The notes: generated from the letters alone by a model not told the origin. Numbered from the stretch's first letter, positions 1 through 64,000 are shown. The stretch: 64,000 bases of DNA from Anaerohalosphaeraceae bacterium (GCA_050309605.1 JBNRMN010000034.1:160001-224000), one strand, 5' to 3'. Program-made: numbers and translations.

Positions 1-1077
1 GGTCAGTGTATTTATCGAAACGGCAAGTTCTATTTTTATGTTCCCCTGAAGATGAAAGTCGGCGGCAAAGCCATCGGCGTGGCGGTCTCAACCGATCCGA
101 CCGGGCCGTTCAAAGACGCTCTCGGACATCCCCTGGTGGGCGATGACGGCAGTTGGGGCGACATCGACCCGACGGTCTTTATCGATGACGACGGCCAGGC
201 GTACATGTATTGGGGCAATCCCTACCTGCGATACGTCAAATTGAACGAAGATATGATTTCGTATTCCGGCGATGTTGTCGATGTGCCGCTGACCCCGGAA
301 AGTTTCGGCGTCCGCAGCAAAGACGACCGGGCCACCCAGTACGAGGAAGGCCCCTGGCTGTATAAGCACAACGATTTGTACTATATGCTGTTTGCCGCCG
401 GGCCGATTCCGGAGCATATCGCCTATTCGACCGGCCCCAGCGCTACCGGCCCGTGGACGTTCGGGGGCGTCGTTATGCCCACCCAGGAGAAAGGCGCCTT
501 TACCAACCATCCGGGAGTGTGCAAATTCAAGGGCAACTGGTACTTCTTTTATCACAGCGCCGAGCTGTCAGGCGGCCAGGGGTTTCAGCGTTCGGTATGC
601 GTTGAACTGTTTGAGTACAATGAAGACGGGACAATCCCGACCATCATGATGACCAAAGAGGGCGCGCCGCAAATAGGGCATTTCGATCCTTACCGAACCG
701 TAAAAGCCGCAACGATTTGCTGGTCGTCGGGGGTCAAGACGGAACCGTGCAGCGAGGGCGGGATGAATGTCTGCAACATCGAAAACGGCGATTACATCAA
801 GGTCAAAGGGGTGGATTTCGGCAAAGGGGCTGCCTCTTTCGAGGCCAGGGTCGCCTCCGGCTCAGAAGGCGGCAACATTGAAATTCGCCTCGGCAGTCCG
901 ACCGGGAAACTGGCAGGCACCTGTGTCGTCCCTGGCACCGGCGGCTGGCAAGACTGGAAAACCGTTACCTGTACGGTTGACGGTATCGAAGGCGTACACG
1001 ACGTGTTTTATGTTTTCACCGGCGGCCAGGGCTTGCTGATGAACTTCAATTGGTGGAAATTTCATCCGGCCCAATAG
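1..1077 (+). CDS. GH43 beta-xylosidase/arabinofuranosidase with C-terminal CBM6 (5' end lies outside the window)
   Basis: The frame is open from base 1 (GQCIYRNGKFYFY...). GH43 motifs IDPTVFIDDDG, EGPW and TNHPG are present, with a CBM6 tail (IENGDYIKVKGVDFG...TGGWQDW...NFNWWKF). Confidence 0.9.
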   Translation, partial: GQCIYRNGKFYFYVPLKMKVGGKAIGVAVSTDPTGPFKDALGHPLVGDDGSWGDIDPTVFIDDDGQAYMYWGNPYLRYVKLNEDMISYSGDVVDVPLTPESFGVRSKDDRATQYEEGPWLYKHNDLYYMLFAAGPIPEHIAYSTGPSATGPWTFGGVVMPTQEKGAFTNHPGVCKFKGNWYFFYHSAELSGGQGFQRSVCVELFEYNEDGTIPTIMMTKEGAPQIGHFDPYRTVKAATICWSSGVKTEPCSEGGMNVCNIENGDYIKVKGVDFGKGAASFEARVASGSEGGNIEIRLGSPTGKLAGTCVVPGTGGWQDWKTVTCTVDGIEGVHDVFYVFTGGQGLLMNFNWWKFHPAQ

Positions 1078-1161
1078 GGCAACATGACCGAAAGCGGCCG
1101 GCGGCCGTAAAAATGGTGTAAATGATCTGTTTGACATTATAAAATTGAGAGGATAAACAAG

Positions 1162-2520
1162 ATGATGCGAAAAATGGTTACCAACATATCATTTCGATCA
1201 ACAGTGATGATGCTTGCCTGCACGGTATGCTATGCGGCGGATCCGATTATCCAGACGAGCTTTACGGCCGATCCGGCCCCTCTGGTGCATGACGGCGTCG
1301 TCTATCTTTACACCGGCCATGACGATGACAACGCCCCTCCCGGCCAGAGTCGATTCCTCATGCGTGACTGGCTATGCTACTCGTCCACGGATATGGTGAA
1401 CTGGACGGACCATGGAACGTTCGCCTCCCTCAAGACGTTTCCGTGGGCGGTGCAGGAAAACGACGCATGGGCCTCTCATGTCATCGAACGCAATGGAAAA
1501 TTCTACTTTTATGCCTCCGTTAGCGTGCCCGGTTGGCCCAAGAATGTGATCGCCGTCGCGGTGGCCGATCATCCGCTGGGGCCTTTCAAGGACGCGCTTG
1601 GCCACCCCCTTATCGACAAGAAAACCGGATACATCGATCCAGCAGCATTCATCGACGACGACGGTCAAGCCTACCTCTATTGGGGCAACCCACATCTTTG
1701 GTACGTCAAGCTCAATGAGGACATGATTTCCTACTCCGGCGACATTATGCAGGATCCCACGAGGCCGGACAACTACCAAGAAGGCCCTTGGGTGTTCAAA
1801 CGCGACGGCTGGTACTACTTGGTTTATGCGTCCACCTGCTGCCCGGAAGGCATTGGGTACGCCATGAGCGACAGCCCAACCGGCCCCTGGGACTACAAGG
1901 GCTATATCATGCGGCCGGACAGACGATCCACCGGCAATCATCCGGGCGTCATCGAGTATAAAGGCAAATGGTACGTGTTCGGGTTCAATTTCAAATTGAA
2001 CTTTGCCCTGACGGATCAACACCACGAACGGCGCTCGGTCTGCGTGGCGGAAATGAAATTCAACCCGGACGGCACGATTCAACAGCTTCCGTGGTGGGAA
2101 GAGGCCGACAGCGTAACCCAGATCGGCACGCTTAATCCTTATGTCCGCACCGAAGCGGAGACAATAAACTGGAGTTCGGGTGTCAAAACAGAACCCTGCA
2201 GCGAAGGCGGGATGAATGTTTGCAATATCGAGAACGGTGATTATATTCGGGTCAAAGGGGTGGATTTTGGCAAAGGGGCTGCCTCTTTCGAGGCCCGGGT
2301 CGCCTCCGGCTCTGAAGGCGGACATATTGAAATTCGCCTCGGCAGTCCGACCGGAAAACTGGCAGGCACCTGTGTCGTCCCCGGAACCGGCGGCTGGCAA
2401 GACTGGAAAACCGTTTCCTGTGCGGTTGACGGTGCCGAAGGCGTGCACGACGTGTTTTATGTTTTCACCGGCGGCGAGGGCTTGCTGATGAACTTCGATT
2501 GGTGGAAATTTCATCAATGA
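1162..2520 (+). CDS. Secreted GH43 glycosidase with C-terminal CBM6
   Basis: Signal-peptide-like N-terminus; TADPAPLVHDG, WASHV, IDPAAFIDDDG and EGPW motifs; CBM6 tail. Confidence 0.9.
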   Translation: MMRKMVTNISFRSTVMMLACTVCYAADPIIQTSFTADPAPLVHDGVVYLYTGHDDDNAPPGQSRFLMRDWLCYSSTDMVNWTDHGTFASLKTFPWAVQENDAWASHVIERNGKFYFYASVSVPGWPKNVIAVAVADHPLGPFKDALGHPLIDKKTGYIDPAAFIDDDGQAYLYWGNPHLWYVKLNEDMISYSGDIMQDPTRPDNYQEGPWVFKRDGWYYLVYASTCCPEGIGYAMSDSPTGPWDYKGYIMRPDRRSTGNHPGVIEYKGKWYVFGFNFKLNFALTDQHHERRSVCVAEMKFNPDGTIQQLPWWEEADSVTQIGTLNPYVRTEAETINWSSGVKTEPCSEGGMNVCNIENGDYIRVKGVDFGKGAASFEARVASGSEGGHIEIRLGSPTGKLAGTCVVPGTGGWQDWKTVSCAVDGAEGVHDVFYVFTGGEGLLMNFDWWKFHQ

Positions 2521-2533
2521 TTATCAGTTTTGT

Positions 2534-2640
2534 ATGATGGGCTTTAGCCCATCATGAATACCGAATGGGTTGCAGTTTATTGTGGGCGAAACGGCCAAAG
2601 GACGTAAGAGGTGAGGTAATTGGTGGGCATGGCCCACCCT
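2534..2640. repeat. Two REP-like short palindromes
   Basis: ATGATGGGCT-TT-AGCCCATCAT at 2534-2555 and GGTGGGC-ATG-GCCCACC at about 2622-2638. Confidence 0.55.
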
Positions 2641-2664
2641 GCGCTGGTTGAGGAGCAACAGCTA

Positions 2665-3099
2665 ATGAAAGAGCTTGAGAAGAGAAATAGGTTGCATTGG
2701 ATAATCATTATCTCAATGGCTAATGCCGGAATTCTCGGCTTGTTTTTGACTAGGGTTTTTAGCTGGGTATTCAGTGTTGAGCTGCAAGATAACCTTATTC
2801 TTTTCATCTTCATGATCGCATCGATGGCGCTGTTTTTAGGTGGGTTGATGTTTTTTCTTCCGGTGCAGGTGCTCTATTTCGAACGAAAAGCAAGACGCAA
2901 TAAGCCGCTCATGAAAATGTCGGGCGGCGATCTTGTCGGTTTGCCCTTTGGGGCATACAATCCCGAGGCGGAAGTACCGAAATGGATCTCCATTCCAGTA
3001 AAACTTCTGTTGTGGCTTCTTGTCGGGATTATTGCATTGATGTTAATCGGGGCGGCACTTTCCTTTGTACTTATGTTATTCTTGCCGGAACAAGCCTGA
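2665..3099 (+). CDS. Hypothetical membrane protein
   Basis: GAGGAG upstream of ATG 2665; three hydrophobic segments; no recognised family. Confidence 0.6.
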   Translation: MKELEKRNRLHWIIIISMANAGILGLFLTRVFSWVFSVELQDNLILFIFMIASMALFLGGLMFFLPVQVLYFERKARRNKPLMKMSGGDLVGLPFGAYNPEAEVPKWISIPVKLLLWLLVGIIALMLIGAALSFVLMLFLPEQA

Positions 3100-3365
3100 G
3101 AATAAAATGGTTGTGGCCCTGCGGCGACAAAAACACACATCCTGTTTAATCCTGTTCATCCTGTCTGAAAAACCGCTAATTCCGTCAAAAAATCAAAACG
3201 TTCTTGCCAAATACCCGTGCTTCGGTTAGAGTTACGCAAATTTTGTGCATACGAGGAAAGCGGGTGCGTTAACAGCGTCCAAAAGCATAAGCAATGGCTT
3301 ATGCGAATCAGAAGACGGGCCGATTTTGCGGCTAAAGAATCCAGCAATAAGCAGGGACAGAGCAG

Positions 3366-6300
3366 ATGCCGAAGCGTAAGGACATAAAAAAGATACTTAT
3401 TGTCGGCTCCGGGCCGATCGTGATCGGTCAGGGGTGCGAGTTTGACTATTCCGGTGCGCAGGCGTGTAAGGCACTGAAGCGCGAGGGATACAGGGTCGTG
3501 CTGGTCAACAGCAACCCGGCCACGATTATGACCGACCCTGAGCTGGCGGATCGGACGTATATTGAGCCGATCACGCCGGAGAGTGTGGAGCAAATTATCA
3601 AAAAAGAGCGGCCGGACAGCCTGCTGCCGACACTGGGCGGCCAGACGGGGCTGAACACCGCCGTCGCGCTGGCCGAGGGCGGCGTGCTGAAAAAATACAA
3701 CGTCCGCCTGCTGGGGGCGAATCTGCAATCCATCAAGCGGGCTGAGGAACGGGATCGCTTCAAAAAGATCATTACCGACATCGGCCTGGAAGTCCCGCAA
3801 AGCGGCTATGCCCACGATATGAAGGAAGCCCGAAAAATCATCGAACGCATTGGTTTTCCGGTCATTATTCGACCGTCTTACACACTCGGCGGTATGGGCG
3901 GTAATGTCGCCTATAATACGGAAGAATATGAAAAATATGTACAATGGGGGTTGTCGCTCAGCCCCAAAAACCAAATTCTGATTGAAGAATCGGTCGTCGG
4001 CTGGAAGGAATACGAACTGGAGGTGATGCGCGACCGCAGCGATAATGTCGTCATCGTCTGTTCCATTGAGAACATTGATCCGATGGGCATCCACACCGGC
4101 GACAGCATCACCGTTGCCCCGGCCCAGACGCTGACGGACAAAGAATATCAGATGATGCGCGACGCATCGCTGAAGATTATTCGCGCCATCGGTGTCGAAA
4201 CGGGCGGCTCAAACATCCAGTTCGCCGTCAATCCCGCCAACGGCAAGATGTATGTCATCGAGATGAACCCGCGCGTGTCGCGCAGTTCGGCGCTGGCATC
4301 CAAGGCCACCGGCTTTCCCATCGCCAAGATCGCCTCGCTGCTGGCGGTCGGCTATACGCTTGATGAAATCGCCAATGACATCACGCAAAAAACCCCGGTC
4401 TGTTTTGAGCCGACAATTGACTATGTCGTGACCAAGTGGCCGCGGTTTACATTTGAAAAATTCCCTCAGACCAGCCCGGAACTGACCGTGCAGATGAAAT
4501 CCGTCGGCGAAGCAATGGCTATCGGTCGGACGTTTCGCGAATCACTGCAAAAGGCGATTCGGTCGCTGGAAATCGACCGCTATTCGCTGGATGGGCGGCA
4601 CATCAAAGCCGATTTGAGCACGGCACAGATCAAAGAACGGCTGCGCAAAAATGGCTGGGACAAACTCTGGATCGTCGCCGAGGCCTATCGGCGGAAATTG
4701 ACCACCGAACAGATTCACGAATTGACCCGGATTGATCCGTGGTTCCTTGAACACATCCATCAGATTGTATTGATGGAACGCCGGCTCAAGACCACACCGC
4801 TTGAGAAAATGACTCCGGCGTTGACCCGGCAGCTCAAGGAAAACGGCTTTAGCGACCACTACATCGCCGGGCAGGTTGGTGTTTCCGAAATGCAGTTTCG
4901 CCGACACCGCCAACAGCAGGGCGTTACCTCGGTTTACAAGCGGGTCGATACCTGCGGCGCGGAGTTTGAGGCGTCCACGCCGTATCTGTATTCGAGTTAT
5001 GAACAGGAATGCGAGGCCGAGCCGACGAGGCAGCGCAAAATAATGATTCTCGGCGGCGGGCCGAATCGTATCGGACAGGGTATTGAGTTCGATTACTGCT
5101 GCTGCCATGCGGCCTTCGCCCTGCGCGAAATCGGTATCGAGTCGATTATGGTCAACTGCAATCCGGAAACGGTCAGTACGGATTATGACACATCCGACCG
5201 GCTGTACTTCGAGCCGCTGACGTTTGAAGAGGTAATGGATATTGTCGAGACCGAAAAACCGGACGGCGTGATTGTTCAGTTCGGCGGACAAACCCCGCTG
5301 AAGCTTTCGTGGGCGCTGCATGCGGCCGGCGTGCCCATCATCGGCACCTCGCCGGACAGCATCGACCGGGCCGAAGACCGCAAGCGATTTAATCAATTGG
5401 CCAAAAAGCTCAAGCTCAAACAGCCGTTCAGCGGAACGGCCCGAACCTTTGAAGAAACGCTCAAGGTTGCCAAACGCCTCGGCTATCCGCTGCTGATTCG
5501 TCCTTCCTTCGTGCTGGGAGGACGGGCGATGGATATTGTCTATAATGAAACCAGCCTGCGCGAATCGGTTCAGGAAGCGCTGGAGGCGTCCGGCGAGCAT
5601 CCGATATTGATTGACAAGTTTCTTGACGATGCAACCGAACTGGACGTTGATGCAATCTGCGACGGCAAGACCGTCGTCATCGGCGGGATTATGGAACACA
5701 TCGAAGAGGCCGGCGTGCATTCCGGCGACAGCGCCTGTTCACTGCCGCCGATGTCGCTGCCTCGGAAGATCATCGACGAGGTCAAACGCCAAACGCGGCT
5801 GTTGGCGCTGGAACTGAATGTCAAAGGATTGATCAATATCCAGTTTGCCGTCAAAGATGAAGATGTTTATATCCTGGAAGTCAACCCTCGTGCCTCGCGG
5901 ACAATTCCCTTCGTGAGCAAGGCCATCGGCGTGCCGCTGGCCAAGCTGGCGGCCAAGATTATGGTCGGTATGACGCTGGATGAACTGGGCTTTACCGAAG
6001 AAGTTCAGCGGCCTTATTATGCCGTTAAAGAAGCGGTTTTTCCGTTCCTGAAATTCTCCGGCGCCGATATTATTCTCGGCCCGGAAATGCTCTCGACCGG
6101 CGAGGTGATGGGGCTAAGCGGCGATTTCGGGACGGCCTTTGCCAAATCGCAAATCGCCGCCGGCAACACCCTGCCGCTGCGGGGGACGGTCTTTATCAGC
6201 GTGCGCGACCAGGACAAGCCCCGAGCCATGCTGGTGGCCAAAACACTGCACGAGCTGGGCTTCAAGATCCTGGCCACCGCCGGCACCTGTATTGAGTTAA

Positions 6301-6575
6301 TCAAACACAATGTGCCCTCGGAATTTGTCCGCAAAGTGGCCGAAGGACGCCCGAACATCGTGGATATGATGATCAACGGTCAAGTCGATATGATTATCAA
6401 CACCACAGTCGGCGAACAAACGATTAAAGATTCATTTGTGATTCGCCGAACCGCGCTGGATCGACAGATTCCTTACGCGACGACCATTCGCGGCGCCGCG
6501 GCGATGACCCAGGCTATCGAAGCGTTGCAGAAAAAGTCCATCCATGTCAAAGCGATTCAGTTATATTACAAGTAA
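3366..6575 (+). CDS. carB: Carbamoyl-phosphate synthase large subunit
   Basis: [30 protein letters not shown]; duplicated ATP-grasp halves; C-terminal MGS domain. Confidence 0.98.
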
Positions 6576-6587
6576 AACAGTAAACAA

Positions 6588-6634
6588 AGCCCTGAAAGGG
6601 CGAAAGGGTTGCATCGTGTCGCCCCTGCGGGGCT
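6588..6634. repeat. Inverted pair of REP-like hairpins between carB and carA
   Basis: AGCCCTGAAAGGGCGA (6588-6603) and TCGCCCCTGCGGGGCT (6619-6634) are near reverse complements of each other. Confidence 0.6.
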
Positions 6635-6689
6635 GGCCGCTTTGACGTGCGGACATTTTACGAAAAGGTAGATCAGACAGAGGATATAA

Positions 6690-7808
6690 ATGAAAGCGGT
6701 ATTATTACTCGAAGACGGAACCGTGTTTGAGGGAATCTCCTTTGGCGCTGAGGGGATTCGATGCGGCGAGGTGGTATTCAATACCTCCATGTCAGGTTAT
6801 CAGGAAATTCTGACCGATCCGTCATATCATGAACAAATTATTACGATGACCTATCCGATGATTGGCAACACCGGCAGCAATCCGCTGGACTGGGAGTCGC
6901 GACAGGTTTTTTCAGCCGGTTTTATTGTCAAGGAACATTGTCCGTTTCCCAGCAATTGGCGAAACACACAGTCGTTTAGCGACATGCTCAAAGAAAACGA
7001 TGTGGTCGGGCTTGAAGGCATCGATACCCGAAAGCTTGTGCGGCACATTCGCACGCAGGGGGCGATGCGGGGGGTTCTCTCCTCGGCTGAAACCAAAATC
7101 TCCGCCCTTCAGAAGCAACTGGATGCCTACCCCGGACTGGTCGGACGCGATATTGTCCAATCGGTTTCTTCAAAAAAACCTTATCTTTGGGATAAGGGCG
7201 TCGTGGACGTCCTGACCAATTCGGAGCTGCGCCCCGAGACCCGATTCAAGGTCATCGCAATTGATTACGGTATGAAAACCAATATCCTTCGTCTGCTTCG
7301 CTCGCACGGATGCGCCGTTGAGGTGGTTCCAGCCACAACCTCGGCCGCGGACATCCTCCGGAAAAAACCCGACGGCGTTTTTCTAAGCAACGGCCCCGGC
7401 GATCCGGCGGCGGTCTTGTATGCCATTGAAACCGTGCGGCAGTTACTGGGCAAGGTACCGATTTTCGGGATCTGCCTGGGGCATCAACTGTTGGCGCTGG
7501 CCCTGGGCGGCCGTACCTACAAGCTGAAGTTCGGCCATCGCGGGGCCAACCATCCGGTCAAAAATCTGGACACCGGCCAAATCGAAATCACCAGCCAAAA
7601 CCACGGGTTTTGTGTGGATATGGACTCGCTCAAGGGTCAGGATGTGGAATTAACCCACCTGAATCTCAATGACAATACCGTCGAAGGCATCCGCAGCCGC
7701 AATCGGATGGCCTATTCGGTGCAGTACCACCCCGAAGCCTCGCCCGGCCCGCATGACGCGCGCTACCTGTTCGCCCAATTTACCGACTGGATGGCCGGCA
7801 AGGGATAA
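6690..7808 (+). CDS. carA: Carbamoyl-phosphate synthase small subunit
   Basis: GEVVFNTSMSGYQE, SNGPGDP, GICLGHQ and QYHPEASPGP motifs. Confidence 0.98.
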   Translation: MKAVLLLEDGTVFEGISFGAEGIRCGEVVFNTSMSGYQEILTDPSYHEQIITMTYPMIGNTGSNPLDWESRQVFSAGFIVKEHCPFPSNWRNTQSFSDMLKENDVVGLEGIDTRKLVRHIRTQGAMRGVLSSAETKISALQKQLDAYPGLVGRDIVQSVSSKKPYLWDKGVVDVLTNSELRPETRFKVIAIDYGMKTNILRLLRSHGCAVEVVPATTSAADILRKKPDGVFLSNGPGDPAAVLYAIETVRQLLGKVPIFGICLGHQLLALALGGRTYKLKFGHRGANHPVKNLDTGQIEITSQNHGFCVDMDSLKGQDVELTHLNLNDNTVEGIRSRNRMAYSVQYHPEASPGPHDARYLFAQFTDWMAGKG

Positions 7809-7835
7809 TCTCTGCCATCGGCGGCTTGTTTTTGT

Positions 7836-7863
7836 TTGACAGCGGATTCATTGGGCTTATAAT
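7836..7863 (+). promoter_or_regulatory. Sigma70-type promoter upstream of the HEAT-repeat gene and atp operon
   Basis: Exact TTGACA-N16-TATAAT. Confidence 0.7.
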
Positions 7864-7970
7864 GGGGAAATCTTTTGTGGATAATGGGCGGTTGGTTTTT
7901 TAAGTGCTGAATTATAGATAAGTTATGAATATCGGGGGGACATATGGACTTATTGTTTTGGAGAGTGTCG

Positions 7971-9740
7971 ATGCGGAATAAAAGAGTTTTGACGTGGGTG
8001 GGGTTATTGGTTTTGTCGGCGGCGGGACAGGTTGTTGCCCAAAGTCTGGAAGAGGACTGGGGGTCTTTTCTGCATTATACTGCCATCGGACGCTTCGAAC
8101 TGGCCAAAGGGTACGGCCAGCGCATTGTGGCTCAGGATCCGGACCCGACGGCACTGCTGGATTTGGCCGAGGCCAATGAGCAAGGCTATCGGCTGCTGTT
8201 GAAAATGCATGCCGACAGTGACGTTTTACGCGACGTCAGCGGACAGATCCTCGATATCATTGAGCAGGGGCGGTATATTCGTCGCACCGATCCGAGAATC
8301 ATCAATCAGGAAATTCGACGTCTGAGTACCACCATCCGAGGACGCATCGCAGCCGAAGAACGCCTGCGCAATGCCGGCGAATACGCGATTCCGTTTATGC
8401 TCTCGGCGATGGCCGATGAATCGCGAAAGAACGAATTTGCGTTTATTACCGATGCGCTGCCGAAAATCGGCCGCTCGGCGATTCGTCCGCTGACGGCCGC
8501 CCTTCAAATGGACAATGTCGCGGTCAGGGCCGAGGTCATCCGTGCCTTGGGCAAGATCGGGACTATGGAACCGCTGCCGTACCTGAAATTGATTGTCGAG
8601 CAGGATGTTTCCGAATCCTGTCGAGCACTGGCAACCAGCGCAATTGAACAAATTGACAGCGCTGCGATGAAGATTCCGGCTGCGGAACTGTTTTTCCGTT
8701 TAGGGCAGGCCTACTATAACCGCCACGATGTGCTGGCGCCGCCTGCCGAATACGATTTTGCCAATATCTGGTTTTGGGATGCGGATCGACAGGCGCTGAT
8801 TCGCGAAGAAGTCAGCAAAGCCTATTTCAACGAGTTGATGGCGATGCGCTGCTGCGAATGGACGTTGAAGGCCGATGCCGGCATGGGCAAGGCCATTGGC
8901 TTGTGGATTGCCGCGTTTTTCCGGGCCGAATCGGCGAATATCCCGATGCCGGAATACTTTGGCCCTGGACATGCCGACGCTCATACCTATGCCGTTACGG
9001 CCGGACCGGAATACCTGCACCAGGCGCTGGAACGGGCGTTGAAGAACAACGAGGCGTATGTCGCTTTGGGTGTGGTCGAGGCGCTGGCGATCAATGCGGG
9101 CGAAAAATCGCTGTTGTATCGCGTCGGTGCGTCTCAGCCGCTGGCCGAGGCGCTGAGTTTTGACGATCGCAAGGTGCGGTACAGCGCCGCCATTGCATTC
9201 GCCGAGGCCGGGCCGGTGTCCTCATTTGTGGGCAGCGAGTTGATCGTTGAGCATCTGGCGGCGGCGCTGCTCGAGCAAGGCGCAGATGAACTCGGCGAGG
9301 AATTGGCACGCGAATATGCCAAGCGTTCCGTGGAGGCGATGTATAAGCTGGCGTTGTCGCGCAACCAGATCGTTGATTTATCGCTGGCCCAGCCGGCATT
9401 GATTACCATCACCGGTCGGGAAGAACCGTCGATGCAGACGGCTGCCGGACAGGTGCTGGCGTATTTGTCCAGTCCCGAGGCGCAGCGAGCGCTTGCCGAT
9501 ATGGCATTGAACGCGCAAAACATCAAAGACGTGCGGCTGTCGGCGTTTTCATCGTTGGCGCTGTCTGCCAAATTGAACGCCAATCTGCTGTTGAGCGAAC
9601 ATATCGACGCTCTGTATGAGCTGATCAGTTCAACGGAAACGGATCCGCAGCTGCGAGCCGGCGCCGCCGGCGCTTTTGGGGCGTTGAATCTGCCCAGCGA
9701 ACGGGCCAAAACCCTGATTCTCGATCAGGCGCGATCATAG
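7971..9740 (+). CDS. Exported HEAT-repeat protein
   Basis: GGAG before ATG 7971; signal peptide ending VVAQ; HEAT-like units (VRAEVIRALGKIG, VRYSAAIAF, LRAGAAGAFG). Confidence 0.75.
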   Translation: MRNKRVLTWVGLLVLSAAGQVVAQSLEEDWGSFLHYTAIGRFELAKGYGQRIVAQDPDPTALLDLAEANEQGYRLLLKMHADSDVLRDVSGQILDIIEQGRYIRRTDPRIINQEIRRLSTTIRGRIAAEERLRNAGEYAIPFMLSAMADESRKNEFAFITDALPKIGRSAIRPLTAALQMDNVAVRAEVIRALGKIGTMEPLPYLKLIVEQDVSESCRALATSAIEQIDSAAMKIPAAELFFRLGQAYYNRHDVLAPPAEYDFANIWFWDADRQALIREEVSKAYFNELMAMRCCEWTLKADAGMGKAIGLWIAAFFRAESANIPMPEYFGPGHADAHTYAVTAGPEYLHQALERALKNNEAYVALGVVEALAINAGEKSLLYRVGASQPLAEALSFDDRKVRYSAAIAFAEAGPVSSFVGSELIVEHLAAALLEQGADELGEELAREYAKRSVEAMYKLALSRNQIVDLSLAQPALITITGREEPSMQTAAGQVLAYLSSPEAQRALADMALNAQNIKDVRLSAFSSLALSAKLNANLLLSEHIDALYELISSTETDPQLRAGAAGAFGALNLPSERAKTLILDQARS

Positions 9741-9774
9741 TCAATTGTAAATCAAAGCCGCGGAAAGACGGTCG

Positions 9775-10056
9775 ATGTCCGTGAGCAAAAAAAAGCGATT
9801 TGCTGATAATGCGTACTATCGCGGCGCCTTTCGCTGGATGGGGGTGGGCATCGAGTTTTGTCTGGTTATCGGGCTGTTCTGTTTGATTGGCTATGGTCTG
9901 GATCGATGGGAAGGAACCGCTCCGGGGTGGATGCTGATTGGATTTTTTGTCGGTTTTGCCGTTATGCTTTATATCATCATCCGGCGCGCCAGAATCACGC
10001 AGGACGAGATGAATGCTGACGATGAAGACGCCGAACGGCGGGAAAATTCGAAATAA
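9775..10056 (+). CDS. AtpZ/AtpI family protein
   Basis: Two TM helices around GYGLDRW; first gene of the atp block. Confidence 0.8.
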   Translation: MSVSKKKRFADNAYYRGAFRWMGVGIEFCLVIGLFCLIGYGLDRWEGTAPGWMLIGFFVGFAVMLYIIIRRARITQDEMNADDEDAERRENSK

Positions 10057-10090
10057 TCGAAACGACAATACGTGGCGGCCTCCTTTTTTT

Positions 10091-10528
10091 ATGCGCTTTC
10101 CGTGGGGACGGGTTGCCGCCGGTCTGGTCGGGCTGTATCTGGCGTGTATGTTCGTCTATCGGATTAGCCACATTGGCGGGCAAAGCGTCTCACGGGCGTG
10201 TTTTGCAGCGATGTTCACCGCGCTGGCCGCAGGGACGTTAAGCGTCTGTCCGATTGCCAAATGCTGGGGACATACCCAGTGGCGCATCCTGCTGGGATTT
10301 TTTTTGGGTTTTTTAATTCGCCTCTTGATTATCAGTATAGGGGTAATTATAATAACTTTTTTTATTGACATTAACAGGATTTCATTTATCTTGTTTCTGA
10401 AATTATATTACTTTTTCTTTCTTGTCGGCGATGTCTGGCTGGCGACGTGGATGATTCGGCACAGCGAAACGTCGGGGAAGAAAGGGTCTTTGAATGGGAA
10501 TATATGGGATATTGTTGAGCAGCTTTGA
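10091..10528 (+). CDS. ATP synthase I-like membrane protein (start uncertain)
   Basis: About four TM segments; located directly before atpB. Confidence 0.55.
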   Translation: MRFPWGRVAAGLVGLYLACMFVYRISHIGGQSVSRACFAAMFTALAAGTLSVCPIAKCWGHTQWRILLGFFLGFLIRLLIISIGVIIITFFIDINRISFILFLKLYYFFFLVGDVWLATWMIRHSETSGKKGSLNGNIWDIVEQL

Positions 10529-11300
10529 TCCGCTGCAAGAAGTGTCCAGCAAGACGCTTTTTGTCCTGCGTCTGGGTTTGCTGCAGATTCCCTTTACCAA
10601 CCATATGCTGATTGTGACCCTGACGGCACTGCTTTTGATGCTTCTGATTCCGCTGTCCATTCGCCGTGATGTTCGTATTCCTCGTGGATTTCACAGTCTG
10701 ATTGAAACCATTTGTGTTTTTTTGCGGGAGGATGTGGCCCGCCCTTTTTTGAAAGATTATACCGATCGCTATATCGGGGTCTTATGGTCGTTGTTTTTCT
10801 TTATTCTCGGCCTGAACCTGATGGGTCTTGTGCCGTTGGATAAGTTTGTCTGGCTGGCAACACACATCGAGCACAATAACATCGTCGGTGCACCGACAAG
10901 CAATATCTGGATAACGGGTGCTTTGGCCGCCTTTGCGTTTATACTGTTTCATCTGGCCGGCATTCGAAAAAAAGGACTGGGCCGTTATCTGGCGACGTTA
11001 TCGCCGAAAGTACCGTGGCCGCTGATGCCGTTTATGTTTATTATGGAGCTGCTCAGTTCGTTTGTACGGCTTTTTTCGCTGGCGATTCGTTTGTTTGCCA
11101 ATATCCTGGCCGGGCACATCCTGCTGGGGGTATTGCTGGGGTTTATCGTGATGTTCAAGACATTTATGGTCGCCGGTGCGTCGATTGTGGCAACCACATT
11201 GATGAGCTTGCTGGAGATTTTTGTAGCGTTTTTGCAGGCGTATATCTTTACGTTTTTGACGACCATCTTTATCGGATTTGCCATCAGCGACGATCATTAA
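10494..11300 (+). CDS. atpB: ATP synthase Fo subunit a
   Basis: SLAIRLFANILAGH and LQAYIFTFL motifs. Confidence 0.95.
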   Translation: MGIYGILLSSFDPLQEVSSKTLFVLRLGLLQIPFTNHMLIVTLTALLLMLLIPLSIRRDVRIPRGFHSLIETICVFLREDVARPFLKDYTDRYIGVLWSLFFFILGLNLMGLVPLDKFVWLATHIEHNNIVGAPTSNIWITGALAAFAFILFHLAGIRKKGLGRYLATLSPKVPWPLMPFMFIMELLSSFVRLFSLAIRLFANILAGHILLGVLLGFIVMFKTFMVAGASIVATTLMSLLEIFVAFLQAYIFTFLTTIFIGFAISDDH

Positions 11301-11408
11301 AAGAAAACCCCGACTCTAAAACGTAAGACAAAACAAACTTGAGTTTTTGAAATTGCGGTGAAAACGCAGTTGACGGTATTGATATTCTAATCTGGAGGTT
11401 ACAACACA

Positions 11409-11723
11409 ATGTTGGAATTGGTTTGGATGGTTCCGATGGCGCTGGCGGCTGACGCGGTCGAACCCGTCGCGGCAACCGGCGGCTCTGTGGCCGAATCGGT
11501 CGTTCAAGGCATCGGCGTCTTGGGCGGTGTTATCGGTGCCGGTCTGATTGTGATCGGCGCTGCTCGCGGCATCGGCCATTTGGCCAGCAGCGCCACCGAG
11601 GCCATTGCCCGTCAGCCGGAGGCAGGCAACCGTATCTTTACTACCATGATCATCGCGGCGGCCCTGATCGAAGGCGTGACGCTGTTTGCTCTGATCATTT
11701 GCCTGATGGCGGTTTTCCGTTAA
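11409..11723 (+). CDS. atpE: ATP synthase Fo subunit c
   Basis: IARQPEA loop and ALIEGV ion-binding Glu. Confidence 0.95.
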   Translation: MLELVWMVPMALAADAVEPVAATGGSVAESVVQGIGVLGGVIGAGLIVIGAARGIGHLASSATEAIARQPEAGNRIFTTMIIAAALIEGVTLFALIICLMAVFR

Positions 11724-11745
11724 CAGTTACCAGCAACGCAAGGAT

Positions 11746-12354
11746 ATGGTTATGCGGGTTGGCCTATATGTGATCCTGTCAGGGATGCTGCTCTCGGCAC
11801 CGATCTCGGCGCAGACGGAGGCCGAGTCGTCCCCCGGTGTTTTCGAGGGGTACATCGGCGAGTCCATCTGGACGCTGATCTGGTTTATGGTACTGCTGCT
11901 GGTACTGTGGCGTTTCGCCTGGAAGCCGATCCTGGTCAGCCTCAATTTGCGACAGGAACACATTGAGCGGGAAATAGCCGACGCCGAAAAAATGCGCACC
12001 GAGGCCCAGAAAGTTCTGGCTGAATACCACGCCAAGCTGTCGGATGCCGACAGGCAGGGGCGCGAAATCATCAATGCCCGGATCAAAGAAGCCGAAAAAC
12101 AAGCGATGGAAGTCGAACAAGCCAAACAGCGTGAAATCGAGCAGATGATGCGTCGCGCTGAGGCCGAACTGCAGCGCGATCGGCAGGACGCCGAAGAAGC
12201 ACTCTGGCAGCAGGCCGGCGAAATTGTTCGTCAGCTCGGCAGTGAAGTCTTCGGCAAAAGCCTCAACGAACAAGATAATCAGAAACTGATTGACCAAGCG
12301 ATTGCCCATTTGCGTTCGCAGACGGTTGAAACGGAAATGCATCATCACTCCTGA
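11746..12354 (+). CDS. atpF: ATP synthase Fo subunit b
   Basis: TM helix followed by WRFAWKPI and a long coiled coil; operon position. Confidence 0.92.
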   Translation: MVMRVGLYVILSGMLLSAPISAQTEAESSPGVFEGYIGESIWTLIWFMVLLLVLWRFAWKPILVSLNLRQEHIEREIADAEKMRTEAQKVLAEYHAKLSDADRQGREIINARIKEAEKQAMEVEQAKQREIEQMMRRAEAELQRDRQDAEEALWQQAGEIVRQLGSEVFGKSLNEQDNQKLIDQAIAHLRSQTVETEMHHHS

Positions 12355-12372
12355 TCGGCGAGCGGGGCGTCT

Positions 12373-12960
12373 ATGAAACATACGGCACGACATATCATTC
12401 ACGAAATTTACAGCGACGTGCTGTTTGAATTGGCCCAGGAGGCCGGACGGGTTGGGCCGGTTCTGGACGATTTGGAGGCGGTCGTCAAAGTGTTTGAGGC
12501 CGAACCGGAGTTTTTAACCCTGCTGACGGTCGGGCAGTTGAAAGAAGAGGAAAAAAACGCCGTGCTGAAGCGGGTGTTGGGCGGGCGGATTAACGAGTTG
12601 ACGCTGGATTTTTTGTGCGTCCTGGCACGGCGGAATCGACTCAATTACCTGTTCGGCATTCACGACCGTTATCTGACGCTGATGGATCAGTCTCAGGATA
12701 TTCAACATCTTGAGGTCACGCTGGCCGCCGCTCCCGACGACCGGCAGATTGAGAAAATCAAACAGGATATCAAGCGGGCCGTGGGAACCGAAGTTAAGTT
12801 GTCGGTACAGGTCGATCCGGATATTCTGGGCGGCATCATCATTCGAAAAGGCGACAGGGTCATTGATAATTCGGTACGTTCTCTGCTGGATCGGGCGGTC
12901 AAAGCCGTGGTCAGCCGTTCAAAGGAAAAAAAACAAAACCAAAATCACTTGAATGAATAG
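12373..12960 (+). CDS. atpH: ATP synthase F1 subunit delta
   Basis: [22 protein letters not shown] motif. Confidence 0.92.
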
Positions 12961-12977
12961 GTCTGTTCATAGCTCTT

Positions 12978-14501
12978 ATGCGATTTGATATCAATGAAAT
13001 CAGCAGCCTGATCAAAGAAGAAGTGCTTCGCTTCAAGGCCGAAGCCGACGTCGCACAAGTGGGAACCGTGCTGGAGGTCGGCGACGGAATCGCCCGTGTC
13101 TATGGGCTGGATTCGGTCATGGCCGGCGAAATGCTTGAGTTTGAAAACGGGGTGGTCGGCGAGGCGTTCAATCTTGAGGAAGATTCCATCGGCGCTGTCA
13201 TTTACGGCGACTTCACAAAAGTCAAAGACGGCGGCCAGGTGCGCTCGACCGGCCAGGTTCTGTCGGTTCCGGTCGGCCGGGAGCTGCTGGGGCGTGTGGT
13301 CAACGCCCTGTGTGAGCCGATTGACGGAAAAGGCCCGATTCGCACTGAAAAGCGGCGGTTCGTCGATGCCGCCGCGCCCGGCATTGCTGATCGTCAGCCG
13401 GTTTGCCAGCCGCTGCCGACCGGCCTGAAAAGTGTCGATGCCATGGTCGCTATCGGCAGGGGACAGCGTGAATTGATTATTGGCGACCGCAAGACCGGCA
13501 AGACGGCTATTGCCCTGGATACCATTATAAACCAGAAAGACCGGGATGTGGCGTGTGTCTATGTGGCAATCGGTCAGAAAGAATCCACGATCGCCGAGGT
13601 CGTGGCCACGCTCGAAAAATACGGCGCGATGGCACATACCGTCGTGGTCGCGGCGCCGGCCGCCGACAGTGCGGCGATGCAGTACATCGCGCCTTATGCC
13701 GGTACGGCGATTGCCGAGTACTTGATGTATGACGAAAAAGCACACGCCCTTTGTGTGTACGATGATTTGAGCAAGCATGCGATTGCCTACCGCGAACTGA
13801 GTCTTTTGCTTCGTCGTCCGCCGGGGCGTGAAGCGTTTCCGGGTGATATTTTCTACCTGCACAGCCGCCTGCTTGAACGCAGCGCCAAGCTGTCGGATGC
13901 TCTGGGCGGCGGCTCGATCACGGCTTTGCCGATTATTGAGACGCTGGAAGGCCAGGTTTCAGCTTATATTCCGACCAATATTATTTCGATTACGGATGGG
14001 CAAATTTATCTGCAGCGCGATCTGTTTTTGGCTGGTGTCCGTCCGGCGGTTGATGTCGGCATCAGTGTCAGCCGCGTCGGCGGCGATGCGCAGCCCCGGG
14101 CGATGAAAAAAGTCGCTCCCAAACTCCGGCTCGAACTGGCGGCCTTTCGTGAACTTCAGGATTTTTCCCGACTGGGTACGGAACTGGACGAGGCGGCCCA
14201 GCGCCAGTTGGACCGCGGCCATCGTATGGTCGAGCTGCTCAAACAGAAACAGTACTCGCCGATGAGTGTTGCCGAGCAGGTGATAAGTATTCTTGCCGGT
14301 TCCACGGGAGCGCTGGATGACATTGAAGTCGCCCGCGTCAACCACTTTGTCGAAGAACTGCTCGGCTGGATGCGGATGGAAGCGCCGGAATATATTGAAA
14401 CCATCGAACAAACCGGTGATATCGACCAGTCGCTGATGGCCGGTTTGACCGAGGCGGTTGAAGCGTACAAAACAATCTATAAGTTTTCTTTCGGCGCCTA
14501 A
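12978..14501 (+). CDS. atpA: ATP synthase F1 subunit alpha
   Basis: [19 protein letters not shown] and [23 protein letters not shown] motifs. Confidence 0.98.
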
Positions 14502-14578
14502 TCAGGGTCTGGCATCTTATCTGAGGTTTACGACCTGAAATTGCAAAAGTTGAAATCCAAAAATCCAGATAACGATCT

Positions 14579-15472
14579 ATGTCAAATACGCGACGCATTT
14601 TGAAACGCCGCTCGGCGGCCGACAATATTGCCAAAGTGACCGGCACGATGGAGACCATCAGTGCCGTGCGCTATCGACAGTACTTTATTCAATGGCAGGA
14701 AGGTCGCGCGTTTTACGATGCGCTGGCTCAGCTTGCGTATCTGGTGGTTTCGGCCGAGCAGCCTATTGACCATCCGCTGATGAAACCGCCGGCCTCCAAA
14801 ACCCAGGTCGTCCTTGTCATCGGTTCGGATCGCGGTTTGTGCGGGGCCTATAACAATGACCTCTACCGGCAGATTGATACCCACGTCAAGATGGCCAAGC
14901 GCTTTGGTCGTGAATTGGTGTTTTACGCCAAAGGGCGAAAGGTGGTTGGCTATCTCGAACATCACGGTATCCGACCGGCGCGGGTGTTCGATGAGTTTGC
15001 CGAAATCCCAACAGTTGAACAGACACGAACGATTGCCGACGAATTTACGCAGCAGTATCTGGCGGGACAAATCGGCAGGCTGGGAGTAGTGTATAATCGG
15101 TTTTTTTCAGCGGCCAGCCAGAAGGTTCAAACACTGACGGTATTGCCGGTGGCCGAACTCATCGACGATCTGACGACGCGGGCGACGGTCATCTGGCCGT
15201 GGGAACTGAATTTTGAGGATTTTATGCTGCTGCCGTCGGCGGCGGAGATTTTCGAGGGGTTGTCCCGAATGATTATTCGCACGTCGATTCTTGATTGTTT
15301 TATGGAAGCGGCGGTCAGCGAACATCTGTCGCGTGTGGTGTGTATGCGCAACGCCACCGACAACGCCGAAGAGATGATTAAAGAATTGTCCAAAGACTAC
15401 AACCGCGCTCGACAGGCACAGATTACCGTTGAGTTGCTGGATATCGTCAGCGGCGTCGAGTCAATGAAATAG
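14579..15472 (+). CDS. atpG: ATP synthase F1 subunit gamma
   Basis: SDRGLCGAYN, MRNATDNA and YNRARQAQIT motifs. Confidence 0.95.
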   Translation: MSNTRRILKRRSAADNIAKVTGTMETISAVRYRQYFIQWQEGRAFYDALAQLAYLVVSAEQPIDHPLMKPPASKTQVVLVIGSDRGLCGAYNNDLYRQIDTHVKMAKRFGRELVFYAKGRKVVGYLEHHGIRPARVFDEFAEIPTVEQTRTIADEFTQQYLAGQIGRLGVVYNRFFSAASQKVQTLTVLPVAELIDDLTTRATVIWPWELNFEDFMLLPSAAEIFEGLSRMIIRTSILDCFMEAAVSEHLSRVVCMRNATDNAEEMIKELSKDYNRARQAQITVELLDIVSGVESMK

Positions 15473-15525
15473 TTGAATGTTTAGCAGGAAGCGGTTCAGT
15501 GCGTATGTATTGAGATAACAGGTAA

Positions 15526-16947
<1,422 letters not shown>

Positions 16948-16996
16948 TCGGCTGACAGATGTCAAGAATGAGAATTAATTTTGGAATGTCCTGCTT

Positions 16997-17443
16997 ATGG
17001 TAGGTCTGTCACGCGGAAAATTCAGAGTGGTTTTGTTAACTCCTCAAGCCGGCCTGCTGGACTGTCGAGCCGGATCGGTGGTGTTGCCGGGACATGACGG
17101 CTATCTCGGTATATTGCGCAATCATTGTCCGATGTTGAGCACCGTCAGTCGGGGGATTATGCAGGTGCGGGAAATTCCCGGCCGGACGGACGCCTTTTTT
17201 ATCGTGGAAGGGGGGTTTGTACAAGTCAGCGAAAATCACGTCACGGTACTGGCTTATGAAGCGACCACCTTTGAGGGGCAGGACGAAAAAAGCATTGAAG
17301 AGATGCTGTACCACGCTCGCAGCGTGGTGGCGGGGCACGAATACATCCGCTCGCAACAGGAAGCGATTGATTATGACAAGGCGCGTCTGATAGTGCGAAT
17401 GGCCGAGATGGCCGATGTCAAGCTGGCCGCCGAAAAAGAATAA
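16997..17443 (+). CDS. atpC: ATP synthase F1 subunit epsilon
   Basis: LPGHDGYLGILRNHCP and EGGFVQV motifs; last gene of the operon. Confidence 0.9.
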   Translation: MVGLSRGKFRVVLLTPQAGLLDCRAGSVVLPGHDGYLGILRNHCPMLSTVSRGIMQVREIPGRTDAFFIVEGGFVQVSENHVTVLAYEATTFEGQDEKSIEEMLYHARSVVAGHEYIRSQQEAIDYDKARLIVRMAEMADVKLAAEKE

Positions 17444-17537
17444 TTCGCTGATTGCCGCCGACTTCCGGAAAAAAGTTTGAAATTCCGACGCCGAATAATT
17501 AGAATCACGGCACTCGGTTGAGCTTGGATAATAAAAG

Positions 17538-17831
17538 ATGACCTCGAACCAAAACAAGCATGACAGCGCATCCGCCGATTCGGCCGTTGAAGCCTTTGTT
17601 CGCGGTTTGGATGACAAATACCGGATGCTCGTAATCCTCAAATCGCAGCTTTACGGCGGGCGATGGGAGCCGATGCTTGATGACTTACAGAATCGACTTG
17701 AGGGCAAACCTTACATTTTCAAGCTGGCCAACCGAATCAAAGACGACGTGGACCGCATCGCCGTGCTGCGCGCCTTTGAACAAACGCATGACGTCGATTT
17801 GGCCGACTACATCAAGCTGGATTCGCATTGA
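17538..17831 (+). CDS. Small hypothetical protein
   Basis: Clean 97-aa ORF between atpC and the propeller gene. Confidence 0.65.
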   Translation: MTSNQNKHDSASADSAVEAFVRGLDDKYRMLVILKSQLYGGRWEPMLDDLQNRLEGKPYIFKLANRIKDDVDRIAVLRAFEQTHDVDLADYIKLDSH

Positions 17832-17910
17832 GTCGGTTTCGTCGGGGTGGGACGACCACCGTAGCCAACAGGTATGCAGTTAAGGCTGTCAGACACAGAT
17901 CGGAGATGAT

Positions 17911-19020
17911 ATGAAGACAAGCGTAATAAGTGTGATGTATGTGATGGTGTGGTGGGGATGTGCCGCCGCTCAGACAGTGCCCCAAAATGCAACGCCGACG
18001 TCTGAATTGATTTCGCCGGCGCTGATCGACCGGGCGGGATGGACGATGAACTGGCAGCTCAAACTGCCGCTGCGAGCGAGCGAGACAGTGGACCGGATCG
18101 TTATTTTTGATGAGTATCTTTATGTCCTGACCGACAGAAATGTATTGTTTTGTATAAACCGCCAGGCGGGGACTATGCGTTTTGTGACGCCGCTGGCCCC
18201 ACGCGGTCTGCCGATCTGCGATCCCATCTCTTTTGAGAACAACCTGCTGTTTATGGTGGGCAATGAATTGGTCGTTGTCGATCCCTGGGCCGGAACCATT
18301 GCTGAACGGTACAGTTTTGCTCAAATCGGCAATACGTATGAATGCGGACTGGCAATGAACAGCGAATATGTGTATTTGACCGGTTCAGACGCACGTCTTT
18401 ATGCCTACTCCCGCGACGGCTACTGGCGTGTCTTTTCCGCCACAGCGGATAACAATTCACCGATTATTTCACTGGCGGCGCTGGAGGACCGGGTATTGTT
18501 TGCCACGCAGGCGGGCAATGTGGTGGCCATCGCCCCCAATCGCGCGGAAAAATACTGGCAATTTGACGCCACCGGTACGATTGATTCAGAACTGGTCGTA
18601 TCCGAAGGGAAGGTCTATATCGGCAGTCACGATACCAAACTGTATCAATTGGATGTCAATACCGGGCGTTTGGCCTGGCCTTCGCCGTTTCACGCCGGCG
18701 CCCGGATTCACAAGCCCGTGGTGATCGGTCAAGACCTGGTGTACCTGACCGCCGGCACAATGGGTGTTTATGGAATCAACAAAGAGACCGGACGAGCGGT
18801 CTGGCAGGTTCGCGACGGCCTGGGGGTCTTGACCGAAACCGTCGAGCACAGCTTTGTGCTCAGTCGCCCCGGATTATTGAATGTAATGGACAATGCCACC
18901 GGCCGAAAACTTTACAGCGTCAATTTCTCGCGGGTCAGACGGTTTGCGACAAAAATGGATGAACCCAGACTCTATGTCGCTGATGAAGGCGGCCGCATTG
19001 CGGGAATTACGGTCAGATAA
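17911..19020 (+). CDS. Exported PQQ-like beta-propeller protein (BamB-like)
   Basis: Signal peptide; repeated 'L...TG...W' blades (VYIGSHDTKLYQLDVNTGRLAW). Confidence 0.8.
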   Translation: MKTSVISVMYVMVWWGCAAAQTVPQNATPTSELISPALIDRAGWTMNWQLKLPLRASETVDRIVIFDEYLYVLTDRNVLFCINRQAGTMRFVTPLAPRGLPICDPISFENNLLFMVGNELVVVDPWAGTIAERYSFAQIGNTYECGLAMNSEYVYLTGSDARLYAYSRDGYWRVFSATADNNSPIISLAALEDRVLFATQAGNVVAIAPNRAEKYWQFDATGTIDSELVVSEGKVYIGSHDTKLYQLDVNTGRLAWPSPFHAGARIHKPVVIGQDLVYLTAGTMGVYGINKETGRAVWQVRDGLGVLTETVEHSFVLSRPGLLNVMDNATGRKLYSVNFSRVRRFATKMDEPRLYVADEGGRIAGITVR

Positions 19021-19103
19021 CACCGAACTCGGCTCTCGGCCGGGACTTTTGCCACGGATAATAGGGTTGATAGTTTAATTCGAGATATGGAAAGGAAACC
19101 AGC

Positions 19104-20714
19104 GTGGATATATCTATCAAACGGGCGTTGATCAGTGTATCGGATAAAACCGGTTTGACGCCGTTTGCCAAGGCGTTAAGCGAGATGGGGGTAACGATTA
19201 TCAGTACCGGCGGCACGGCCAAAGCGCTGACGGAGGCGGGCGTTCCCGTTGTCAGCGTCGATTCGGTGACCGGCTTTCCGGAGATGATGGACGGCCGCGT
19301 CAAAACACTGCACCCCAAGATTCACGGCGGCCTGCTGGGACTGCGAGACAAAGCCGATCATGTGGACGCGATGACTGCCCACGGTATTGAGCCGATTGAT
19401 TTGGTGTGCGTGAACCTGTACCCCTTTGAAAAGACCGTTGCCAAGGCCGATTGTTCATTTGACCAGGCCATCGAGAATATCGACATCGGCGGGCCGAGCA
19501 TGGTCCGTTCGGCGGCCAAAAATCATAAATTTGTTACTATTGTAACCAGTCCGTCCCAATATGACGAACTTTTGGCGGAGATGAAATCCAAAGACGGAGC
19601 AACCGGTTTGCCGCTGCGTCAGAAACTGGCGCGAGCGGCCTTTTCCCTGACGGCCTCGTATGACGCCGCCATCGCACACTATCTGACGCGACACGCCGGC
19701 GAGATATTCCCGGAACGGCTGTCAGTGGCTTTACTCAAAGAACAGGAACTGCGTTACGGCGAAAATCCCCATCAGCGCGGCGCATTTTATCGTCTGCCCG
19801 ACAGCCGTGAGGTCAGCGTCGGCAATGCGAAGCTCCTGACCGGCGGTACGCCCATCAGTTTCAATAATCTGATGGACGCCAATGCGGCTTTTGAACTGGT
19901 TAAAGAATTTGATGAACCGGCGGCCGTGGTGGTCAAGCATATGAACCCGTGCGGCTGTGCGGTCGATGCGGATATTTGTAAAGCCTACGAAAAGGCCTAT
20001 CTGGGCGATGTGGTCAGTGCGTTCGGCGGTATTGTCGCGCTGAACCGACCGGTCGATAAAGAACTGGCGACGGTCATTATGGAATCGTATGCCCGGTTCG
20101 GCAAAGCCAAAGGCGCTGCGGGCTTCTTTGCCGAAGTCATTATTGCGCCGTCCTATGAGCAGGAAGCGGTTGAAGTAATTCGCACCCTCAAAGCGTGGGG
20201 ACAGCGCGTCCGTCTGCTCGAAACCGGTCCAATTGACCGAAAACAGGTGGATGCACATCAATACGATGTCCGTTGTCTGGTCGGCGGGCTGCTCTTGCAG
20301 CAGCGCGATCTGGTCGGTTGGGAACCGGACGCACTGACGTTTCCGACGGCGGTCAAACCCACCGCCGAGCAGCTTGAGGATTTGCGCCTTGCCTGGCTGT
20401 GTGCCAAACACGTCAAGAGCAACACGATTACGCTCGTCAAAGGCCGGACGCTGGTTGGTGTAGGCGCCGGGCAGATGAACCGCGTCGAATCGGGCCTGAT
20501 CGCCGTCAAACAGGCAGGCAGCCAGGCCCAGGGTGCGGCCATGGGGTCGGACGCCTTTTTCCCGTTCCCCGACAATGTTGAAAACGCCGCTCAAGCGGGC
20601 ATTGCCTGTATCGTCCAGCCTGGCGGATCAAAGAAAGACGACGAGGTCATCGCCTGCGCGGACAAGCACGGCATCGCCATGGTCTTTACCGGAAAGCGTC
20701 ATTTCTATCATTAA
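19104..20714 (+). CDS. purH: Bifunctional AICAR transformylase/IMP cyclohydrolase
   Basis: [28 protein letters not shown] and SDAFFPFPD motifs. Confidence 0.98.
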
Positions 20715-20721
20715 TGGACAA

Positions 20722-22851
20722 ATGGGAAATAGACCCCCTTTTTTTAATACCCTTTTCACGTCGCCGCGAGCCGCTGTCGCCGGAATGATGGCGATGACGC
20801 TCCTTGGCATAGGCTTGATGTTTTTACAGTTGAGCTATCCGGAGCTGAAAAGCGTTCATGAGGCGCGAGTGGTCGTTACCGCCGAAAATATGGTTCGGCA
20901 GGGGGATTGGGTCGTGCCTGTTTTCAACGACCAAATTCGCCTCGAAAAGCCGCCGCTGCCGTATTGGGTCGTCGCGGCCACACGTACGATCACCGGTTCG
21001 ATGGAAGAGTCGGCGTTCCGTTTGCCCTCAGCGGTAATGGGAGCAGCGGGGGTGCTGCTGGCGGCGCTCTGTGCCCGACTGATGTTTGGACGAAATACGG
21101 CCCTGTTGGCGGGGGTGTTTACTGCATTGATGCTGATGTATGTCATCGAAGCCCGACTGGCGGAAGTGGATATTTATTTGACGTTTTGCGTCACCGTCTG
21201 TCTGTTTTTGATGTGTCATATTTGTTATGGAACACACCGGCGGGATGGGTTGTGGTTGCTGTTGGGAGCGGCGGTCGCGGCGGGGGGGCTGGCCAAGGGA
21301 CCGGTGATTTTTATTTTTGCCGTGCCGCTGATCCTGTTGGGCTGTCTATTCTATCCGGACAGACGGCCGAAAGCGATTTGGTTTGTCGGGTGTTTGGGTG
21401 TGTTTGCGGTCTTGTCGGCAATTTGGCCGCTGCTGGTGATTCAGCGAGTGGGCTGGGAAACCGTCAGTGATGTGTGGTTTTCGGATATCATGCGCAATGT
21501 CGCAGAATACACACGCCGACGCAGGCCCTGGCATTTTTACTTGACCCGCTATTTGATGGTGGCGTTCCCCTGGTCGGTCCTGGCCGGCGCTGCGGCGCTG
21601 CTGCCGTTCTGGAAGGAAGTGAAAGCGAACCGTACATTGTGGCGTAAAACGCTTTTTCTTGTCTTGTCCATGGCCGCGGTGATTCTGGCGTTCTCATTGG
21701 TTCGCAAAAAGAAAATTGACTACCTCGTCCCGCTGGTGCCGATCATCGGTATTCTCATCGCAGCGGCGTGGGATATCATCCGTGATAATATGGCGCGTCG
21801 AACGGCGGCGGCGCGAGCCAATCGAATCCTGCTGTCGGCGCAGGCGATTCTGTTTATCGCCATGGGAGCCGTGGCGATTGTGTATGCATCTTTTGATCCG
21901 CTCAACAGGACAGCACTTATGATACTGGCCGGGATCGGGTTGTGTCTGGGTGGAGCGGCGGGAATCTATTTCATTAATAAAAACATGCCGACGGCGGCAT
22001 TGATGGGGCAAGGGACAGGCTTTTTGTTGTTCGGGTATCTACTGTTCGGCCTGTTCGTTCCGCAGGAAAATGTGCGTATCTCCCCGGCGCGATTCTGCTC
22101 GGCGGTCAGGGAAGTCATCGACGATGCGCCGGTGGTCTATTTCAAAGGCCGCGACGATACGCTGGTGTATCATCTGGACCGAACAATCCACCACGTTCGC
22201 TCGGCGGCGGAATTACAGACGTTTCTGCGTCAGCATCCCGACGCCTTTGTCCTTGTACGGCACCGATTTCTCGATGAGGCGCAATCCGTCGCCGATCACA
22301 TTGTCTTTCATCATCCCCGGATGCGCGATCTGGAGCTGCCCTTGCCGGAGTTTCCCTTCGGCAATGAAGACGATGAAGCCGACCAAGCCGACGAAGAAGA
22401 GATTCTTGGAGATACGGGATATTATTATAACATCTATGTTCTCAAGGCAGGGCAATGGGATCGGCCGCCGCGCACCTTTGATACCTATGAGGTGGAAGCG
22501 CCGAGCTGGCTGACGGCCGAATTCTTATGGGTCGGCTTTGGTCTGATTGCACAGACGATGTTTTTTATGCGGTTCCTGGTGCAGTGGATTGCCTCGGAAA
22601 AAGCAAAGCAAAGCGTTGTGCCCGTGCTTTTTTGGTGGCTCAGCCTCAGCGGCGGACTGATGCTGCTGACTTATGCGATCTATCGTCGTGATCCGGTCTT
22701 CATTTTCGGCCAATCGACGGGGGTATTTATCTATTTGCGCAATTTGTGGCTGATCTACGGACATAAAGAACCCACGGGCGGGACCGTGAGGGAAAAATCG
22801 GATGTGCTGGAAGACTCCGTAGCGTTTCAGGATAACGGGGCGTCAGACTGA
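20722..22851 (+). CDS. ArnT/GT83-like membrane glycosyltransferase fused to a C-terminal LAB_N (lipid A biosynthesis N-terminal) domain
   Basis: EAR, EKPPLPYW, RLPSA and LAKGP (ArnT-like). The C-terminus reads AQTMFFMRFLVQWIASEK...VPVLFWWLSL...DPVFIFGQ...IYLRN (LAB_N). Start reassigned to ATG 20722, just after purH. Confidence 0.85.
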   Translation: MGNRPPFFNTLFTSPRAAVAGMMAMTLLGIGLMFLQLSYPELKSVHEARVVVTAENMVRQGDWVVPVFNDQIRLEKPPLPYWVVAATRTITGSMEESAFRLPSAVMGAAGVLLAALCARLMFGRNTALLAGVFTALMLMYVIEARLAEVDIYLTFCVTVCLFLMCHICYGTHRRDGLWLLLGAAVAAGGLAKGPVIFIFAVPLILLGCLFYPDRRPKAIWFVGCLGVFAVLSAIWPLLVIQRVGWETVSDVWFSDIMRNVAEYTRRRRPWHFYLTRYLMVAFPWSVLAGAAALLPFWKEVKANRTLWRKTLFLVLSMAAVILAFSLVRKKKIDYLVPLVPIIGILIAAAWDIIRDNMARRTAAARANRILLSAQAILFIAMGAVAIVYASFDPLNRTALMILAGIGLCLGGAAGIYFINKNMPTAALMGQGTGFLLFGYLLFGLFVPQENVRISPARFCSAVREVIDDAPVVYFKGRDDTLVYHLDRTIHHVRSAAELQTFLRQHPDAFVLVRHRFLDEAQSVADHIVFHHPRMRDLELPLPEFPFGNEDDEADQADEEEILGDTGYYYNIYVLKAGQWDRPPRTFDTYEVEAPSWLTAEFLWVGFGLIAQTMFFMRFLVQWIASEKAKQSVVPVLFWWLSLSGGLMLLTYAIYRRDPVFIFGQSTGVFIYLRNLWLIYGHKEPTGGTVREKSDVLEDSVAFQDNGASD

Positions 22852-22864
22852 TTGAGGATGTTTT

Positions 22865-23602
22865 ATGACTGCGGACAAGCCTGTGAACAACATTGAACTT
22901 TCGCTGGTGATTCCCGCTTATAATGAGCAGGACACCATAGATCCCTTGCTTGCGCGGATCGCCGAAGTATTCGAAGACGCCGTTTATTCCTTTGAAGCCA
23001 TTGTGGTGGATGACGGCAGTACCGATCGAACGCTCGAACTGCTCAAGGCCGCTAAAACCCAAAAACCCTGGCTTAGAATTCTCACCTTCGACCGCAATCA
23101 CGGCCAGACTGCTGCGATGAGCGCCGGCTTTCAAGCCGCCGGCGGGCGTATCGTCGCCACACTGGATGCCGACTTGCAGAACGACCCGGCGGAGGTGCCG
23201 CGATTGATGAAACTGCTTAGTGATGAAGTCGATGCCGTGATCGGCTGGCGTCAGAAGCGACAAGACCCCTGGCTGCGCAGAGTCTCGACCAAAATTGCCA
23301 ATACCGTTCGCAACTGGCTCTCCGGCGAGTCGATCCATGACTCGGCCTGTTCACTAAAGGTCTATAAACGCGGCTGTCTGGAGCACGTTACGCTTTTTGA
23401 AGGCATGCACCGGTTTATGCCGACGCTGGTCAAGATGCAGGGCTATCACGTCATTGAAGTGCCCGTCTCGCATCATCCGCGTTACGCTGGACAGGCCAAA
23501 TACGGCGTTTGGAATCGCGTCTTCAAGGCTTTTTTTGATTTGCTGGCGGTGCGCTGGATGAAAAAAAGGGTTTTGCGCTATCGCGTCACAGAAATTGAGT
23601 AG
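22865..23602 (+). CDS. GT2 polyprenyl-phosphate glycosyltransferase (ArnC/DPM-like)
   Basis: VIPAYNE, VDDGSTD, RNHGQTAA, LDADLQNDP and HRF motifs. Confidence 0.9.
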   Translation: MTADKPVNNIELSLVIPAYNEQDTIDPLLARIAEVFEDAVYSFEAIVVDDGSTDRTLELLKAAKTQKPWLRILTFDRNHGQTAAMSAGFQAAGGRIVATLDADLQNDPAEVPRLMKLLSDEVDAVIGWRQKRQDPWLRRVSTKIANTVRNWLSGESIHDSACSLKVYKRGCLEHVTLFEGMHRFMPTLVKMQGYHVIEVPVSHHPRYAGQAKYGVWNRVFKAFFDLLAVRWMKKRVLRYRVTEIE

Positions 23603-23627
23603 GTCTTTTCGGCGGACTGCGAATCGG

Positions 23628-24398
23628 ATGCTGACACACTTGCGACAACCTGTTACTCGCCTGTGGGGTCGGGTGTGCCGGGGACTTGCCGGACTGGACG
23701 ACTTGCTGTTTCCGCCGTATTGCCTTCTTTGCAAGACGCCGATTGACAGGCAAAATGACGGCTTGTGCCTGGGTTGCTGGCAGGAGCTGACACGGAACGT
23801 TGCCGGCGATTACTGCCGTCGGTGCGGCCGCAACGCCAGCCCCTTCGGCATTGTCAACAACCGCTGCGGCGCCTGTCAGAACGAAACGCCCGCTTTCGAT
23901 GGTATCATCCGGGCCGGCGTCTATGAAACGGCCTTGCGCAGCCTGATTCTGGCGTTCAAATTCCACCAGCGCACGGAATACGCTCCGCGGCTTGGCCGCA
24001 TGATGCGCGACGCGCTGGCCGTCAGCGGCTTTGCGCGTCAAATCGACTTGTTCGTTCCCGTTCCTCTCCATTGGCGGCGACGACTGGAACGCGGCTATAA
24101 TCAGGCCTTCTATCTATCGCGGCATCTGTGTGCGCCGCCGGCTCGCATCTGTACCGACCTGGTCCGAACCCGCTACACCAAACGCCAGTGGAATCTAACC
24201 GAAGCCCAGCGCCGTCGCAACGTCAAAAACGCCTTTGCCGTCCGTCGCGGCCATCGCTTCGAAGGCAAATCCGTCGCCTTGGTCGATGATATCACGACCA
24301 GCGGCGCGACCTTAACCGAATGCGCCAACGTTCTCAAGGCCGCCGGTGCCAGACAGGTGTACGCCGTCGTGACTGCCGTCGCCCATCAGGACACGTAG
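23628..24398 (+). CDS. comF: ComF family protein (double zinc ribbon plus PRTase)
   Basis: Four CxxC motifs; PVPLH...RGYNQA; VDDITTSGAT. Confidence 0.88.
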   Translation: MLTHLRQPVTRLWGRVCRGLAGLDDLLFPPYCLLCKTPIDRQNDGLCLGCWQELTRNVAGDYCRRCGRNASPFGIVNNRCGACQNETPAFDGIIRAGVYETALRSLILAFKFHQRTEYAPRLGRMMRDALAVSGFARQIDLFVPVPLHWRRRLERGYNQAFYLSRHLCAPPARICTDLVRTRYTKRQWNLTEAQRRRNVKNAFAVRRGHRFEGKSVALVDDITTSGATLTECANVLKAAGARQVYAVVTAVAHQDT

Positions 24399-24462
24399 CC
24401 CCTGCAAAACAAAGGAAGCAGTAAGATAATTTCAAGTGAACTGACCGCGCATTGTCGATAAG

Positions 24463-24975
24463 TTATGCGCTGAGTTTTGCCAGTGCGTCGCGAATCAAGC
24501 CCTGAAGCACGCCGTCGGACAAATCTGCAAGCTCCGGCTCCGGATGGTCGGCCCGCGCCATCGCACCAAGGACACGCTGGGCGATCTTTTTATGGCGGTG
24601 CAGTGAATCGAATGTTTGCTCGGCCTGTGTCAGCTCCCCGTCGGCCATCTGACGAAGATACAGAATAGAATTCTTGATGATCTCTTTTTCTGCCGCCTTT
24701 TGGGCGTTTGGGTCGTCCTGAGGTCCGTCGTCAACCGGCTGACGTTCCTTTAATATCTTGTGTGTCAGGTCATACGTTTCACGCATCAGCTCATTGACCT
24801 GCGTTTCTTCGGCCTCGTCAATCGGTGTCAGCTTCAGCTCCGGTTCATCATTGGATTTCGGCAGGGGGATATAACACCGATGTTGGCAATACGGGCACTT
24901 GCCCCATTTACCCCCTGATTCGTCCGGCGCTTTGATTTTCTTTTTGCACGACTCACAATGAAAGCTGATCGCCAT
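24463..24975 (-). CDS. Hypothetical protein with N-terminal zinc ribbon
   Basis: MAISFHCESC...GKCPYC. Confidence 0.75.
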   Translation of the reverse strand: MAISFHCESCKKKIKAPDESGGKWGKCPYCQHRCYIPLPKSNDEPELKLTPIDEAEETQVNELMRETYDLTHKILKERQPVDDGPQDDPNAQKAAEKEIIKNSILYLRQMADGELTQAEQTFDSLHRHKKIAQRVLGAMARADHPEPELADLSDGVLQGLIRDALAKLSA

Positions 24976-25063
24976 GGTCCTGCCCTCTATGAAATAACAT
25001 TACACCGTATTTGATTGTCCGTCCACACAGCCGCGACAGAGCGTTAAAATCGGTACGCCTGGA

Positions 25064-25423
25064 TTATTGCCCCGCTTCGGCTGAATAGTCCGCCCGCACC
25101 TCGGTGGTGATCCCGCCGCGCGGCGTAAACTGGGAGGTGATTCGCATCCAGCGCGGCTGGCAGGCCGAAACAAGATCATCCAAAATATCGTTGGTCAATC
25201 GCTCATAAAAAATCCCCTGATTGCGGAAACTCTGCATATAAAATTTCAGACTTTTCAGCTCAATGCAGGATTTATCAGGGACATACTCAATCAGGATTTC
25301 GCCAAAATCCGGTTGTCCCGTCTTGGGACATACGCTCGTAAACTCCGGACAGTGGATCGTAATGGTGTAATCCCGGCCGGGACGGGGATTGTCAAACAGT
25401 TCGATGGTCGGCTTATCACTCAT
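25064..25423 (-). CDS. queF: NADPH-dependent preQ0 reductase (short type)
   Basis: [23 protein letters not shown] and PRGGI motifs. Confidence 0.95.
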
Positions 25424-25530
25424 ACAGATTTCCAATCCGTCAAAAAAACAGTGCGTTTTTGTTCAAAAAATGCTAAATTACCTGTGTATTTTAGTGCAAA
25501 CCGGAATTGTTATCAAGGAATTCGACAAAA

Positions 25531-26226
25531 ATGTCCACGAAATCAGCGATCATCTTGCTCAGCGGGGGGCTGGACTCGGCCACCACACTGGCCATGGCCA
25601 AAGACCAGGGGTACGACTGTTACGCAATGACGTTTCAGTACGGTCAGCGACACGCCCGCGAAATTCAGGCGGCCCGGCGAATTGCAGCGGCCTTCGATGT
25701 GCACGAGCACAGATTCATCGCGATTGATTTGGCGGCTTTCGGCGGGTCGGCCCTGACGGATCCGGCCCTTGCGGTACCTTCTGATAGAACTGACATATCC
25801 TCTGAAATACCAATTACTTATGTTCCTGCTCGCAACACTGTTTTTCTCAGTTATGCACTGGCCTGGGCCGAGGTGCTGGGGCTGTGGGATATCTTCATCG
25901 GCGTCAACGCCCTCGATTACAGCGGCTATCCCGACTGCCGGCCGGCCTTTGTTGCAGCCTTTGAGACCATGGCCAATCTGGCAACCGCCAGGGCCGTGCA
26001 GGGGCAGGGGACCTATCGTATCCGCACGCCGATTATCGAGATGACCAAGGCCCAAATCATACGCAGGGGGATTGAATTGGGCGTCGATTACGCCCTGACC
26101 CATAGCTGCTACGATCCCGACCCCGCAGGCCGTGCATGCGGCCGCTGCGACGCCTGCCGACTGCGGCTCAAAGGCTTCGAACAGGCCGGACTGCGCGATC
26201 CGATAGAATACGCAAAATATCAGTAG
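25531..26226 (+). CDS. queC: 7-cyano-7-deazaguanine synthase
   Basis: LSGGLDS, TYVPARN, GYPDCR and SCY...CGRCDAC motifs. Confidence 0.96.
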
Positions 26227-26401
26227 CGCTGCGGTGCGAGCCGCCCCATAATCGTCCGGTTAGCCGAGCCATTTCGATGCAACTGGCGGCACCCCCTTAA
26301 ACACCGCCATTTGCCCAAAAAAAATGCTTTTATCGACGCGATATTCAGGGTATAGTGGTCTGACAAAGACAAGTTTGATGTGAGCACAGCGAGGTGTAAC
26401 A

Positions 26402-27367
26402 ATGACAGAACGGATTCCCAAAGTCCTTGTGGTCGGGCCGACCTATGTGGATATGGCGGTCAAATGCGAGCTGTTTCCCGAACCCGGCAGGCCGGTCGAA
26501 GGGTCCGGTTTTTCCTGCGTGTCGACCGGCGCGGGACTGAACGAGGCAATTCAGGCCGCCCTGTGCGGCGCCGAGGTCTATTTGCTTTCGCGTATCGGCG
26601 AGGACTGTTTCGGCGAGATGATCAAACAAACCCTGCGGCGGTACGGCGTGTCCACGGATCTGGTTTACTTGACTCAGGCCATCAGTACCGGCATCGTCGT
26701 AACGATGGTGGACGGCAACGGCGAAAATCGAAGCTGCCGCTCAGCCGGCGCCAATCGGGTGCTCGGACGGGATGAAATCGAATACGCCGGGGCCGAACAG
26801 CTCATTCAGACGGCCGATGTCTGTCTGGTCAGCGACGGCATCCCGCCGACGGCGGCGGTCTCGGCCATCCGCACGGCCGGCCTGCACAAAACCCGCGTCG
26901 TGCTCGAAGCACGCCTGCCGGGCGTGGAGCGGCAGGTGCTGCGGTCGATTGACTGGCCGGTCGATTTCTTCAATGCCGATGTCATTATTTTGCGATTTGA
27001 AGGCATTGTTTGCGCCTCGGAGCTTGGCGCCGGCGGCGACGGCGACCTGAAATTTATCGGCACCGAGCTGGTCGCCTGCGGCGCCCGATGCGTTGTCATC
27101 AGCATGGGTTGGCACGGCGCGCTGGTCATCGACCGACATGGACAGCGGCGCATACCCGGCATTACACTGGATGTGGTCGATCAGACCGGCTGTGAGTCGG
27201 CCTTTGCCGGTGCCCTGGCCGCAAGCTGCGGCAGCGGTGACGATCCCGACAGGGCGGTCAAGTTTGCCGTCGCCGCCGAGACACTGGCCCGAAGCCGTTT
27301 CGGCCTGCACGACGCACTGCCCAAAAAAGAAGATATCCTCATGCTCCTGCAAGACCAGCCGGATTGA
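26402..27367 (+). CDS. PfkB/ribokinase-fold protein with degenerate catalytic motifs
   Basis: Ribokinase-like layout (VLVVG...D, IGEDCFG, GENR), but DQTGCESAF stands in place of DTTGAGDxF. Confidence 0.8.
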   Translation: MTERIPKVLVVGPTYVDMAVKCELFPEPGRPVEGSGFSCVSTGAGLNEAIQAALCGAEVYLLSRIGEDCFGEMIKQTLRRYGVSTDLVYLTQAISTGIVVTMVDGNGENRSCRSAGANRVLGRDEIEYAGAEQLIQTADVCLVSDGIPPTAAVSAIRTAGLHKTRVVLEARLPGVERQVLRSIDWPVDFFNADVIILRFEGIVCASELGAGGDGDLKFIGTELVACGARCVVISMGWHGALVIDRHGQRRIPGITLDVVDQTGCESAFAGALAASCGSGDDPDRAVKFAVAAETLARSRFGLHDALPKKEDILMLLQDQPD

Positions 27368-27461
27368 GAACGATGAGAATCCAAATGGAAGGATGAGAAA
27401 TGGACAGTTTTGCATACTGGATATTTGGATATCAGAAGTTTTCTGAGCCTCAATAATAACA

Positions 27462-28367
27462 ATGAAAAATTCTAAAACATCTTTGCGACTGCTGCTGACC
27501 CTGTTGCTGTGGGGTCTAACGGTTTCCGCTGAAATGCCTGCATCGGCAATCGACCCCAATGTCGTCGAACAGCCCGTCAGCCTTGACCATTTACCGGATG
27601 TCAGTTATGCGTTTTATCCATTTGATGAGCCGCGGCCGATTCGCGTACACGTGCTGGAGATTGATCTTTCGCAGGACACGGTCGAGCCGGTAGTTGTCAT
27701 CGGCGACAATCCGCCGGAAGAAGACCGAAACGCCGTCCGTGCCGATCCGCGCAAGCTGGCCGCCCATCCGCATCTGATGGCGTTTGTCAACACCAATCCC
27801 TGGACGCCATGGGGGCCGATTTATCCGATAAACGTGACGATTACCGGTCTGGCCGCAGCCAACGGCGTGGTTCGCAGCCCGCATCGCGGCGTATCGGTCT
27901 GGACGAATAAACAAGGCCGCGTTTTTATTGGCGATCCAAAAGACACCGAGATTCAGGAAGGCGTTGGCGGCTTTGAGCAAATCCTCAAGGCCGGTCAGAT
28001 CATCGTCGAAAAGGGCGGTCCGTTGCATCCGCGCACGGCCATCGGCGTCAATGAACACGGCGATCGGTTGTATCTGGCGGTTGCCGACGGGAGACAGCCG
28101 GGGTTCAGTGAAGGCATGAGTCTGGAAGAATTGGCAGCGCTCATGAGCGATCTGGGCTGTTGGGACGCCGCCAATATGGACGGGGGCGGCAGCAGCGTCC
28201 TGGGCATTGTCGATAAGAACGACCGGATTCGCATCCTCAACCGACCGCCCGGCCCGCCGGGTTATTTACGCCCGCTGCCTATCATTTTAACCCTCCGTCA
28301 TAAGCAGACCCCCGACGAACTGGATCAGCTTGGATGCCCCAAAGAAAATGAAACAGGGGGGAAATGA
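27462..28367 (+). CDS. Exported phosphodiester glycosidase (NAGPA-like) family protein
   Basis: Signal peptide; HPRTAIG, DGRQ and NMDGGGSS motifs. Confidence 0.88.
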   Translation: MKNSKTSLRLLLTLLLWGLTVSAEMPASAIDPNVVEQPVSLDHLPDVSYAFYPFDEPRPIRVHVLEIDLSQDTVEPVVVIGDNPPEEDRNAVRADPRKLAAHPHLMAFVNTNPWTPWGPIYPINVTITGLAAANGVVRSPHRGVSVWTNKQGRVFIGDPKDTEIQEGVGGFEQILKAGQIIVEKGGPLHPRTAIGVNEHGDRLYLAVADGRQPGFSEGMSLEELAALMSDLGCWDAANMDGGGSSVLGIVDKNDRIRILNRPPGPPGYLRPLPIILTLRHKQTPDELDQLGCPKENETGGK

Positions 28368-29514
28368 CTTGAATTTTGTGCGAAAACACGATATTCTTGA
28401 CGCCTCACAGGTGATGTCCGAACTTATCGGCGGCCATCCGATCCATTTGGAACAATGCCGCATCAGAGGAACAATGGATTTAAACGCCGCACTGGTAAAT
28501 GCGTCCGCAGAAAGGGACGAGACGATCTCACGTTCTATCACTCTGACACAAGACATCCATTTTAACAATTGCACATTTGAAGAAGATGTCTCCTTTTCCG
28601 GTCCGTGGGAAAACACCGAGAGTCTGCGTGTGATCTTTAAGGGCGATGTGCGTTTTAATATGTCTGTTTTTTCAGGACAGGCGCGGTTCATCGGTGCGAC
28701 GTTCGAAAAAACCGCCGGTTTTGACGGCTGTACATTCCAGCGGGTCTGTGCGTTTCGGGAAGCAGTTTTCGGCGGACGGACACTGTTTCGCACCGTAATG
28801 TTTGACGGATACGTGCTGTTTAATAAAGCGCAATTCGTCGAAGACGCCCGGTTTATCAATACCTGTTTTAGCAAAGGCGCCAATTTTACCGAGACAATTT
28901 TTCGAAGCAAAGCCGATTTTCAGGGCGTCTATTCCCGCGGACGAACCATCCCGCAGATTGACGGTGTGTGTTTTCAGCGCAAACGATTTGGCGATGAGGT
29001 TACATTTTGGCGTTTCATGAAACAAGTCAGCCAGGAAGCGGGATTGTATCGGGATGCCGGGCAATGCTTTTACAAAGAACAATGTGCGCATTTCTGGCAG
29101 CGGTTTCGCGGTCCGGATTATTGACGGCTCTCGGCAGCAGGGAAAGCTTTACGCTGGGCCGCGGGCTTTCGATTGATACCTGAACTGTTGCTCGGTCGTC
29201 TTCTGTTCGGTTACGGCGAAAGACCGATCCGCGTATTGACCGCCGCGGGACTATTGATTCTGGTGTGCGGTCTGTTTTACAGCTCGCCGCTGGCGCGGTT
29301 TTCCATTGCAAACGATCCGACACGCGATCAATTAACGCTGCTGGAAGGCATATTTTACAGTACGACAACGTTTACCACACTGGGGCTGGGAGATTTTGCG
29401 CCGGCCACGGCATCAACGCTGACCAAATTGGTTACGATGTTTGAGGCGTTTACCGGCGCTTTTTTGATTGCGCTGTTTGTCGTGTGTTTTTGGAAGCGTT
29501 TCTCACGCGGGTAA
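28330..29514 (+). pseudogene. Pentapeptide-repeat plus 2TM K+-channel-like gene interrupted by one in-frame TGA (29122-29124)
   Basis: ORFs 28330-29124 and 29173-29514 share a frame with no other stop between them. The first has F-x4 pentapeptide repeats; the second has GYGERP and the pore-like YSTTTFTTLGLGD. Confidence 0.7.
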
Positions 29515-29684
29515 GGAACAGGGAAGTCGTATTTGTAAGACTTTACCAAAAATGAAGCAACGCCTTAATGGGTCGTATGACTGCCCTGTCCAAAGTCCGA
29601 TAATGTATCTTATGTTGCATTCAGCGGAAAAACTTTATCCAGGAGTAATTTCAGGGAGATTTTAGCGGGATTCTATCGTCCGCC

Positions 29685-31295
29685 TCAGCCGGATTTCATT
29701 GCCGCTAAATTGCCGGCTGTTTCAATCATCCGATGCCAATTGGTAAAGGCCCGATCTACCAAGCCGAGGTTTTCAAGAATCGTCTCCAGATTGGTATGCA
29801 CTTCGGTATCCTGAATCGGCTCACCGACCTGCATCTGAACTTGCCGCAAGGCCCTGGCAAAGGCCGGCCGGTCACAATACAAAATGGCCGTGCGATAATA
29901 CAAGTGGAACATTGCCGCAGGGATCGGTTCGGTTGTACGCAGCGTTGCCAGCGCCTCATCCACTTGACCGTTGTCAAATTGGCACAGACACAGCTTACTG
30001 CGGGCACGGTAATGAATCGGATTCAGCCGGATTGTGTTTTCGAATGCCTCAATGGCCTCGGTGTAATTATTTTCGACCATCATCAGGATGCCGTACTTAT
30101 AATGCACATCCGCCCGCGATTCGAGGTGTCTGACCTGATCATGATGTGCCCGAATGACATCGTTAATCATCACAACGACCCGTTCGGACGGCTGTGAATC
30201 CGGTTTGTTGTCGTCCACAATAGTCTGAAAATGAAGAGTCGCCGCCTCCGAAAACAGTAATGTGCTGTTTTGCTGAATGGACGATGTCAGTGACAATGTC
30301 CGTCCGGCTTCATCAATATCCCCTGCGGCCTGGTGCGCTGCGGCCAGCCCGATATACGCATCGACGATTTCGTCGTTCAGTTCGGCGGCCCGATTGAACT
30401 GCTCTGCGGCCAGCGAGAACCGTCGGCTGCGCAGGTAATGTGTCCCCAGTTTTATCATCGCTTCAAGTGAATTGGGTTGGCAGCGAATGGCGTTTTCATA
30501 GCAGGCGATTGCCTCGCCGTCCCGACCCCATCGCCCGTACACTTCGGCCATGCGAACAATCAAATCCGGCATTGGCCCGACCTGCTCGATAAGCCAATGG
30601 ATTTTTTCGAGCGCCTGTTCGTACAAGCCGTTTTCAACCAGGGCGTCGATGTCATCGTTTTCGCCCACATCCAGAAAATTATCGGGATGTGAAATAATCG
30701 CCAGATTGAACATATCAATCGCTTGTTCGGTTTGTTCGGTCGTCAGATAGAGATAGCCGAGCAGCACCATTGAGGTAATGTCGTCGGGATGTTCGCGGAT
30801 CAGCAATTCATACTCCGCGACCGCTTTGTCCAAATGCCCCAACCGCAGACTGATCGCCGCCAGCCGCTGCCGAGGCAATTGCAGATGATGCTGAAATTTC
30901 AGGCAATCCTGGTAACATTCCGCCGCTTCGGCCGATTGACCGAGCCGTTCGCGGCAGTATCCCATAATGTACAAGGCCATCGTATTGGACGGCTGACGAA
31001 AATATACACTTAGGGCCTGCTCCAGCGCTTCGACTGGTTCGTTGTTTCTCAGACACAGCGCCGCGGCGGCCATCCGACCCAGACAGCATTCCGGAAAGTC
31101 GTGCAGATAGCGCCGGAGTTTGTCCTCGGCCTGAACCATTTCGTGGTTGGCCAGATGCTCAATGATGCCGGCAAGTTGGTCTTTTGCGTTCGGGTCGTTT
31201 ATTTTTTGTGGAAGATTCTGATCCAGCCAGTGCCATATCAATTCCACCGTGTCAAGGGCGATTCCTTTTCCAAAGATCTCAAGCAGTTTGCTCAT
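29685..31295 (-). CDS. TPR-repeat protein
   Basis: Multiple TPR units (EAIACYENAIRCQP, EAIEAFENTIRLNP). Confidence 0.85.
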   Translation of the reverse strand: MSKLLEIFGKGIALDTVELIWHWLDQNLPQKINDPNAKDQLAGIIEHLANHEMVQAEDKLRRYLHDFPECCLGRMAAAALCLRNNEPVEALEQALSVYFRQPSNTMALYIMGYCRERLGQSAEAAECYQDCLKFQHHLQLPRQRLAAISLRLGHLDKAVAEYELLIREHPDDITSMVLLGYLYLTTEQTEQAIDMFNLAIISHPDNFLDVGENDDIDALVENGLYEQALEKIHWLIEQVGPMPDLIVRMAEVYGRWGRDGEAIACYENAIRCQPNSLEAMIKLGTHYLRSRRFSLAAEQFNRAAELNDEIVDAYIGLAAAHQAAGDIDEAGRTLSLTSSIQQNSTLLFSEAATLHFQTIVDDNKPDSQPSERVVVMINDVIRAHHDQVRHLESRADVHYKYGILMMVENNYTEAIEAFENTIRLNPIHYRARSKLCLCQFDNGQVDEALATLRTTEPIPAAMFHLYYRTAILYCDRPAFARALRQVQMQVGEPIQDTEVHTNLETILENLGLVDRAFTNWHRMIETAGNLAAMKSG

Positions 31296-31516
31296 TCGGT
31301 ATTCCGGCTCGGTAGTTAATAAATTCTCGTTCAAAGCTGTTAACGCTGTATCGGCTGAACACCGGCGGCGTTTAAGGACAAGCTCTGAAAAGAATTCCCC
31401 GAATGAGCAATTCTGAGGGAAAAGTTGTGGACTATACCGGCTGTATCGATTGTTTGGTGCAGGCCGAAACTCGACACCGGATCAAATGAGATGCGCTGCT
31501 CAAGGTCCTATAAAAC

Positions 31517-31990
31517 CTAAGTTTGCCTTGTCTGCTGTACATTCTGCTCAATTTCAGTCAGATAAGCCAGCGTGCGCTCAAGCTTGTCGGTCAGGTGTTT
31601 GAGTCGCAGCATGGTCTTGACGCGGGTCAATAATTCCCATTTGTTGATGGGTTTGCTGATGAAATCATCCGTTCCGCATTGAATCGCCCGCTCGATGTCT
31701 CCGATCTCGTTTAAGGCCGTGACCATAATGATCGGGATGTCGGCGGTTTTGGGATTATTTTTCAGCTTGCGGCAGACCTCAAACCCGCTGATTTTGGGCA
31801 TCATCACATCCAGCAGTATCAAGTCCGGCGGGTTATTGCGGACGATTTCAAGGGCTTGCAGCCCCCCTTCCGCGGCCAGGGTTCGGCAATCCAGATCCTC
31901 AAGGTAAGCCAGAATCAGCTCAAGATTATGCAGGTTATCGTCAACCACAAGCACAACGGGTTTGTGGTTATTGTTCTGTACCATATCCAT
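31517..31990 (-). CDS. Single-domain response regulator with a short coiled-coil tail
   Basis: VLVVDD, DLILLDVMMP, MVTA and FISKP motifs. Confidence 0.92.
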   Translation of the reverse strand: MDMVQNNNHKPVVLVVDDNLHNLELILAYLEDLDCRTLAAEGGLQALEIVRNNPPDLILLDVMMPKISGFEVCRKLKNNPKTADIPIIMVTALNEIGDIERAIQCGTDDFISKPINKWELLTRVKTMLRLKHLTDKLERTLAYLTEIEQNVQQTRQT

Positions 31991-32146
31991 TATCCCTTAA
32001 ATCAAACAAATGATTGTCGCGCTATTGTCCGTTCAAGAAAATTATCACAACTGCCGATAAAGAAATATGTAAATCGTGTAATCTGAGTTGATCTTAACCG
32101 GGCATAATAAAAAATCAATGTTAAATTTCATGGGAGAGGGACGCCT

Positions 32147-32911
32147 GTGCGACTGCTGGAGAATCGACAAACCCTGCACCGACGATTGACGGTACTTGAA
32201 GAGAGTCACCAACACCTATTACGGCAGCTTCAGCAGGCCCAACGGCTCAGCGGATTGGGACTGGCTTGGGCAATTACAGCCCACGAGCTGAACAATTTGC
32301 TGACATCCATGACCAATTATGCACGTCTTTCGCTGCACTACCCCGATGACCGGCAACTGAGCACAAAAGCCCTTGAAAAAACAGTGTTCATTGGGCAGCG
32401 TGCCGCCGATATACTCGAAAAAGTGATGGATCTGGCTTCCGGCAAGGCCATGGAGACCGAACGGATCGAAATGGACACCCTGCTGGATGACGTGTTGTTG
32501 TGTATCGGGCGGGATTTCGAAAAAGACGGCATTACGCTGGTGCGTCGCTGTCCGTCGGGGATTTCGGTGCGGGGGGATCGGGTGTTGCTGGGACAGGTCT
32601 TGTTGAACCTTCTGCTGAACGCCCGTCGGGCGATGCTTGCCCACGGCGGGACCCTTCATATGACCGTGCAATCCACCCCGAACGGAACACAGATCGAGAT
32701 TGCCGACAGCGGCAGCGGCATGTCTCCGGAGGTCATATCGCGTATTTTTGAGCCGTTTTACAGCGGCAGCGAGGTTCAGGCGGATTACGAGGGCAAGGGG
32801 TTGGGATTGTTTTTCTGCAGACAAATCATCGAAGCTCACAACGGAAGCATTCAGGTCCAATCCGCACCGCAGCGCGGAACAACCTTCAGGATTCTGTTGC
32901 CAACCGACTGA
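32147..32911 (+). CDS. Cytoplasmic histidine kinase with no sensor domain
   Basis: H box AHELNN, N box NLLLNA, DSGSG, IFEPF and GKGLGL. Confidence 0.9.
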   Translation: MRLLENRQTLHRRLTVLEESHQHLLRQLQQAQRLSGLGLAWAITAHELNNLLTSMTNYARLSLHYPDDRQLSTKALEKTVFIGQRAADILEKVMDLASGKAMETERIEMDTLLDDVLLCIGRDFEKDGITLVRRCPSGISVRGDRVLLGQVLLNLLLNARRAMLAHGGTLHMTVQSTPNGTQIEIADSGSGMSPEVISRIFEPFYSGSEVQADYEGKGLGLFFCRQIIEAHNGSIQVQSAPQRGTTFRILLPTD

Positions 32912-32969
32912 CAAGGCGGTATAACGGCTCTGTTGAAGCGGTTTAATATCGGCAAAACAGAGAGGGATT

Positions 32970-34265
32970 GTGGCGACGTTTTTACTTCATTCAATTTGGC
33001 AGCTTTCAGCGATGACGGCGCTGCTGCTGGCATCGGGATTTTGCTCAGGCTCGGAGACGGCGTTCTTTCATCTGTCGCGCAGACAGGTTCGACGGTTTTC
33101 CGCCTCGCCGGCGCCGCTTGAACGGCTGGCGGCCTCGCTGCTGAGCAACCCCAACCGGTTTTTGACCGCCCTGCTGTTTGCCAATATGACGGTCAATGTG
33201 CTGTATTTTGCCACCTCAAGTATGCTGTCAATTCAGGCGGGCCGTGCAGGCGGTGTCGCTGCCGGCGCCGCGGCGGCGTTTGTGAGTTTTCTGGCACTTT
33301 TGCTGGGCGGCGAGATGCTGCCCAAGTCGCTGGCTTACGCCAATACACGTCAGTTTTGCTTGTTTGCCTCACCGGCCTGTTACGTGCTGCTGCGGGCGCT
33401 GTCGCCGCTGCTGGCGGTTCTGGATCATGTGCTTGTCCAGCCTGCGGTGCGGCTTTTGGTGCACCCGGCGGCTCAGTCGTCGCCGATTACCGCCGATCAG
33501 CTCAGGATGCTGCTGGACAAGACGCGGCGAAAAGGCTGGATCGGAGACGATGAAAACCTGCTGCTGGCCGAGATTTTGAAGTTCGGATTCTTAAAGGTGC
33601 GCCATATTATGCAGCCGCGCGTCGAGATGCCCGCCTGTTCAATAACGCTTACGTCCTCTCAAATTCGGGCAATGATGTATCAACATCAATTGGTCAAGAT
33701 ACCCGTTTATAAACAGTATATCGACGCCATTGCCGGCGTGGTGTATCTGCGCGATCTGCTGCTGAATCCCGATCGAGAGCCGGCTCACCTGGTGCGGCCG
33801 GTCGTGTATGTGCCGGAACAGAAAAGCGTTGAATCGCTGATTGAGTTTTTTCGTACCAGCGGCGAAAATATGGCGATTGTTGTGGACGAATACGGCGGCA
33901 TCGCCGGGTGGGTTCGTTTTGAGCACATCATCGAGCAGTTGCTCCAGCCGATGGAAGACGGCGGTACAGAACGCCCCATCGAGCAAATCGGTCCGCTGTC
34001 CTATCGACTGGAGGCGGATTTGTCGATTTACGACTGGAAAGATGCCTTCGGCATTGACCTCGAAGAGACCCATTTGACCACGGTCGGGGGGTTTGTTACC
34101 GCCCTGCTCGGCCGCATCCCCCGCCCCGGCGACGAAGCCCGCCTGAAAAATCTGAAATTCTCCGTTGAAAGCGTTCGCAATAATCGCATCCATACCGTGG
34201 TGCTGACGCTGGAGCCGATTCTTGACAAAACCTTGCCGCAGACGGACAACGGAGCGAGGGCATGA
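32970..34265 (+). CDS. CNNM/DUF21-CBS-CorC (hemolysin-like) protein
   Basis: SGSETAFF, GEMLPK, VVDEYGG and TVGGFV motifs. Confidence 0.92.
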   Translation: MATFLLHSIWQLSAMTALLLASGFCSGSETAFFHLSRRQVRRFSASPAPLERLAASLLSNPNRFLTALLFANMTVNVLYFATSSMLSIQAGRAGGVAAGAAAAFVSFLALLLGGEMLPKSLAYANTRQFCLFASPACYVLLRALSPLLAVLDHVLVQPAVRLLVHPAAQSSPITADQLRMLLDKTRRKGWIGDDENLLLAEILKFGFLKVRHIMQPRVEMPACSITLTSSQIRAMMYQHQLVKIPVYKQYIDAIAGVVYLRDLLLNPDREPAHLVRPVVYVPEQKSVESLIEFFRTSGENMAIVVDEYGGIAGWVRFEHIIEQLLQPMEDGGTERPIEQIGPLSYRLEADLSIYDWKDAFGIDLEETHLTTVGGFVTALLGRIPRPGDEARLKNLKFSVESVRNNRIHTVVLTLEPILDKTLPQTDNGARA

Positions 34266-35260
34266 TGGTTGTTTTATTGCAGTTTGTTCTCATTGTCGGT
34301 TTGATCGCACTGAGCGGTTTTTTCTCAGGCAGTGAAACGGGCTTGTACCGGCTGAGTCGGTTTCGTCTGCGTCTGGGGGTGGAAGAACAGCGCCCGTTTT
34401 ACGAGACGCTCTTTGCACTGATTCGGGACGGTCGGGCCGCGATGATGTCCATACTGATCGGGAATAATCTGATCAATTATGCGCTGACCAGCCTTGTTAC
34501 CATACTGATTTTCAGACGGCTCAGTGATCAGCGTCTGGCTGAACTCTACACCACAGCGATTCTGTCGCCGCTTCTTTTTGTGTGTGGTGAGATGATTCCC
34601 AAGATTCTGTTTTATCATTGGGCCGATATGCTGATGCCGCGTTTGACGTGGCTGCTGTGGGCGATCCACAAAACACTGACGGCAACCGGCATTGTCGCGG
34701 CGCTGCAATGGATGTCCGACCAATTGGCTCGGCTGCTGCGATTGGGGACGAATACGGCCGCAGCGGTCGATGCCACTCAGCGGCACCAGGTCTTTCAGAT
34801 CATACACGAAACCCGCGAAGAAGGACTGCTTAGCGATGTGCAGCGTGATATGATCGCTCGTCTGCTGCAAATTCCGAACGTGCCGGTTCATACCGTGATG
34901 ACGTCTTATCGAAAAACTGAAAAAGTCGCTGTCGGCTGCAACCGGCAAGACCTGCTGAAACATCTGGCACACGCGTCGCACACCCGCCAGTTGGCGTGCG
35001 CGTCGGATGGTGGTGTGCTCGGCTACATCCTGATTTACGAGGTCCTCGGCAGTGAAGGCGAATTCGACGACCTGCACTCGTTTGTGCGGCCGATTGTTAC
35101 ACTGGAACCGATGTGTTCGGCAATCGACGCGATGAATGTCCTTTGCCGTAAGCGTGAAAAAATCGCGTTGGTCAAAGCCCCCCATTCCCGGCAGCCGCTG
35201 GGCATTATCACACTGACTGATTTGGTCGAGGAATTGACCGGCGAGCTGGCGGTTGCCTGA
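34262..35260 (+). CDS. CNNM/DUF21-CBS protein lacking the CorC domain
   Basis: FSGSETG, GEMIPK and GIITLTDLVEELTG motifs; overlaps the previous stop codon. Confidence 0.88.
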   Translation: MMVVLLQFVLIVGLIALSGFFSGSETGLYRLSRFRLRLGVEEQRPFYETLFALIRDGRAAMMSILIGNNLINYALTSLVTILIFRRLSDQRLAELYTTAILSPLLFVCGEMIPKILFYHWADMLMPRLTWLLWAIHKTLTATGIVAALQWMSDQLARLLRLGTNTAAAVDATQRHQVFQIIHETREEGLLSDVQRDMIARLLQIPNVPVHTVMTSYRKTEKVAVGCNRQDLLKHLAHASHTRQLACASDGGVLGYILIYEVLGSEGEFDDLHSFVRPIVTLEPMCSAIDAMNVLCRKREKIALVKAPHSRQPLGIITLTDLVEELTGELAVA

Positions 35261-35268
35261 ATCGCCCG

Positions 35269-36051
35269 CTAAGGGACTTTGTAAGCGCTGTTGTCCGGCG
35301 ATAAAAACCCGACGGGCGAACGGGGATGCTGCTGATTGTACTGCTCAAGGGCTTGCTGATGCCGGGCCGGCTCGACTGTCGTATAGACGTCCGCTTGTGA
35401 ACGCGTACTGCCGTCGCCGCACGCCATATTGGTTTGCCGGTTGTGGCGAAACCCCTGTGTGCCGGCCCATCGGTCATTAAACGACAGATCGCCTTCGCTT
35501 CGCAGCGGGGCACGCATAAATTTATTGGCGCCGTGGATGTATTGGCCGTCGCCGAAAATTGCAACGCGCGCCGGCTGAGTCAAACGCCCGCGTCGCGCCG
35601 GCTGTGAAATGCTTTCTTGTTGACCGCGGCCGATGTAGCTGACGTTGTAATTGTAGCCGGTATAAGGATCGTAAGGGGTGTTCGACTCGCCCTGAAAAGA
35701 CGGACACTGCTGAACCTTGTCAACCGGTTCGCCCTGCCATAAAATTCCCGATTCAACGATGGGGTGTTCATCAACAAAACGTACCGTAAAATCCCAATTG
35801 TAGTGAATGGGTCCCTTATCGGTCTGCTGTGTATAGTACGCGATGGGAAAAAAATCGTTATGGTCTTCGGTATAGATCAACGCAGCGATCATCATCTGCC
35901 GCAGATTGCTTTGACAATAAACCGATTCAGCCTGCCGCCGGGCATGGGCCAGCACCGGCAGCGTGATCGCCAGCAGCAGCGCTGTAACCGCAATCACGAT
36001 CATCATTTCGATGAGCGTAAACGCCCCGATGTGTGGATTTTTTATCGTCAT
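35269..36051 (-). CDS. Prepilin-type N-terminal cleavage/methylation protein with H-X9-DG motif (DUF1559-like)
   Basis: AFTLIEMMIVIAV, CQSNLRQ and RHNRQTNMACGDG motifs. Confidence 0.88.
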   Translation of the reverse strand: MTIKNPHIGAFTLIEMMIVIAVTALLLAITLPVLAHARRQAESVYCQSNLRQMMIAALIYTEDHNDFFPIAYYTQQTDKGPIHYNWDFTVRFVDEHPIVESGILWQGEPVDKVQQCPSFQGESNTPYDPYTGYNYNVSYIGRGQQESISQPARRGRLTQPARVAIFGDGQYIHGANKFMRAPLRSEGDLSFNDRWAGTQGFRHNRQTNMACGDGSTRSQADVYTTVEPARHQQALEQYNQQHPRSPVGFLSPDNSAYKVP

Positions 36052-36053
36052 CT

Positions 36054-37010
36054 TCAAGGTTCGTCGCATTGCCAGGTACAGACCAGCCAGTGTTCGGCCA
36101 AAATCGCAAAATCCGCCAGATCCACGCGGCAGTCGTGATTCAAATCGCCCGGCGGAAACGGATGCCGGTAATCACCGCAGGCGGCGACATCGGCTACGGC
36201 GTCCAGTTCTGCCCATTCTTCACTGGTCAGCTTGACGTATTGGATCCATCGGCGTCCGCTGGCCGGGTCAATCCGCAGCGTCTCATAATCGTCGGGTTCA
36301 AGCCATTGCAGGTCAAACCCCGTCCCCCCCGCCGAACCGTCATACAGGGCGATGGCCTCGGGCACGGACAGTCCGGAAAAATCGCTTAGCGTCAGATTCG
36401 GATCGACGGGCCTGAGAAAATCCAGCGGCTTGCCCCACTGTCTGGAATCGCTGTCCCAGGCAAAAGGATTGGTCGGAAACAAATCGCCCGCGGACGCCCG
36501 GTCGGACGGAAACGTAAACCACGGCCCGTTGGGATCCTGGGCCACACTGACGGTCAGCCACTCGGCGTTCAGTGAGGCCGGCACGGTCAGCATAACCGTA
36601 TTCATATCCGTAGTCGGGGTCAGTTCGCCGCCGGCACGCTGAAAAAACGAATTGCTAAAGACGATAAAATCAATCCCGTAGGGGTTGTTTATGTCATCAG
36701 CGACTGGATGGTCAAACCCCACAACCACTTCGCTGCCCAACCCCAATGTCAGAACCGTCGGACGGCCGTCGGGCGTGACATTCCAGGCCGGATAAACCAG
36801 CGAGGCAGTAAACACCCCCTGTTCCCAACCGTCATAGACCTGCGTCGTCGGCGGGCCGAGTACCGCGTTGGGGTCATTATAGGGATAGACGCCGAACGGC
36901 CCTCGATACGAAACGAGCCGACTTGCAAAATCCGACCCATCCGAGGCCCATGCGACCGCTCCGACGGCAAATGTCAGAATTAAAACCGACTGAATCAGAG
37001 ATCGCTTCAT
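36054..37010 (-). CDS. Exported surface protein with C-terminal dockerin-like domain
   Basis: Signal peptide ending AWA; VVGFDHPV.D...DFIVFSN; GGTGFDL; tail GDLNHDCRVDLADFAILAEHWL. Confidence 0.75.
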   Translation of the reverse strand: MKRSLIQSVLILTFAVGAVAWASDGSDFASRLVSYRGPFGVYPYNDPNAVLGPPTTQVYDGWEQGVFTASLVYPAWNVTPDGRPTVLTLGLGSEVVVGFDHPVADDINNPYGIDFIVFSNSFFQRAGGELTPTTDMNTVMLTVPASLNAEWLTVSVAQDPNGPWFTFPSDRASAGDLFPTNPFAWDSDSRQWGKPLDFLRPVDPNLTLSDFSGLSVPEAIALYDGSAGGTGFDLQWLEPDDYETLRIDPASGRRWIQYVKLTSEEWAELDAVADVAACGDYRHPFPPGDLNHDCRVDLADFAILAEHWLVCTWQCDEP

Positions 37011-37014
37011 TTGT

Positions 37015-37605
37015 TTAATGTCCGCTGTTTTGTTTTCGTGAACGACAACAAACAACAGCCCCCGCTGCCAGCAGCACCATCGATGTCGGTTCGGGAATGG
37101 TCAAGCTGTCGCTGGTCCAGTTGGCGCCGTCCAGATTGAAGCCTTCGATGCGGCCGTGGCGAAGCTGCTGTTTGTCCACGCCGTCGGAATTGCCCGTCCA
37201 CGTCTGACCGCCGTCGTCGGTGTGGCCGGTCCACCACCAGCCGAAAAAGTCCGTTCCGGCGGTATGGTAATCGCCGTCCACCGTGGTTTGATCATAGATC
37301 ATATCGCCGATGAACCCCCCGCCGTATGCGAAAATCACACTCAACGGGCCGGCGGCTTCCAGCGCCGTCAGGGCGTCTTTGACGGTCGTCTGCGGGTCGT
37401 CCCAACGAAACCCGAAACAATGAAATTCGGTCTTGTATGGGCCGTTGGTCTGGTTCCAGTCGATGACGATAACGCTTTCGTTGACTCCGGAACCGGCCCA
37501 ATAATCGATCGTCAGCTCGACTCCCTGAATCAGATACGCCCTGGCGGGTGCACTACAGCATAAACCGACCAGCAGCCCGATCCACATACACCGTTGTTTT
37601 TTCAT
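37015..37605 (-). CDS. PEP-CTERM sorting-domain protein
   Basis: GAGAGGA RBS before ATG 37605; signal peptide ending ARA; C-terminus IPEPTSMVLLAAGAVVCCRSRK. Confidence 0.9.
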   Translation of the reverse strand: MKKQRCMWIGLLVGLCCSAPARAYLIQGVELTIDYWAGSGVNESVIVIDWNQTNGPYKTEFHCFGFRWDDPQTTVKDALTALEAAGPLSVIFAYGGGFIGDMIYDQTTVDGDYHTAGTDFFGWWWTGHTDDGGQTWTGNSDGVDKQQLRHGRIEGFNLDGANWTSDSLTIPEPTSMVLLAAGAVVCCRSRKQNSGH

Positions 37606-37807
37606 TGATATCCTCTCACTTGGTTTCATCATCCAACACAAACAGCCGTTTACATTCAGCGTCGGTCGGACGGCCGCGGTTGTCGGCAGACCCAAACCAC
37701 CGCGGCTGTCCCGAACCGTGCCGGCCCTCGGCGTCCGACCGAGAGCTGTGGAAATAATTACGTAACCCGTAACGTTGTGCCGTTGTTTTCCAGAATCCAC
37801 AAACCAC

Positions 37808-37844
37808 AAAAAAAGCCGCTGCCCTTCGCGAGAGGGGCAACGGC
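37808..37844 (-). terminator. Intrinsic terminator, probable riboswitch expression platform
   Basis: The minus strand reads GCCGTTGCCCCTCTCGCGAAGGGCAGCGGC followed by a T7 run. Confidence 0.75.
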
Positions 37845-37958
37845 TTATCATTATGCAGTCTTCGTCGGTTCTATGCGGAATATTCCTACAGGAATGTTCC
37901 GGGCTGTCCGACAGGCCGTCGTGTTCCAATCGCGAGAACACACGTACATATCATTGGC

Positions 37959-38158
37959 ATAAGGCAGGTTTTCTGACTCGCATCCTACCGCCGGACCCCT
38001 TCCCGTCCACAGCGTGGACAGTGGGACAATGTCTGACGGATTTGCCGAAAGCCAACCGCTCTCGACAGCGGACGCACACAGCGGCGCGACCGTCACGGAT
38101 TTTCACCGTGTTCCCGTTTTGGCATATTTGGCCCGATGAACAGGGCCAAACCTTAAGC
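37959..38158 (-). ncRNA. Cobalamin (B12) riboswitch
   Basis: The minus strand reads AAGGT...AAACGGGAACACGGTGAAAATCCGTGACGGTCGCGCCGCTGT...CCACTG...GGGAAG...GAGTCAGAAAACCTGCC (B12 box). Confidence 0.93.
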
Positions 38159-38283
38159 CAATTTCTGGACTTGTTTGAAAGAACGACACACACTGTAACG
38201 GACAGCCGGCAAAACGGCAACAAAAAAATCCCGCCGTTTTGAAAAACGACAGGATTCGAACATTTTGCGTTACGGCTGCATTT

Positions 38284-39891
38284 TCAGCCAAACTGGTCGA
38301 GGAAGTTGTTGATCAGCCTGGCGGCGGTTTTCAGGCAGATGGACAGATCCTGACGAAATGACAGGTTTCGAACATAGCGGGTGTCGTAATGGACCCACTC
38401 CTGAAAGTCCTGCCCTTCCTGTCGGGTGCGGCACACCTGCCACAGGCCGGTGATGCCCGGACGCACGGACAGCCGGGCGTCGCGCCAGGCCGGACAGGAT
38501 TCATTTTCGTTCTCCGGCGACGGACGCGGCCCGACCACACTCATCTGGCCGGCCAGCACATTAAAAAACTGCGGCAGCTCGTCGATACAGGTATCCCGCA
38601 AAAATTTGCCCACACCGGTGATGCGGGGGTCGTTGTCGATCTTAAACTGCGGGCCGTCCACCTGATTGACGACGCGCAAACGCTCCTGCAAAGCGTCGGC
38701 CTGCACCATCATCGTGCGGAATTTCAGACAGTTAAACTCTTTACCGTGAAGCCCCTGACGACGAGCGCGATAAAACACCGGCCCGCTGCTGGTCAGTTTG
38801 ACCATCACGGACACAATCGCCAGAACGGGACTGATCAGCAACAAAATACACAGTGAAAAGACAATATCGAAGATTCGCTTGCCCAGACGCGGATACGACA
38901 ACAAGGGCCAGTTGCGAAACGCCTGGTCCTGTTTGCGACGGGTTGAACTAAACTCTATTGCCGTCGAGCCTTGATGCCATGTATTCGGCGACGTGCAGAG
39001 TGCGTTTTGAATCACATCATCGGCCTTCACTTCCGTATTCGGCCCCAGAACGGCGTTTTGAACGACGGCTCCTTTGCCGATTTTGACATTCTCACAAAGG
39101 ATCGCCGGCCCGAGCACGATCGCATGATCTTCAATTTGCACCTCAGGGCCGATCCACACGGGACCGCTCAGACGAGCGGTCGGGGCAACCGCAGCCGATC
39201 CGTCCGTCTGGTTGAGTCGTCTTGCATCCATTCGTTCCAACAGGCTCAGCAATCCTTCGATGGTATTCAGGTCAAGACCCTGTCCGCCGAGTCGAAACCG
39301 TCTTAACGGAATGTGCATCTCGGCAAGCCGTTGTTTCAACACCTCAAGGTCAAGGGGGATAGCGCCTTGTTTTTTGAATTCAGAAATTATCTGATATGGC
39401 AGGTGTAAAAAATCCGGAAATGTCGAATCGTCCTCGCAGGTCGGCTCAATTAAATCCTCAAAGAGCCGCCGAACGCCGACAATGTGATGCTCAGAGGTTA
39501 GCCTGACCGGCTCATTGGAGGCGGCCAATTCCGGCGCCATCTGAACTGCGGCGACCGCCGTTCGGGAGGCATCCAGCAACGTATGGAGCTTGTGCGGATC
39601 ATACCGATACAAGCGGCGCGCGTTGCCAATCAAAATACCGTCTTTGGCTGACCCATTGAGCGAATCGACGGGCAGTCCGTCGGCGCCGAAACCCTGCATC
39701 GGCACGGCCGACCGGTCAAGATCATCCAGCCAGTCGGCCGGGACATACATCGCCGTTCGGTCGGCGTTAGGGTACCGCAGGCCGTTTAGCAGTGTATGTT
39801 GGAGCAGACCGCCCGCACCGGGCAGAGACAGAACATCTCGAAGGCAATCCCCGGCGTCTGTCGGTCGCGGCGGTATCAGAGCAATCAGCAT
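38284..39891 (-). CDS. Priming phosphoglycosyl transferase (Bac_transf) with N-terminal degenerate nucleotidyltransferase-like region and left-handed beta-helix
   Basis: C-terminal KRIFDI, KFRTM, DPRIT, DELPQ, SVVGPRP and PGITGLWQV; hexapeptide repeats ARLSGPVWIGPEVQIEDHAIVLGPAILCENVKIGKGAVV. Confidence 0.9.
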   Translation of the reverse strand: MLIALIPPRPTDAGDCLRDVLSLPGAGGLLQHTLLNGLRYPNADRTAMYVPADWLDDLDRSAVPMQGFGADGLPVDSLNGSAKDGILIGNARRLYRYDPHKLHTLLDASRTAVAAVQMAPELAASNEPVRLTSEHHIVGVRRLFEDLIEPTCEDDSTFPDFLHLPYQIISEFKKQGAIPLDLEVLKQRLAEMHIPLRRFRLGGQGLDLNTIEGLLSLLERMDARRLNQTDGSAAVAPTARLSGPVWIGPEVQIEDHAIVLGPAILCENVKIGKGAVVQNAVLGPNTEVKADDVIQNALCTSPNTWHQGSTAIEFSSTRRKQDQAFRNWPLLSYPRLGKRIFDIVFSLCILLLISPVLAIVSVMVKLTSSGPVFYRARRQGLHGKEFNCLKFRTMMVQADALQERLRVVNQVDGPQFKIDNDPRITGVGKFLRDTCIDELPQFFNVLAGQMSVVGPRPSPENENESCPAWRDARLSVRPGITGLWQVCRTRQEGQDFQEWVHYDTRYVRNLSFRQDLSICLKTAARLINNFLDQFG

Positions 39892-39999
39892 ATCAGACCT
39901 GAAACATACGCTTGTTCATAGCGAAGGGATAGGACGCAATCCATAACACACAGACGGTATTTGATTCCAAAAAGGAAGTATCGAAAAACACGATAAAAA

Positions 40000-42255
40000 T
40001 TAATGTTCGGTCGATTCGGCCACTTCGCTGAGCAGCAGTGTTTTGGATTTTTTTGTTTTATGCGCGGGGCGTTTGGGTTGTTTTTTGGCGCTGTAATGGT
40101 ACCCGTAACCGTATCCGTATCGCCGATAGCTGTGCGAGGTCTTGACGTTGTTGACGACGGTTCCGATGATATTGGCCTTGATTTCCTGAAGCCGTTTGGT
40201 GGCCTGTTTCATTTCCGTCTGCGAGGTGTGTCCGACAAAACTGGTCATAATGACGCCATCGGCCATTTTAGCCCAGACCATGGCATCGGAAAACGCCAGC
40301 ACCGGCGGTGTATCAATGATGATGTAATCAAACTCATCGCGAAGTTTACGAATTCGGGCGGCCGTATCCGGAAGGGACAGCAATTCAAATGCATCCTGTA
40401 TGTTGCGGTTGTCTGAAGCGAGTACAAACAACGGCATTCCCTCGACAGGATAAAGTGTTTTTTGGAGATCAATACCGAACAGATAATCCTGTATGCCGCG
40501 GTGCCCTGCCGACAGATTCAGCATTCCGGCAATATCGGGCTTGCGCAGATCGCCGTCAACCAGCAGTGTTTTACGGCCGGAACGGGCGAAACTGGTGGCC
40601 AGATTCACCGCCAGCGTACTCTTGCCGTCGCCCATACCGGGGCTGGTGATGACCAGCATTTTGGTTTCGCCGTCGCCGTCCAGCAGGCCGAGATTGGCGC
40701 GGATGGTTTGGTAATCATCCACAAGCTGACGTCCGAGGAGCTTTCGGCTGACGTGTTCCGGTCCGGTCGTCGTGCCGATAATGCGCACGCCCACCCGACG
40801 CGCTACGTCGTCCGGCGTATGGACGCGCCGATCCAGCTTGGCCAGCAAAAACGCCAGCGCCAGGCCCGCCGCCAGTCCGCCGAAGGGCGCCGCGGCCACC
40901 AGCTTCATCTTCTTGCCTTCCGCCGAGACGCTGCGCGCCCAGGAACCGATGGAAATCCGCGGCTGTCGGTCACGTTCGATGTTCAGTTCCTCGATACGCC
41001 GCGTGATTTCATTGTAAATCTGCCGTGAATTTTCAAACTGTTCGCGCAGGTCATCAATGTCCAATTGGGTACGACCGATGCGAATGGTGCTTTCGTCCTG
41101 CTCTTCCAGCTGGGCGATGATCTTTTCTTCATAAGTGATCAGCCGATTCAGCTCCGACTTGAGCGCTTCCAACTCGGCCTGCCGGGATCGTCTGACGTCA
41201 GCCAGGGCGATTTTTTCATAACGTTCGGTCGCTTCCTGCCGCTGTTTTTCCAGTTCTTCCTGAAGGTCGGCAAGGATCTGTCTTCTTCGCTGCATTTCGG
41301 GATTGGTGTCCAGCATCGTCGCCTGGCCGTCGCGAATGATCTGCTCATAACGACGAATATCCTGACGCAGGGCAACGATGGTCGGATCGTTTTCAACGCG
41401 CACCTGGATCTGGTCGGCGATGTCTTCGGCGGTCAGGGGTTCATTCAACTGTTGTTCTTTGGCCTGCACCCGCGCTTCCATCTGCATCCGCTGCACGCCG
41501 ATGGCGATTTGTTCCTGCTTGAGTGTAGCCACCTGCTGGAGTGCGATTTCCTGACGCGGCGTCAACTGTTCGGTACCGTATTCCTCAACCCGTTCGCGAA
41601 TCCGTGCCCGCTGGCGGCGCATCTGTTCTTCCAGGGTGCGGCGCTGGGCTTCCAGCCGTGCCAATCGATCATCAATCGCTCGGATTTCATCGGTTCGCAC
41701 AACGGCTTCATAACTGCGCAAAAATGCATCGATCAGCACCTCGGCATCTGCGGCGTGTTCGGTTTTCATCCGGACGTGAAGAAACTCCGTCTGGCGGTCC
41801 GGAATGACCTCAACGTCGCCTTTGGAAACCATACTGCGCAGTGCCTGCAACAGGTTCTGGCCGGGTTCAAAGAAGGCCAGCCGTCGATCTTTGACAGCGT
41901 CCGCTACGCGGTTCAAGACCACATCACTGGTCATTACGCCGGCCTGAGTATTTTTGAAGGTTTGATAGGCGCCCACGCCGCCTTGCGCGGTGGTCTCATA
42001 CATAATCGGCACGACCACGGAGGACACCAGCACCGAACCCTGGGTCTCATATTTATCGGGCATAAAGAACCAGATTCCCGCCGCCCCGCCGCCGCCGATG
42101 AAGATCGCACACAGCAGCACGATATACCATCGACGTAAAATAGCCATGGCCAGCTCGGCCATATCATCCGATGAATGGGGCTGCTCAGGCGCTTCGACAT
42201 AGTCAACCACCTCGCCATGAACCGGCGAGAAGGGATATTTTTCCAAATCCTGCAT
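40000..42255 (-). CDS. wzc: Polysaccharide co-polymerase/BY tyrosine autokinase (Wzc-like)
   Basis: Two TM segments flanking a coiled coil; Walker A SPGMGDGKS; DGDLRKP; IIDTPP; Tyr cluster YRRYGYGYGYHY. Confidence 0.92.
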   Translation of the reverse strand: MQDLEKYPFSPVHGEVVDYVEAPEQPHSSDDMAELAMAILRRWYIVLLCAIFIGGGGAAGIWFFMPDKYETQGSVLVSSVVVPIMYETTAQGGVGAYQTFKNTQAGVMTSDVVLNRVADAVKDRRLAFFEPGQNLLQALRSMVSKGDVEVIPDRQTEFLHVRMKTEHAADAEVLIDAFLRSYEAVVRTDEIRAIDDRLARLEAQRRTLEEQMRRQRARIRERVEEYGTEQLTPRQEIALQQVATLKQEQIAIGVQRMQMEARVQAKEQQLNEPLTAEDIADQIQVRVENDPTIVALRQDIRRYEQIIRDGQATMLDTNPEMQRRRQILADLQEELEKQRQEATERYEKIALADVRRSRQAELEALKSELNRLITYEEKIIAQLEEQDESTIRIGRTQLDIDDLREQFENSRQIYNEITRRIEELNIERDRQPRISIGSWARSVSAEGKKMKLVAAAPFGGLAAGLALAFLLAKLDRRVHTPDDVARRVGVRIIGTTTGPEHVSRKLLGRQLVDDYQTIRANLGLLDGDGETKMLVITSPGMGDGKSTLAVNLATSFARSGRKTLLVDGDLRKPDIAGMLNLSAGHRGIQDYLFGIDLQKTLYPVEGMPLFVLASDNRNIQDAFELLSLPDTAARIRKLRDEFDYIIIDTPPVLAFSDAMVWAKMADGVIMTSFVGHTSQTEMKQATKRLQEIKANIIGTVVNNVKTSHSYRRYGYGYGYHYSAKKQPKRPAHKTKKSKTLLLSEVAESTEH

Positions 42256-42328
42256 AGACTCCTCGTTGGGAATTTTTGCACACCTTGGTATCGCTTAGTG
42301 CATCCACGCAAAAAGCCGATTTAGTATT

Positions 42329-44308
42329 TCAACTGCTATTTCGGCTGAAAACGACCTGGTGTTCAACAGTTTCCGGCGGGTTAAATAAAACTTTCATCAA
42401 CCATAACTCCAACAGGATTAGCCCTATCGCCAACGGCATCATTGCCAGCCCGCCGAAATCGTGGAACAGCTCTTCAAGCCGTTCCGAATGCACATACGTA
42501 AACGCAATCGAGGTTAATGTTAAACGAATTGTATTGCATAGCAAGGCAATAGGGATTGTAGAAATCAAGAGAACCGCTTTTTCCCAGAGCTTGCGATTGG
42601 AGATCAGGACAACAAAACCGCTAATGACAAAGAAGGCCGTCAACATCCGTAATCCATTGCACGCCTCAGCCACCGCCACCACCGTTTCGCCAATGCGGAT
42701 CACATTGCCCTCGCGAATGACGTGATAGCCGAGGGTTTCCAGCGAAAACACCGCCGAGACGGTCGCAAATTGCTGCAGCGGGATCGTGATCATTCCCTCC
42801 ACCCGGCGCGGAAACGGAAGCATCAGGAAAAAGAACACAAACACCGGCAAGAAACGCCAAAAAAATGTCCAGCCATATAACAGCAGGATAATCCCTCCTA
42901 TGGAGAACACCAGCGCCAGCCGTTCGGCCGAGGCGAACATAAAATACAGCCCAAACAGCCGGAAGGCCTGGGCCGCCAGCAAGACCGCGATTCCCGCGAC
43001 GGCGGGTTTGACGGGACTGGCCAGAAATGACTGACGGCACGTCCATATCACATAGCCGGCCAGAAACGGCACCAGCAGGCCGCTGGAATATTCATCGCTG
43101 CGGAGCCAGACACTCCACAGATCGACAATCGTCGGCTTCCAATAGGCCGCCAATAACGCCCCGAAAAGCAGTACCGTCATCCCGAACAGCCCCCATTTTA
43201 ATCGAGGTCTGTCCAAACAGTCGGCCAAGGTGCCGGCGGTTTGTGTTACAGTCGGTTGTGGGTGGGTCCATTGTTTTAATCGCATAGAAATCCCCTCGGC
43301 CAATCCGCTCAACAGCCCTTTGGGTTGGGCCGCGGGCGTCTCATTCAAAACGACTCCGCTTGGAATCTTTCGCTGCCGATCAACCAGCGACCGGCGGATT
43401 TGACAGCCGCGGCCTATCGACGCATTGTCCCAGATTATGCTTTGACGGACAATGGTATTTTGCCCGATTTTGACATTTTTACCGATAGCAGCCGGCCCTA
43501 AAATGACCGCCTTGGCTTCGATCCGGCTTGCCGATTCAATCAAAACCGGACCGCAAATCCGCGCTGATTCGGCGATCTGAACATCCTTGCCGACCCACAC
43601 ATCACCGCTTGTCCCAACCGGCTGATAATTGGACCGCCAATCAGACTCCGGATCGGCGGCTTCAAGAAGCCCTGCAACAACGGTCATATACTGACGCCAT
43701 GTGGTAAAATGACCGGACGGGCGGAGTAAGCGGGCGGCATAGGGCGGTTTGTCGGCAGCGACAAGGGCGGGAATCAGCCCTTCTTTGATGTCTTCATAGC
43801 CCTTTTTCGGGATATAGGACAAAACGGATGGCTCACAGACATAAATCCCCGCATCCTTGAGGCCTCGGCCGTTGGCCCCGCAGGCGGGATTGAACAGGAC
43901 GGTCATCTCCGCCTGGCCGCTTCGATGGGCGGCGATTATCTCCTGAACATCCGGCGGCGATGCGGTGCAGGCGGCACATACAATCAACAGCTCGTCGCGC
44001 CCCGGATCGGCGGCGTCCAGAACCGAGCCGGCTGTGCCGCGCGGCATGGTTTGCTCGATATACTGAACTTGCAGTGTATCGGGAAGCGTGATCGCTTCGC
44101 GAATGTCGCCGGCCTGGTTTTCACAGCAAACGACAAACCGCTGCACGCCCTGGGCAGCGAGTTGTTCGATCAGGTGCTGCACAACGGGCTTGCCGGCAAT
44201 CTGCCATAAGGCGCGGTTATGCCGTGTGGCTATGGGACACCGCCCAAAATCCCGCCCGCCGACGAGGATGACCACTTTGATGTTGTTTATGGAAGTTGAG
44301 TCAGTCAT
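42329..44308 (-). CDS. Degenerate sugar-phosphate nucleotidyltransferase plus beta-helix, fused to exosortase (EpsH)
   Basis: N-terminal VVILVGGRDFGR...IAGKP and PRGTAG, then hexapeptide repeats. C-terminal multi-TM domain with VAEACNGLR, CNTIR and FHD (Cys/Arg/His triad). Confidence 0.9.
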   Translation of the reverse strand: MTDSTSINNIKVVILVGGRDFGRCPIATRHNRALWQIAGKPVVQHLIEQLAAQGVQRFVVCCENQAGDIREAITLPDTLQVQYIEQTMPRGTAGSVLDAADPGRDELLIVCAACTASPPDVQEIIAAHRSGQAEMTVLFNPACGANGRGLKDAGIYVCEPSVLSYIPKKGYEDIKEGLIPALVAADKPPYAARLLRPSGHFTTWRQYMTVVAGLLEAADPESDWRSNYQPVGTSGDVWVGKDVQIAESARICGPVLIESASRIEAKAVILGPAAIGKNVKIGQNTIVRQSIIWDNASIGRGCQIRRSLVDRQRKIPSGVVLNETPAAQPKGLLSGLAEGISMRLKQWTHPQPTVTQTAGTLADCLDRPRLKWGLFGMTVLLFGALLAAYWKPTIVDLWSVWLRSDEYSSGLLVPFLAGYVIWTCRQSFLASPVKPAVAGIAVLLAAQAFRLFGLYFMFASAERLALVFSIGGIILLLYGWTFFWRFLPVFVFFFLMLPFPRRVEGMITIPLQQFATVSAVFSLETLGYHVIREGNVIRIGETVVAVAEACNGLRMLTAFFVISGFVVLISNRKLWEKAVLLISTIPIALLCNTIRLTLTSIAFTYVHSERLEELFHDFGGLAMMPLAIGLILLELWLMKVLFNPPETVEHQVVFSRNSS

Positions 44309-44312
44309 AGGG

Positions 44313-45281
44313 TTATTTGACTTTGGATTTTGTGTGGTCGATAATCAATTGGAGCGTTTGGTCAAGCGAGTATTTGGCCTGGTAGCCGATTTGCTCGTGA
44401 ATGCGATTCAGGTTAGGCACACGACGCTGCATATCGTCAAAGGGCCGCCCGTAAGCGGCTTCATAACTGAGGAATACCTTTTCGCTGCGGCTGCCGGTCA
44501 ATTGGATAATTTTGTCGGCCAGGCCGCGGATGGTGATTTCTTCGTCTGAGCCGAGGTTATAGACCCGCCCGGCGGCGTGGGAGCACTCCATTAAAGCGGT
44601 CAGCCCGTCGATGACGTCATAGACACAGCAAAAACAGCGGCTTTGCCGGCCGTCGCCATAGATTTGGATGGGGTCGCTGCGCAGCGCCCGCTCGACAAAA
44701 CGCGGGACGACCATGCCGTATCGACCGGTCTGGCGCGGGCCAACCGTGTTGAACAGCCGCACCACGACCACCGGCAGACCATACTGCTGATGATAGGCCA
44801 GGGCCAGAAATTCGTCGATGGCTTTGCTGCACGCATACGACCAGCGGCTAAATCGGGTGCTGCCCAGGACCGTATCGTCGTCCTCGTGAAAGGGAATCGC
44901 CTCGCTTTTGCCATAGACCTCGCTGGTGGAGGCGATCAGGACTTTTTTGCCGAATTTGTTGGCGATGGACAACACGACTTCGGTGCCGTGGATGTTGGTC
45001 TCGATGGTGTGGACGGGGCGATCGACGATGAGCTGCACCCCCACCGCCGCGGCCAGATGATAGACCACATCGCAGCGTTCGATGAGCAGATACATCGTGT
45101 TGGCGTTGCGGACCGAATCCAGCACGAACGAAAAGTTCGGATGGCCCCGCACCGCCGTCAGATTGTCCAGAGAGCCGGTGCTGAGATCATCAACGGCCAC
45201 GACCCGATGTCCGTCTGCCAGCAGCCGCTCGGCCAGATGAGACCCGACAAACCCCGCCCCGCCGGTAATTAAGATGTTCAT
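44313..45281 (-). CDS. NAD-dependent nucleotide-sugar epimerase/dehydratase/decarboxylase
   Basis: TGGAGFVG, STSEVYG, YACSK and NTVGPRQ motifs. Confidence 0.92.
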   Translation of the reverse strand: MNILITGGAGFVGSHLAERLLADGHRVVAVDDLSTGSLDNLTAVRGHPNFSFVLDSVRNANTMYLLIERCDVVYHLAAAVGVQLIVDRPVHTIETNIHGTEVVLSIANKFGKKVLIASTSEVYGKSEAIPFHEDDDTVLGSTRFSRWSYACSKAIDEFLALAYHQQYGLPVVVVRLFNTVGPRQTGRYGMVVPRFVERALRSDPIQIYGDGRQSRCFCCVYDVIDGLTALMECSHAAGRVYNLGSDEEITIRGLADKIIQLTGSRSEKVFLSYEAAYGRPFDDMQRRVPNLNRIHEQIGYQAKYSLDQTLQLIIDHTKSKVK

Positions 45282-45560
45282 AGTTTTTGGTTCTTCGTTT
45301 TGAGTGGGTTATCTGCTTTTCCGCTATCAGCAGCCGGAGTACAGCAACTGATGCGAAACAGGTTTTAAGACGCGACATAGCCGCAACCCAATTCGAAATA
45401 TACCCTTCAGGGTAGAAAATATGATTAATCTACATATGCCCCTTGGAGGTGGTCAAAATCAAAGAATGAAATCGATGTATCGCCAAGCCATTCCGCATAA
45501 CCCATACAGACCATCTATTTTACCTAAATTTCCAAATGGGTTCGTTTTGGAAAAACTTAA

Positions 45561-45728
45561 TAACTCAAACTGACCGATGGCCAGTTTGAGAGATCAAAAA
45601 TCAAAGATTAAAGAGCAAAATTGAGGATTCGCCCTTTCGGGCGAGCTTTTTTACGGCCTTTTTGTGGACACTGTAACATCTTTTATAGACTATATTTATG
45701 TCAAAACAGATCCGCTTTTGGGTCAGTT
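45561..45728. repeat. Dispersed non-coding repeat B, copy 1
   Basis: 45609-45709 is identical to 51052-51152; the left part also matches about 63566-63626. Confidence 0.9.
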
Positions 45729-45867
45729 GCGGTTCAATTATTATTTTTCGTTGCGACCGATTATCAGACATTTTCCACCAAAAACTGACAAACTCGATCA
45801 ATCACCCCCTGCCGGTTCGGGATACGGGGTTTGTCGCCATGATCCTTTGCTACTGTTTTTTTACCCA

Positions 45868-46977
45868 TCAAGATAATTTGTCTATCATAATATTGACTAT
45901 TCGCTGAGAGGCTTTTCCATCCCAAAGGGGAGGAATTTGGAAAGTTTTCAGTTTTCCGCTTGTGATATGTCTGTAGCCGTCAATCATTTTCTGCGGATCA
46001 TTTCCAACCAGTTGATTGGAGCCTATTTGGACTGTCACTGGCCGTTCTGTATTATCACGAAGTGTCAGACAGGGAATCTTAAGTACCGTTGTCTCTTCCT
46101 GTATCCCGCCGGAGTCTGTCAAAACAAGTTTTGCATTTGAAAGCAATTGTAAGAAATCCAAGTAACCCACAGGATCCATTAATCGTAATCCCTGCATAGA
46201 ACTAATGCGAGAAGACAGTCCGGATTGCGTAAGATTTTTTCTTGTCCGCGGATGGATTGGAAAGAGAATGGGCATATCCCGTTGAATAACTTCAAGCCCA
46301 TCAAGAATTCTCGAAAAATTAACAGAGTCATCCACATTTGAGGGACGATGCAATGTCAATACGGCAAACCGTTCGCCATTTAACACATGTTGTTTTTTCA
46401 GATGTTCAAGAATGAGCGAGTGCCGGGCTTTTTTGAGATTATTATAAAGTGTGTCAATCATCACGTGTCCGACCATATGAATCTTGTCTTCGCAGACACC
46501 TTCATTGATCAGATTGTCCACACCGCTTTGTTCGGTGCAAAACAGCAAGTCGCTGATTGAATCAGTCAATATCCGATTGATTTCTTCAGGCATCGTACGG
46601 TCGAAACTGCGCAGCCCTGCTTCAACATGAATCAATTTTATGCCCAGCTTGACAGCAACCAGACCGCAGGCAATCGTGCTGTTGACATCGCCAACGACCA
46701 GCATTGCATCGGGTTTATATTGCAGAAGAACCGGTTCAATGGATTTCATTATTTCAGCAGTTTGAACGGCATGACTGGCAGAACCTACACCCAAATTGAT
46801 ATCCGGTTGAGGGATACCGAGCTGGTCAAAAAACAGATCAGACATGGCTTTGTCATAATGCTGGCCGGTGTGGACAAGCAGCGGTTTTATGGCGTTGTGT
46901 TTGCAGTACTCAGCCATGAGCGGCGCAATTTTCATAAAGTTTGGCCGCGCGCCGACAATATTGATTATTTTCAACAT
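45868..46977 (-). CDS. wecB: UDP-N-acetylglucosamine 2-epimerase (non-hydrolysing)
   Basis: GARPNFMK, HTGQHYD, HVEAGLRS and TDSGGIQEE motifs. Confidence 0.95.
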   Translation of the reverse strand: MLKIINIVGARPNFMKIAPLMAEYCKHNAIKPLLVHTGQHYDKAMSDLFFDQLGIPQPDINLGVGSASHAVQTAEIMKSIEPVLLQYKPDAMLVVGDVNSTIACGLVAVKLGIKLIHVEAGLRSFDRTMPEEINRILTDSISDLLFCTEQSGVDNLINEGVCEDKIHMVGHVMIDTLYNNLKKARHSLILEHLKKQHVLNGERFAVLTLHRPSNVDDSVNFSRILDGLEVIQRDMPILFPIHPRTRKNLTQSGLSSRISSMQGLRLMDPVGYLDFLQLLSNAKLVLTDSGGIQEETTVLKIPCLTLRDNTERPVTVQIGSNQLVGNDPQKMIDGYRHITSGKLKTFQIPPLWDGKASQRIVNIMIDKLS

Positions 46978-46999
46978 TGGGCAAACTCCTCAAAGAAAA

Positions 47000-47785
47000 T
47001 CACTTCTGTTTGACACGTCCCAGTCGATGCCGCAGAATTTCCGGGACACTTAAGGCCAGAAAGATAGAATTGGTGACAAAGTAACGCTTCCACATCCGGC
47101 TAGGTTCCTGTATCACGCGATACAGCCATTCCAGTCCGGCTTTCTGCATCCAAAGAGGCGCTCGCTTTGTAACACCGGCAAAAACGTCAAAGCTGCCGCC
47201 GACGCCATGACATACGGGGACATTGAAGACGTTCTTGAACCGATCCATAAACATTTCTTTTTTGGGTGGAGTGATGGCCACAAATAAGATGTCCGCATTG
47301 CTGTCGCGAATTTGATCGGCCACCCACTGCCCGTCTGTTTCCAGATCAAAGTAACCGTCGTGACAACCAGCTATTTGAAGACCGGGATAATCCTGTTGTG
47401 CTTTTTGAACTACTGTATCAAGAACGGCCGGTTTAGCCCCGAGAAAAAAAATGCGATAGCGTTTTTTTGCTGCGCGCTGCATCAAGCCGTACATTACATC
47501 AATGCCGGCTACACGTTCAGGCAATGGACATCCGGCAAGACGGCTGAGCCACACCACACCCTGTCCATCGGCGGCGGTCATGTCCGATTCCATAAGACTC
47601 TTGCGCAGTTCTGAATTTTTCCGGCAATTGACGAGCTTGGCCACATTAACCATGCCGAGTACCAAAGTTGTTCGCTTTAGAATTGCCTCTTCACAGCAAT
47701 CCAAAAGCTCATTCATTCTGATTTTGTTTATACCTATTCCGATCAGATGAATCGTTGGATACTTTCGAAGAAGAGACGACATCAT
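47000..47785 (-). CDS. WecG/TagA/CpsF (GT26) glycosyltransferase
   Basis: ERVAGID, GVGGSFD and RAPLWMQKAGLEWLYR motifs. Confidence 0.93.
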   Translation of the reverse strand: MMSSLLRKYPTIHLIGIGINKIRMNELLDCCEEAILKRTTLVLGMVNVAKLVNCRKNSELRKSLMESDMTAADGQGVVWLSRLAGCPLPERVAGIDVMYGLMQRAAKKRYRIFFLGAKPAVLDTVVQKAQQDYPGLQIAGCHDGYFDLETDGQWVADQIRDSNADILFVAITPPKKEMFMDRFKNVFNVPVCHGVGGSFDVFAGVTKRAPLWMQKAGLEWLYRVIQEPSRMWKRYFVTNSIFLALSVPEILRHRLGRVKQK

Positions 47786-47793
47786 TAACCTTT

Positions 47794-48954
47794 CTATTGC
47801 GATTTATTTGTGTGATCCGCCCATGCGTAAAGTATCCAACCCAAGTGATAGGGTCGGCATTCCCGGTTCACTTGAAAACCCCAAATCGGTTTACCTAACA
47901 AGCGATGACATTGATCGGCCTGCAAAACACAACAGACGCTTCGAGCAAAACGACTGAATTTCGGCAGTTCCCGGCGTTCGATATCGCGCCAGATAATGCC
48001 TTTTTCGGGAACTATAAGATTTTCTTTTAGCTCATTATTTCCAAGCAACCAACGCAGTCCTAACTCAATATTCTTGGTATGATCGGCACCGGAAACCTTA
48101 TCCGCTGCTAATATTGCCATCGGCGCCATTGCGTCTTGGTGTACCGAAAAGATGGGATACTCTTCACAGACTTTTCCGGAGTTCACATCATAGTGCCACA
48201 TCCATTGGCCTAAGGGCCCCTGAAATTTGCATATCGATTCTACGACGGAAGCGGCGCAGCGTATGCTCCAATCATCATTAAACGCAGCTCCATAAGAGGC
48301 CATGGCGAGAATCGGGTAGATCTGATCTGCAAAACAGGAGATGGTTCGTCCGACTTTAAGTCGTCCTTTTCGATTATGGCGTCGAAACAGTCTCTGTTGG
48401 GGACAATATAACGATTTTAGACGAGAATACGCGTCGTCAAGAAGCGGACGAATCCTTTCGGCCCATTGACGGTTTTCGGATTTTGTACACAGTACAGCAG
48501 CCTGAACAACCCACCCCAGTTCTACGGCGTTGCACAAATCGCGCTGATGAGACCATAAAGAAAGGACAACATCAACAAACCGATCTGGTTTTGACTCTTT
48601 GCTTTCGATTGCTGCCCACAGAGTCAGGGCAGCGTCACCCATATGCTGAATTTCAGAAATCCGGCTTAAAATCGCAGGGAAAAGATTAGGCAAAAGCGTC
48701 TTGTCTTCAGCATAATAGTCGAGCCATCTGGCAATGCCTATTTGACTTATTGCAGCATACCTTAGACTCTTACCGATTATTTTGACTTGCTTGCAGTCTT
48801 TCAGCCGAGTTGTGTAAGGTAATTGTACGGAAGAGTTGATGTAACCATTAGTCAATCCCTGTTTTGCAGTATTGCATAATAATGCCACAATCTGTGTGTA
48901 ATTAGTTACAGTTTGCGGATTTTCTTCAATCAACATGAGCAAGCTCCGGAGCAA
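47794..48954 (-). CDS. Hypothetical EPS-cluster protein (start uncertain)
   Basis: Long co-directional ORF within the operon; no family recognised with confidence. Confidence 0.7.
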   Translation of the reverse strand: MLRSLLMLIEENPQTVTNYTQIVALLCNTAKQGLTNGYINSSVQLPYTTRLKDCKQVKIIGKSLRYAAISQIGIARWLDYYAEDKTLLPNLFPAILSRISEIQHMGDAALTLWAAIESKESKPDRFVDVVLSLWSHQRDLCNAVELGWVVQAAVLCTKSENRQWAERIRPLLDDAYSRLKSLYCPQQRLFRRHNRKGRLKVGRTISCFADQIYPILAMASYGAAFNDDWSIRCAASVVESICKFQGPLGQWMWHYDVNSGKVCEEYPIFSVHQDAMAPMAILAADKVSGADHTKNIELGLRWLLGNNELKENLIVPEKGIIWRDIERRELPKFSRFARSVCCVLQADQCHRLLGKPIWGFQVNRECRPYHLGWILYAWADHTNKSQ

Positions 48955-48980
48955 ATTTCGATAGGTTTATTTTGTTTCTA

Positions 48981-49880
48981 TTACAAAACAGATACCTTGT
49001 TGAAGGTGAGAATTCTCTTGATTTGTTCTTTGCGAATATATTCGACAAGTTCTGTTGGGACCTGTCGGTTATCATGGTGAAAAAAACCATAGCAATAACC
49101 TAAAAAGCGTGCACAACCACCGATTAAAAAAGGCGATTCTTTGAAACATCGCTTAAACGATTTTAATAATACAAACAAGACATGACTTCCTAAAAAATAG
49201 TCCCCCATCCCCAAGCGAAATCGAATTTTCAACAATCCCTTTGTATGACCGGTTCCGACGGGCTTGTTGTGAACGGCCACGACATCGGGAAACGACCAGG
49301 TCTTCCAGCCGTTCATTCGGGCGGCAAAGCAGGCAACGGTATCTTCATAGCCATACTTCATCGGGACAAAGCCGCCGACCTGGTCAAAACATTTCTTGTT
49401 GAATACCATCAGGGCCTTGGGTGTTGAGCGGCGGTCGTTGAGCACCTTGCGGATGCGGCCGTTGCCGAGATTATCCACATAGACGCCCGAGGCGATGCCC
49501 AATTTGGAATCGCTGTGCATCCGCGTCAGAATCTTTTCGTAATAATCAGAAGGCAATTTGATGTCGGCATCCAATATCGCCAGGAAGTCGTAATTTTGAA
49601 TTTTGAATTTTGAATTTTGAATGTGATTGATGCCGTGTCTTATGGCATAGACGTTGCTGGCGTAATAGGTTTGTGCGGGGTCTTTTTCTCGATAGACATA
49701 ATGAATCCACGGATGCTGTTGGGCATAGCGATTAATTATGTCCGCCGTCGGATCGGTTGAACCGTCGTCCACGATCACCCAAACGAGAGGTTTGATTGTT
49801 TGCGCCAGAACGCTTTGAATCGTTTGCTCAATGTACGCCGCCTCATTAAAGGCTGGTGTGATGATAAAAAATCGAAACAT
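48981..49880 (-). CDS. GT2 glycosyltransferase
   Basis: IITPAFNEA, VDDGSTD and LDAD motifs; start reassigned to ATG 49880. Confidence 0.9.
   Translation of the reverse strand: MFRFFIITPAFNEAAYIEQTIQSVLAQTIKPLVWVIVDDGSTDPTADIINRYAQQHPWIHYVYREKDPAQTYYASNVYAIRHGINHIQNSKFKIQNYDFLAILDADIKLPSDYYEKILTRMHSDSKLGIASGVYVDNLGNGRIRKVLNDRRSTPKALMVFNKKCFDQVGGFVPMKYGYEDTVACFAARMNGWKTWSFPDVVAVHNKPVGTGHTKGLLKIRFRLGMGDYFLGSHVLFVLLKSFKRCFKESPFLIGGCARFLGYCYGFFHHDNRQVPTELVEYIRKEQIKRILTFNKVSVL
49592..49622. repeat. (AATTTTG)x4 tandem heptamer inside the GT2 gene
   Basis: Four perfect units plus AAT; read as IQNSKFKIQN in the protein. Confidence 0.9.
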
Positions 49881-50018
49881 TTTTTTGAAGACTATGATAT
49901 TGGTTTTCAGGCACAAACGAGCTATCCGGCACAACGCCCCGTGCCTCATGGAGCAGCGTTCCAACCCTGGCGTTGCAGGGGCGTAGCCAACGTTTTTGCG
50001 AAACCTCAAAATGCAAAA

Positions 50019-50076
50019 TTTGCTGGTCTGGCTTGTTTTTTTGCGCTGTTTTAACCATTTTTGCAAAAGTCCAGTT
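50019..50076. repeat. Direct repeat A, copy 1
   Basis: TTTGCTGGTCTGGCTTG...TTAACCATTTTTGCAAAAGTCCAGTT; nearly identical to 51189-51244. Confidence 0.9.
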
Positions 50077-50094
50077 CGTAGTTCTTAGCGGTTG

Positions 50095-51018
50095 TTATTC
50101 TGTATTGTCTGTGTTATTGACGTCCAGATCGATTTTGAACGGGGCGGGGAGGGCTTCGCCGCGTCGCATTCGCTGGAGGCGCTCCAGTTCGCTGATGGCT
50201 TTGTAGAACTGTTTTTCGATGGAGCCTTCGTACTTGAGCAGACGGGCCAGGTTGCGGGCGTCGGGTATGCTGTGGAGTTTTTTCTGGACTTGAAGGGCCA
50301 GCTTGTTGTCTTCTTTTTCCTTCTGTAATTCTTCTATATTCTGTGTGTAAAATCGGACCATCTCATCGCAATTTTCGATGTGAAACTTCCAGATGTCGTC
50401 ATCCGACCAGCCGGCTTGATTCAATGCTTCTCGAATGGACTCCGGCGAATTGTCCGCCGTGCTCATCAGGGAAACTTTAAATTGCTTTGCCAAATACTTC
50501 CAGTTGAGGGAGTAGAGCTCACAATTAATATCAGAAAGGTCCGCCTTGCCTTCATACAGTTCGGTGAACACTTCTTTGTCATTGCGCCACTTGGTGATTT
50601 CCTGCTTAATTTGACGAATGTCCTCATCGATCTGATCGTCGGTGCGTTTGGGGTCGAGGGCATTATAGCTGTCCCATTTATAATAATTTTTGACTGCATT
50701 GTCCATATTTCGGCGGAGCAGGCCGACTTCGTATCGGTGGGCGCGACGCAGCCGCCAGTAGGCGACGGCGATCTTCTCGACGAGTATCTCTTCGAGCGCA
50801 CCCTGCGGGCTGAACTGCTCGGTCAGGTCGGACAGGACGTCGTCAAACTCCTCGCGGCTTTCGGGGTTTTCGCCCTCGGTAATGACGACTTCTTTGGCCA
50901 GCAGGCCGTGCTTGAGTGAGTTTCTCGAGGCGATGGCCTTGCCCTGGATTGTTTTCGGGCCGGTGGACCGTTGGGCGTTGCGGCGGTTGGCAGCGATTTG
51001 TTTTTCAGAGGGGTTCAT
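50095..51018 (-). CDS. Uncharacterised protein of the 'AANRRNAQxSTGP...NxxKHGL' type
   Basis: QIAANRRNAQRSTGPKTIQGKAIASRNSLKHGL, WRLRRA and LLKYE...FYKAISELERLQ. Confidence 0.8.
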   Translation of the reverse strand: MNPSEKQIAANRRNAQRSTGPKTIQGKAIASRNSLKHGLLAKEVVITEGENPESREEFDDVLSDLTEQFSPQGALEEILVEKIAVAYWRLRRAHRYEVGLLRRNMDNAVKNYYKWDSYNALDPKRTDDQIDEDIRQIKQEITKWRNDKEVFTELYEGKADLSDINCELYSLNWKYLAKQFKVSLMSTADNSPESIREALNQAGWSDDDIWKFHIENCDEMVRFYTQNIEELQKEKEDNKLALQVQKKLHSIPDARNLARLLKYEGSIEKQFYKAISELERLQRMRRGEALPAPFKIDLDVNNTDNTE

Positions 51019-51037
51019 TGTTTACCCTAATTGATCT

Positions 51038-51171
51038 ATGGCCAGTTTGAGTAAAGAGCAAAATTGAGGATTCGCCCTTTCGGGCGAGCTTTTTTACGGC
51101 CTTTTTGTGGACACTGTAACATCTTTTATAGACTATATTTATGTCAAAACAGCTCCGATTTTCGGTCAGTT
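51038..51171. repeat. Dispersed non-coding repeat B, copy 2
   Basis: Shares 101 identical nt with copy 1; contains the hairpin TCGCCC-TTTC-GGGCGA followed by a T run. Confidence 0.9.
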
Positions 51172-51188
51172 TGATTTAAAAATTATGT

Positions 51189-51244
51189 TTTGCTGGTCTC
51201 GCTTGTTTTTTCGCTATTTTAACCATTTTTGCAAAAGTCCAGTT
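51189..51244. repeat. Direct repeat A, copy 2
   Basis: Nearly identical to 50019-50076. Confidence 0.9.
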
Positions 51245-51251
51245 ATTAAGA

Positions 51252-51908
51252 TTAAATAATCAAATGCTCCTCGACAACAATCAAAGTCTCAGCCATAAAA
51301 GTGATTCTAGATTTTATGATTCGACTCCCAGGAAAAAGATATTCCAACTCACGCTGAGTGACCAAACATAACTCATTTCTGTCCAATCCAAACTGATATT
51401 TCTTGGCGACATGATTATAACTTATTAGTTTTCCGATTACTCGGTAACCATGCAACGGCAGCCATGTCACAAAGGGAAGGCGCATATGAAACTCAAATGG
51501 ATACCAGCGATTGGGAGTCGTTACAAACCACGATTTGCCCACTCGCATTATCTCAGATGCCATCTGTTTTTGATGTTCAAAACTACCAACATGTTCAATG
51601 ACCGCATTGCTATAGACCACATCAAACGATTTATCGGGATAGGGCAAATTGCACGCATTTCCGATGCGGGCGTCAATCTCCGGATAAACTTCCTTGATCT
51701 TATTGATATGGGCTTCAGAAAGATTGATCGCTGAAAGATTTGATTTCCATGGATAGCTATCAATAAGTTGTAAACTACCATCGCCGGCAGGATTAATTTC
51801 AGCCCCAACATCTAAAATACGCATATCTTCATTCGGTTTGATAATATCATAAAATAGCTTTAGCTTTTGTTGTCTGCTTTTGCATGATAATCTCGAAAAA
51901 AGGCTCAT
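51252..51908 (-). CDS. Class I SAM-dependent methyltransferase
   Basis: ILDVGA, LPYPDKSFDVVYSNAVIEHV and TTPN motifs. Confidence 0.88.
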   Translation of the reverse strand: MSLFSRLSCKSRQQKLKLFYDIIKPNEDMRILDVGAEINPAGDGSLQLIDSYPWKSNLSAINLSEAHINKIKEVYPEIDARIGNACNLPYPDKSFDVVYSNAVIEHVGSFEHQKQMASEIMRVGKSWFVTTPNRWYPFEFHMRLPFVTWLPLHGYRVIGKLISYNHVAKKYQFGLDRNELCLVTQRELEYLFPGSRIIKSRITFMAETLIVVEEHLII

Positions 51909-52876
51909 ATTCTGAAATTCTCCTGTTTGGGTGAGGCTAATGCTTTAAAAATACTGCACCAGGCGGATGCATAAGCTTTTAGTCTTATCGCGGCGTTCAT
52001 GTCGCTTCGTCTGATTATGTTTAGTAACCACCATCCCGGAATTCGTATTAATAAGAACAATGACATTAGCAAACCTGCCATAAAATAATAAGGATAGCTT
52101 TTATGTTTGTAAAAAAAGTGCAAAATACCCAGTCGAAGCTGGACCAACGACTTCGCCCGTACCTGTTTACTGCTCTGCCCGCCCAAGTGGATGATCTGTG
52201 CATCCGGATAAAAGAGATTCTGCCAGCCGGCCTGTTTGAAGCGAAAGCACCAGTCGGTTTCTTCGGCATACATAAAAAAGTCTTCATCCATCAGGCCGAC
52301 CTGTTCGATGACTTTTCGCCGAACCAACATAAAACAACCGGTTACGACATCGACCTCGCGAACATTATCGCGATTCCACCATGACATGCGTTCCCGACCG
52401 AAAAAACGGCTGTGCGGGAAGATTTTATAGAGATAGCTTGCCGACAGAAACAAATTCAGCAGCGAGGGGAACATAAAGCAGGTCGGCTGAAGGGAGTGAT
52501 CCGGATTCAGCACTTTGCAGCCCACCACAGCGGCTTGGGGGTGCTGGTCGGCAAAGGCAACGGTTTTTTGAATCGCGCCGTCCAAAACAATCGTATCGGA
52601 ATTGAGCAGCAGGATATAGCGGCCTTTGGCGATCCGCATGCCCTGATTATTGGCCGCGGCAAAGCCGCGGTTTTCCGTGTTTTCGATGAGGAGAGCCTGC
52701 GGAAATTCGGACTTGACCCTCTGAGCCGACCCATCGGAGGACGCATTGTCAATGACGATGACTTCAAAGTCCATGCCGTGTGTCTGCTGGAACACTGAAG
52801 TCAGACAGTTCCGGAGAATATCCCGCGTATTCCAGTTGACAATGATGATAGAACAGTCATATGGCTGCATCGTCAA
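51905..52876 (-). CDS. GT2 glycosyltransferase (WbbL/rhamnosyltransferase-like)
   Basis: IIVNWNT, NRGFAAANN, LLNSD and FMYAEETDWC motifs. Confidence 0.92.
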   Translation of the reverse strand: MTMQPYDCSIIIVNWNTRDILRNCLTSVFQQTHGMDFEVIVIDNASSDGSAQRVKSEFPQALLIENTENRGFAAANNQGMRIAKGRYILLLNSDTIVLDGAIQKTVAFADQHPQAAVVGCKVLNPDHSLQPTCFMFPSLLNLFLSASYLYKIFPHSRFFGRERMSWWNRDNVREVDVVTGCFMLVRRKVIEQVGLMDEDFFMYAEETDWCFRFKQAGWQNLFYPDAQIIHLGGQSSKQVRAKSLVQLRLGILHFFYKHKSYPYYFMAGLLMSLFLLIRIPGWWLLNIIRRSDMNAAIRLKAYASAWCSIFKALASPKQENFRI

Positions 52877-52890
52877 TCTATGATCCTATT

Positions 52891-54081
52891 TTAGGTGAGC
52901 ATATCTTTTTTTTTGATTTGTCGTCGAATTCGCTGGATTTTTTCGAATAAAGTTTTATTTTGCATCGTTATTTTTTTACAAATTACACTCAATGCTGTCA
53001 ATACCGAAGCGATGAGATTTGCAATGATTAATTTAGGACAAAAAGAAAGGATCATCCACGTACATTCCTGCCATTTATCCCCTTGCGGCCATTGTTTATG
53101 TCTTTCCTGGCCATGATCGGAGTCCCAGATCATGATTTTCGGCTCTTGACATATGTCCTTCAACATTCCAATCAGGACAATTGTTCCAACACTGTATTGT
53201 GCCCACTTGGGATCATAGCCCATTCGATCTCCGAAACAAATGTGTTTGTACTTATAGGCCAAATAGAAAGCACAGGGGCTTTTTTGAATATAAAGCACGT
53301 ACGCCAACAACCAGCCCTTTTGCGCACAGTCGGTCAACAAATGAATGGTTCTGTCATCATCATTAACACCCGCACCATAAGCTGATTGGTACGTTTTGGC
53401 AGAAATATAGGCCATGTCTTGTACTGCTATAGAGACTTGGTCGGGACTGGAAAATCTTTTGAAAGCAACCTGATTGGGATAGGCTGCATGAAGCTTTCGC
53501 TCTTTTTTACGAATAACAGATCGCCTGTTTTTTGAGCAGCGACTTAGCAGCTCATCAAAACTCGAGCTTAACAGACAATTAAAATGGATAAGCTTTCGGG
53601 CATAAAAGGGCTGACGCAGCCTTGTAATATTTCTCTTCAAGGCTGCGAATAAAGGATTATCGGTACGAATTCGTTCAAAGACGATACCCTGAATATTTTG
53701 AGATTTCAGCGTATGAAGCAAGCTGTCCGTTAAAAAGTTACACAGGGCATCGTCCAGATGGCCGAGAACACCACCATAAATAATTGACCAAGAAGAGAAT
53801 GTCGGCGTCCAAAGATGATTATACCCCAGCTTGCAATCGATACAGTTTGGTTTCAAGACACCGATTAACAGGACAACGACTTGATTGTGGTCTTTAACGA
53901 GGCCAATACATGGGGTTTGGTTGGGATCCGCATTGGAAAGAACTGCCAGATAACGATCAATATCCGCATGAATGATGGGATAGTCCTGGGCATTTTGCAA
54001 AGCCGCCCATGCGGGCCGCAGATTTTCGATACCCAATCTGTCGGTGATGATTTTAAAAGTTAATCCTTCAAGGTCACGCAT
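52891..54081 (-). CDS. GNAT acyltransferase (CelD/BcsL-like)
   Basis: GYDPKWAQYSVGT; paralogous to the next two genes. Confidence 0.75.
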   Translation of the reverse strand: MRDLEGLTFKIITDRLGIENLRPAWAALQNAQDYPIIHADIDRYLAVLSNADPNQTPCIGLVKDHNQVVVLLIGVLKPNCIDCKLGYNHLWTPTFSSWSIIYGGVLGHLDDALCNFLTDSLLHTLKSQNIQGIVFERIRTDNPLFAALKRNITRLRQPFYARKLIHFNCLLSSSFDELLSRCSKNRRSVIRKKERKLHAAYPNQVAFKRFSSPDQVSIAVQDMAYISAKTYQSAYGAGVNDDDRTIHLLTDCAQKGWLLAYVLYIQKSPCAFYLAYKYKHICFGDRMGYDPKWAQYSVGTIVLIGMLKDICQEPKIMIWDSDHGQERHKQWPQGDKWQECTWMILSFCPKLIIANLIASVLTALSVICKKITMQNKTLFEKIQRIRRQIKKKDMLT

Positions 54082-54086
54082 ATAAA

Positions 54087-55229
54087 TCAAGAGATATTTT
54101 GGTAAAAACGGCGGATTAGCTTCGTTATTCGCTGCCAAAGGCGTCTGATAAACTTAACATCATAAATCTTCCATATTGCGAAATAGAACCCGACGAGTAC
54201 TCTCCCCGTGGCTCTGCTTCCTGTAGCACTTCGCCATATCTGATGTTGATGTGTTCCCCAAAATCTCTTCCAAAGCGCATCACTATGCCCAAAGTTTATC
54301 ACCTTGATTTGTTCATGACAAGCATCACGAAATACCTGTTGAGTCAGCATATCACCAATGGACTGTTGCTTTATATTGAACTTGAGCTTAAATGCTCTTA
54401 AATGGATTTCCAGCCTTTTGTTATTGTGGAAAGCCAGTTCGAACGCCGCATTATCGCCGTTTATTGTCATCAGCCAAAGTCGAGCCAGGTCCGCCTGAGC
54501 CATGGCCAAGATTAAACTGCGTCTGAAAGGATTTGCCAAAAAGACGGCACCGCGCTGAACCATCCAACTTTGCTGTTGGATTTCAAGTGCCTTATCCAGC
54601 ACGGATTCTGTCAACTTTGTTCCCCTATAATGATGGATTTGAACTTGCCCCAGCTCATAAAGCTTTTTTTCTTTCCATCGTAATTTTTTTTTGCTCTTTG
54701 GTGATTTGGTTTGGTTCAAATAGTCTTCAAATGAACCGTTCAATCGGGCATAATGGGTTATGTTGCGGTACACCTGATGGGACTTCATGCCTCGCTTATG
54801 AAGCTCATTTAAAAGTTGTTGAGTTGCAATGTCATCAGAGGACAGATCATCATTTACATAAACATCAAAAACTCGATTGCAGATAATAAAGTCTGCCAAT
54901 TGGCTGAGAACATCCAGATGCGCAGAATCCAGTAAAATACCCAAGCAGCCGGGGATTCCGGTACCAATGGGTTTAGCCACCTTTAACCAAGCGATTCTGC
55001 ATATCATCAATGGTAATACAGCAAGCAATGTGCCATTTTGACGAATCGTCAGTATAGATACACGGCCTTTAAACTGATGTGTCTCAATAAACGTTGACAC
55101 CCAAGGAAAACTAAGACAGTAAGGTGCATAATCGGCCCGTGCAAAAAGTTTGCACCATTCATTTTGAAGCGCTTGATATGTTTTTATTCCGAATGATTCA
55201 ATGTGATAGGAACTTGAATTCATTTTCAT
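54087..55229 (-). CDS. GNAT acyltransferase (CelD/BcsL-like)
   Basis: LQNEW...W...LLAVLPL and INFGHSDALWKRFW. Confidence 0.75.
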   Translation of the reverse strand: MKMNSSSYHIESFGIKTYQALQNEWCKLFARADYAPYCLSFPWVSTFIETHQFKGRVSILTIRQNGTLLAVLPLMICRIAWLKVAKPIGTGIPGCLGILLDSAHLDVLSQLADFIICNRVFDVYVNDDLSSDDIATQQLLNELHKRGMKSHQVYRNITHYARLNGSFEDYLNQTKSPKSKKKLRWKEKKLYELGQVQIHHYRGTKLTESVLDKALEIQQQSWMVQRGAVFLANPFRRSLILAMAQADLARLWLMTINGDNAAFELAFHNNKRLEIHLRAFKLKFNIKQQSIGDMLTQQVFRDACHEQIKVINFGHSDALWKRFWGTHQHQIWRSATGSRATGRVLVGFYFAIWKIYDVKFIRRLWQRITKLIRRFYQNIS

Positions 55230-55248
55230 ATTGTTATATCGGAATTAA

Positions 55249-56439
55249 TCATCTTTGATTTTCGATTTTTTCATGCAACTTTCTGCGCCATTTGCGCTTG
55301 AGCCATCCGTAAATACCACATTTTTTAACTGTCCACATCAGGCCGAGAGTGAAAATGGAATTCACCGTAATGACCAGATTAATCAGAATCGGATAGACTC
55401 GCGGCGCAAACAGATACGTTGCAGCCGCTTCCTGCCAGGATTCATCCCCATAACTTTGTTTATATTCGGCATCACCAAAACCGAAGTCCAACTGCAATGC
55501 TTTTGGATCACTGCAAAGCTCATCAAGGACTTTTAGAAACAATACGGAACCCACATTCCAAGAGGCATAATGAGGATCGTATCCCAGTTTTTCCAAAAAG
55601 TAAGTCCCACGGTAGATCGTTCCCCATTGAAAGCTGACAGGCTGATTGCGCAGATACATAATGGATAAAAAAAGCCGACCTTTTTCTATGTCTTTCGCAA
55701 TTATCGATCGCAACAAAGGATTGTCATAAAAGCCCACTCCCAGTGGATGTTGATAGGTTTTTTCTGAAACAACAACAGCATCATGAAACATTTTCTCAAG
55801 ATTACAGTTTTTTCGATAATGGATGATATGAAGGCGTTCTTTGTATTGAGATTCTAATTTTTTTTGAACTCGTTTAAGGTTGGCCCGATGCTTTTTAGAG
55901 AGTTTCGTATAAAATTCATCTACGTTACTTGGTATCGACATTCGCCAGTGAGGCTCAATAACCAGAAAATGACTGCGGCTCCAAAACGAACCCCGTCGTA
56001 TCTGTATGAAAAATTGGGTATCGATCCGTAAATGATTGAAAAAGATAACATCGATTTGACGCTTTCGGAGTAACTTTCTAAACTCTTTGCACAATAATGC
56101 AGACGTCTCATTGTCAGGCTGGCCTAAAATAACGCCGTAAACCACTGTTATGGCATTGAGTTTGGGTCTGAGAAACGTTTTATAGCCTATGCAAACCGGT
56201 ATTGACAGTTTTTCACGGCGACCAATGATTATCGCACGGAGGAATTGCCCCTTTTTAAGCAGTATAAACAGTGGACTGCACCGATTTTCATTGGCCTTCA
56301 ATACGGACAAATAGCGGTCAATGTCAGCATTGATGACCGGACAAGGCTCCTGATCCTGCAACTGCTGCCAGACAGAACGAATGGATTCGATCTGGTCAAG
56401 GGTTTCAATGATTTCGACCTGCCAGTTATTGTTATTCAT
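55249..56439 (-). CDS. GNAT acyltransferase (CelD/BcsL-like)
   Basis: GYDPHYASWNVGSVL and DFGFGDAEYK. Confidence 0.8.
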   Translation of the reverse strand: MNNNNWQVEIIETLDQIESIRSVWQQLQDQEPCPVINADIDRYLSVLKANENRCSPLFILLKKGQFLRAIIIGRREKLSIPVCIGYKTFLRPKLNAITVVYGVILGQPDNETSALLCKEFRKLLRKRQIDVIFFNHLRIDTQFFIQIRRGSFWSRSHFLVIEPHWRMSIPSNVDEFYTKLSKKHRANLKRVQKKLESQYKERLHIIHYRKNCNLEKMFHDAVVVSEKTYQHPLGVGFYDNPLLRSIIAKDIEKGRLFLSIMYLRNQPVSFQWGTIYRGTYFLEKLGYDPHYASWNVGSVLFLKVLDELCSDPKALQLDFGFGDAEYKQSYGDESWQEAAATYLFAPRVYPILINLVITVNSIFTLGLMWTVKKCGIYGWLKRKWRRKLHEKIENQR

Positions 56440-56470
56440 TGTTTTGTGATCTGAAAACACGGATTTGTCT

Positions 56471-57847
56471 TTATTGTGACTTTGTGGAGACTTTTGAAGG
56501 GAGAATAACTGCCGTTTGTTTGGAAGTCCATTTGGAGCGTCTGATCGGAATTTGACTTGAGGTCGCGGTCAAGCTGGCAATCATAGCTAAAAGCAAATAC
56601 CAGAGAATCGTGATCTGGCCGAAATAGGATACTCCAAGAAAATTTGTGCAGTGAACAAACAGACTGACTCCCAATGCCCACGATAATGCCAGTCGATATG
56701 TATTATCTGTATTTTGCCGCCACAGCTTGCCAATACTGTGAAATGCAAGAGTAATCACTGTTATGAATAATGCCAGTGTCAATAAACCGCCTTGTACGCC
56801 GACCAGAACGTATTGATTCGTAATGTCGGCAGCGTGAACGCCCCATCCCAAGACAGTGTAACCTGAGCAACCCATGAGCCACCACTCACTGACGTTATTG
56901 ATTGCTGCATTGAGAAGTTTATAACGATGATAACTGGTGGACCCGCTTACCGCGCTAACCCGCGAAATCAAATGCCAGACGGGCGCCTGCATCATTAGAT
57001 GAAGTCCGATCAGCATAAATAAAATTCCCCAACGAATAGGGCGCATTCTCTTGCGGAAGAAAAAAAACAAACCGCCGACAACAGCGCTTATCACTCCCAT
57101 GACAGGAGTGCTTGATGCACAAGCGGCGACAATGAATAAGGACGTCAATAAACCAATTATCGCTTTTGAACGATCTTTAGATGACTTCCACCAAAATGCG
57201 GCGATTAACGGCATCAACGCCGCCCAAAAACATCCGGCCAGAATGGCATGTGAATAGGCGCCGCTGGCGCGAATTCTACCGTCGCGCACTGATGAGAACA
57301 GCGACTTTCCGCCAAATATCGAAAAGGCATTGCGTCCGGTAGCTTGCTCCATCACGAAGAAAAAGGCTACTGGAATGCTGATGATCACAATACCGAAAAT
57401 GATACGGTCCACATCCTGCCAGTGCCGTACTAAACAACGAAATAGAAAATACATTCCAAACGCGTCAAACCCAAAACCGAGGCGATTAATAACCGCCGAA
57501 AAGGAGTTTTCACGAAGGATATATAATCCCATATAGGTCAACGTATATAGAATCATCGCCGTATCCAATGGCTGCCAGATAAAGCCCTGATACTCTTTGT
57601 GAAGTATCAGCCGCATTGTGCCGAACAGGACCATAATCCGCAAAAAACTGAAATCGCAACCTGCAATGACAATGCGCTGGGCCGACGGGATGAAGCAGGC
57701 GATGATCAGCATCGGGACCACTGACCATCGACGCGGCAACCATAAAAGGCACAGCCCCAGGACAACGACCATCGCCAACCCCAGCGGGTGAACGGAGGTC
57801 TGACCGGCCCATGAAGGGTCGCCTACAATGTGACGCTGATCATCCAT
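56471..57847 (-). CDS. Wzy polymerase/O-antigen-ligase-like membrane protein
   Basis: About 11-12 TM segments; RASGAYSHAILAG, SYHR and DITNQY. Confidence 0.75.
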   Translation of the reverse strand: MDDQRHIVGDPSWAGQTSVHPLGLAMVVVLGLCLLWLPRRWSVVPMLIIACFIPSAQRIVIAGCDFSFLRIMVLFGTMRLILHKEYQGFIWQPLDTAMILYTLTYMGLYILRENSFSAVINRLGFGFDAFGMYFLFRCLVRHWQDVDRIIFGIVIISIPVAFFFVMEQATGRNAFSIFGGKSLFSSVRDGRIRASGAYSHAILAGCFWAALMPLIAAFWWKSSKDRSKAIIGLLTSLFIVAACASSTPVMGVISAVVGGLFFFFRKRMRPIRWGILFMLIGLHLMMQAPVWHLISRVSAVSGSTSYHRYKLLNAAINNVSEWWLMGCSGYTVLGWGVHAADITNQYVLVGVQGGLLTLALFITVITLAFHSIGKLWRQNTDNTYRLALSWALGVSLFVHCTNFLGVSYFGQITILWYLLLAMIASLTATSSQIPIRRSKWTSKQTAVILPSKVSTKSQ

Positions 57848-58787
57848 ATGATTTACGATGTTTCCACGCTCGGTATTGTTCTATTAACTTTAATGGCAAT
57901 AAAACATATATTAAGGGCTTGTAATATCTGACACTGGACGGATGCAACTTAATACAGGAAAAAGCCGTTTTGAATGCCGCAAAAAATCTGCCTGTCCTAC
58001 GGAGATCCAGTACACTTTCCATAAAATGCGGGACGACTCCGTATAGCTGCTCGTTTTCTGAGACCGCTCTTTTATGTTCAGGAAGATATGATTGTCCTCG
58101 TCGCGCATAGGTTTTTTTCAAGACGGCCTGCACTTTTTCGGCCTTGCGTTTTGCGTCTGAACGTGTGTTTGATGAGGGATTGATCCGATAGGAATAAAGA
58201 CACTCGCCAAGAACCATCAAGGGGTATTGTTCACCGACACGAAGAATATAATCCCAGCCCTGACCAATTCTCAAGTCCGGATCATATTTCAAATCCTTGA
58301 CCATAGACATTCGAAACATGACTGTCGGATCATGGGATGGCATACGCATCTGCTCAATATCTTCCCTGCATTCCTCAGTGCCTTTATCGCGAAAACGCGG
58401 TGCAATACGGCGACCCTGTATAATCAAATCATAGCCGCTAAAGACTCCGGCGATGTGGGGATATTCAGCCATCGTCTCAACGAGCCGTTCGATACGCGCG
58501 GGATAACTTAAGTCATCCGCATCCTGAATGGTATAAAACCGGCCACCGGCTATCTCTAATGCCCTATTCAGCGCAACCGACTTACCGGCATTATTTTGCC
58601 TGAGAATCTTAATGCGACTGTCCCTGATGTCTGCTATCGATTCAAAACAGCCATCCGTACTACCGTCATTGATGATGATAATTTCTAAATTTTTGTAGCT
58701 TTGACAGAGAACGCTCTCAAGAGATGGACGCAGATATTGTCCTGCATTATAAACGGATATCAAGATGGAAACGAGAGAGTCTGGCAT
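57840..58787 (-). CDS. GT2 glycosyltransferase
   Basis: SILISVYNA, NDGSTD and QDADD motifs. Confidence 0.92.
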   Translation of the reverse strand: MPDSLVSILISVYNAGQYLRPSLESVLCQSYKNLEIIIINDGSTDGCFESIADIRDSRIKILRQNNAGKSVALNRALEIAGGRFYTIQDADDLSYPARIERLVETMAEYPHIAGVFSGYDLIIQGRRIAPRFRDKGTEECREDIEQMRMPSHDPTVMFRMSMVKDLKYDPDLRIGQGWDYILRVGEQYPLMVLGECLYSYRINPSSNTRSDAKRKAEKVQAVLKKTYARRGQSYLPEHKRAVSENEQLYGVVPHFMESVLDLRRTGRFFAAFKTAFSCIKLHPSSVRYYKPLIYVLLPLKLIEQYRAWKHRKSYG

Positions 58788-58799
58788 AACAGAGAGTTT

Positions 58800-59630
58800 C
58801 TATGCAAGGATTCGCTTTAGTTTGTTTCTCAGCACACGTACACCTTTTCGCCAGCCGGTATAATACGTAACCTCGAAGGGATCGTCGAGCAGGTTTCGGA
58901 CAATGTCGTTACGTCGTTTCATGCGCCCTTCTACGTCGTTATAGCTGCCTGACTTGAGGCCGAACGTGATGTTTTTGTACACTGCAAAGCTCTCAGCGTC
59001 TTTTATCATGCAATATTTGCTCTTGGGGTCATCCATATGTTCTTGGTAGATTAGCGGGTAGTACCAGCCGTTGATATACCCGGCTCGGGCCATCTGCATA
59101 AAATAATATGTTGTGCCGGTCATGTGGCCTGGTTTCCAAAGACCCTGTTCCAAAAATGTTTTGCGCTTTAGGATAAAGCCCGAACCGGCGACCCAGGGAT
59201 GGCGAAAAATCTGATGGCCGTTAAATTCCTGGATCTTGTGTCTGGCTCGGTCGTAGTCAAAGTCTTCTTCAAAAAAATGCCACATCCCCACGGCGCCAAG
59301 CTGCGGAATCTCCTGATGCGCTTTTGCAAAAGTGCGCGTCCAGCCGGGGGTGGGCAGGCAGTCGTTGTCCAGTTTGCCGACAAGCTCGGATTTTGTTTGT
59401 GACCACGCCCAGTTCATCGCGCCAACCTGCCCTTCGTTGGTTTTGCTGATGTGAACGTCTGCAATCCGGGGATCGCTTAGGCTTTTGAGGTACTCGGCCG
59501 TTTGGTCCGTCGAAGCATTGTCCCACAAATACAGTTCAAACTCCTCGGCCGGATCTTCCAGAAGCCGCGGGATGGTTTTTTGGGTGTATTCGAGCCGATT
59601 ATGGGTGGGAATAACGATTGTAACATGCAT
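58800..59630 (-). CDS. GT2 glycosyltransferase
   Basis: IVIPTHNR, WDNASTD and LDND motifs. Confidence 0.9.
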   Translation of the reverse strand: MHVTIVIPTHNRLEYTQKTIPRLLEDPAEEFELYLWDNASTDQTAEYLKSLSDPRIADVHISKTNEGQVGAMNWAWSQTKSELVGKLDNDCLPTPGWTRTFAKAHQEIPQLGAVGMWHFFEEDFDYDRARHKIQEFNGHQIFRHPWVAGSGFILKRKTFLEQGLWKPGHMTGTTYYFMQMARAGYINGWYYPLIYQEHMDDPKSKYCMIKDAESFAVYKNITFGLKSGSYNDVEGRMKRRNDIVRNLLDDPFEVTYYTGWRKGVRVLRNKLKRILA

Positions 59631-59663
59631 GATGAGACCTGCTGGACTTGTCGAGGCTGTTGA

Positions 59664-61466
59664 TTATTCAAATTTGTTCAACCATACCGCAAGTTGAAGT
59701 AGTCTAAATCCATCTTGCCAATGTAAATTATTTGATTTTATTAGAGTTGATCCTGAAAGATTGAAGACTGTTTCATTTAATCGATTTAAACGGGAAGCGT
59801 ACTGATCAATCAGAATTATAATACGTTGATTTGATTGCCAGTAATCTTGATAATCGTGCCAAGAATGCTGAATCAAGGTGTTTTTCCCAAATCTATTTAA
59901 CAACTTTGTTCCTTTATCTTGCGATTTTCGAATTACTCGCTGAATAAGATAATTCACTTGTTTACTCGCGGGCGTCACGCCGTTGTCGGCCGAGGGGATA
60001 TATTTCCCAGATCCATATAAATCAAGGGTTGATTTCAAAAAAAACTTTTTATTAAATTTAAGGTTAACTGGACAACGAAAAGCTACATCCAAAATTCTGC
60101 GGTCAAAAGCAACAAATTTTTGATTAAGAACTCTCCTCTCTGCTGACCAACATGCCCCAATCTTGTTTTGGGAAAAGGGATAAAGATGAAGCCATTCCGC
60201 CTGACTTGTACGATTTTTTTGCAGAAATTCAGCAAGAAACTTTTGCTTTCGATCATAAATTTGATGGACAAGATTAATCTTAAGATTAGATTTTGAAAAG
60301 CTCGTCAATTGATGAGCAAAGTCGTAACTACTGTGCTTAAATTCAGGGGGCCTTAATCCCCACAAACGTTTGTGTTTTATAAAATCTACGGCAAAATGTG
60401 CTTTGAGATAAGCATCGATCTCCATGCCATTAAGCAATACATCAATATTATGAGTAAAAAATTGTTCAGCTGCTGCAATACCATGAGCATTGATCCAGTC
60501 AAAATCGCACCCTATCAGCCTCGTCGTCTGCAACAAACAATCAGCCAAATAGTTTTCGCTGCGTTGAAGGGGGTACCATGGTCGGCCATAGCACTGAGAG
60601 ACTTTCATCGCTGTTCGTGTTTCACGGTTTTCATGGTCACAGAGAGTTAAGCCGATGCACTCTTTAGACTCTGGTACAAGGGCCATAATCAAACGAGAAT
60701 CCAAGCCGCCGCTGAGTGCAATGCCAACCTTGTGATGGTTTTTAATGCGATCCTGTACGCTTGCGACCAAGGCTTTGCGTAAATCGTCTGCAAGCTGCTC
60801 TTCACTGATGGTACGGTCCTCAGCAGGCGGTGTCCAATATTGCATGGATTTGCGGGTCAACCTTTGATTGTTAAATTCAAAGCAATGTATTGTGCCCGGA
60901 CGCATTTCCTTAACATGCTTGTACGTCGTGTGGGGAAATGTCGTCGTCCCGGCGTTCAGAAATTCTGCTAGTGAGACATGGTCAAGATGATTTTTTTCTC
61001 CACTGACCGCGGCTATCGTTTCCAGGTGTGTGCCAATATAAATGCTTTCCGGGTCACCAGATACCTCATTGTGGATGAAAACCTGCGTATAAGCCATTGG
61101 ATCTGTGATAATGACAAGCTGGTTTTGGGTGGCAATCAAACACGCAAACGCACCGTTAAGTTTTGTAAAGCATTCCCGATGTAATTGCAGATTCTCGTTA
61201 TTGGGCTGATTGAGTGTCTCCAAAATTTCATCGACATCCTTTGCAGAAAGAGGCGATACAAGATCACCCACCCACGCAAAAATGATTCCGTCAAATTCAC
61301 AGATATTCTTACAATTTGCTAACTGATCCTCAAGAACAGCGGCATTCCCCCATGGGTACTCAAAAAAATGACCCACAGGCTTTTTGTCTCCATAAGGCAA
61401 CCGCAACAATCGACATAAATGGTGGCCTTGAAGCTCTCTGTTTAATGAAATAAGAAAATCAGGCAT
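59664..61466 (-). CDS. Asparagine-synthetase-like amidotransferase/ligase
   Basis: LNGAFA and LSGGLDSR motifs; no N-terminal Cys. Confidence 0.82.
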   Translation of the reverse strand: MPDFLISLNRELQGHHLCRLLRLPYGDKKPVGHFFEYPWGNAAVLEDQLANCKNICEFDGIIFAWVGDLVSPLSAKDVDEILETLNQPNNENLQLHRECFTKLNGAFACLIATQNQLVIITDPMAYTQVFIHNEVSGDPESIYIGTHLETIAAVSGEKNHLDHVSLAEFLNAGTTTFPHTTYKHVKEMRPGTIHCFEFNNQRLTRKSMQYWTPPAEDRTISEEQLADDLRKALVASVQDRIKNHHKVGIALSGGLDSRLIMALVPESKECIGLTLCDHENRETRTAMKVSQCYGRPWYPLQRSENYLADCLLQTTRLIGCDFDWINAHGIAAAEQFFTHNIDVLLNGMEIDAYLKAHFAVDFIKHKRLWGLRPPEFKHSSYDFAHQLTSFSKSNLKINLVHQIYDRKQKFLAEFLQKNRTSQAEWLHLYPFSQNKIGACWSAERRVLNQKFVAFDRRILDVAFRCPVNLKFNKKFFLKSTLDLYGSGKYIPSADNGVTPASKQVNYLIQRVIRKSQDKGTKLLNRFGKNTLIQHSWHDYQDYWQSNQRIIILIDQYASRLNRLNETVFNLSGSTLIKSNNLHWQDGFRLLQLAVWLNKFE

Positions 61467-62993
61467 TTAACTTTTATGTTTCTTCAGTATTTTCACGACT
61501 TTTATAAGTCGCAGTATCGGCTCAATGCTCCACTCTATCATGCAGCATGCTACAAAATACACAGCTATACCCACACAAAAGGTAATGAATAACTGTGATG
61601 CCGGATTAAAACCGTAAATCAAGAAAGTGTTCAGCGAGAAGACTGCAGAGGCCATTATCAGCGACGCCAATAGCGGTGTTCTGAACGCGTTTAATATAAT
61701 TCTCAATGTTACCGGTGTACCCCGCGAAGCATACCACATAGACGGAATAAACAAGCTCAACCTGCAAACAGTAACCGCAAATGCAACCGCTGTCGGGCCA
61801 TGGCCTGCGCTTACAGAAATAGAGCCTATCAGAAGTAATCCATCGACCAATCCAAGTCTGAACATGCGATGGGTTTGATTTGTTGTCACAAAAAGCCATC
61901 CTTGACTGGTCCAAACAGTGTATACCAATCCAAAGATTCCAAGTATTGCAAAAATACTGCTTGCCGCAAGCCATTGTTCTCCCAGTACAATTTCAATAAC
62001 TTGAGATGACATCACAATCAGAAATGCAGTCACGGGCATTGAAAAAAATGACATGAAATATATTACCTGGCTATAAAATAAACGGTAATTAACGGAATCT
62101 TCCTGCAACCGGCTGAGTGCAGGAATCGCCACCGATCCGATCGGACCTCTTATTTGGGTCAATGGCAGCAATAGTAGTGCATATGCTCTGCTGTAATACC
62201 CTAACGCAACCGAACCTGACAGTTTCCCTATTAAAACGTGGTCTAGATGGCGGCTGATATAATTTACAATACTGTTTGCCGTAATAAAACCGCCAAAACC
62301 CAGCATTTTCTTTGTACCAATTCGACGCTTAGGCCTGCCCGGAAGCCATGGAAAAGCAATCCATTTGCCGGCGGCTGTGGCTACGGCAAGTGCAATGTGC
62401 ATGAAAACCAGCGACCAGTAACCAGCACCAAACAGGCCGGCAATGATGGCAACAGCAACAGCGATAGCCATTGCGACAATCTCGACTACACCGATAGCAA
62501 GAAAACGCATATGCCGCTGCAGCATGGCCTGATGCTGGACGGTCAGGCCGCCAAAAATGAAGGTTGTTGCCAGCGCCATGGTTACCGGTGTCAACCGCGG
62601 ATCGTCGTAAAACCACGCCACGGCCGGCGCCAGAGCGAATACAACAGCAGCTACCGAGACTCCCAACGCAGCATTGACCCAGAAAAGCGTGCTGACTTGG
62701 TCATGATTGATCTCGGCCCTTTGAACCGTCGCAGACGAAAGCCCCAAGTCACGAAACATCAATGCAAAATTGGTCACAGCGGTGACCATCGCAATGAGGC
62801 CAAAATCGGCCGGCGTCAGGATGCGCGCCAAAACGACCGTTGAGCCGGTCTTCAGGATAAACTTGCAGGCTTGGGATACTACTGTTATCGCCCCGCCGCG
62901 GACGGAACGGCCTTTCAAATCGGCCGTTAGGTAGCTGGTGTCGAATAGATCAGAGGAGTTTTGAGGTTTAAGTTTTGAGTTAATTGTCAGCAT
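61467..62993 (-). CDS. wzx: Wzx flippase (WzxC-like)
   Basis: LARILTPADFGLIAM, DLGLSSA and LGYYSRAY; many TM segments. Confidence 0.9.
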   Translation of the reverse strand: MLTINSKLKPQNSSDLFDTSYLTADLKGRSVRGGAITVVSQACKFILKTGSTVVLARILTPADFGLIAMVTAVTNFALMFRDLGLSSATVQRAEINHDQVSTLFWVNAALGVSVAAVVFALAPAVAWFYDDPRLTPVTMALATTFIFGGLTVQHQAMLQRHMRFLAIGVVEIVAMAIAVAVAIIAGLFGAGYWSLVFMHIALAVATAAGKWIAFPWLPGRPKRRIGTKKMLGFGGFITANSIVNYISRHLDHVLIGKLSGSVALGYYSRAYALLLLPLTQIRGPIGSVAIPALSRLQEDSVNYRLFYSQVIYFMSFFSMPVTAFLIVMSSQVIEIVLGEQWLAASSIFAILGIFGLVYTVWTSQGWLFVTTNQTHRMFRLGLVDGLLLIGSISVSAGHGPTAVAFAVTVCRLSLFIPSMWYASRGTPVTLRIILNAFRTPLLASLIMASAVFSLNTFLIYGFNPASQLFITFCVGIAVYFVACCMIEWSIEPILRLIKVVKILKKHKS

Positions 62994-63565
62994 TCAGATT
63001 CCAGCTTCCAGCGGCCAGCTTCGCTGGAATTTAGAATGAAGAAAGAAAAATGTAGAATTTAATAACATTCAATTAAGTCTGCGCGGACGCTGTCCCGGTC
63101 GGTTGACGACAATTTTGAATTTTTAATGCTTAATTTTTAATTATTCAGTAGCAAGCCTTCAGCGTCCGGCTTCCAGCGGCCAGTGGACAAGAAATTGCCT
63201 ATTTCCGATTTCCTATTGCCAATGTGATTAAGCCGACACGTTCGGTCTTTAACGGGCTGAAACGACCGTATGATTCTGGTAATGGACGGTCTTTTTCTCT
63301 CGCCGCGCTGCAACTGTATTCAACTGTCACTATTTCGGCTGTTTACGGGGATAATTGTACCAAAAAATAGGAAGAAAACAAGATTGTCTTGTGTTTGAGC
63401 TGCCGGCTGCGCCGGAATGTAGAATTTAGTATATAGAATGAAGAATTCGTAATCAGCTTCCGGCGGTCAGCGGTCGGCAAGGTGCGGAATTTTCTTCATC
63501 AGTATCCTTAAAGTCCGATAATATTATTGCGGCTGCGTTGACGGAGGGAACGGGATACGTTAAAC

Positions 63566-63636
63566 TAACTCAAACGGGTCGATGGCCAGTGTGAGAGATT
63601 AAAAATCAAAGATTAAAGAGCAAAATTTTCGGTCAG
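63566..63636. repeat. Dispersed repeat B, copy 3 (internally deleted)
   Basis: TAACTCAAAC...GATGGCCAGT.TGAGAGAT.AAAAATCAAAGATTAAAGAGCAAAATT is joined directly to TTCGGTCAG. Confidence 0.8.
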
Positions 63637-63794
63637 CTTGAGAAGCTAAATAGTTTGGTTATGGGATTTTATTGGGTTTGTTGGATTGCGGCTTGCTATC
63701 GCCTTGGAGATTGCGGGGGGATATTTTATGCTTTATTTGAGTTGAAAAACCTTCGACATGACGAAATATGACATTCAAACTTGAGGATTGTGGT

Positions 63795-64000
63795 ATGAAG
63801 ACCATCTTTTATAGCGGACGGTTACCAATCGCGGCCTGTTCTTTGTTGCTGATGTTAACCACAACGGCGAGCGCTGAGGTCGGCCCGAACTGGATTGAGC
63901 AATGGGGCATTCGCTGGACATTTGATAAGAATCTTTCGCTGGACGGTGCAGGCGATACATATCAATACGGCCAGTTCGTTAATGGCGATTATTGGGTTAT
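63795..64000 (+). CDS. Exported hypothetical protein, runs off the window end
   Basis: GAGGA RBS; translates as MKTIFYSGRLPIAACSLLLMLTTTASA-EVGPNWIEQWGIRWTFDKN...YGQFVNGDYWV with no stop; absent from the supplied ORF track. Confidence 0.8.
   Translation, partial: MKTIFYSGRLPIAACSLLLMLTTTASAEVGPNWIEQWGIRWTFDKNLSLDGAGDTYQYGQFVNGDYWV

Follow-up and report, generated by a model that had tools for sequence, protein, structure and literature searches.

Three adjacent genes on the minus strand, encoding an exosortase, a Wzc-type kinase and a priming phosphoglycosyl transferase (PGT), constitute the core of a large EPS operon within the window, the 64,000-nucleotide stretch of DNA analyzed here. Profile matches and structural models indicate that the exosortase and the PGT share a cytoplasmic, N-terminal module which combines a nucleotidyltransferase (NTase)-like domain with a left-handed beta-helix (LbH) in a fold of the GMPP/eIF2B-gamma/epsilon type. 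As a whole, the locus is best explained, with a probability that we put at roughly one half, by a pair of inactive modules whose heterodimer serves as a tether that couples protein sorting to EPS priming. The three genes are the conserved core of an EPS locus of Phycisphaerae type, and the matching modules occur in a group of Planctomycetota. A literature search recovered no paper on a module-bearing exosortase/PGT pair, and by this search the paired modules are a previously undescribed form of the PEP-CTERM/exosortase-EPS system. The three open reading frames lie exactly where an earlier sequence-only reading of the window had placed them (Table 1).

Table 1. Genes and domains of the exosortase-Wzc-PGT locus, in window coordinates
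Feature	Position	Strand	Basis
Exosortase P0003, 659 aa	42329-44308	-	ORF
Wzc-type tyrosine kinase, 751 aa	40000-42255	-	ORF
Monotopic priming PGT P0001, 535 aa	38284-39891	-	ORF
Pseudo-nucleotidyltransferase domain, exosortase aa 10-230	43619..44281	-	PF00483 and model alignment; non-canonical invariant D-F-G-R-C loop
LbH, eIF2B/GMPP type, exosortase aa 236-325	43334..43603	-	PF25084; beta-coil pattern in model
Linker, exosortase aa 326-375: amphipathic helix and low-confidence stretch ahead of first membrane helix	43184..43333	-	Model
Exosortase membrane domain, aa 376-659 and stop	42329..43183	-	PF09721, TIGR02602; invariant C550, R595, H616
Wzc-type polysaccharide co-polymerase/tyrosine autokinase, Tyr-rich C-terminal tail	40000..42255	-	Wzz and P-loop families, TIGR01007
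Strongly degenerate NTase-like domain, PGT aa 1-230	39202..39891	-	Model fold; no sequence signature
LbH, PGT aa 231-312	38956..39201	-	Sub-cut-off Hexapep and LbH_EIF2B; likeness to exosortase LbH; model
Monotopic PGT catalytic domain (Asp437-Glu438) with its re-entrant membrane helix, PGT aa 333-535 and stop	38284..38895	-	PF02397
ORF with PEP-CTERM sorting signal, directly downstream of PGT	37015..37941	-	PF07589

Invariant Residues in the Exosortase and PGT Domains

Residues 384-637 of the exosortase matched Exosortase_EpsH (PF09721) with an E-value of 6.2e-55 and 186.8 bits (cut-off 25.7), and the protein scored 137.5 bits against TIGR02602 (cut-off 105.55) and 57 against TIGR04178 (cut-off 23). 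Residues C550, R595 and H616, presumably the Cys/Arg/His triad at which transpeptidation is proposed to occur, were invariant in 53/53 aligned sequences. Judged from this alignment the exosortase catalytic domain is intact, as the sequence-only reading had held. The protein was compared with the NCBIfam models for XrtA, XrtB, XrtD, XrtV, XrtW and others, and it reached no cut-off of a named subfamily among the best 25 of 67 matches (XrtD, 161.6 bits vs. 400; XrtW, 131.8 vs. 425; XrtA, 128.8 vs. 208). The linker that precedes the membrane domain was modeled as a helix at residues 332-348, with pLDDT values <50 at residues 347-357. Genome-wide, the PEP-CTERM family PF07589 produced 45 matches at E ≤ 0.1, and 34 of them exceeded the cut-off. 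One of these 34 lies 3′ of the PGT gene (22.9 bits; window 37033-37101, contig 197033-197101), where the sorting signal consists of IPEP followed by a hydrophobic stretch and then RSRK; the real start of this open reading frame is probably internal. A PEP-CTERM frame adjoined the PGT gene in only 1 of 62 related loci.

The PGT matched Bac_transf (PF02397) at residues 338-527 (E 6.5e-64, 215.2 bits), in agreement with its initial designation as a priming transferase, and structure alignment of the modeled core gave Z-scores of 21.6 with PglC (8e37_A) and 22.9 with WbaP. The D437-E438 pair was invariant in 60/60 aligned sequences, by which measure the PGT catalytic domain also is intact. The protein missed the cut-off of the large monoPGT model EPS_sugtrans (TIGR03025; 269.9 bits vs. 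295.55), and the match covered profile positions 244-439 only. The NTase-like/LbH module forms the N-terminus instead of the membrane bundle and cytoplasmic domain of large monoPGTs.

The intervening Wzc protein displayed a Wzz domain at residues 31-119 (28.3 bits, cut-off 25.5), matches to P-loop families at residues 532-710 and a score of 126.1 bits against the BY-kinase model TIGR01007 (cut-off 108.05). A cluster of Tyr residues is visible in its C-terminal tail, YRRYGYGYGYHY. A Wzc homolog was located between the exosortase and PGT genes in 70 of 71 related loci by a strict script test, and in the 71st locus Wzc is present in a frame that overlaps that of the PGT.

The Exosortase Module Resembles Nucleotidyltransferases with Replaced Motifs

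The N-terminus of the exosortase exceeded the Pfam cut-offs both for NTP_transferase (PF00483; residues 11-140, 36.9 bits vs. 21.2) and for LbH_EIF2B (PF25084; residues 236-323, 59.4 bits vs. 54). The modeled module aligned with eIF2B-epsilon (7f66_I) at a Z-score of 28.8 over 324 residues with an rmsd of 3.4, and with GMPPB (7d74_G) at a Z-score of 28.2, which bears out the NTase-like plus beta-helix architecture proposed for it at the outset. The proposal that GGRDFGR...HNRAL occupies the place of the active GGxGTR...PK signature was borne out likewise: in phmmer alignments GGRDFGRCP...HNRAL ran gap-free against GGFGTRLRP...TPKPL of GDP-mannose pyrophosphorylases. In alignment to GMPPs the Arg of G-x-G-T-R is replaced by G22 and the Lys of P-K by R32, and in the gap-free alignment two Asp residues of GMPPs are Ala and Thr. 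Moreover, a segment of ~25 residues with the EKP motif is absent, such that P0003 residues 140-152 lie opposite GMPP target residues 144-180. The replaced Arg, Lys and metal-binding Asp residues presumably are catalytic positions, and we take the EKP segment to bind the sugar-phosphate. Thus, on the aligned motifs, the exosortase module apparently is no longer an active sugar-1-phosphate nucleotidyltransferase.

Nevertheless, a P-x-G-T-A-G element is kept, and the Lys position is basic in 32 of 53 exosortase-module sequences. Across these 53 sequences, with identities of 42-93%, residues F21, G22, C24, W35, G54, P89, G91, G94, H128, P167, G170, D173, K175, E176 and Y207 are invariant. Invariant, family-specific motifs (DFGRC, ALWP, PxGxxG, H128, Y156/C158 and DxKE) are at the site expected for the nucleotide pocket, and the most likely occupant of this putative pocket is a small ligand or an additional partner. 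For the NDP-sugar sensing suggested at the outset, these motifs are the one hint, and the segment in which active enzymes have EKP is deleted.

A Degenerate Relative of the Module Precedes the PGT

Residues 1-230 of the PGT produced no Pfam match, as anticipated from the lack of a recognizable signature, and residues 234-301 gave sub-threshold matches to Hexapep (E 6.7e-6) and LbH_EIF2B (E 3.3e-5). The AlphaFold2 model of the protein had a pLDDT of 89.3. Residues 1-312 aligned with NTase plus LbH structures at Z-scores of 13-15.4, including tlr0611 (8x7s_C; Z 15.4, 270 residues, rmsd 5.3 Å) and eIF2B-epsilon, VTC1 and GMPPA (Z 14.2-14.6). The assignment of an NTase fold to this N-terminus, which had been made with reserve, was upheld in the model by these alignments. 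Sequence likeness between the two modules is confined to the LbH (36% identity over 64 residues, E 2e-10). With all NTase signatures lost, the PGT module apparently is not an active sugar-1-phosphate nucleotidyltransferase.

The Fusions Recur Together, and the PGT Module Also Occurs Apart

Relatives of the exosortase fusion comprised 728 matches at E ≤ 1e-3 among 8000 scored candidates; among the 120 matches listed, 120 possess PF09721 and LbH families and 112 also possess PF00483. In the PGT profile search, the match began no later than profile position 120 in 89 of the 150 representatives listed, and no later than position 241 in 142 of them. Of 80 independent MAG loci, 76 have the exosortase fusion as a single frame, and because the fused frame recurs in this way the exosortase and PGT fusions are genuine and not assembly artefacts, the concern raised when they were first noticed. 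A PGT with the N-terminal module was downstream on the same strand in all 70 loci that have at least 3 kb of downstream DNA, with a median gap of 2361 nt; a single frame spans its N- and C-terminal parts in 67 of these 70 loci, and the order exosortase, Wzc, module-bearing PGT holds in 70/70 assessable loci. In a phylum sample of 201 genomes the fused exosortase was found in six. In four of these the same contig carries the module-bearing PGT ~2.5 kb downstream; the remaining two are fragmentary.

The expectation that the two fusions co-occur thus stood in one direction: in the assessable loci the exosortase fusion is always accompanied by the PGT fusion, but a shortened PGT module is found without the exosortase module. 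In genomes of the same class (G136 contig C52 and G041) the gene triad is present, its exosortase is unfused and its PGT retains the N-terminal module in shortened form. A search at E ≤ 1e-3 detected no exosortase-type module in G041, G155 and G189, genomes with a completeness of 99-100%. Roughly 45 to 90 columns at the start of the profile are missing from the PGT module of the unfused lineages examined. This shortened module where the exosortase is unfused indicates that the PGT module has a role of its own. Furthermore, its conserved residues E127 and R142 persist in genomes without an exosortase-type module and therefore cannot serve a heterodimer alone. In another genome an exosortase-type module that includes the DIKE motif is fused in cis to a PGT (P0281; 29% identity over 355 residues, E 1e-31), which ties the exosortase-type module to priming transferases.

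Predicted Contact between the Modules

Complex prediction for the exosortase and PGT modules gave a score of 0.67 compared to 0.01 for the best of three controls, which were unrelated proteins rather than other NTase-LbH proteins, and the hetero-pair alone was predicted. Of 157 solved complexes, 116 attained the mark applied, compared to 2 of 215 mismatched pairs; these counts hold only roughly because our own alignments were used in the prediction. The runs agreed in at least 80% of contacts with partner pLDDT values of at least 79, and placed the beta-helices side by side with the edge strand of each NTase domain touching the other. As similar complexes have been solved (eIF2B, GMPPA/B and AGPase), the pass may reflect no more than likeness to this family. 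The interface residues of the PGT module were more conserved than the rest of the module (0.422 vs. 0.336; 282 of 10000 random sets reached this value), and those of the exosortase module were not (0.605 vs. 0.566; 2063 of 10000 random sets as high). Covariation, computed from 61 paired loci together with the reference (Neff 54), was not enriched at the 25 best contact pairs (mean percentile 0.568; 666 of 5000 random sets as high). The earlier suggestion that the modules bind each other was therefore favored by the prediction, but not by covariation or by the occurrence of the PGT module alone elsewhere. The model suggests that the modules may form a pseudo-symmetric heterodimer similar to those of GMPPA/GMPPB, AGPase and eIF2B-gamma/epsilon.

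Discussion

The closest structural parallels are complexes in which an NTase-LbH protein is not catalytic. GMPPA/GMPPB (PDB 7d72-7d74) and plant VTC1/KJC2 (8yre) have the same two-domain fold (Z 28.0-28.2), include inactive partner(s) and resemble the predicted contact via beta-helices and NTase edges. These pairs unite an active GDP-mannose pyrophosphorylase with an inactive paralogue, whereas both partners appear dead here. Unlike in GMPPA/GMPPB, both also are borne by integral or monotopic membrane enzymes with no active pyrophosphorylase in the pair, and the EKP-bearing segment is deleted from the exosortase module. GMPPA is an inactive allosteric sensor, and eIF2B gamma/epsilon is a heterodimeric scaffold. 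The latter (PDB 7f66, 9hve) is non-enzymatic NTase plus LbH and is the structure to which the exosortase module aligned best (Z 28.7-28.8), and the LbH_EIF2B match of that module exceeds its cut-off; in contrast, the present proteins are bacterial and membrane-anchored with an unrelated function, and identity is only ~18-20%.

PEP-CTERM/exosortase (EpsH, XrtA) sorting systems are linked to EPS loci (Haft et al. 2006; PMC1569441). The locus resembles these in placing an exosortase with invariant Cys/Arg/His within an EPS locus that has a Wzc-type kinase, a priming transferase and a TPR protein, but differs in the 345-residue cytoplasmic pseudo-NTase/LbH module on the exosortase and the related module on the PGT. 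The view that such domains normally are absent from priming transferases is somewhat too strong, as PMC11626204, citing O'Toole, Imperiali and Allen (2021), describes a BiPGT class of bifunctional monotopic PGTs with an extra soluble domain at the N-terminus of a monoPGT core. The fusions described there are acetyltransferases and glycosyltransferases, whereas the PGT module here looks non-catalytic and matches a module on another enzyme of the operon. By analogy, a precedent for control of a monoPGT by a cytoplasmic partner that promotes dimerization is EpsW-EpsZ of Myxococcus xanthus: according to PMC12802240, EpsW directly targets EpsZ, the monoPGT that initiates a Wzx/Wzy pathway, and the effect is proposed to proceed via the dimeric state of EpsZ. 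That partner is a phosphorylated response regulator and that PGT a large monoPGT, whereas an exosortase domain is the proposed partner here.

If the modules heterodimerize, the exosortase would be tethered to the PGT, the enzyme responsible for the first lipid-linked sugar; the gene for the Wzc co-polymerase lies between theirs. Such a tether would couple or co-regulate protein sorting and PGT activity, the latter being dependent on dimerization in other monoPGTs. An extended version, in which the exosortase and PGT (and Wzc) form a fixed membrane complex, the lipid-linked glycan started by the PGT is the acceptor for cleaved PEP-CTERM proteins, and sorting is glycan anchoring gated by a nucleotide-sugar-like ligand in the dead NTase pocket, is improbable.

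A somewhat unlikely alternative is that the modules are independent, each a homo-oligomerization or regulatory domain of its own membrane enzyme, and share an operon by common descent without contact. NTase-LbH enzymes commonly are homo-oligomers, as in solved AGPase, GMPP and GlmU entries, and the PGT module could, for example, replace the cytoplasmic domain and beta-hairpin that dimerize large monoPGTs. WbaP is a functional homodimer and PGT dimerization is regulatory in M. xanthus (PMC12802240). The absence of covariation enrichment and the retention of the PGT module beside the unfused exosortase of G136 C52, and in G041, G155 and G189 with neither a fused exosortase nor a detectable exosortase-type module, agree with independence. 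Against it, pairing is without exception in the 70 assessable loci of the fused-exosortase clade, the hetero-complex prediction passes with clean controls, and PGT modules of full length, starting at residue 1, were observed in fused-exosortase loci whereas the unfused lineages examined have it shortened.

It is quite unlikely that the tyrosine-kinase ring of Wzc is the docking site of both modules, instead of or besides each other, with Wzc as the hub that recruits the exosortase and the PGT. The constant position of Wzc between the fusions fits this idea, as does the location of the most conserved exosortase-module residues mostly outside the predicted heterodimer interface, which leaves surface for another partner. 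However, gene adjacency is weak evidence for binding, and it is not specific to the modules because unfused triads also keep Wzc. Very improbable is that the modules are active with divergent motifs, as a sugar-1-phosphate nucleotidyltransferase or LbH acyltransferase that supplies or modifies donor sugar at the membrane. The exosortase module does exceed the NTP_transferase cut-off, with its P-x-G-T-A-G element and often basic Lys position, and a class of bifunctional monoPGTs that carry fused catalytic domains has been described (PMC11626204). Nonetheless, the Arg is changed to Gly, both Asp residues are replaced and the EKP-bearing segment is deleted, all with presumed catalytic roles; the PGT module is devoid of any signature; and the LbH, with only ~4 to 5 coils, is most similar to the non-catalytic eIF2B/GMPP type.

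The inactive, heterodimerizing pair that we favor adds a bacterial, membrane-tethered case to the few dead NTase-LbH scaffolds (GMPPA and eIF2B gamma/epsilon), and extends the catalogue of fused monoPGTs by a probably non-catalytic class. A whole exosortase clade with a conserved cytoplasmic pseudo-enzyme, and a relative of it on a priming transferase two genes away, offers a concrete hypothesis that is cheaply testable, with soluble modules expressible without the membrane parts. The attachment target of exosortases and the reason for their linkage with EPS have been long-standing questions since the system was described (Haft et al. 2006; PMC1569441). If true, a glycan-anchoring complex would be the first physical explanation for why exosortases travel with EPS genes.

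Organization of the exosortase-Wzc-PGT locus

The exosortase fusion P0003, the Wzc-type tyrosine kinase P0002 and the monotopic priming phosphoglycosyl transferase (PGT) fusion P0001 are encoded by adjacent open reading frames on the minus strand. The three genes are contained in a long minus-strand operon that extends from ~62993 to 35269 and which also includes genes for a Wzx-type flippase, an asparagine-synthase-like amidotransferase, five GT2 glycosyltransferases, three FemAB-like GNAT proteins, a methyltransferase, WecG, a UDP-GlcNAc 2-epimerase and an NAD-dependent epimerase/dehydratase. P0002 scored 126.1 bits against TIGR01007 (cut-off 108.05) and possesses a Tyr-rich tail. The closest named relatives are metagenome-assembled genomes (MAGs) of the Phycisphaerae, Sedimentisphaerales and Anaerohalosphaeraceae, and a Planctomycetota origin is indicated by a DUF1559 protein at 35269-36069 that bears an N-terminal methylation motif.

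Features of the locus and of related proteins
Feature	Location	Strand	Length	Support or remark
P0003, exosortase fusion	42329-44308	-	659 aa	
NTP_transferase	P0003 aa 11-140			36.9 bits (cut-off 21.2)
LbH_EIF2B	P0003 aa 236-323			59.4 bits (cut-off 54)
Exosortase_EpsH	P0003 aa 384-637			E 6.2e-55
P0002, Wzz + tyrosine autokinase	40000-42255	-	751 aa	
P0001, PGT fusion	38284-39891	-	535 aa	
Bac_transf	P0001 aa 338-527			E 6.5e-64
PEP-CTERM protein	37015-37941			directly after PGT
Second exosortase	L001:1216-2379, within G000:C23:27056-30841	+	387 aa	directly after Wza-like Poly_export/SLBB gene
P0281, PGT of genome G136	L008:4583-6679 (contig 20)		698 aa	NTP_transferase + LbH + Bac_transf

The G+C content is ~0.55 at 36001-46000, which spans the exosortase-Wzc-PGT core, versus 0.41-0.47 at 46001-64000 in the glycosyltransferase/flippase part of the same operon, a drop that would be consistent with exchange or acquisition of a variable glycan cassette beside a conserved core. 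The three FemAB-like GNAT genes (Acetyltransf_6) are in tandem and, with the amidotransferase gene, are located at 52891-56460 and 59664-61466. Together they suggest amino-acid or peptide decoration of the polysaccharide; the amidotransferase matched the XrtA/PEP-CTERM system amidotransferase model weakly (57 bits; cut-off 816.9). Two genes at 31517-32911 could encode regulators of the locus: one, on the minus strand, specifies a stand-alone response-regulator receiver, and the other is a divergent HATPase_c gene. Both are just upstream of a weakly PrsT-like TPR gene at 29685-31334 (101 bits; cut-off 312).

The genome (3.4 Mb, 99.7% complete) yielded 45 PEP-CTERM matches at E ≤ 0.1, with 34 above the cut-off. 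It encodes two exosortases, the second of which is unfused, adjoins a Wza-like gene on contig 23 and matches no named Xrt subfamily (XrtA, 150 bits versus a cut-off of 208). The PEP-CTERM gene next to the PGT gene was considered as a possible feature of the system. In a regex scan of 62 related loci that retain 1.5 kb or more of sequence beyond the PGT gene, this neighbor recurred, apart from the window, in a single locus that is the closest relative (L010), and the adjacency therefore was rejected. The gene that follows at 36054-37055 specifies a 333-aa protein without a family match that has a Cys-rich, dockerin-like tail.

The N-terminal module of the exosortase is a putative pseudo-enzyme

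Among NCBIfam models, only generic exosortase models passed with P0003; no named subfamily cut-off was reached, with all scores far below (best XrtD, 161.6 versus 400). The structural model of P0003, built with 53 homologs, had a pLDDT of 80.9. The N-terminal module (residues ~3-351) aligned with eIF2B-epsilon with Z 28.8 (324 residues, rmsd 3.4 Å), followed by GMPPB (Z 28.2), VTC1 (Z 28.0) and AGPase (~Z 26), and Foldseek returned E-values down to 1.8e-17. The module combines a nucleotidyltransferase (NTase)-like domain with a left-handed beta-helix (LbH).

GDP-mannose pyrophosphorylases aligned gap-free to the P0003 N-terminus in phmmer comparisons. The segment GGRDFGRCP of P0003 stands against GGFGTRLRP, such that the Arg of G-x-G-T-R is replaced by Gly22, and HNRAL stands against TPKPL with Lys replaced by Arg32. 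The Asp of the N-S-D element is Ala in P0003, and that of the W-x-D element is Thr. These Arg, Lys and Asp positions are the catalytic ones of active family members. Residues 140-152 of P0003 are opposite residues 144-180 of the targets, and the stretch that bears the EKP motif, which binds the sugar-phosphate in active enzymes, therefore is absent. These replacements are not decay. Across 53 members of the P0003 family (42-93% identity), F21, G22, C24, W35, G54, P89, G91, G94, H128, P167, G170, D173, K175, E176 and Y207 are invariant and D20, R23, A33, L34, P36, Y156 and C158 are almost invariant. As these residues sit in the parts of the fold that surround its nucleotide pocket, we interpret the module as a pseudo-enzyme under strong selection, most likely for binding of a ligand or partner. 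The exosortase membrane domain is intact, with C550, R595 and H616 invariant.

The N-terminal module of the PGT shares the fold but is weakly conserved

Domain searches gave no family match for residues 1-230 of P0001, and hexapeptide/LbH matches at residues 234-301 were all below threshold. BLASTP aligned the N-terminal modules of P0001 and P0003 in the beta-helix only (36% identity over 64 aa, E 2e-10). The structural model of P0001, built with 60 homologs, had a pLDDT of 89.3. Residues 326-529 matched WbaP (Z 22.9) and PglC (Z 21.6), and the catalytic domain is intact with D437 and E438 invariant. Residues 1-312 aligned with members of the NTase and LbH set, namely tlr0611 (Z 15.4, 270 residues aligned, rmsd 5.3 Å), on which a literature search found no paper, eIF2B-epsilon (Z 14.6), VTC1 (Z 14.5) and GMPPA (Z 14.2). 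From this alignment the N-terminus of P0001 therefore comprises an NTase-like domain and a beta-helix: the weaker of the two fold assignments in the sequence-only reading is upheld by a confident model (Z 14.2-15.4).

The PGT module is far less conserved than the exosortase module. Mean column identity over the whole PGT is 36%, and conserved positions within the module are limited to P51, E127, R142, L208, G243, G261 and P262. A word-based search with the module retrieved six relatives only, and a profile search of 1.84 billion representatives recovered many more; among the best 150 profile matches, 89 start at profile position ≤120 and 142 at ≤241 (our count). The PGT module evolves faster than the exosortase module.

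The two fusions flank Wzc in a gene triad that is fixed in their clade

Of 8000 candidates scored for the exosortase fusion, 728 matched at E ≤ 1e-3. All of the 120 matches listed contain PF09721 and LbH families, and PF00483 also is present in 112 (our count); they are ~650-680 aa in length except for two partial sequences of 458 and 557 aa. Those with a public name are called "exosortase", except for one annotated as "Bifunctional protein GlmU". Among 201 genomes sampled evenly from the phylum, a full-length fused exosortase was found in six (the source genome of the window, G000, and G139, G158, G175, G006 and G093). A module-bearing PGT is encoded ~2.5 kb downstream on the same contig in four of these; the remaining two come from fragmentary assemblies (86% and 79% complete) in which a short contig truncates the top PGT match.

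Scanning one genome per species produced 383 relatives, the best 80 loci of which were analyzed. The NTase-LbH and exosortase parts share a single frame in 76 of the 80, on which ground assembly artefact was rejected as the source of the fusion. The four exceptions are L016, truncated at the end of its contig, and L024, L036 and L043, whose fused exosortase has a broken frame, its parts falling into two or three frames. The sequence-only reading had called for a survey of co-occurrence of the two fusions. Of the loci, 70 have 3 kb or more of downstream DNA, and every one of these has a same-strand PGT with the N-terminal module downstream, the N- and C-terminal parts being in one frame in 67. 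The exosortase-PGT gap is 1934-4603 nt (median 2361), the upper value being that of L036. The two genes flank a Wzc homolog in 70 of 71 loci; in the 71st a Wzc homolog overlaps the PGT frame. Selection of the loci rested on similarity to the fused exosortase and the loci are related to one another, so the 70 are not independent events; the count describes a fixed gene triad within the fused-exosortase clade. The same locus was present in MAGs labeled Pelotomaculum sp., Pirellulales and Lentimicrobiaceae (L013, L014 and L018), which look like mis-binned or mislabeled Phycisphaerae contigs; HMM coordinates and E-values were identical for L013 and L014.

Module-bearing PGTs occur without a fused exosortase

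The converse fails, as a PGT N-terminal module does not imply a fused exosortase. Genomes of the same class have the triad with a plain exosortase. Contig 52 of genome G136 encodes a 328-aa exosortase, Wzc and a 473-aa PGT whose N-terminus begins to match the module profile at column 86, and genome G041 has a similar PGT of 469 aa. The exosortase-type module was not found at E ≤ 1e-3 in G041, G155 or G189 (99-100% complete). A 319-aa ORF upstream of the G041 PGT was evaluated as a free-standing module of this type and rejected (hhalign probability 0.5%).

Outside its own family, the exosortase module is most closely related to that of P0281 (29% identity over 355 aa, E 1e-31), a PGT whose locus includes a Wza-like gene and an ABC-2 transporter but no exosortase. 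The P0281 module is above the NTP_transferase cut-off, shares the D-I-K-E motif and the shortened segment with the exosortase module, and has a loop, GGPGSVRM, that also is non-canonical. As the closest relative is carried by a PGT, and as module-bearing PGTs accompany plain exosortases, the exosortase-type module belongs primarily with priming transferases. Within the window's clade, that module type is on the exosortase instead and the PGT retains a degenerate copy.

Predicted association of the modules and a model for their role

Complex prediction with residues 1-345 of P0003 and 1-325 of P0001, each supplied with its own alignment, gave a score of 0.67 (0.66-0.68 in three runs) compared to 0.01 for the best of three controls with unrelated proteins. 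Of 157 solved complexes, 116 attain the score mark, as do 2 of 215 mismatched pairs; these counts are rough since our own alignments were used. The runs share at least 80% of contacts with partner pLDDT of at least 79. In the predicted interface the beta-helices would lie side by side, with P0003 residues 250-303 facing P0001 residues 242-310 and a further contact between residues 188-192 and 134-140, respectively. As complexes of eIF2B gamma/epsilon, GMPPA/B and AGPase already are solved, the high score may reflect family likeness only. The earlier suggestion that the modules bind each other drew support from the prediction and from the PGT side of the interface, where residues are more conserved than the rest (0.422 versus 0.336; 282 of 10000 random sets as high), but not from the exosortase side (0.605 versus 0.566; 2063 of 10000) or from covariation. 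The latter, APC-corrected mutual information over 61 paired loci plus the reference, was underpowered (Neff 54) and was not enriched at the 25 best predicted contact pairs (mean percentile 0.568; 666 of 5000 random sets as high), three of which reached the top 5% but none the top 1%.

In the model that we favor, with a probability of roughly 0.5 for the entire chain, two intact membrane enzymes of one exopolysaccharide (EPS) operon would be coupled through the homologous cytoplasmic NTase-like/LbH modules that they carry, their genes being fixed in an exosortase-Wzc-PGT arrangement. Judged from their motifs, both modules would be catalytically dead, and they may heterodimerize in the manner of GMPPA/B or eIF2B gamma/epsilon, as the predicted complex suggests. 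The heterodimer would tether the sorting enzyme to the initiating transferase, potentially under ligand-dependent control through the conserved pocket of the exosortase module. M. xanthus offers a precedent in EpsW-EpsZ, where a monoPGT is switched on by its cytoplasmic partner, which is proposed to promote the dimer of the enzyme (PMC12802240). The main alternative is that each module serves its own enzyme only, for example as a dimerization domain. The occurrence of module-bearing PGTs in genomes without the exosortase module speaks for this alternative, to which we give a lower probability than to tethering.

Exosortase-EPS linkage and fused bifunctional monoPGTs have been described (PMC1569441 and PMC11626204, respectively). 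A literature search, outside which the BiPGT fusions of O'Toole et al. (2021) fall, found no paper on an NTase-like exosortase module or a paired PGT module.
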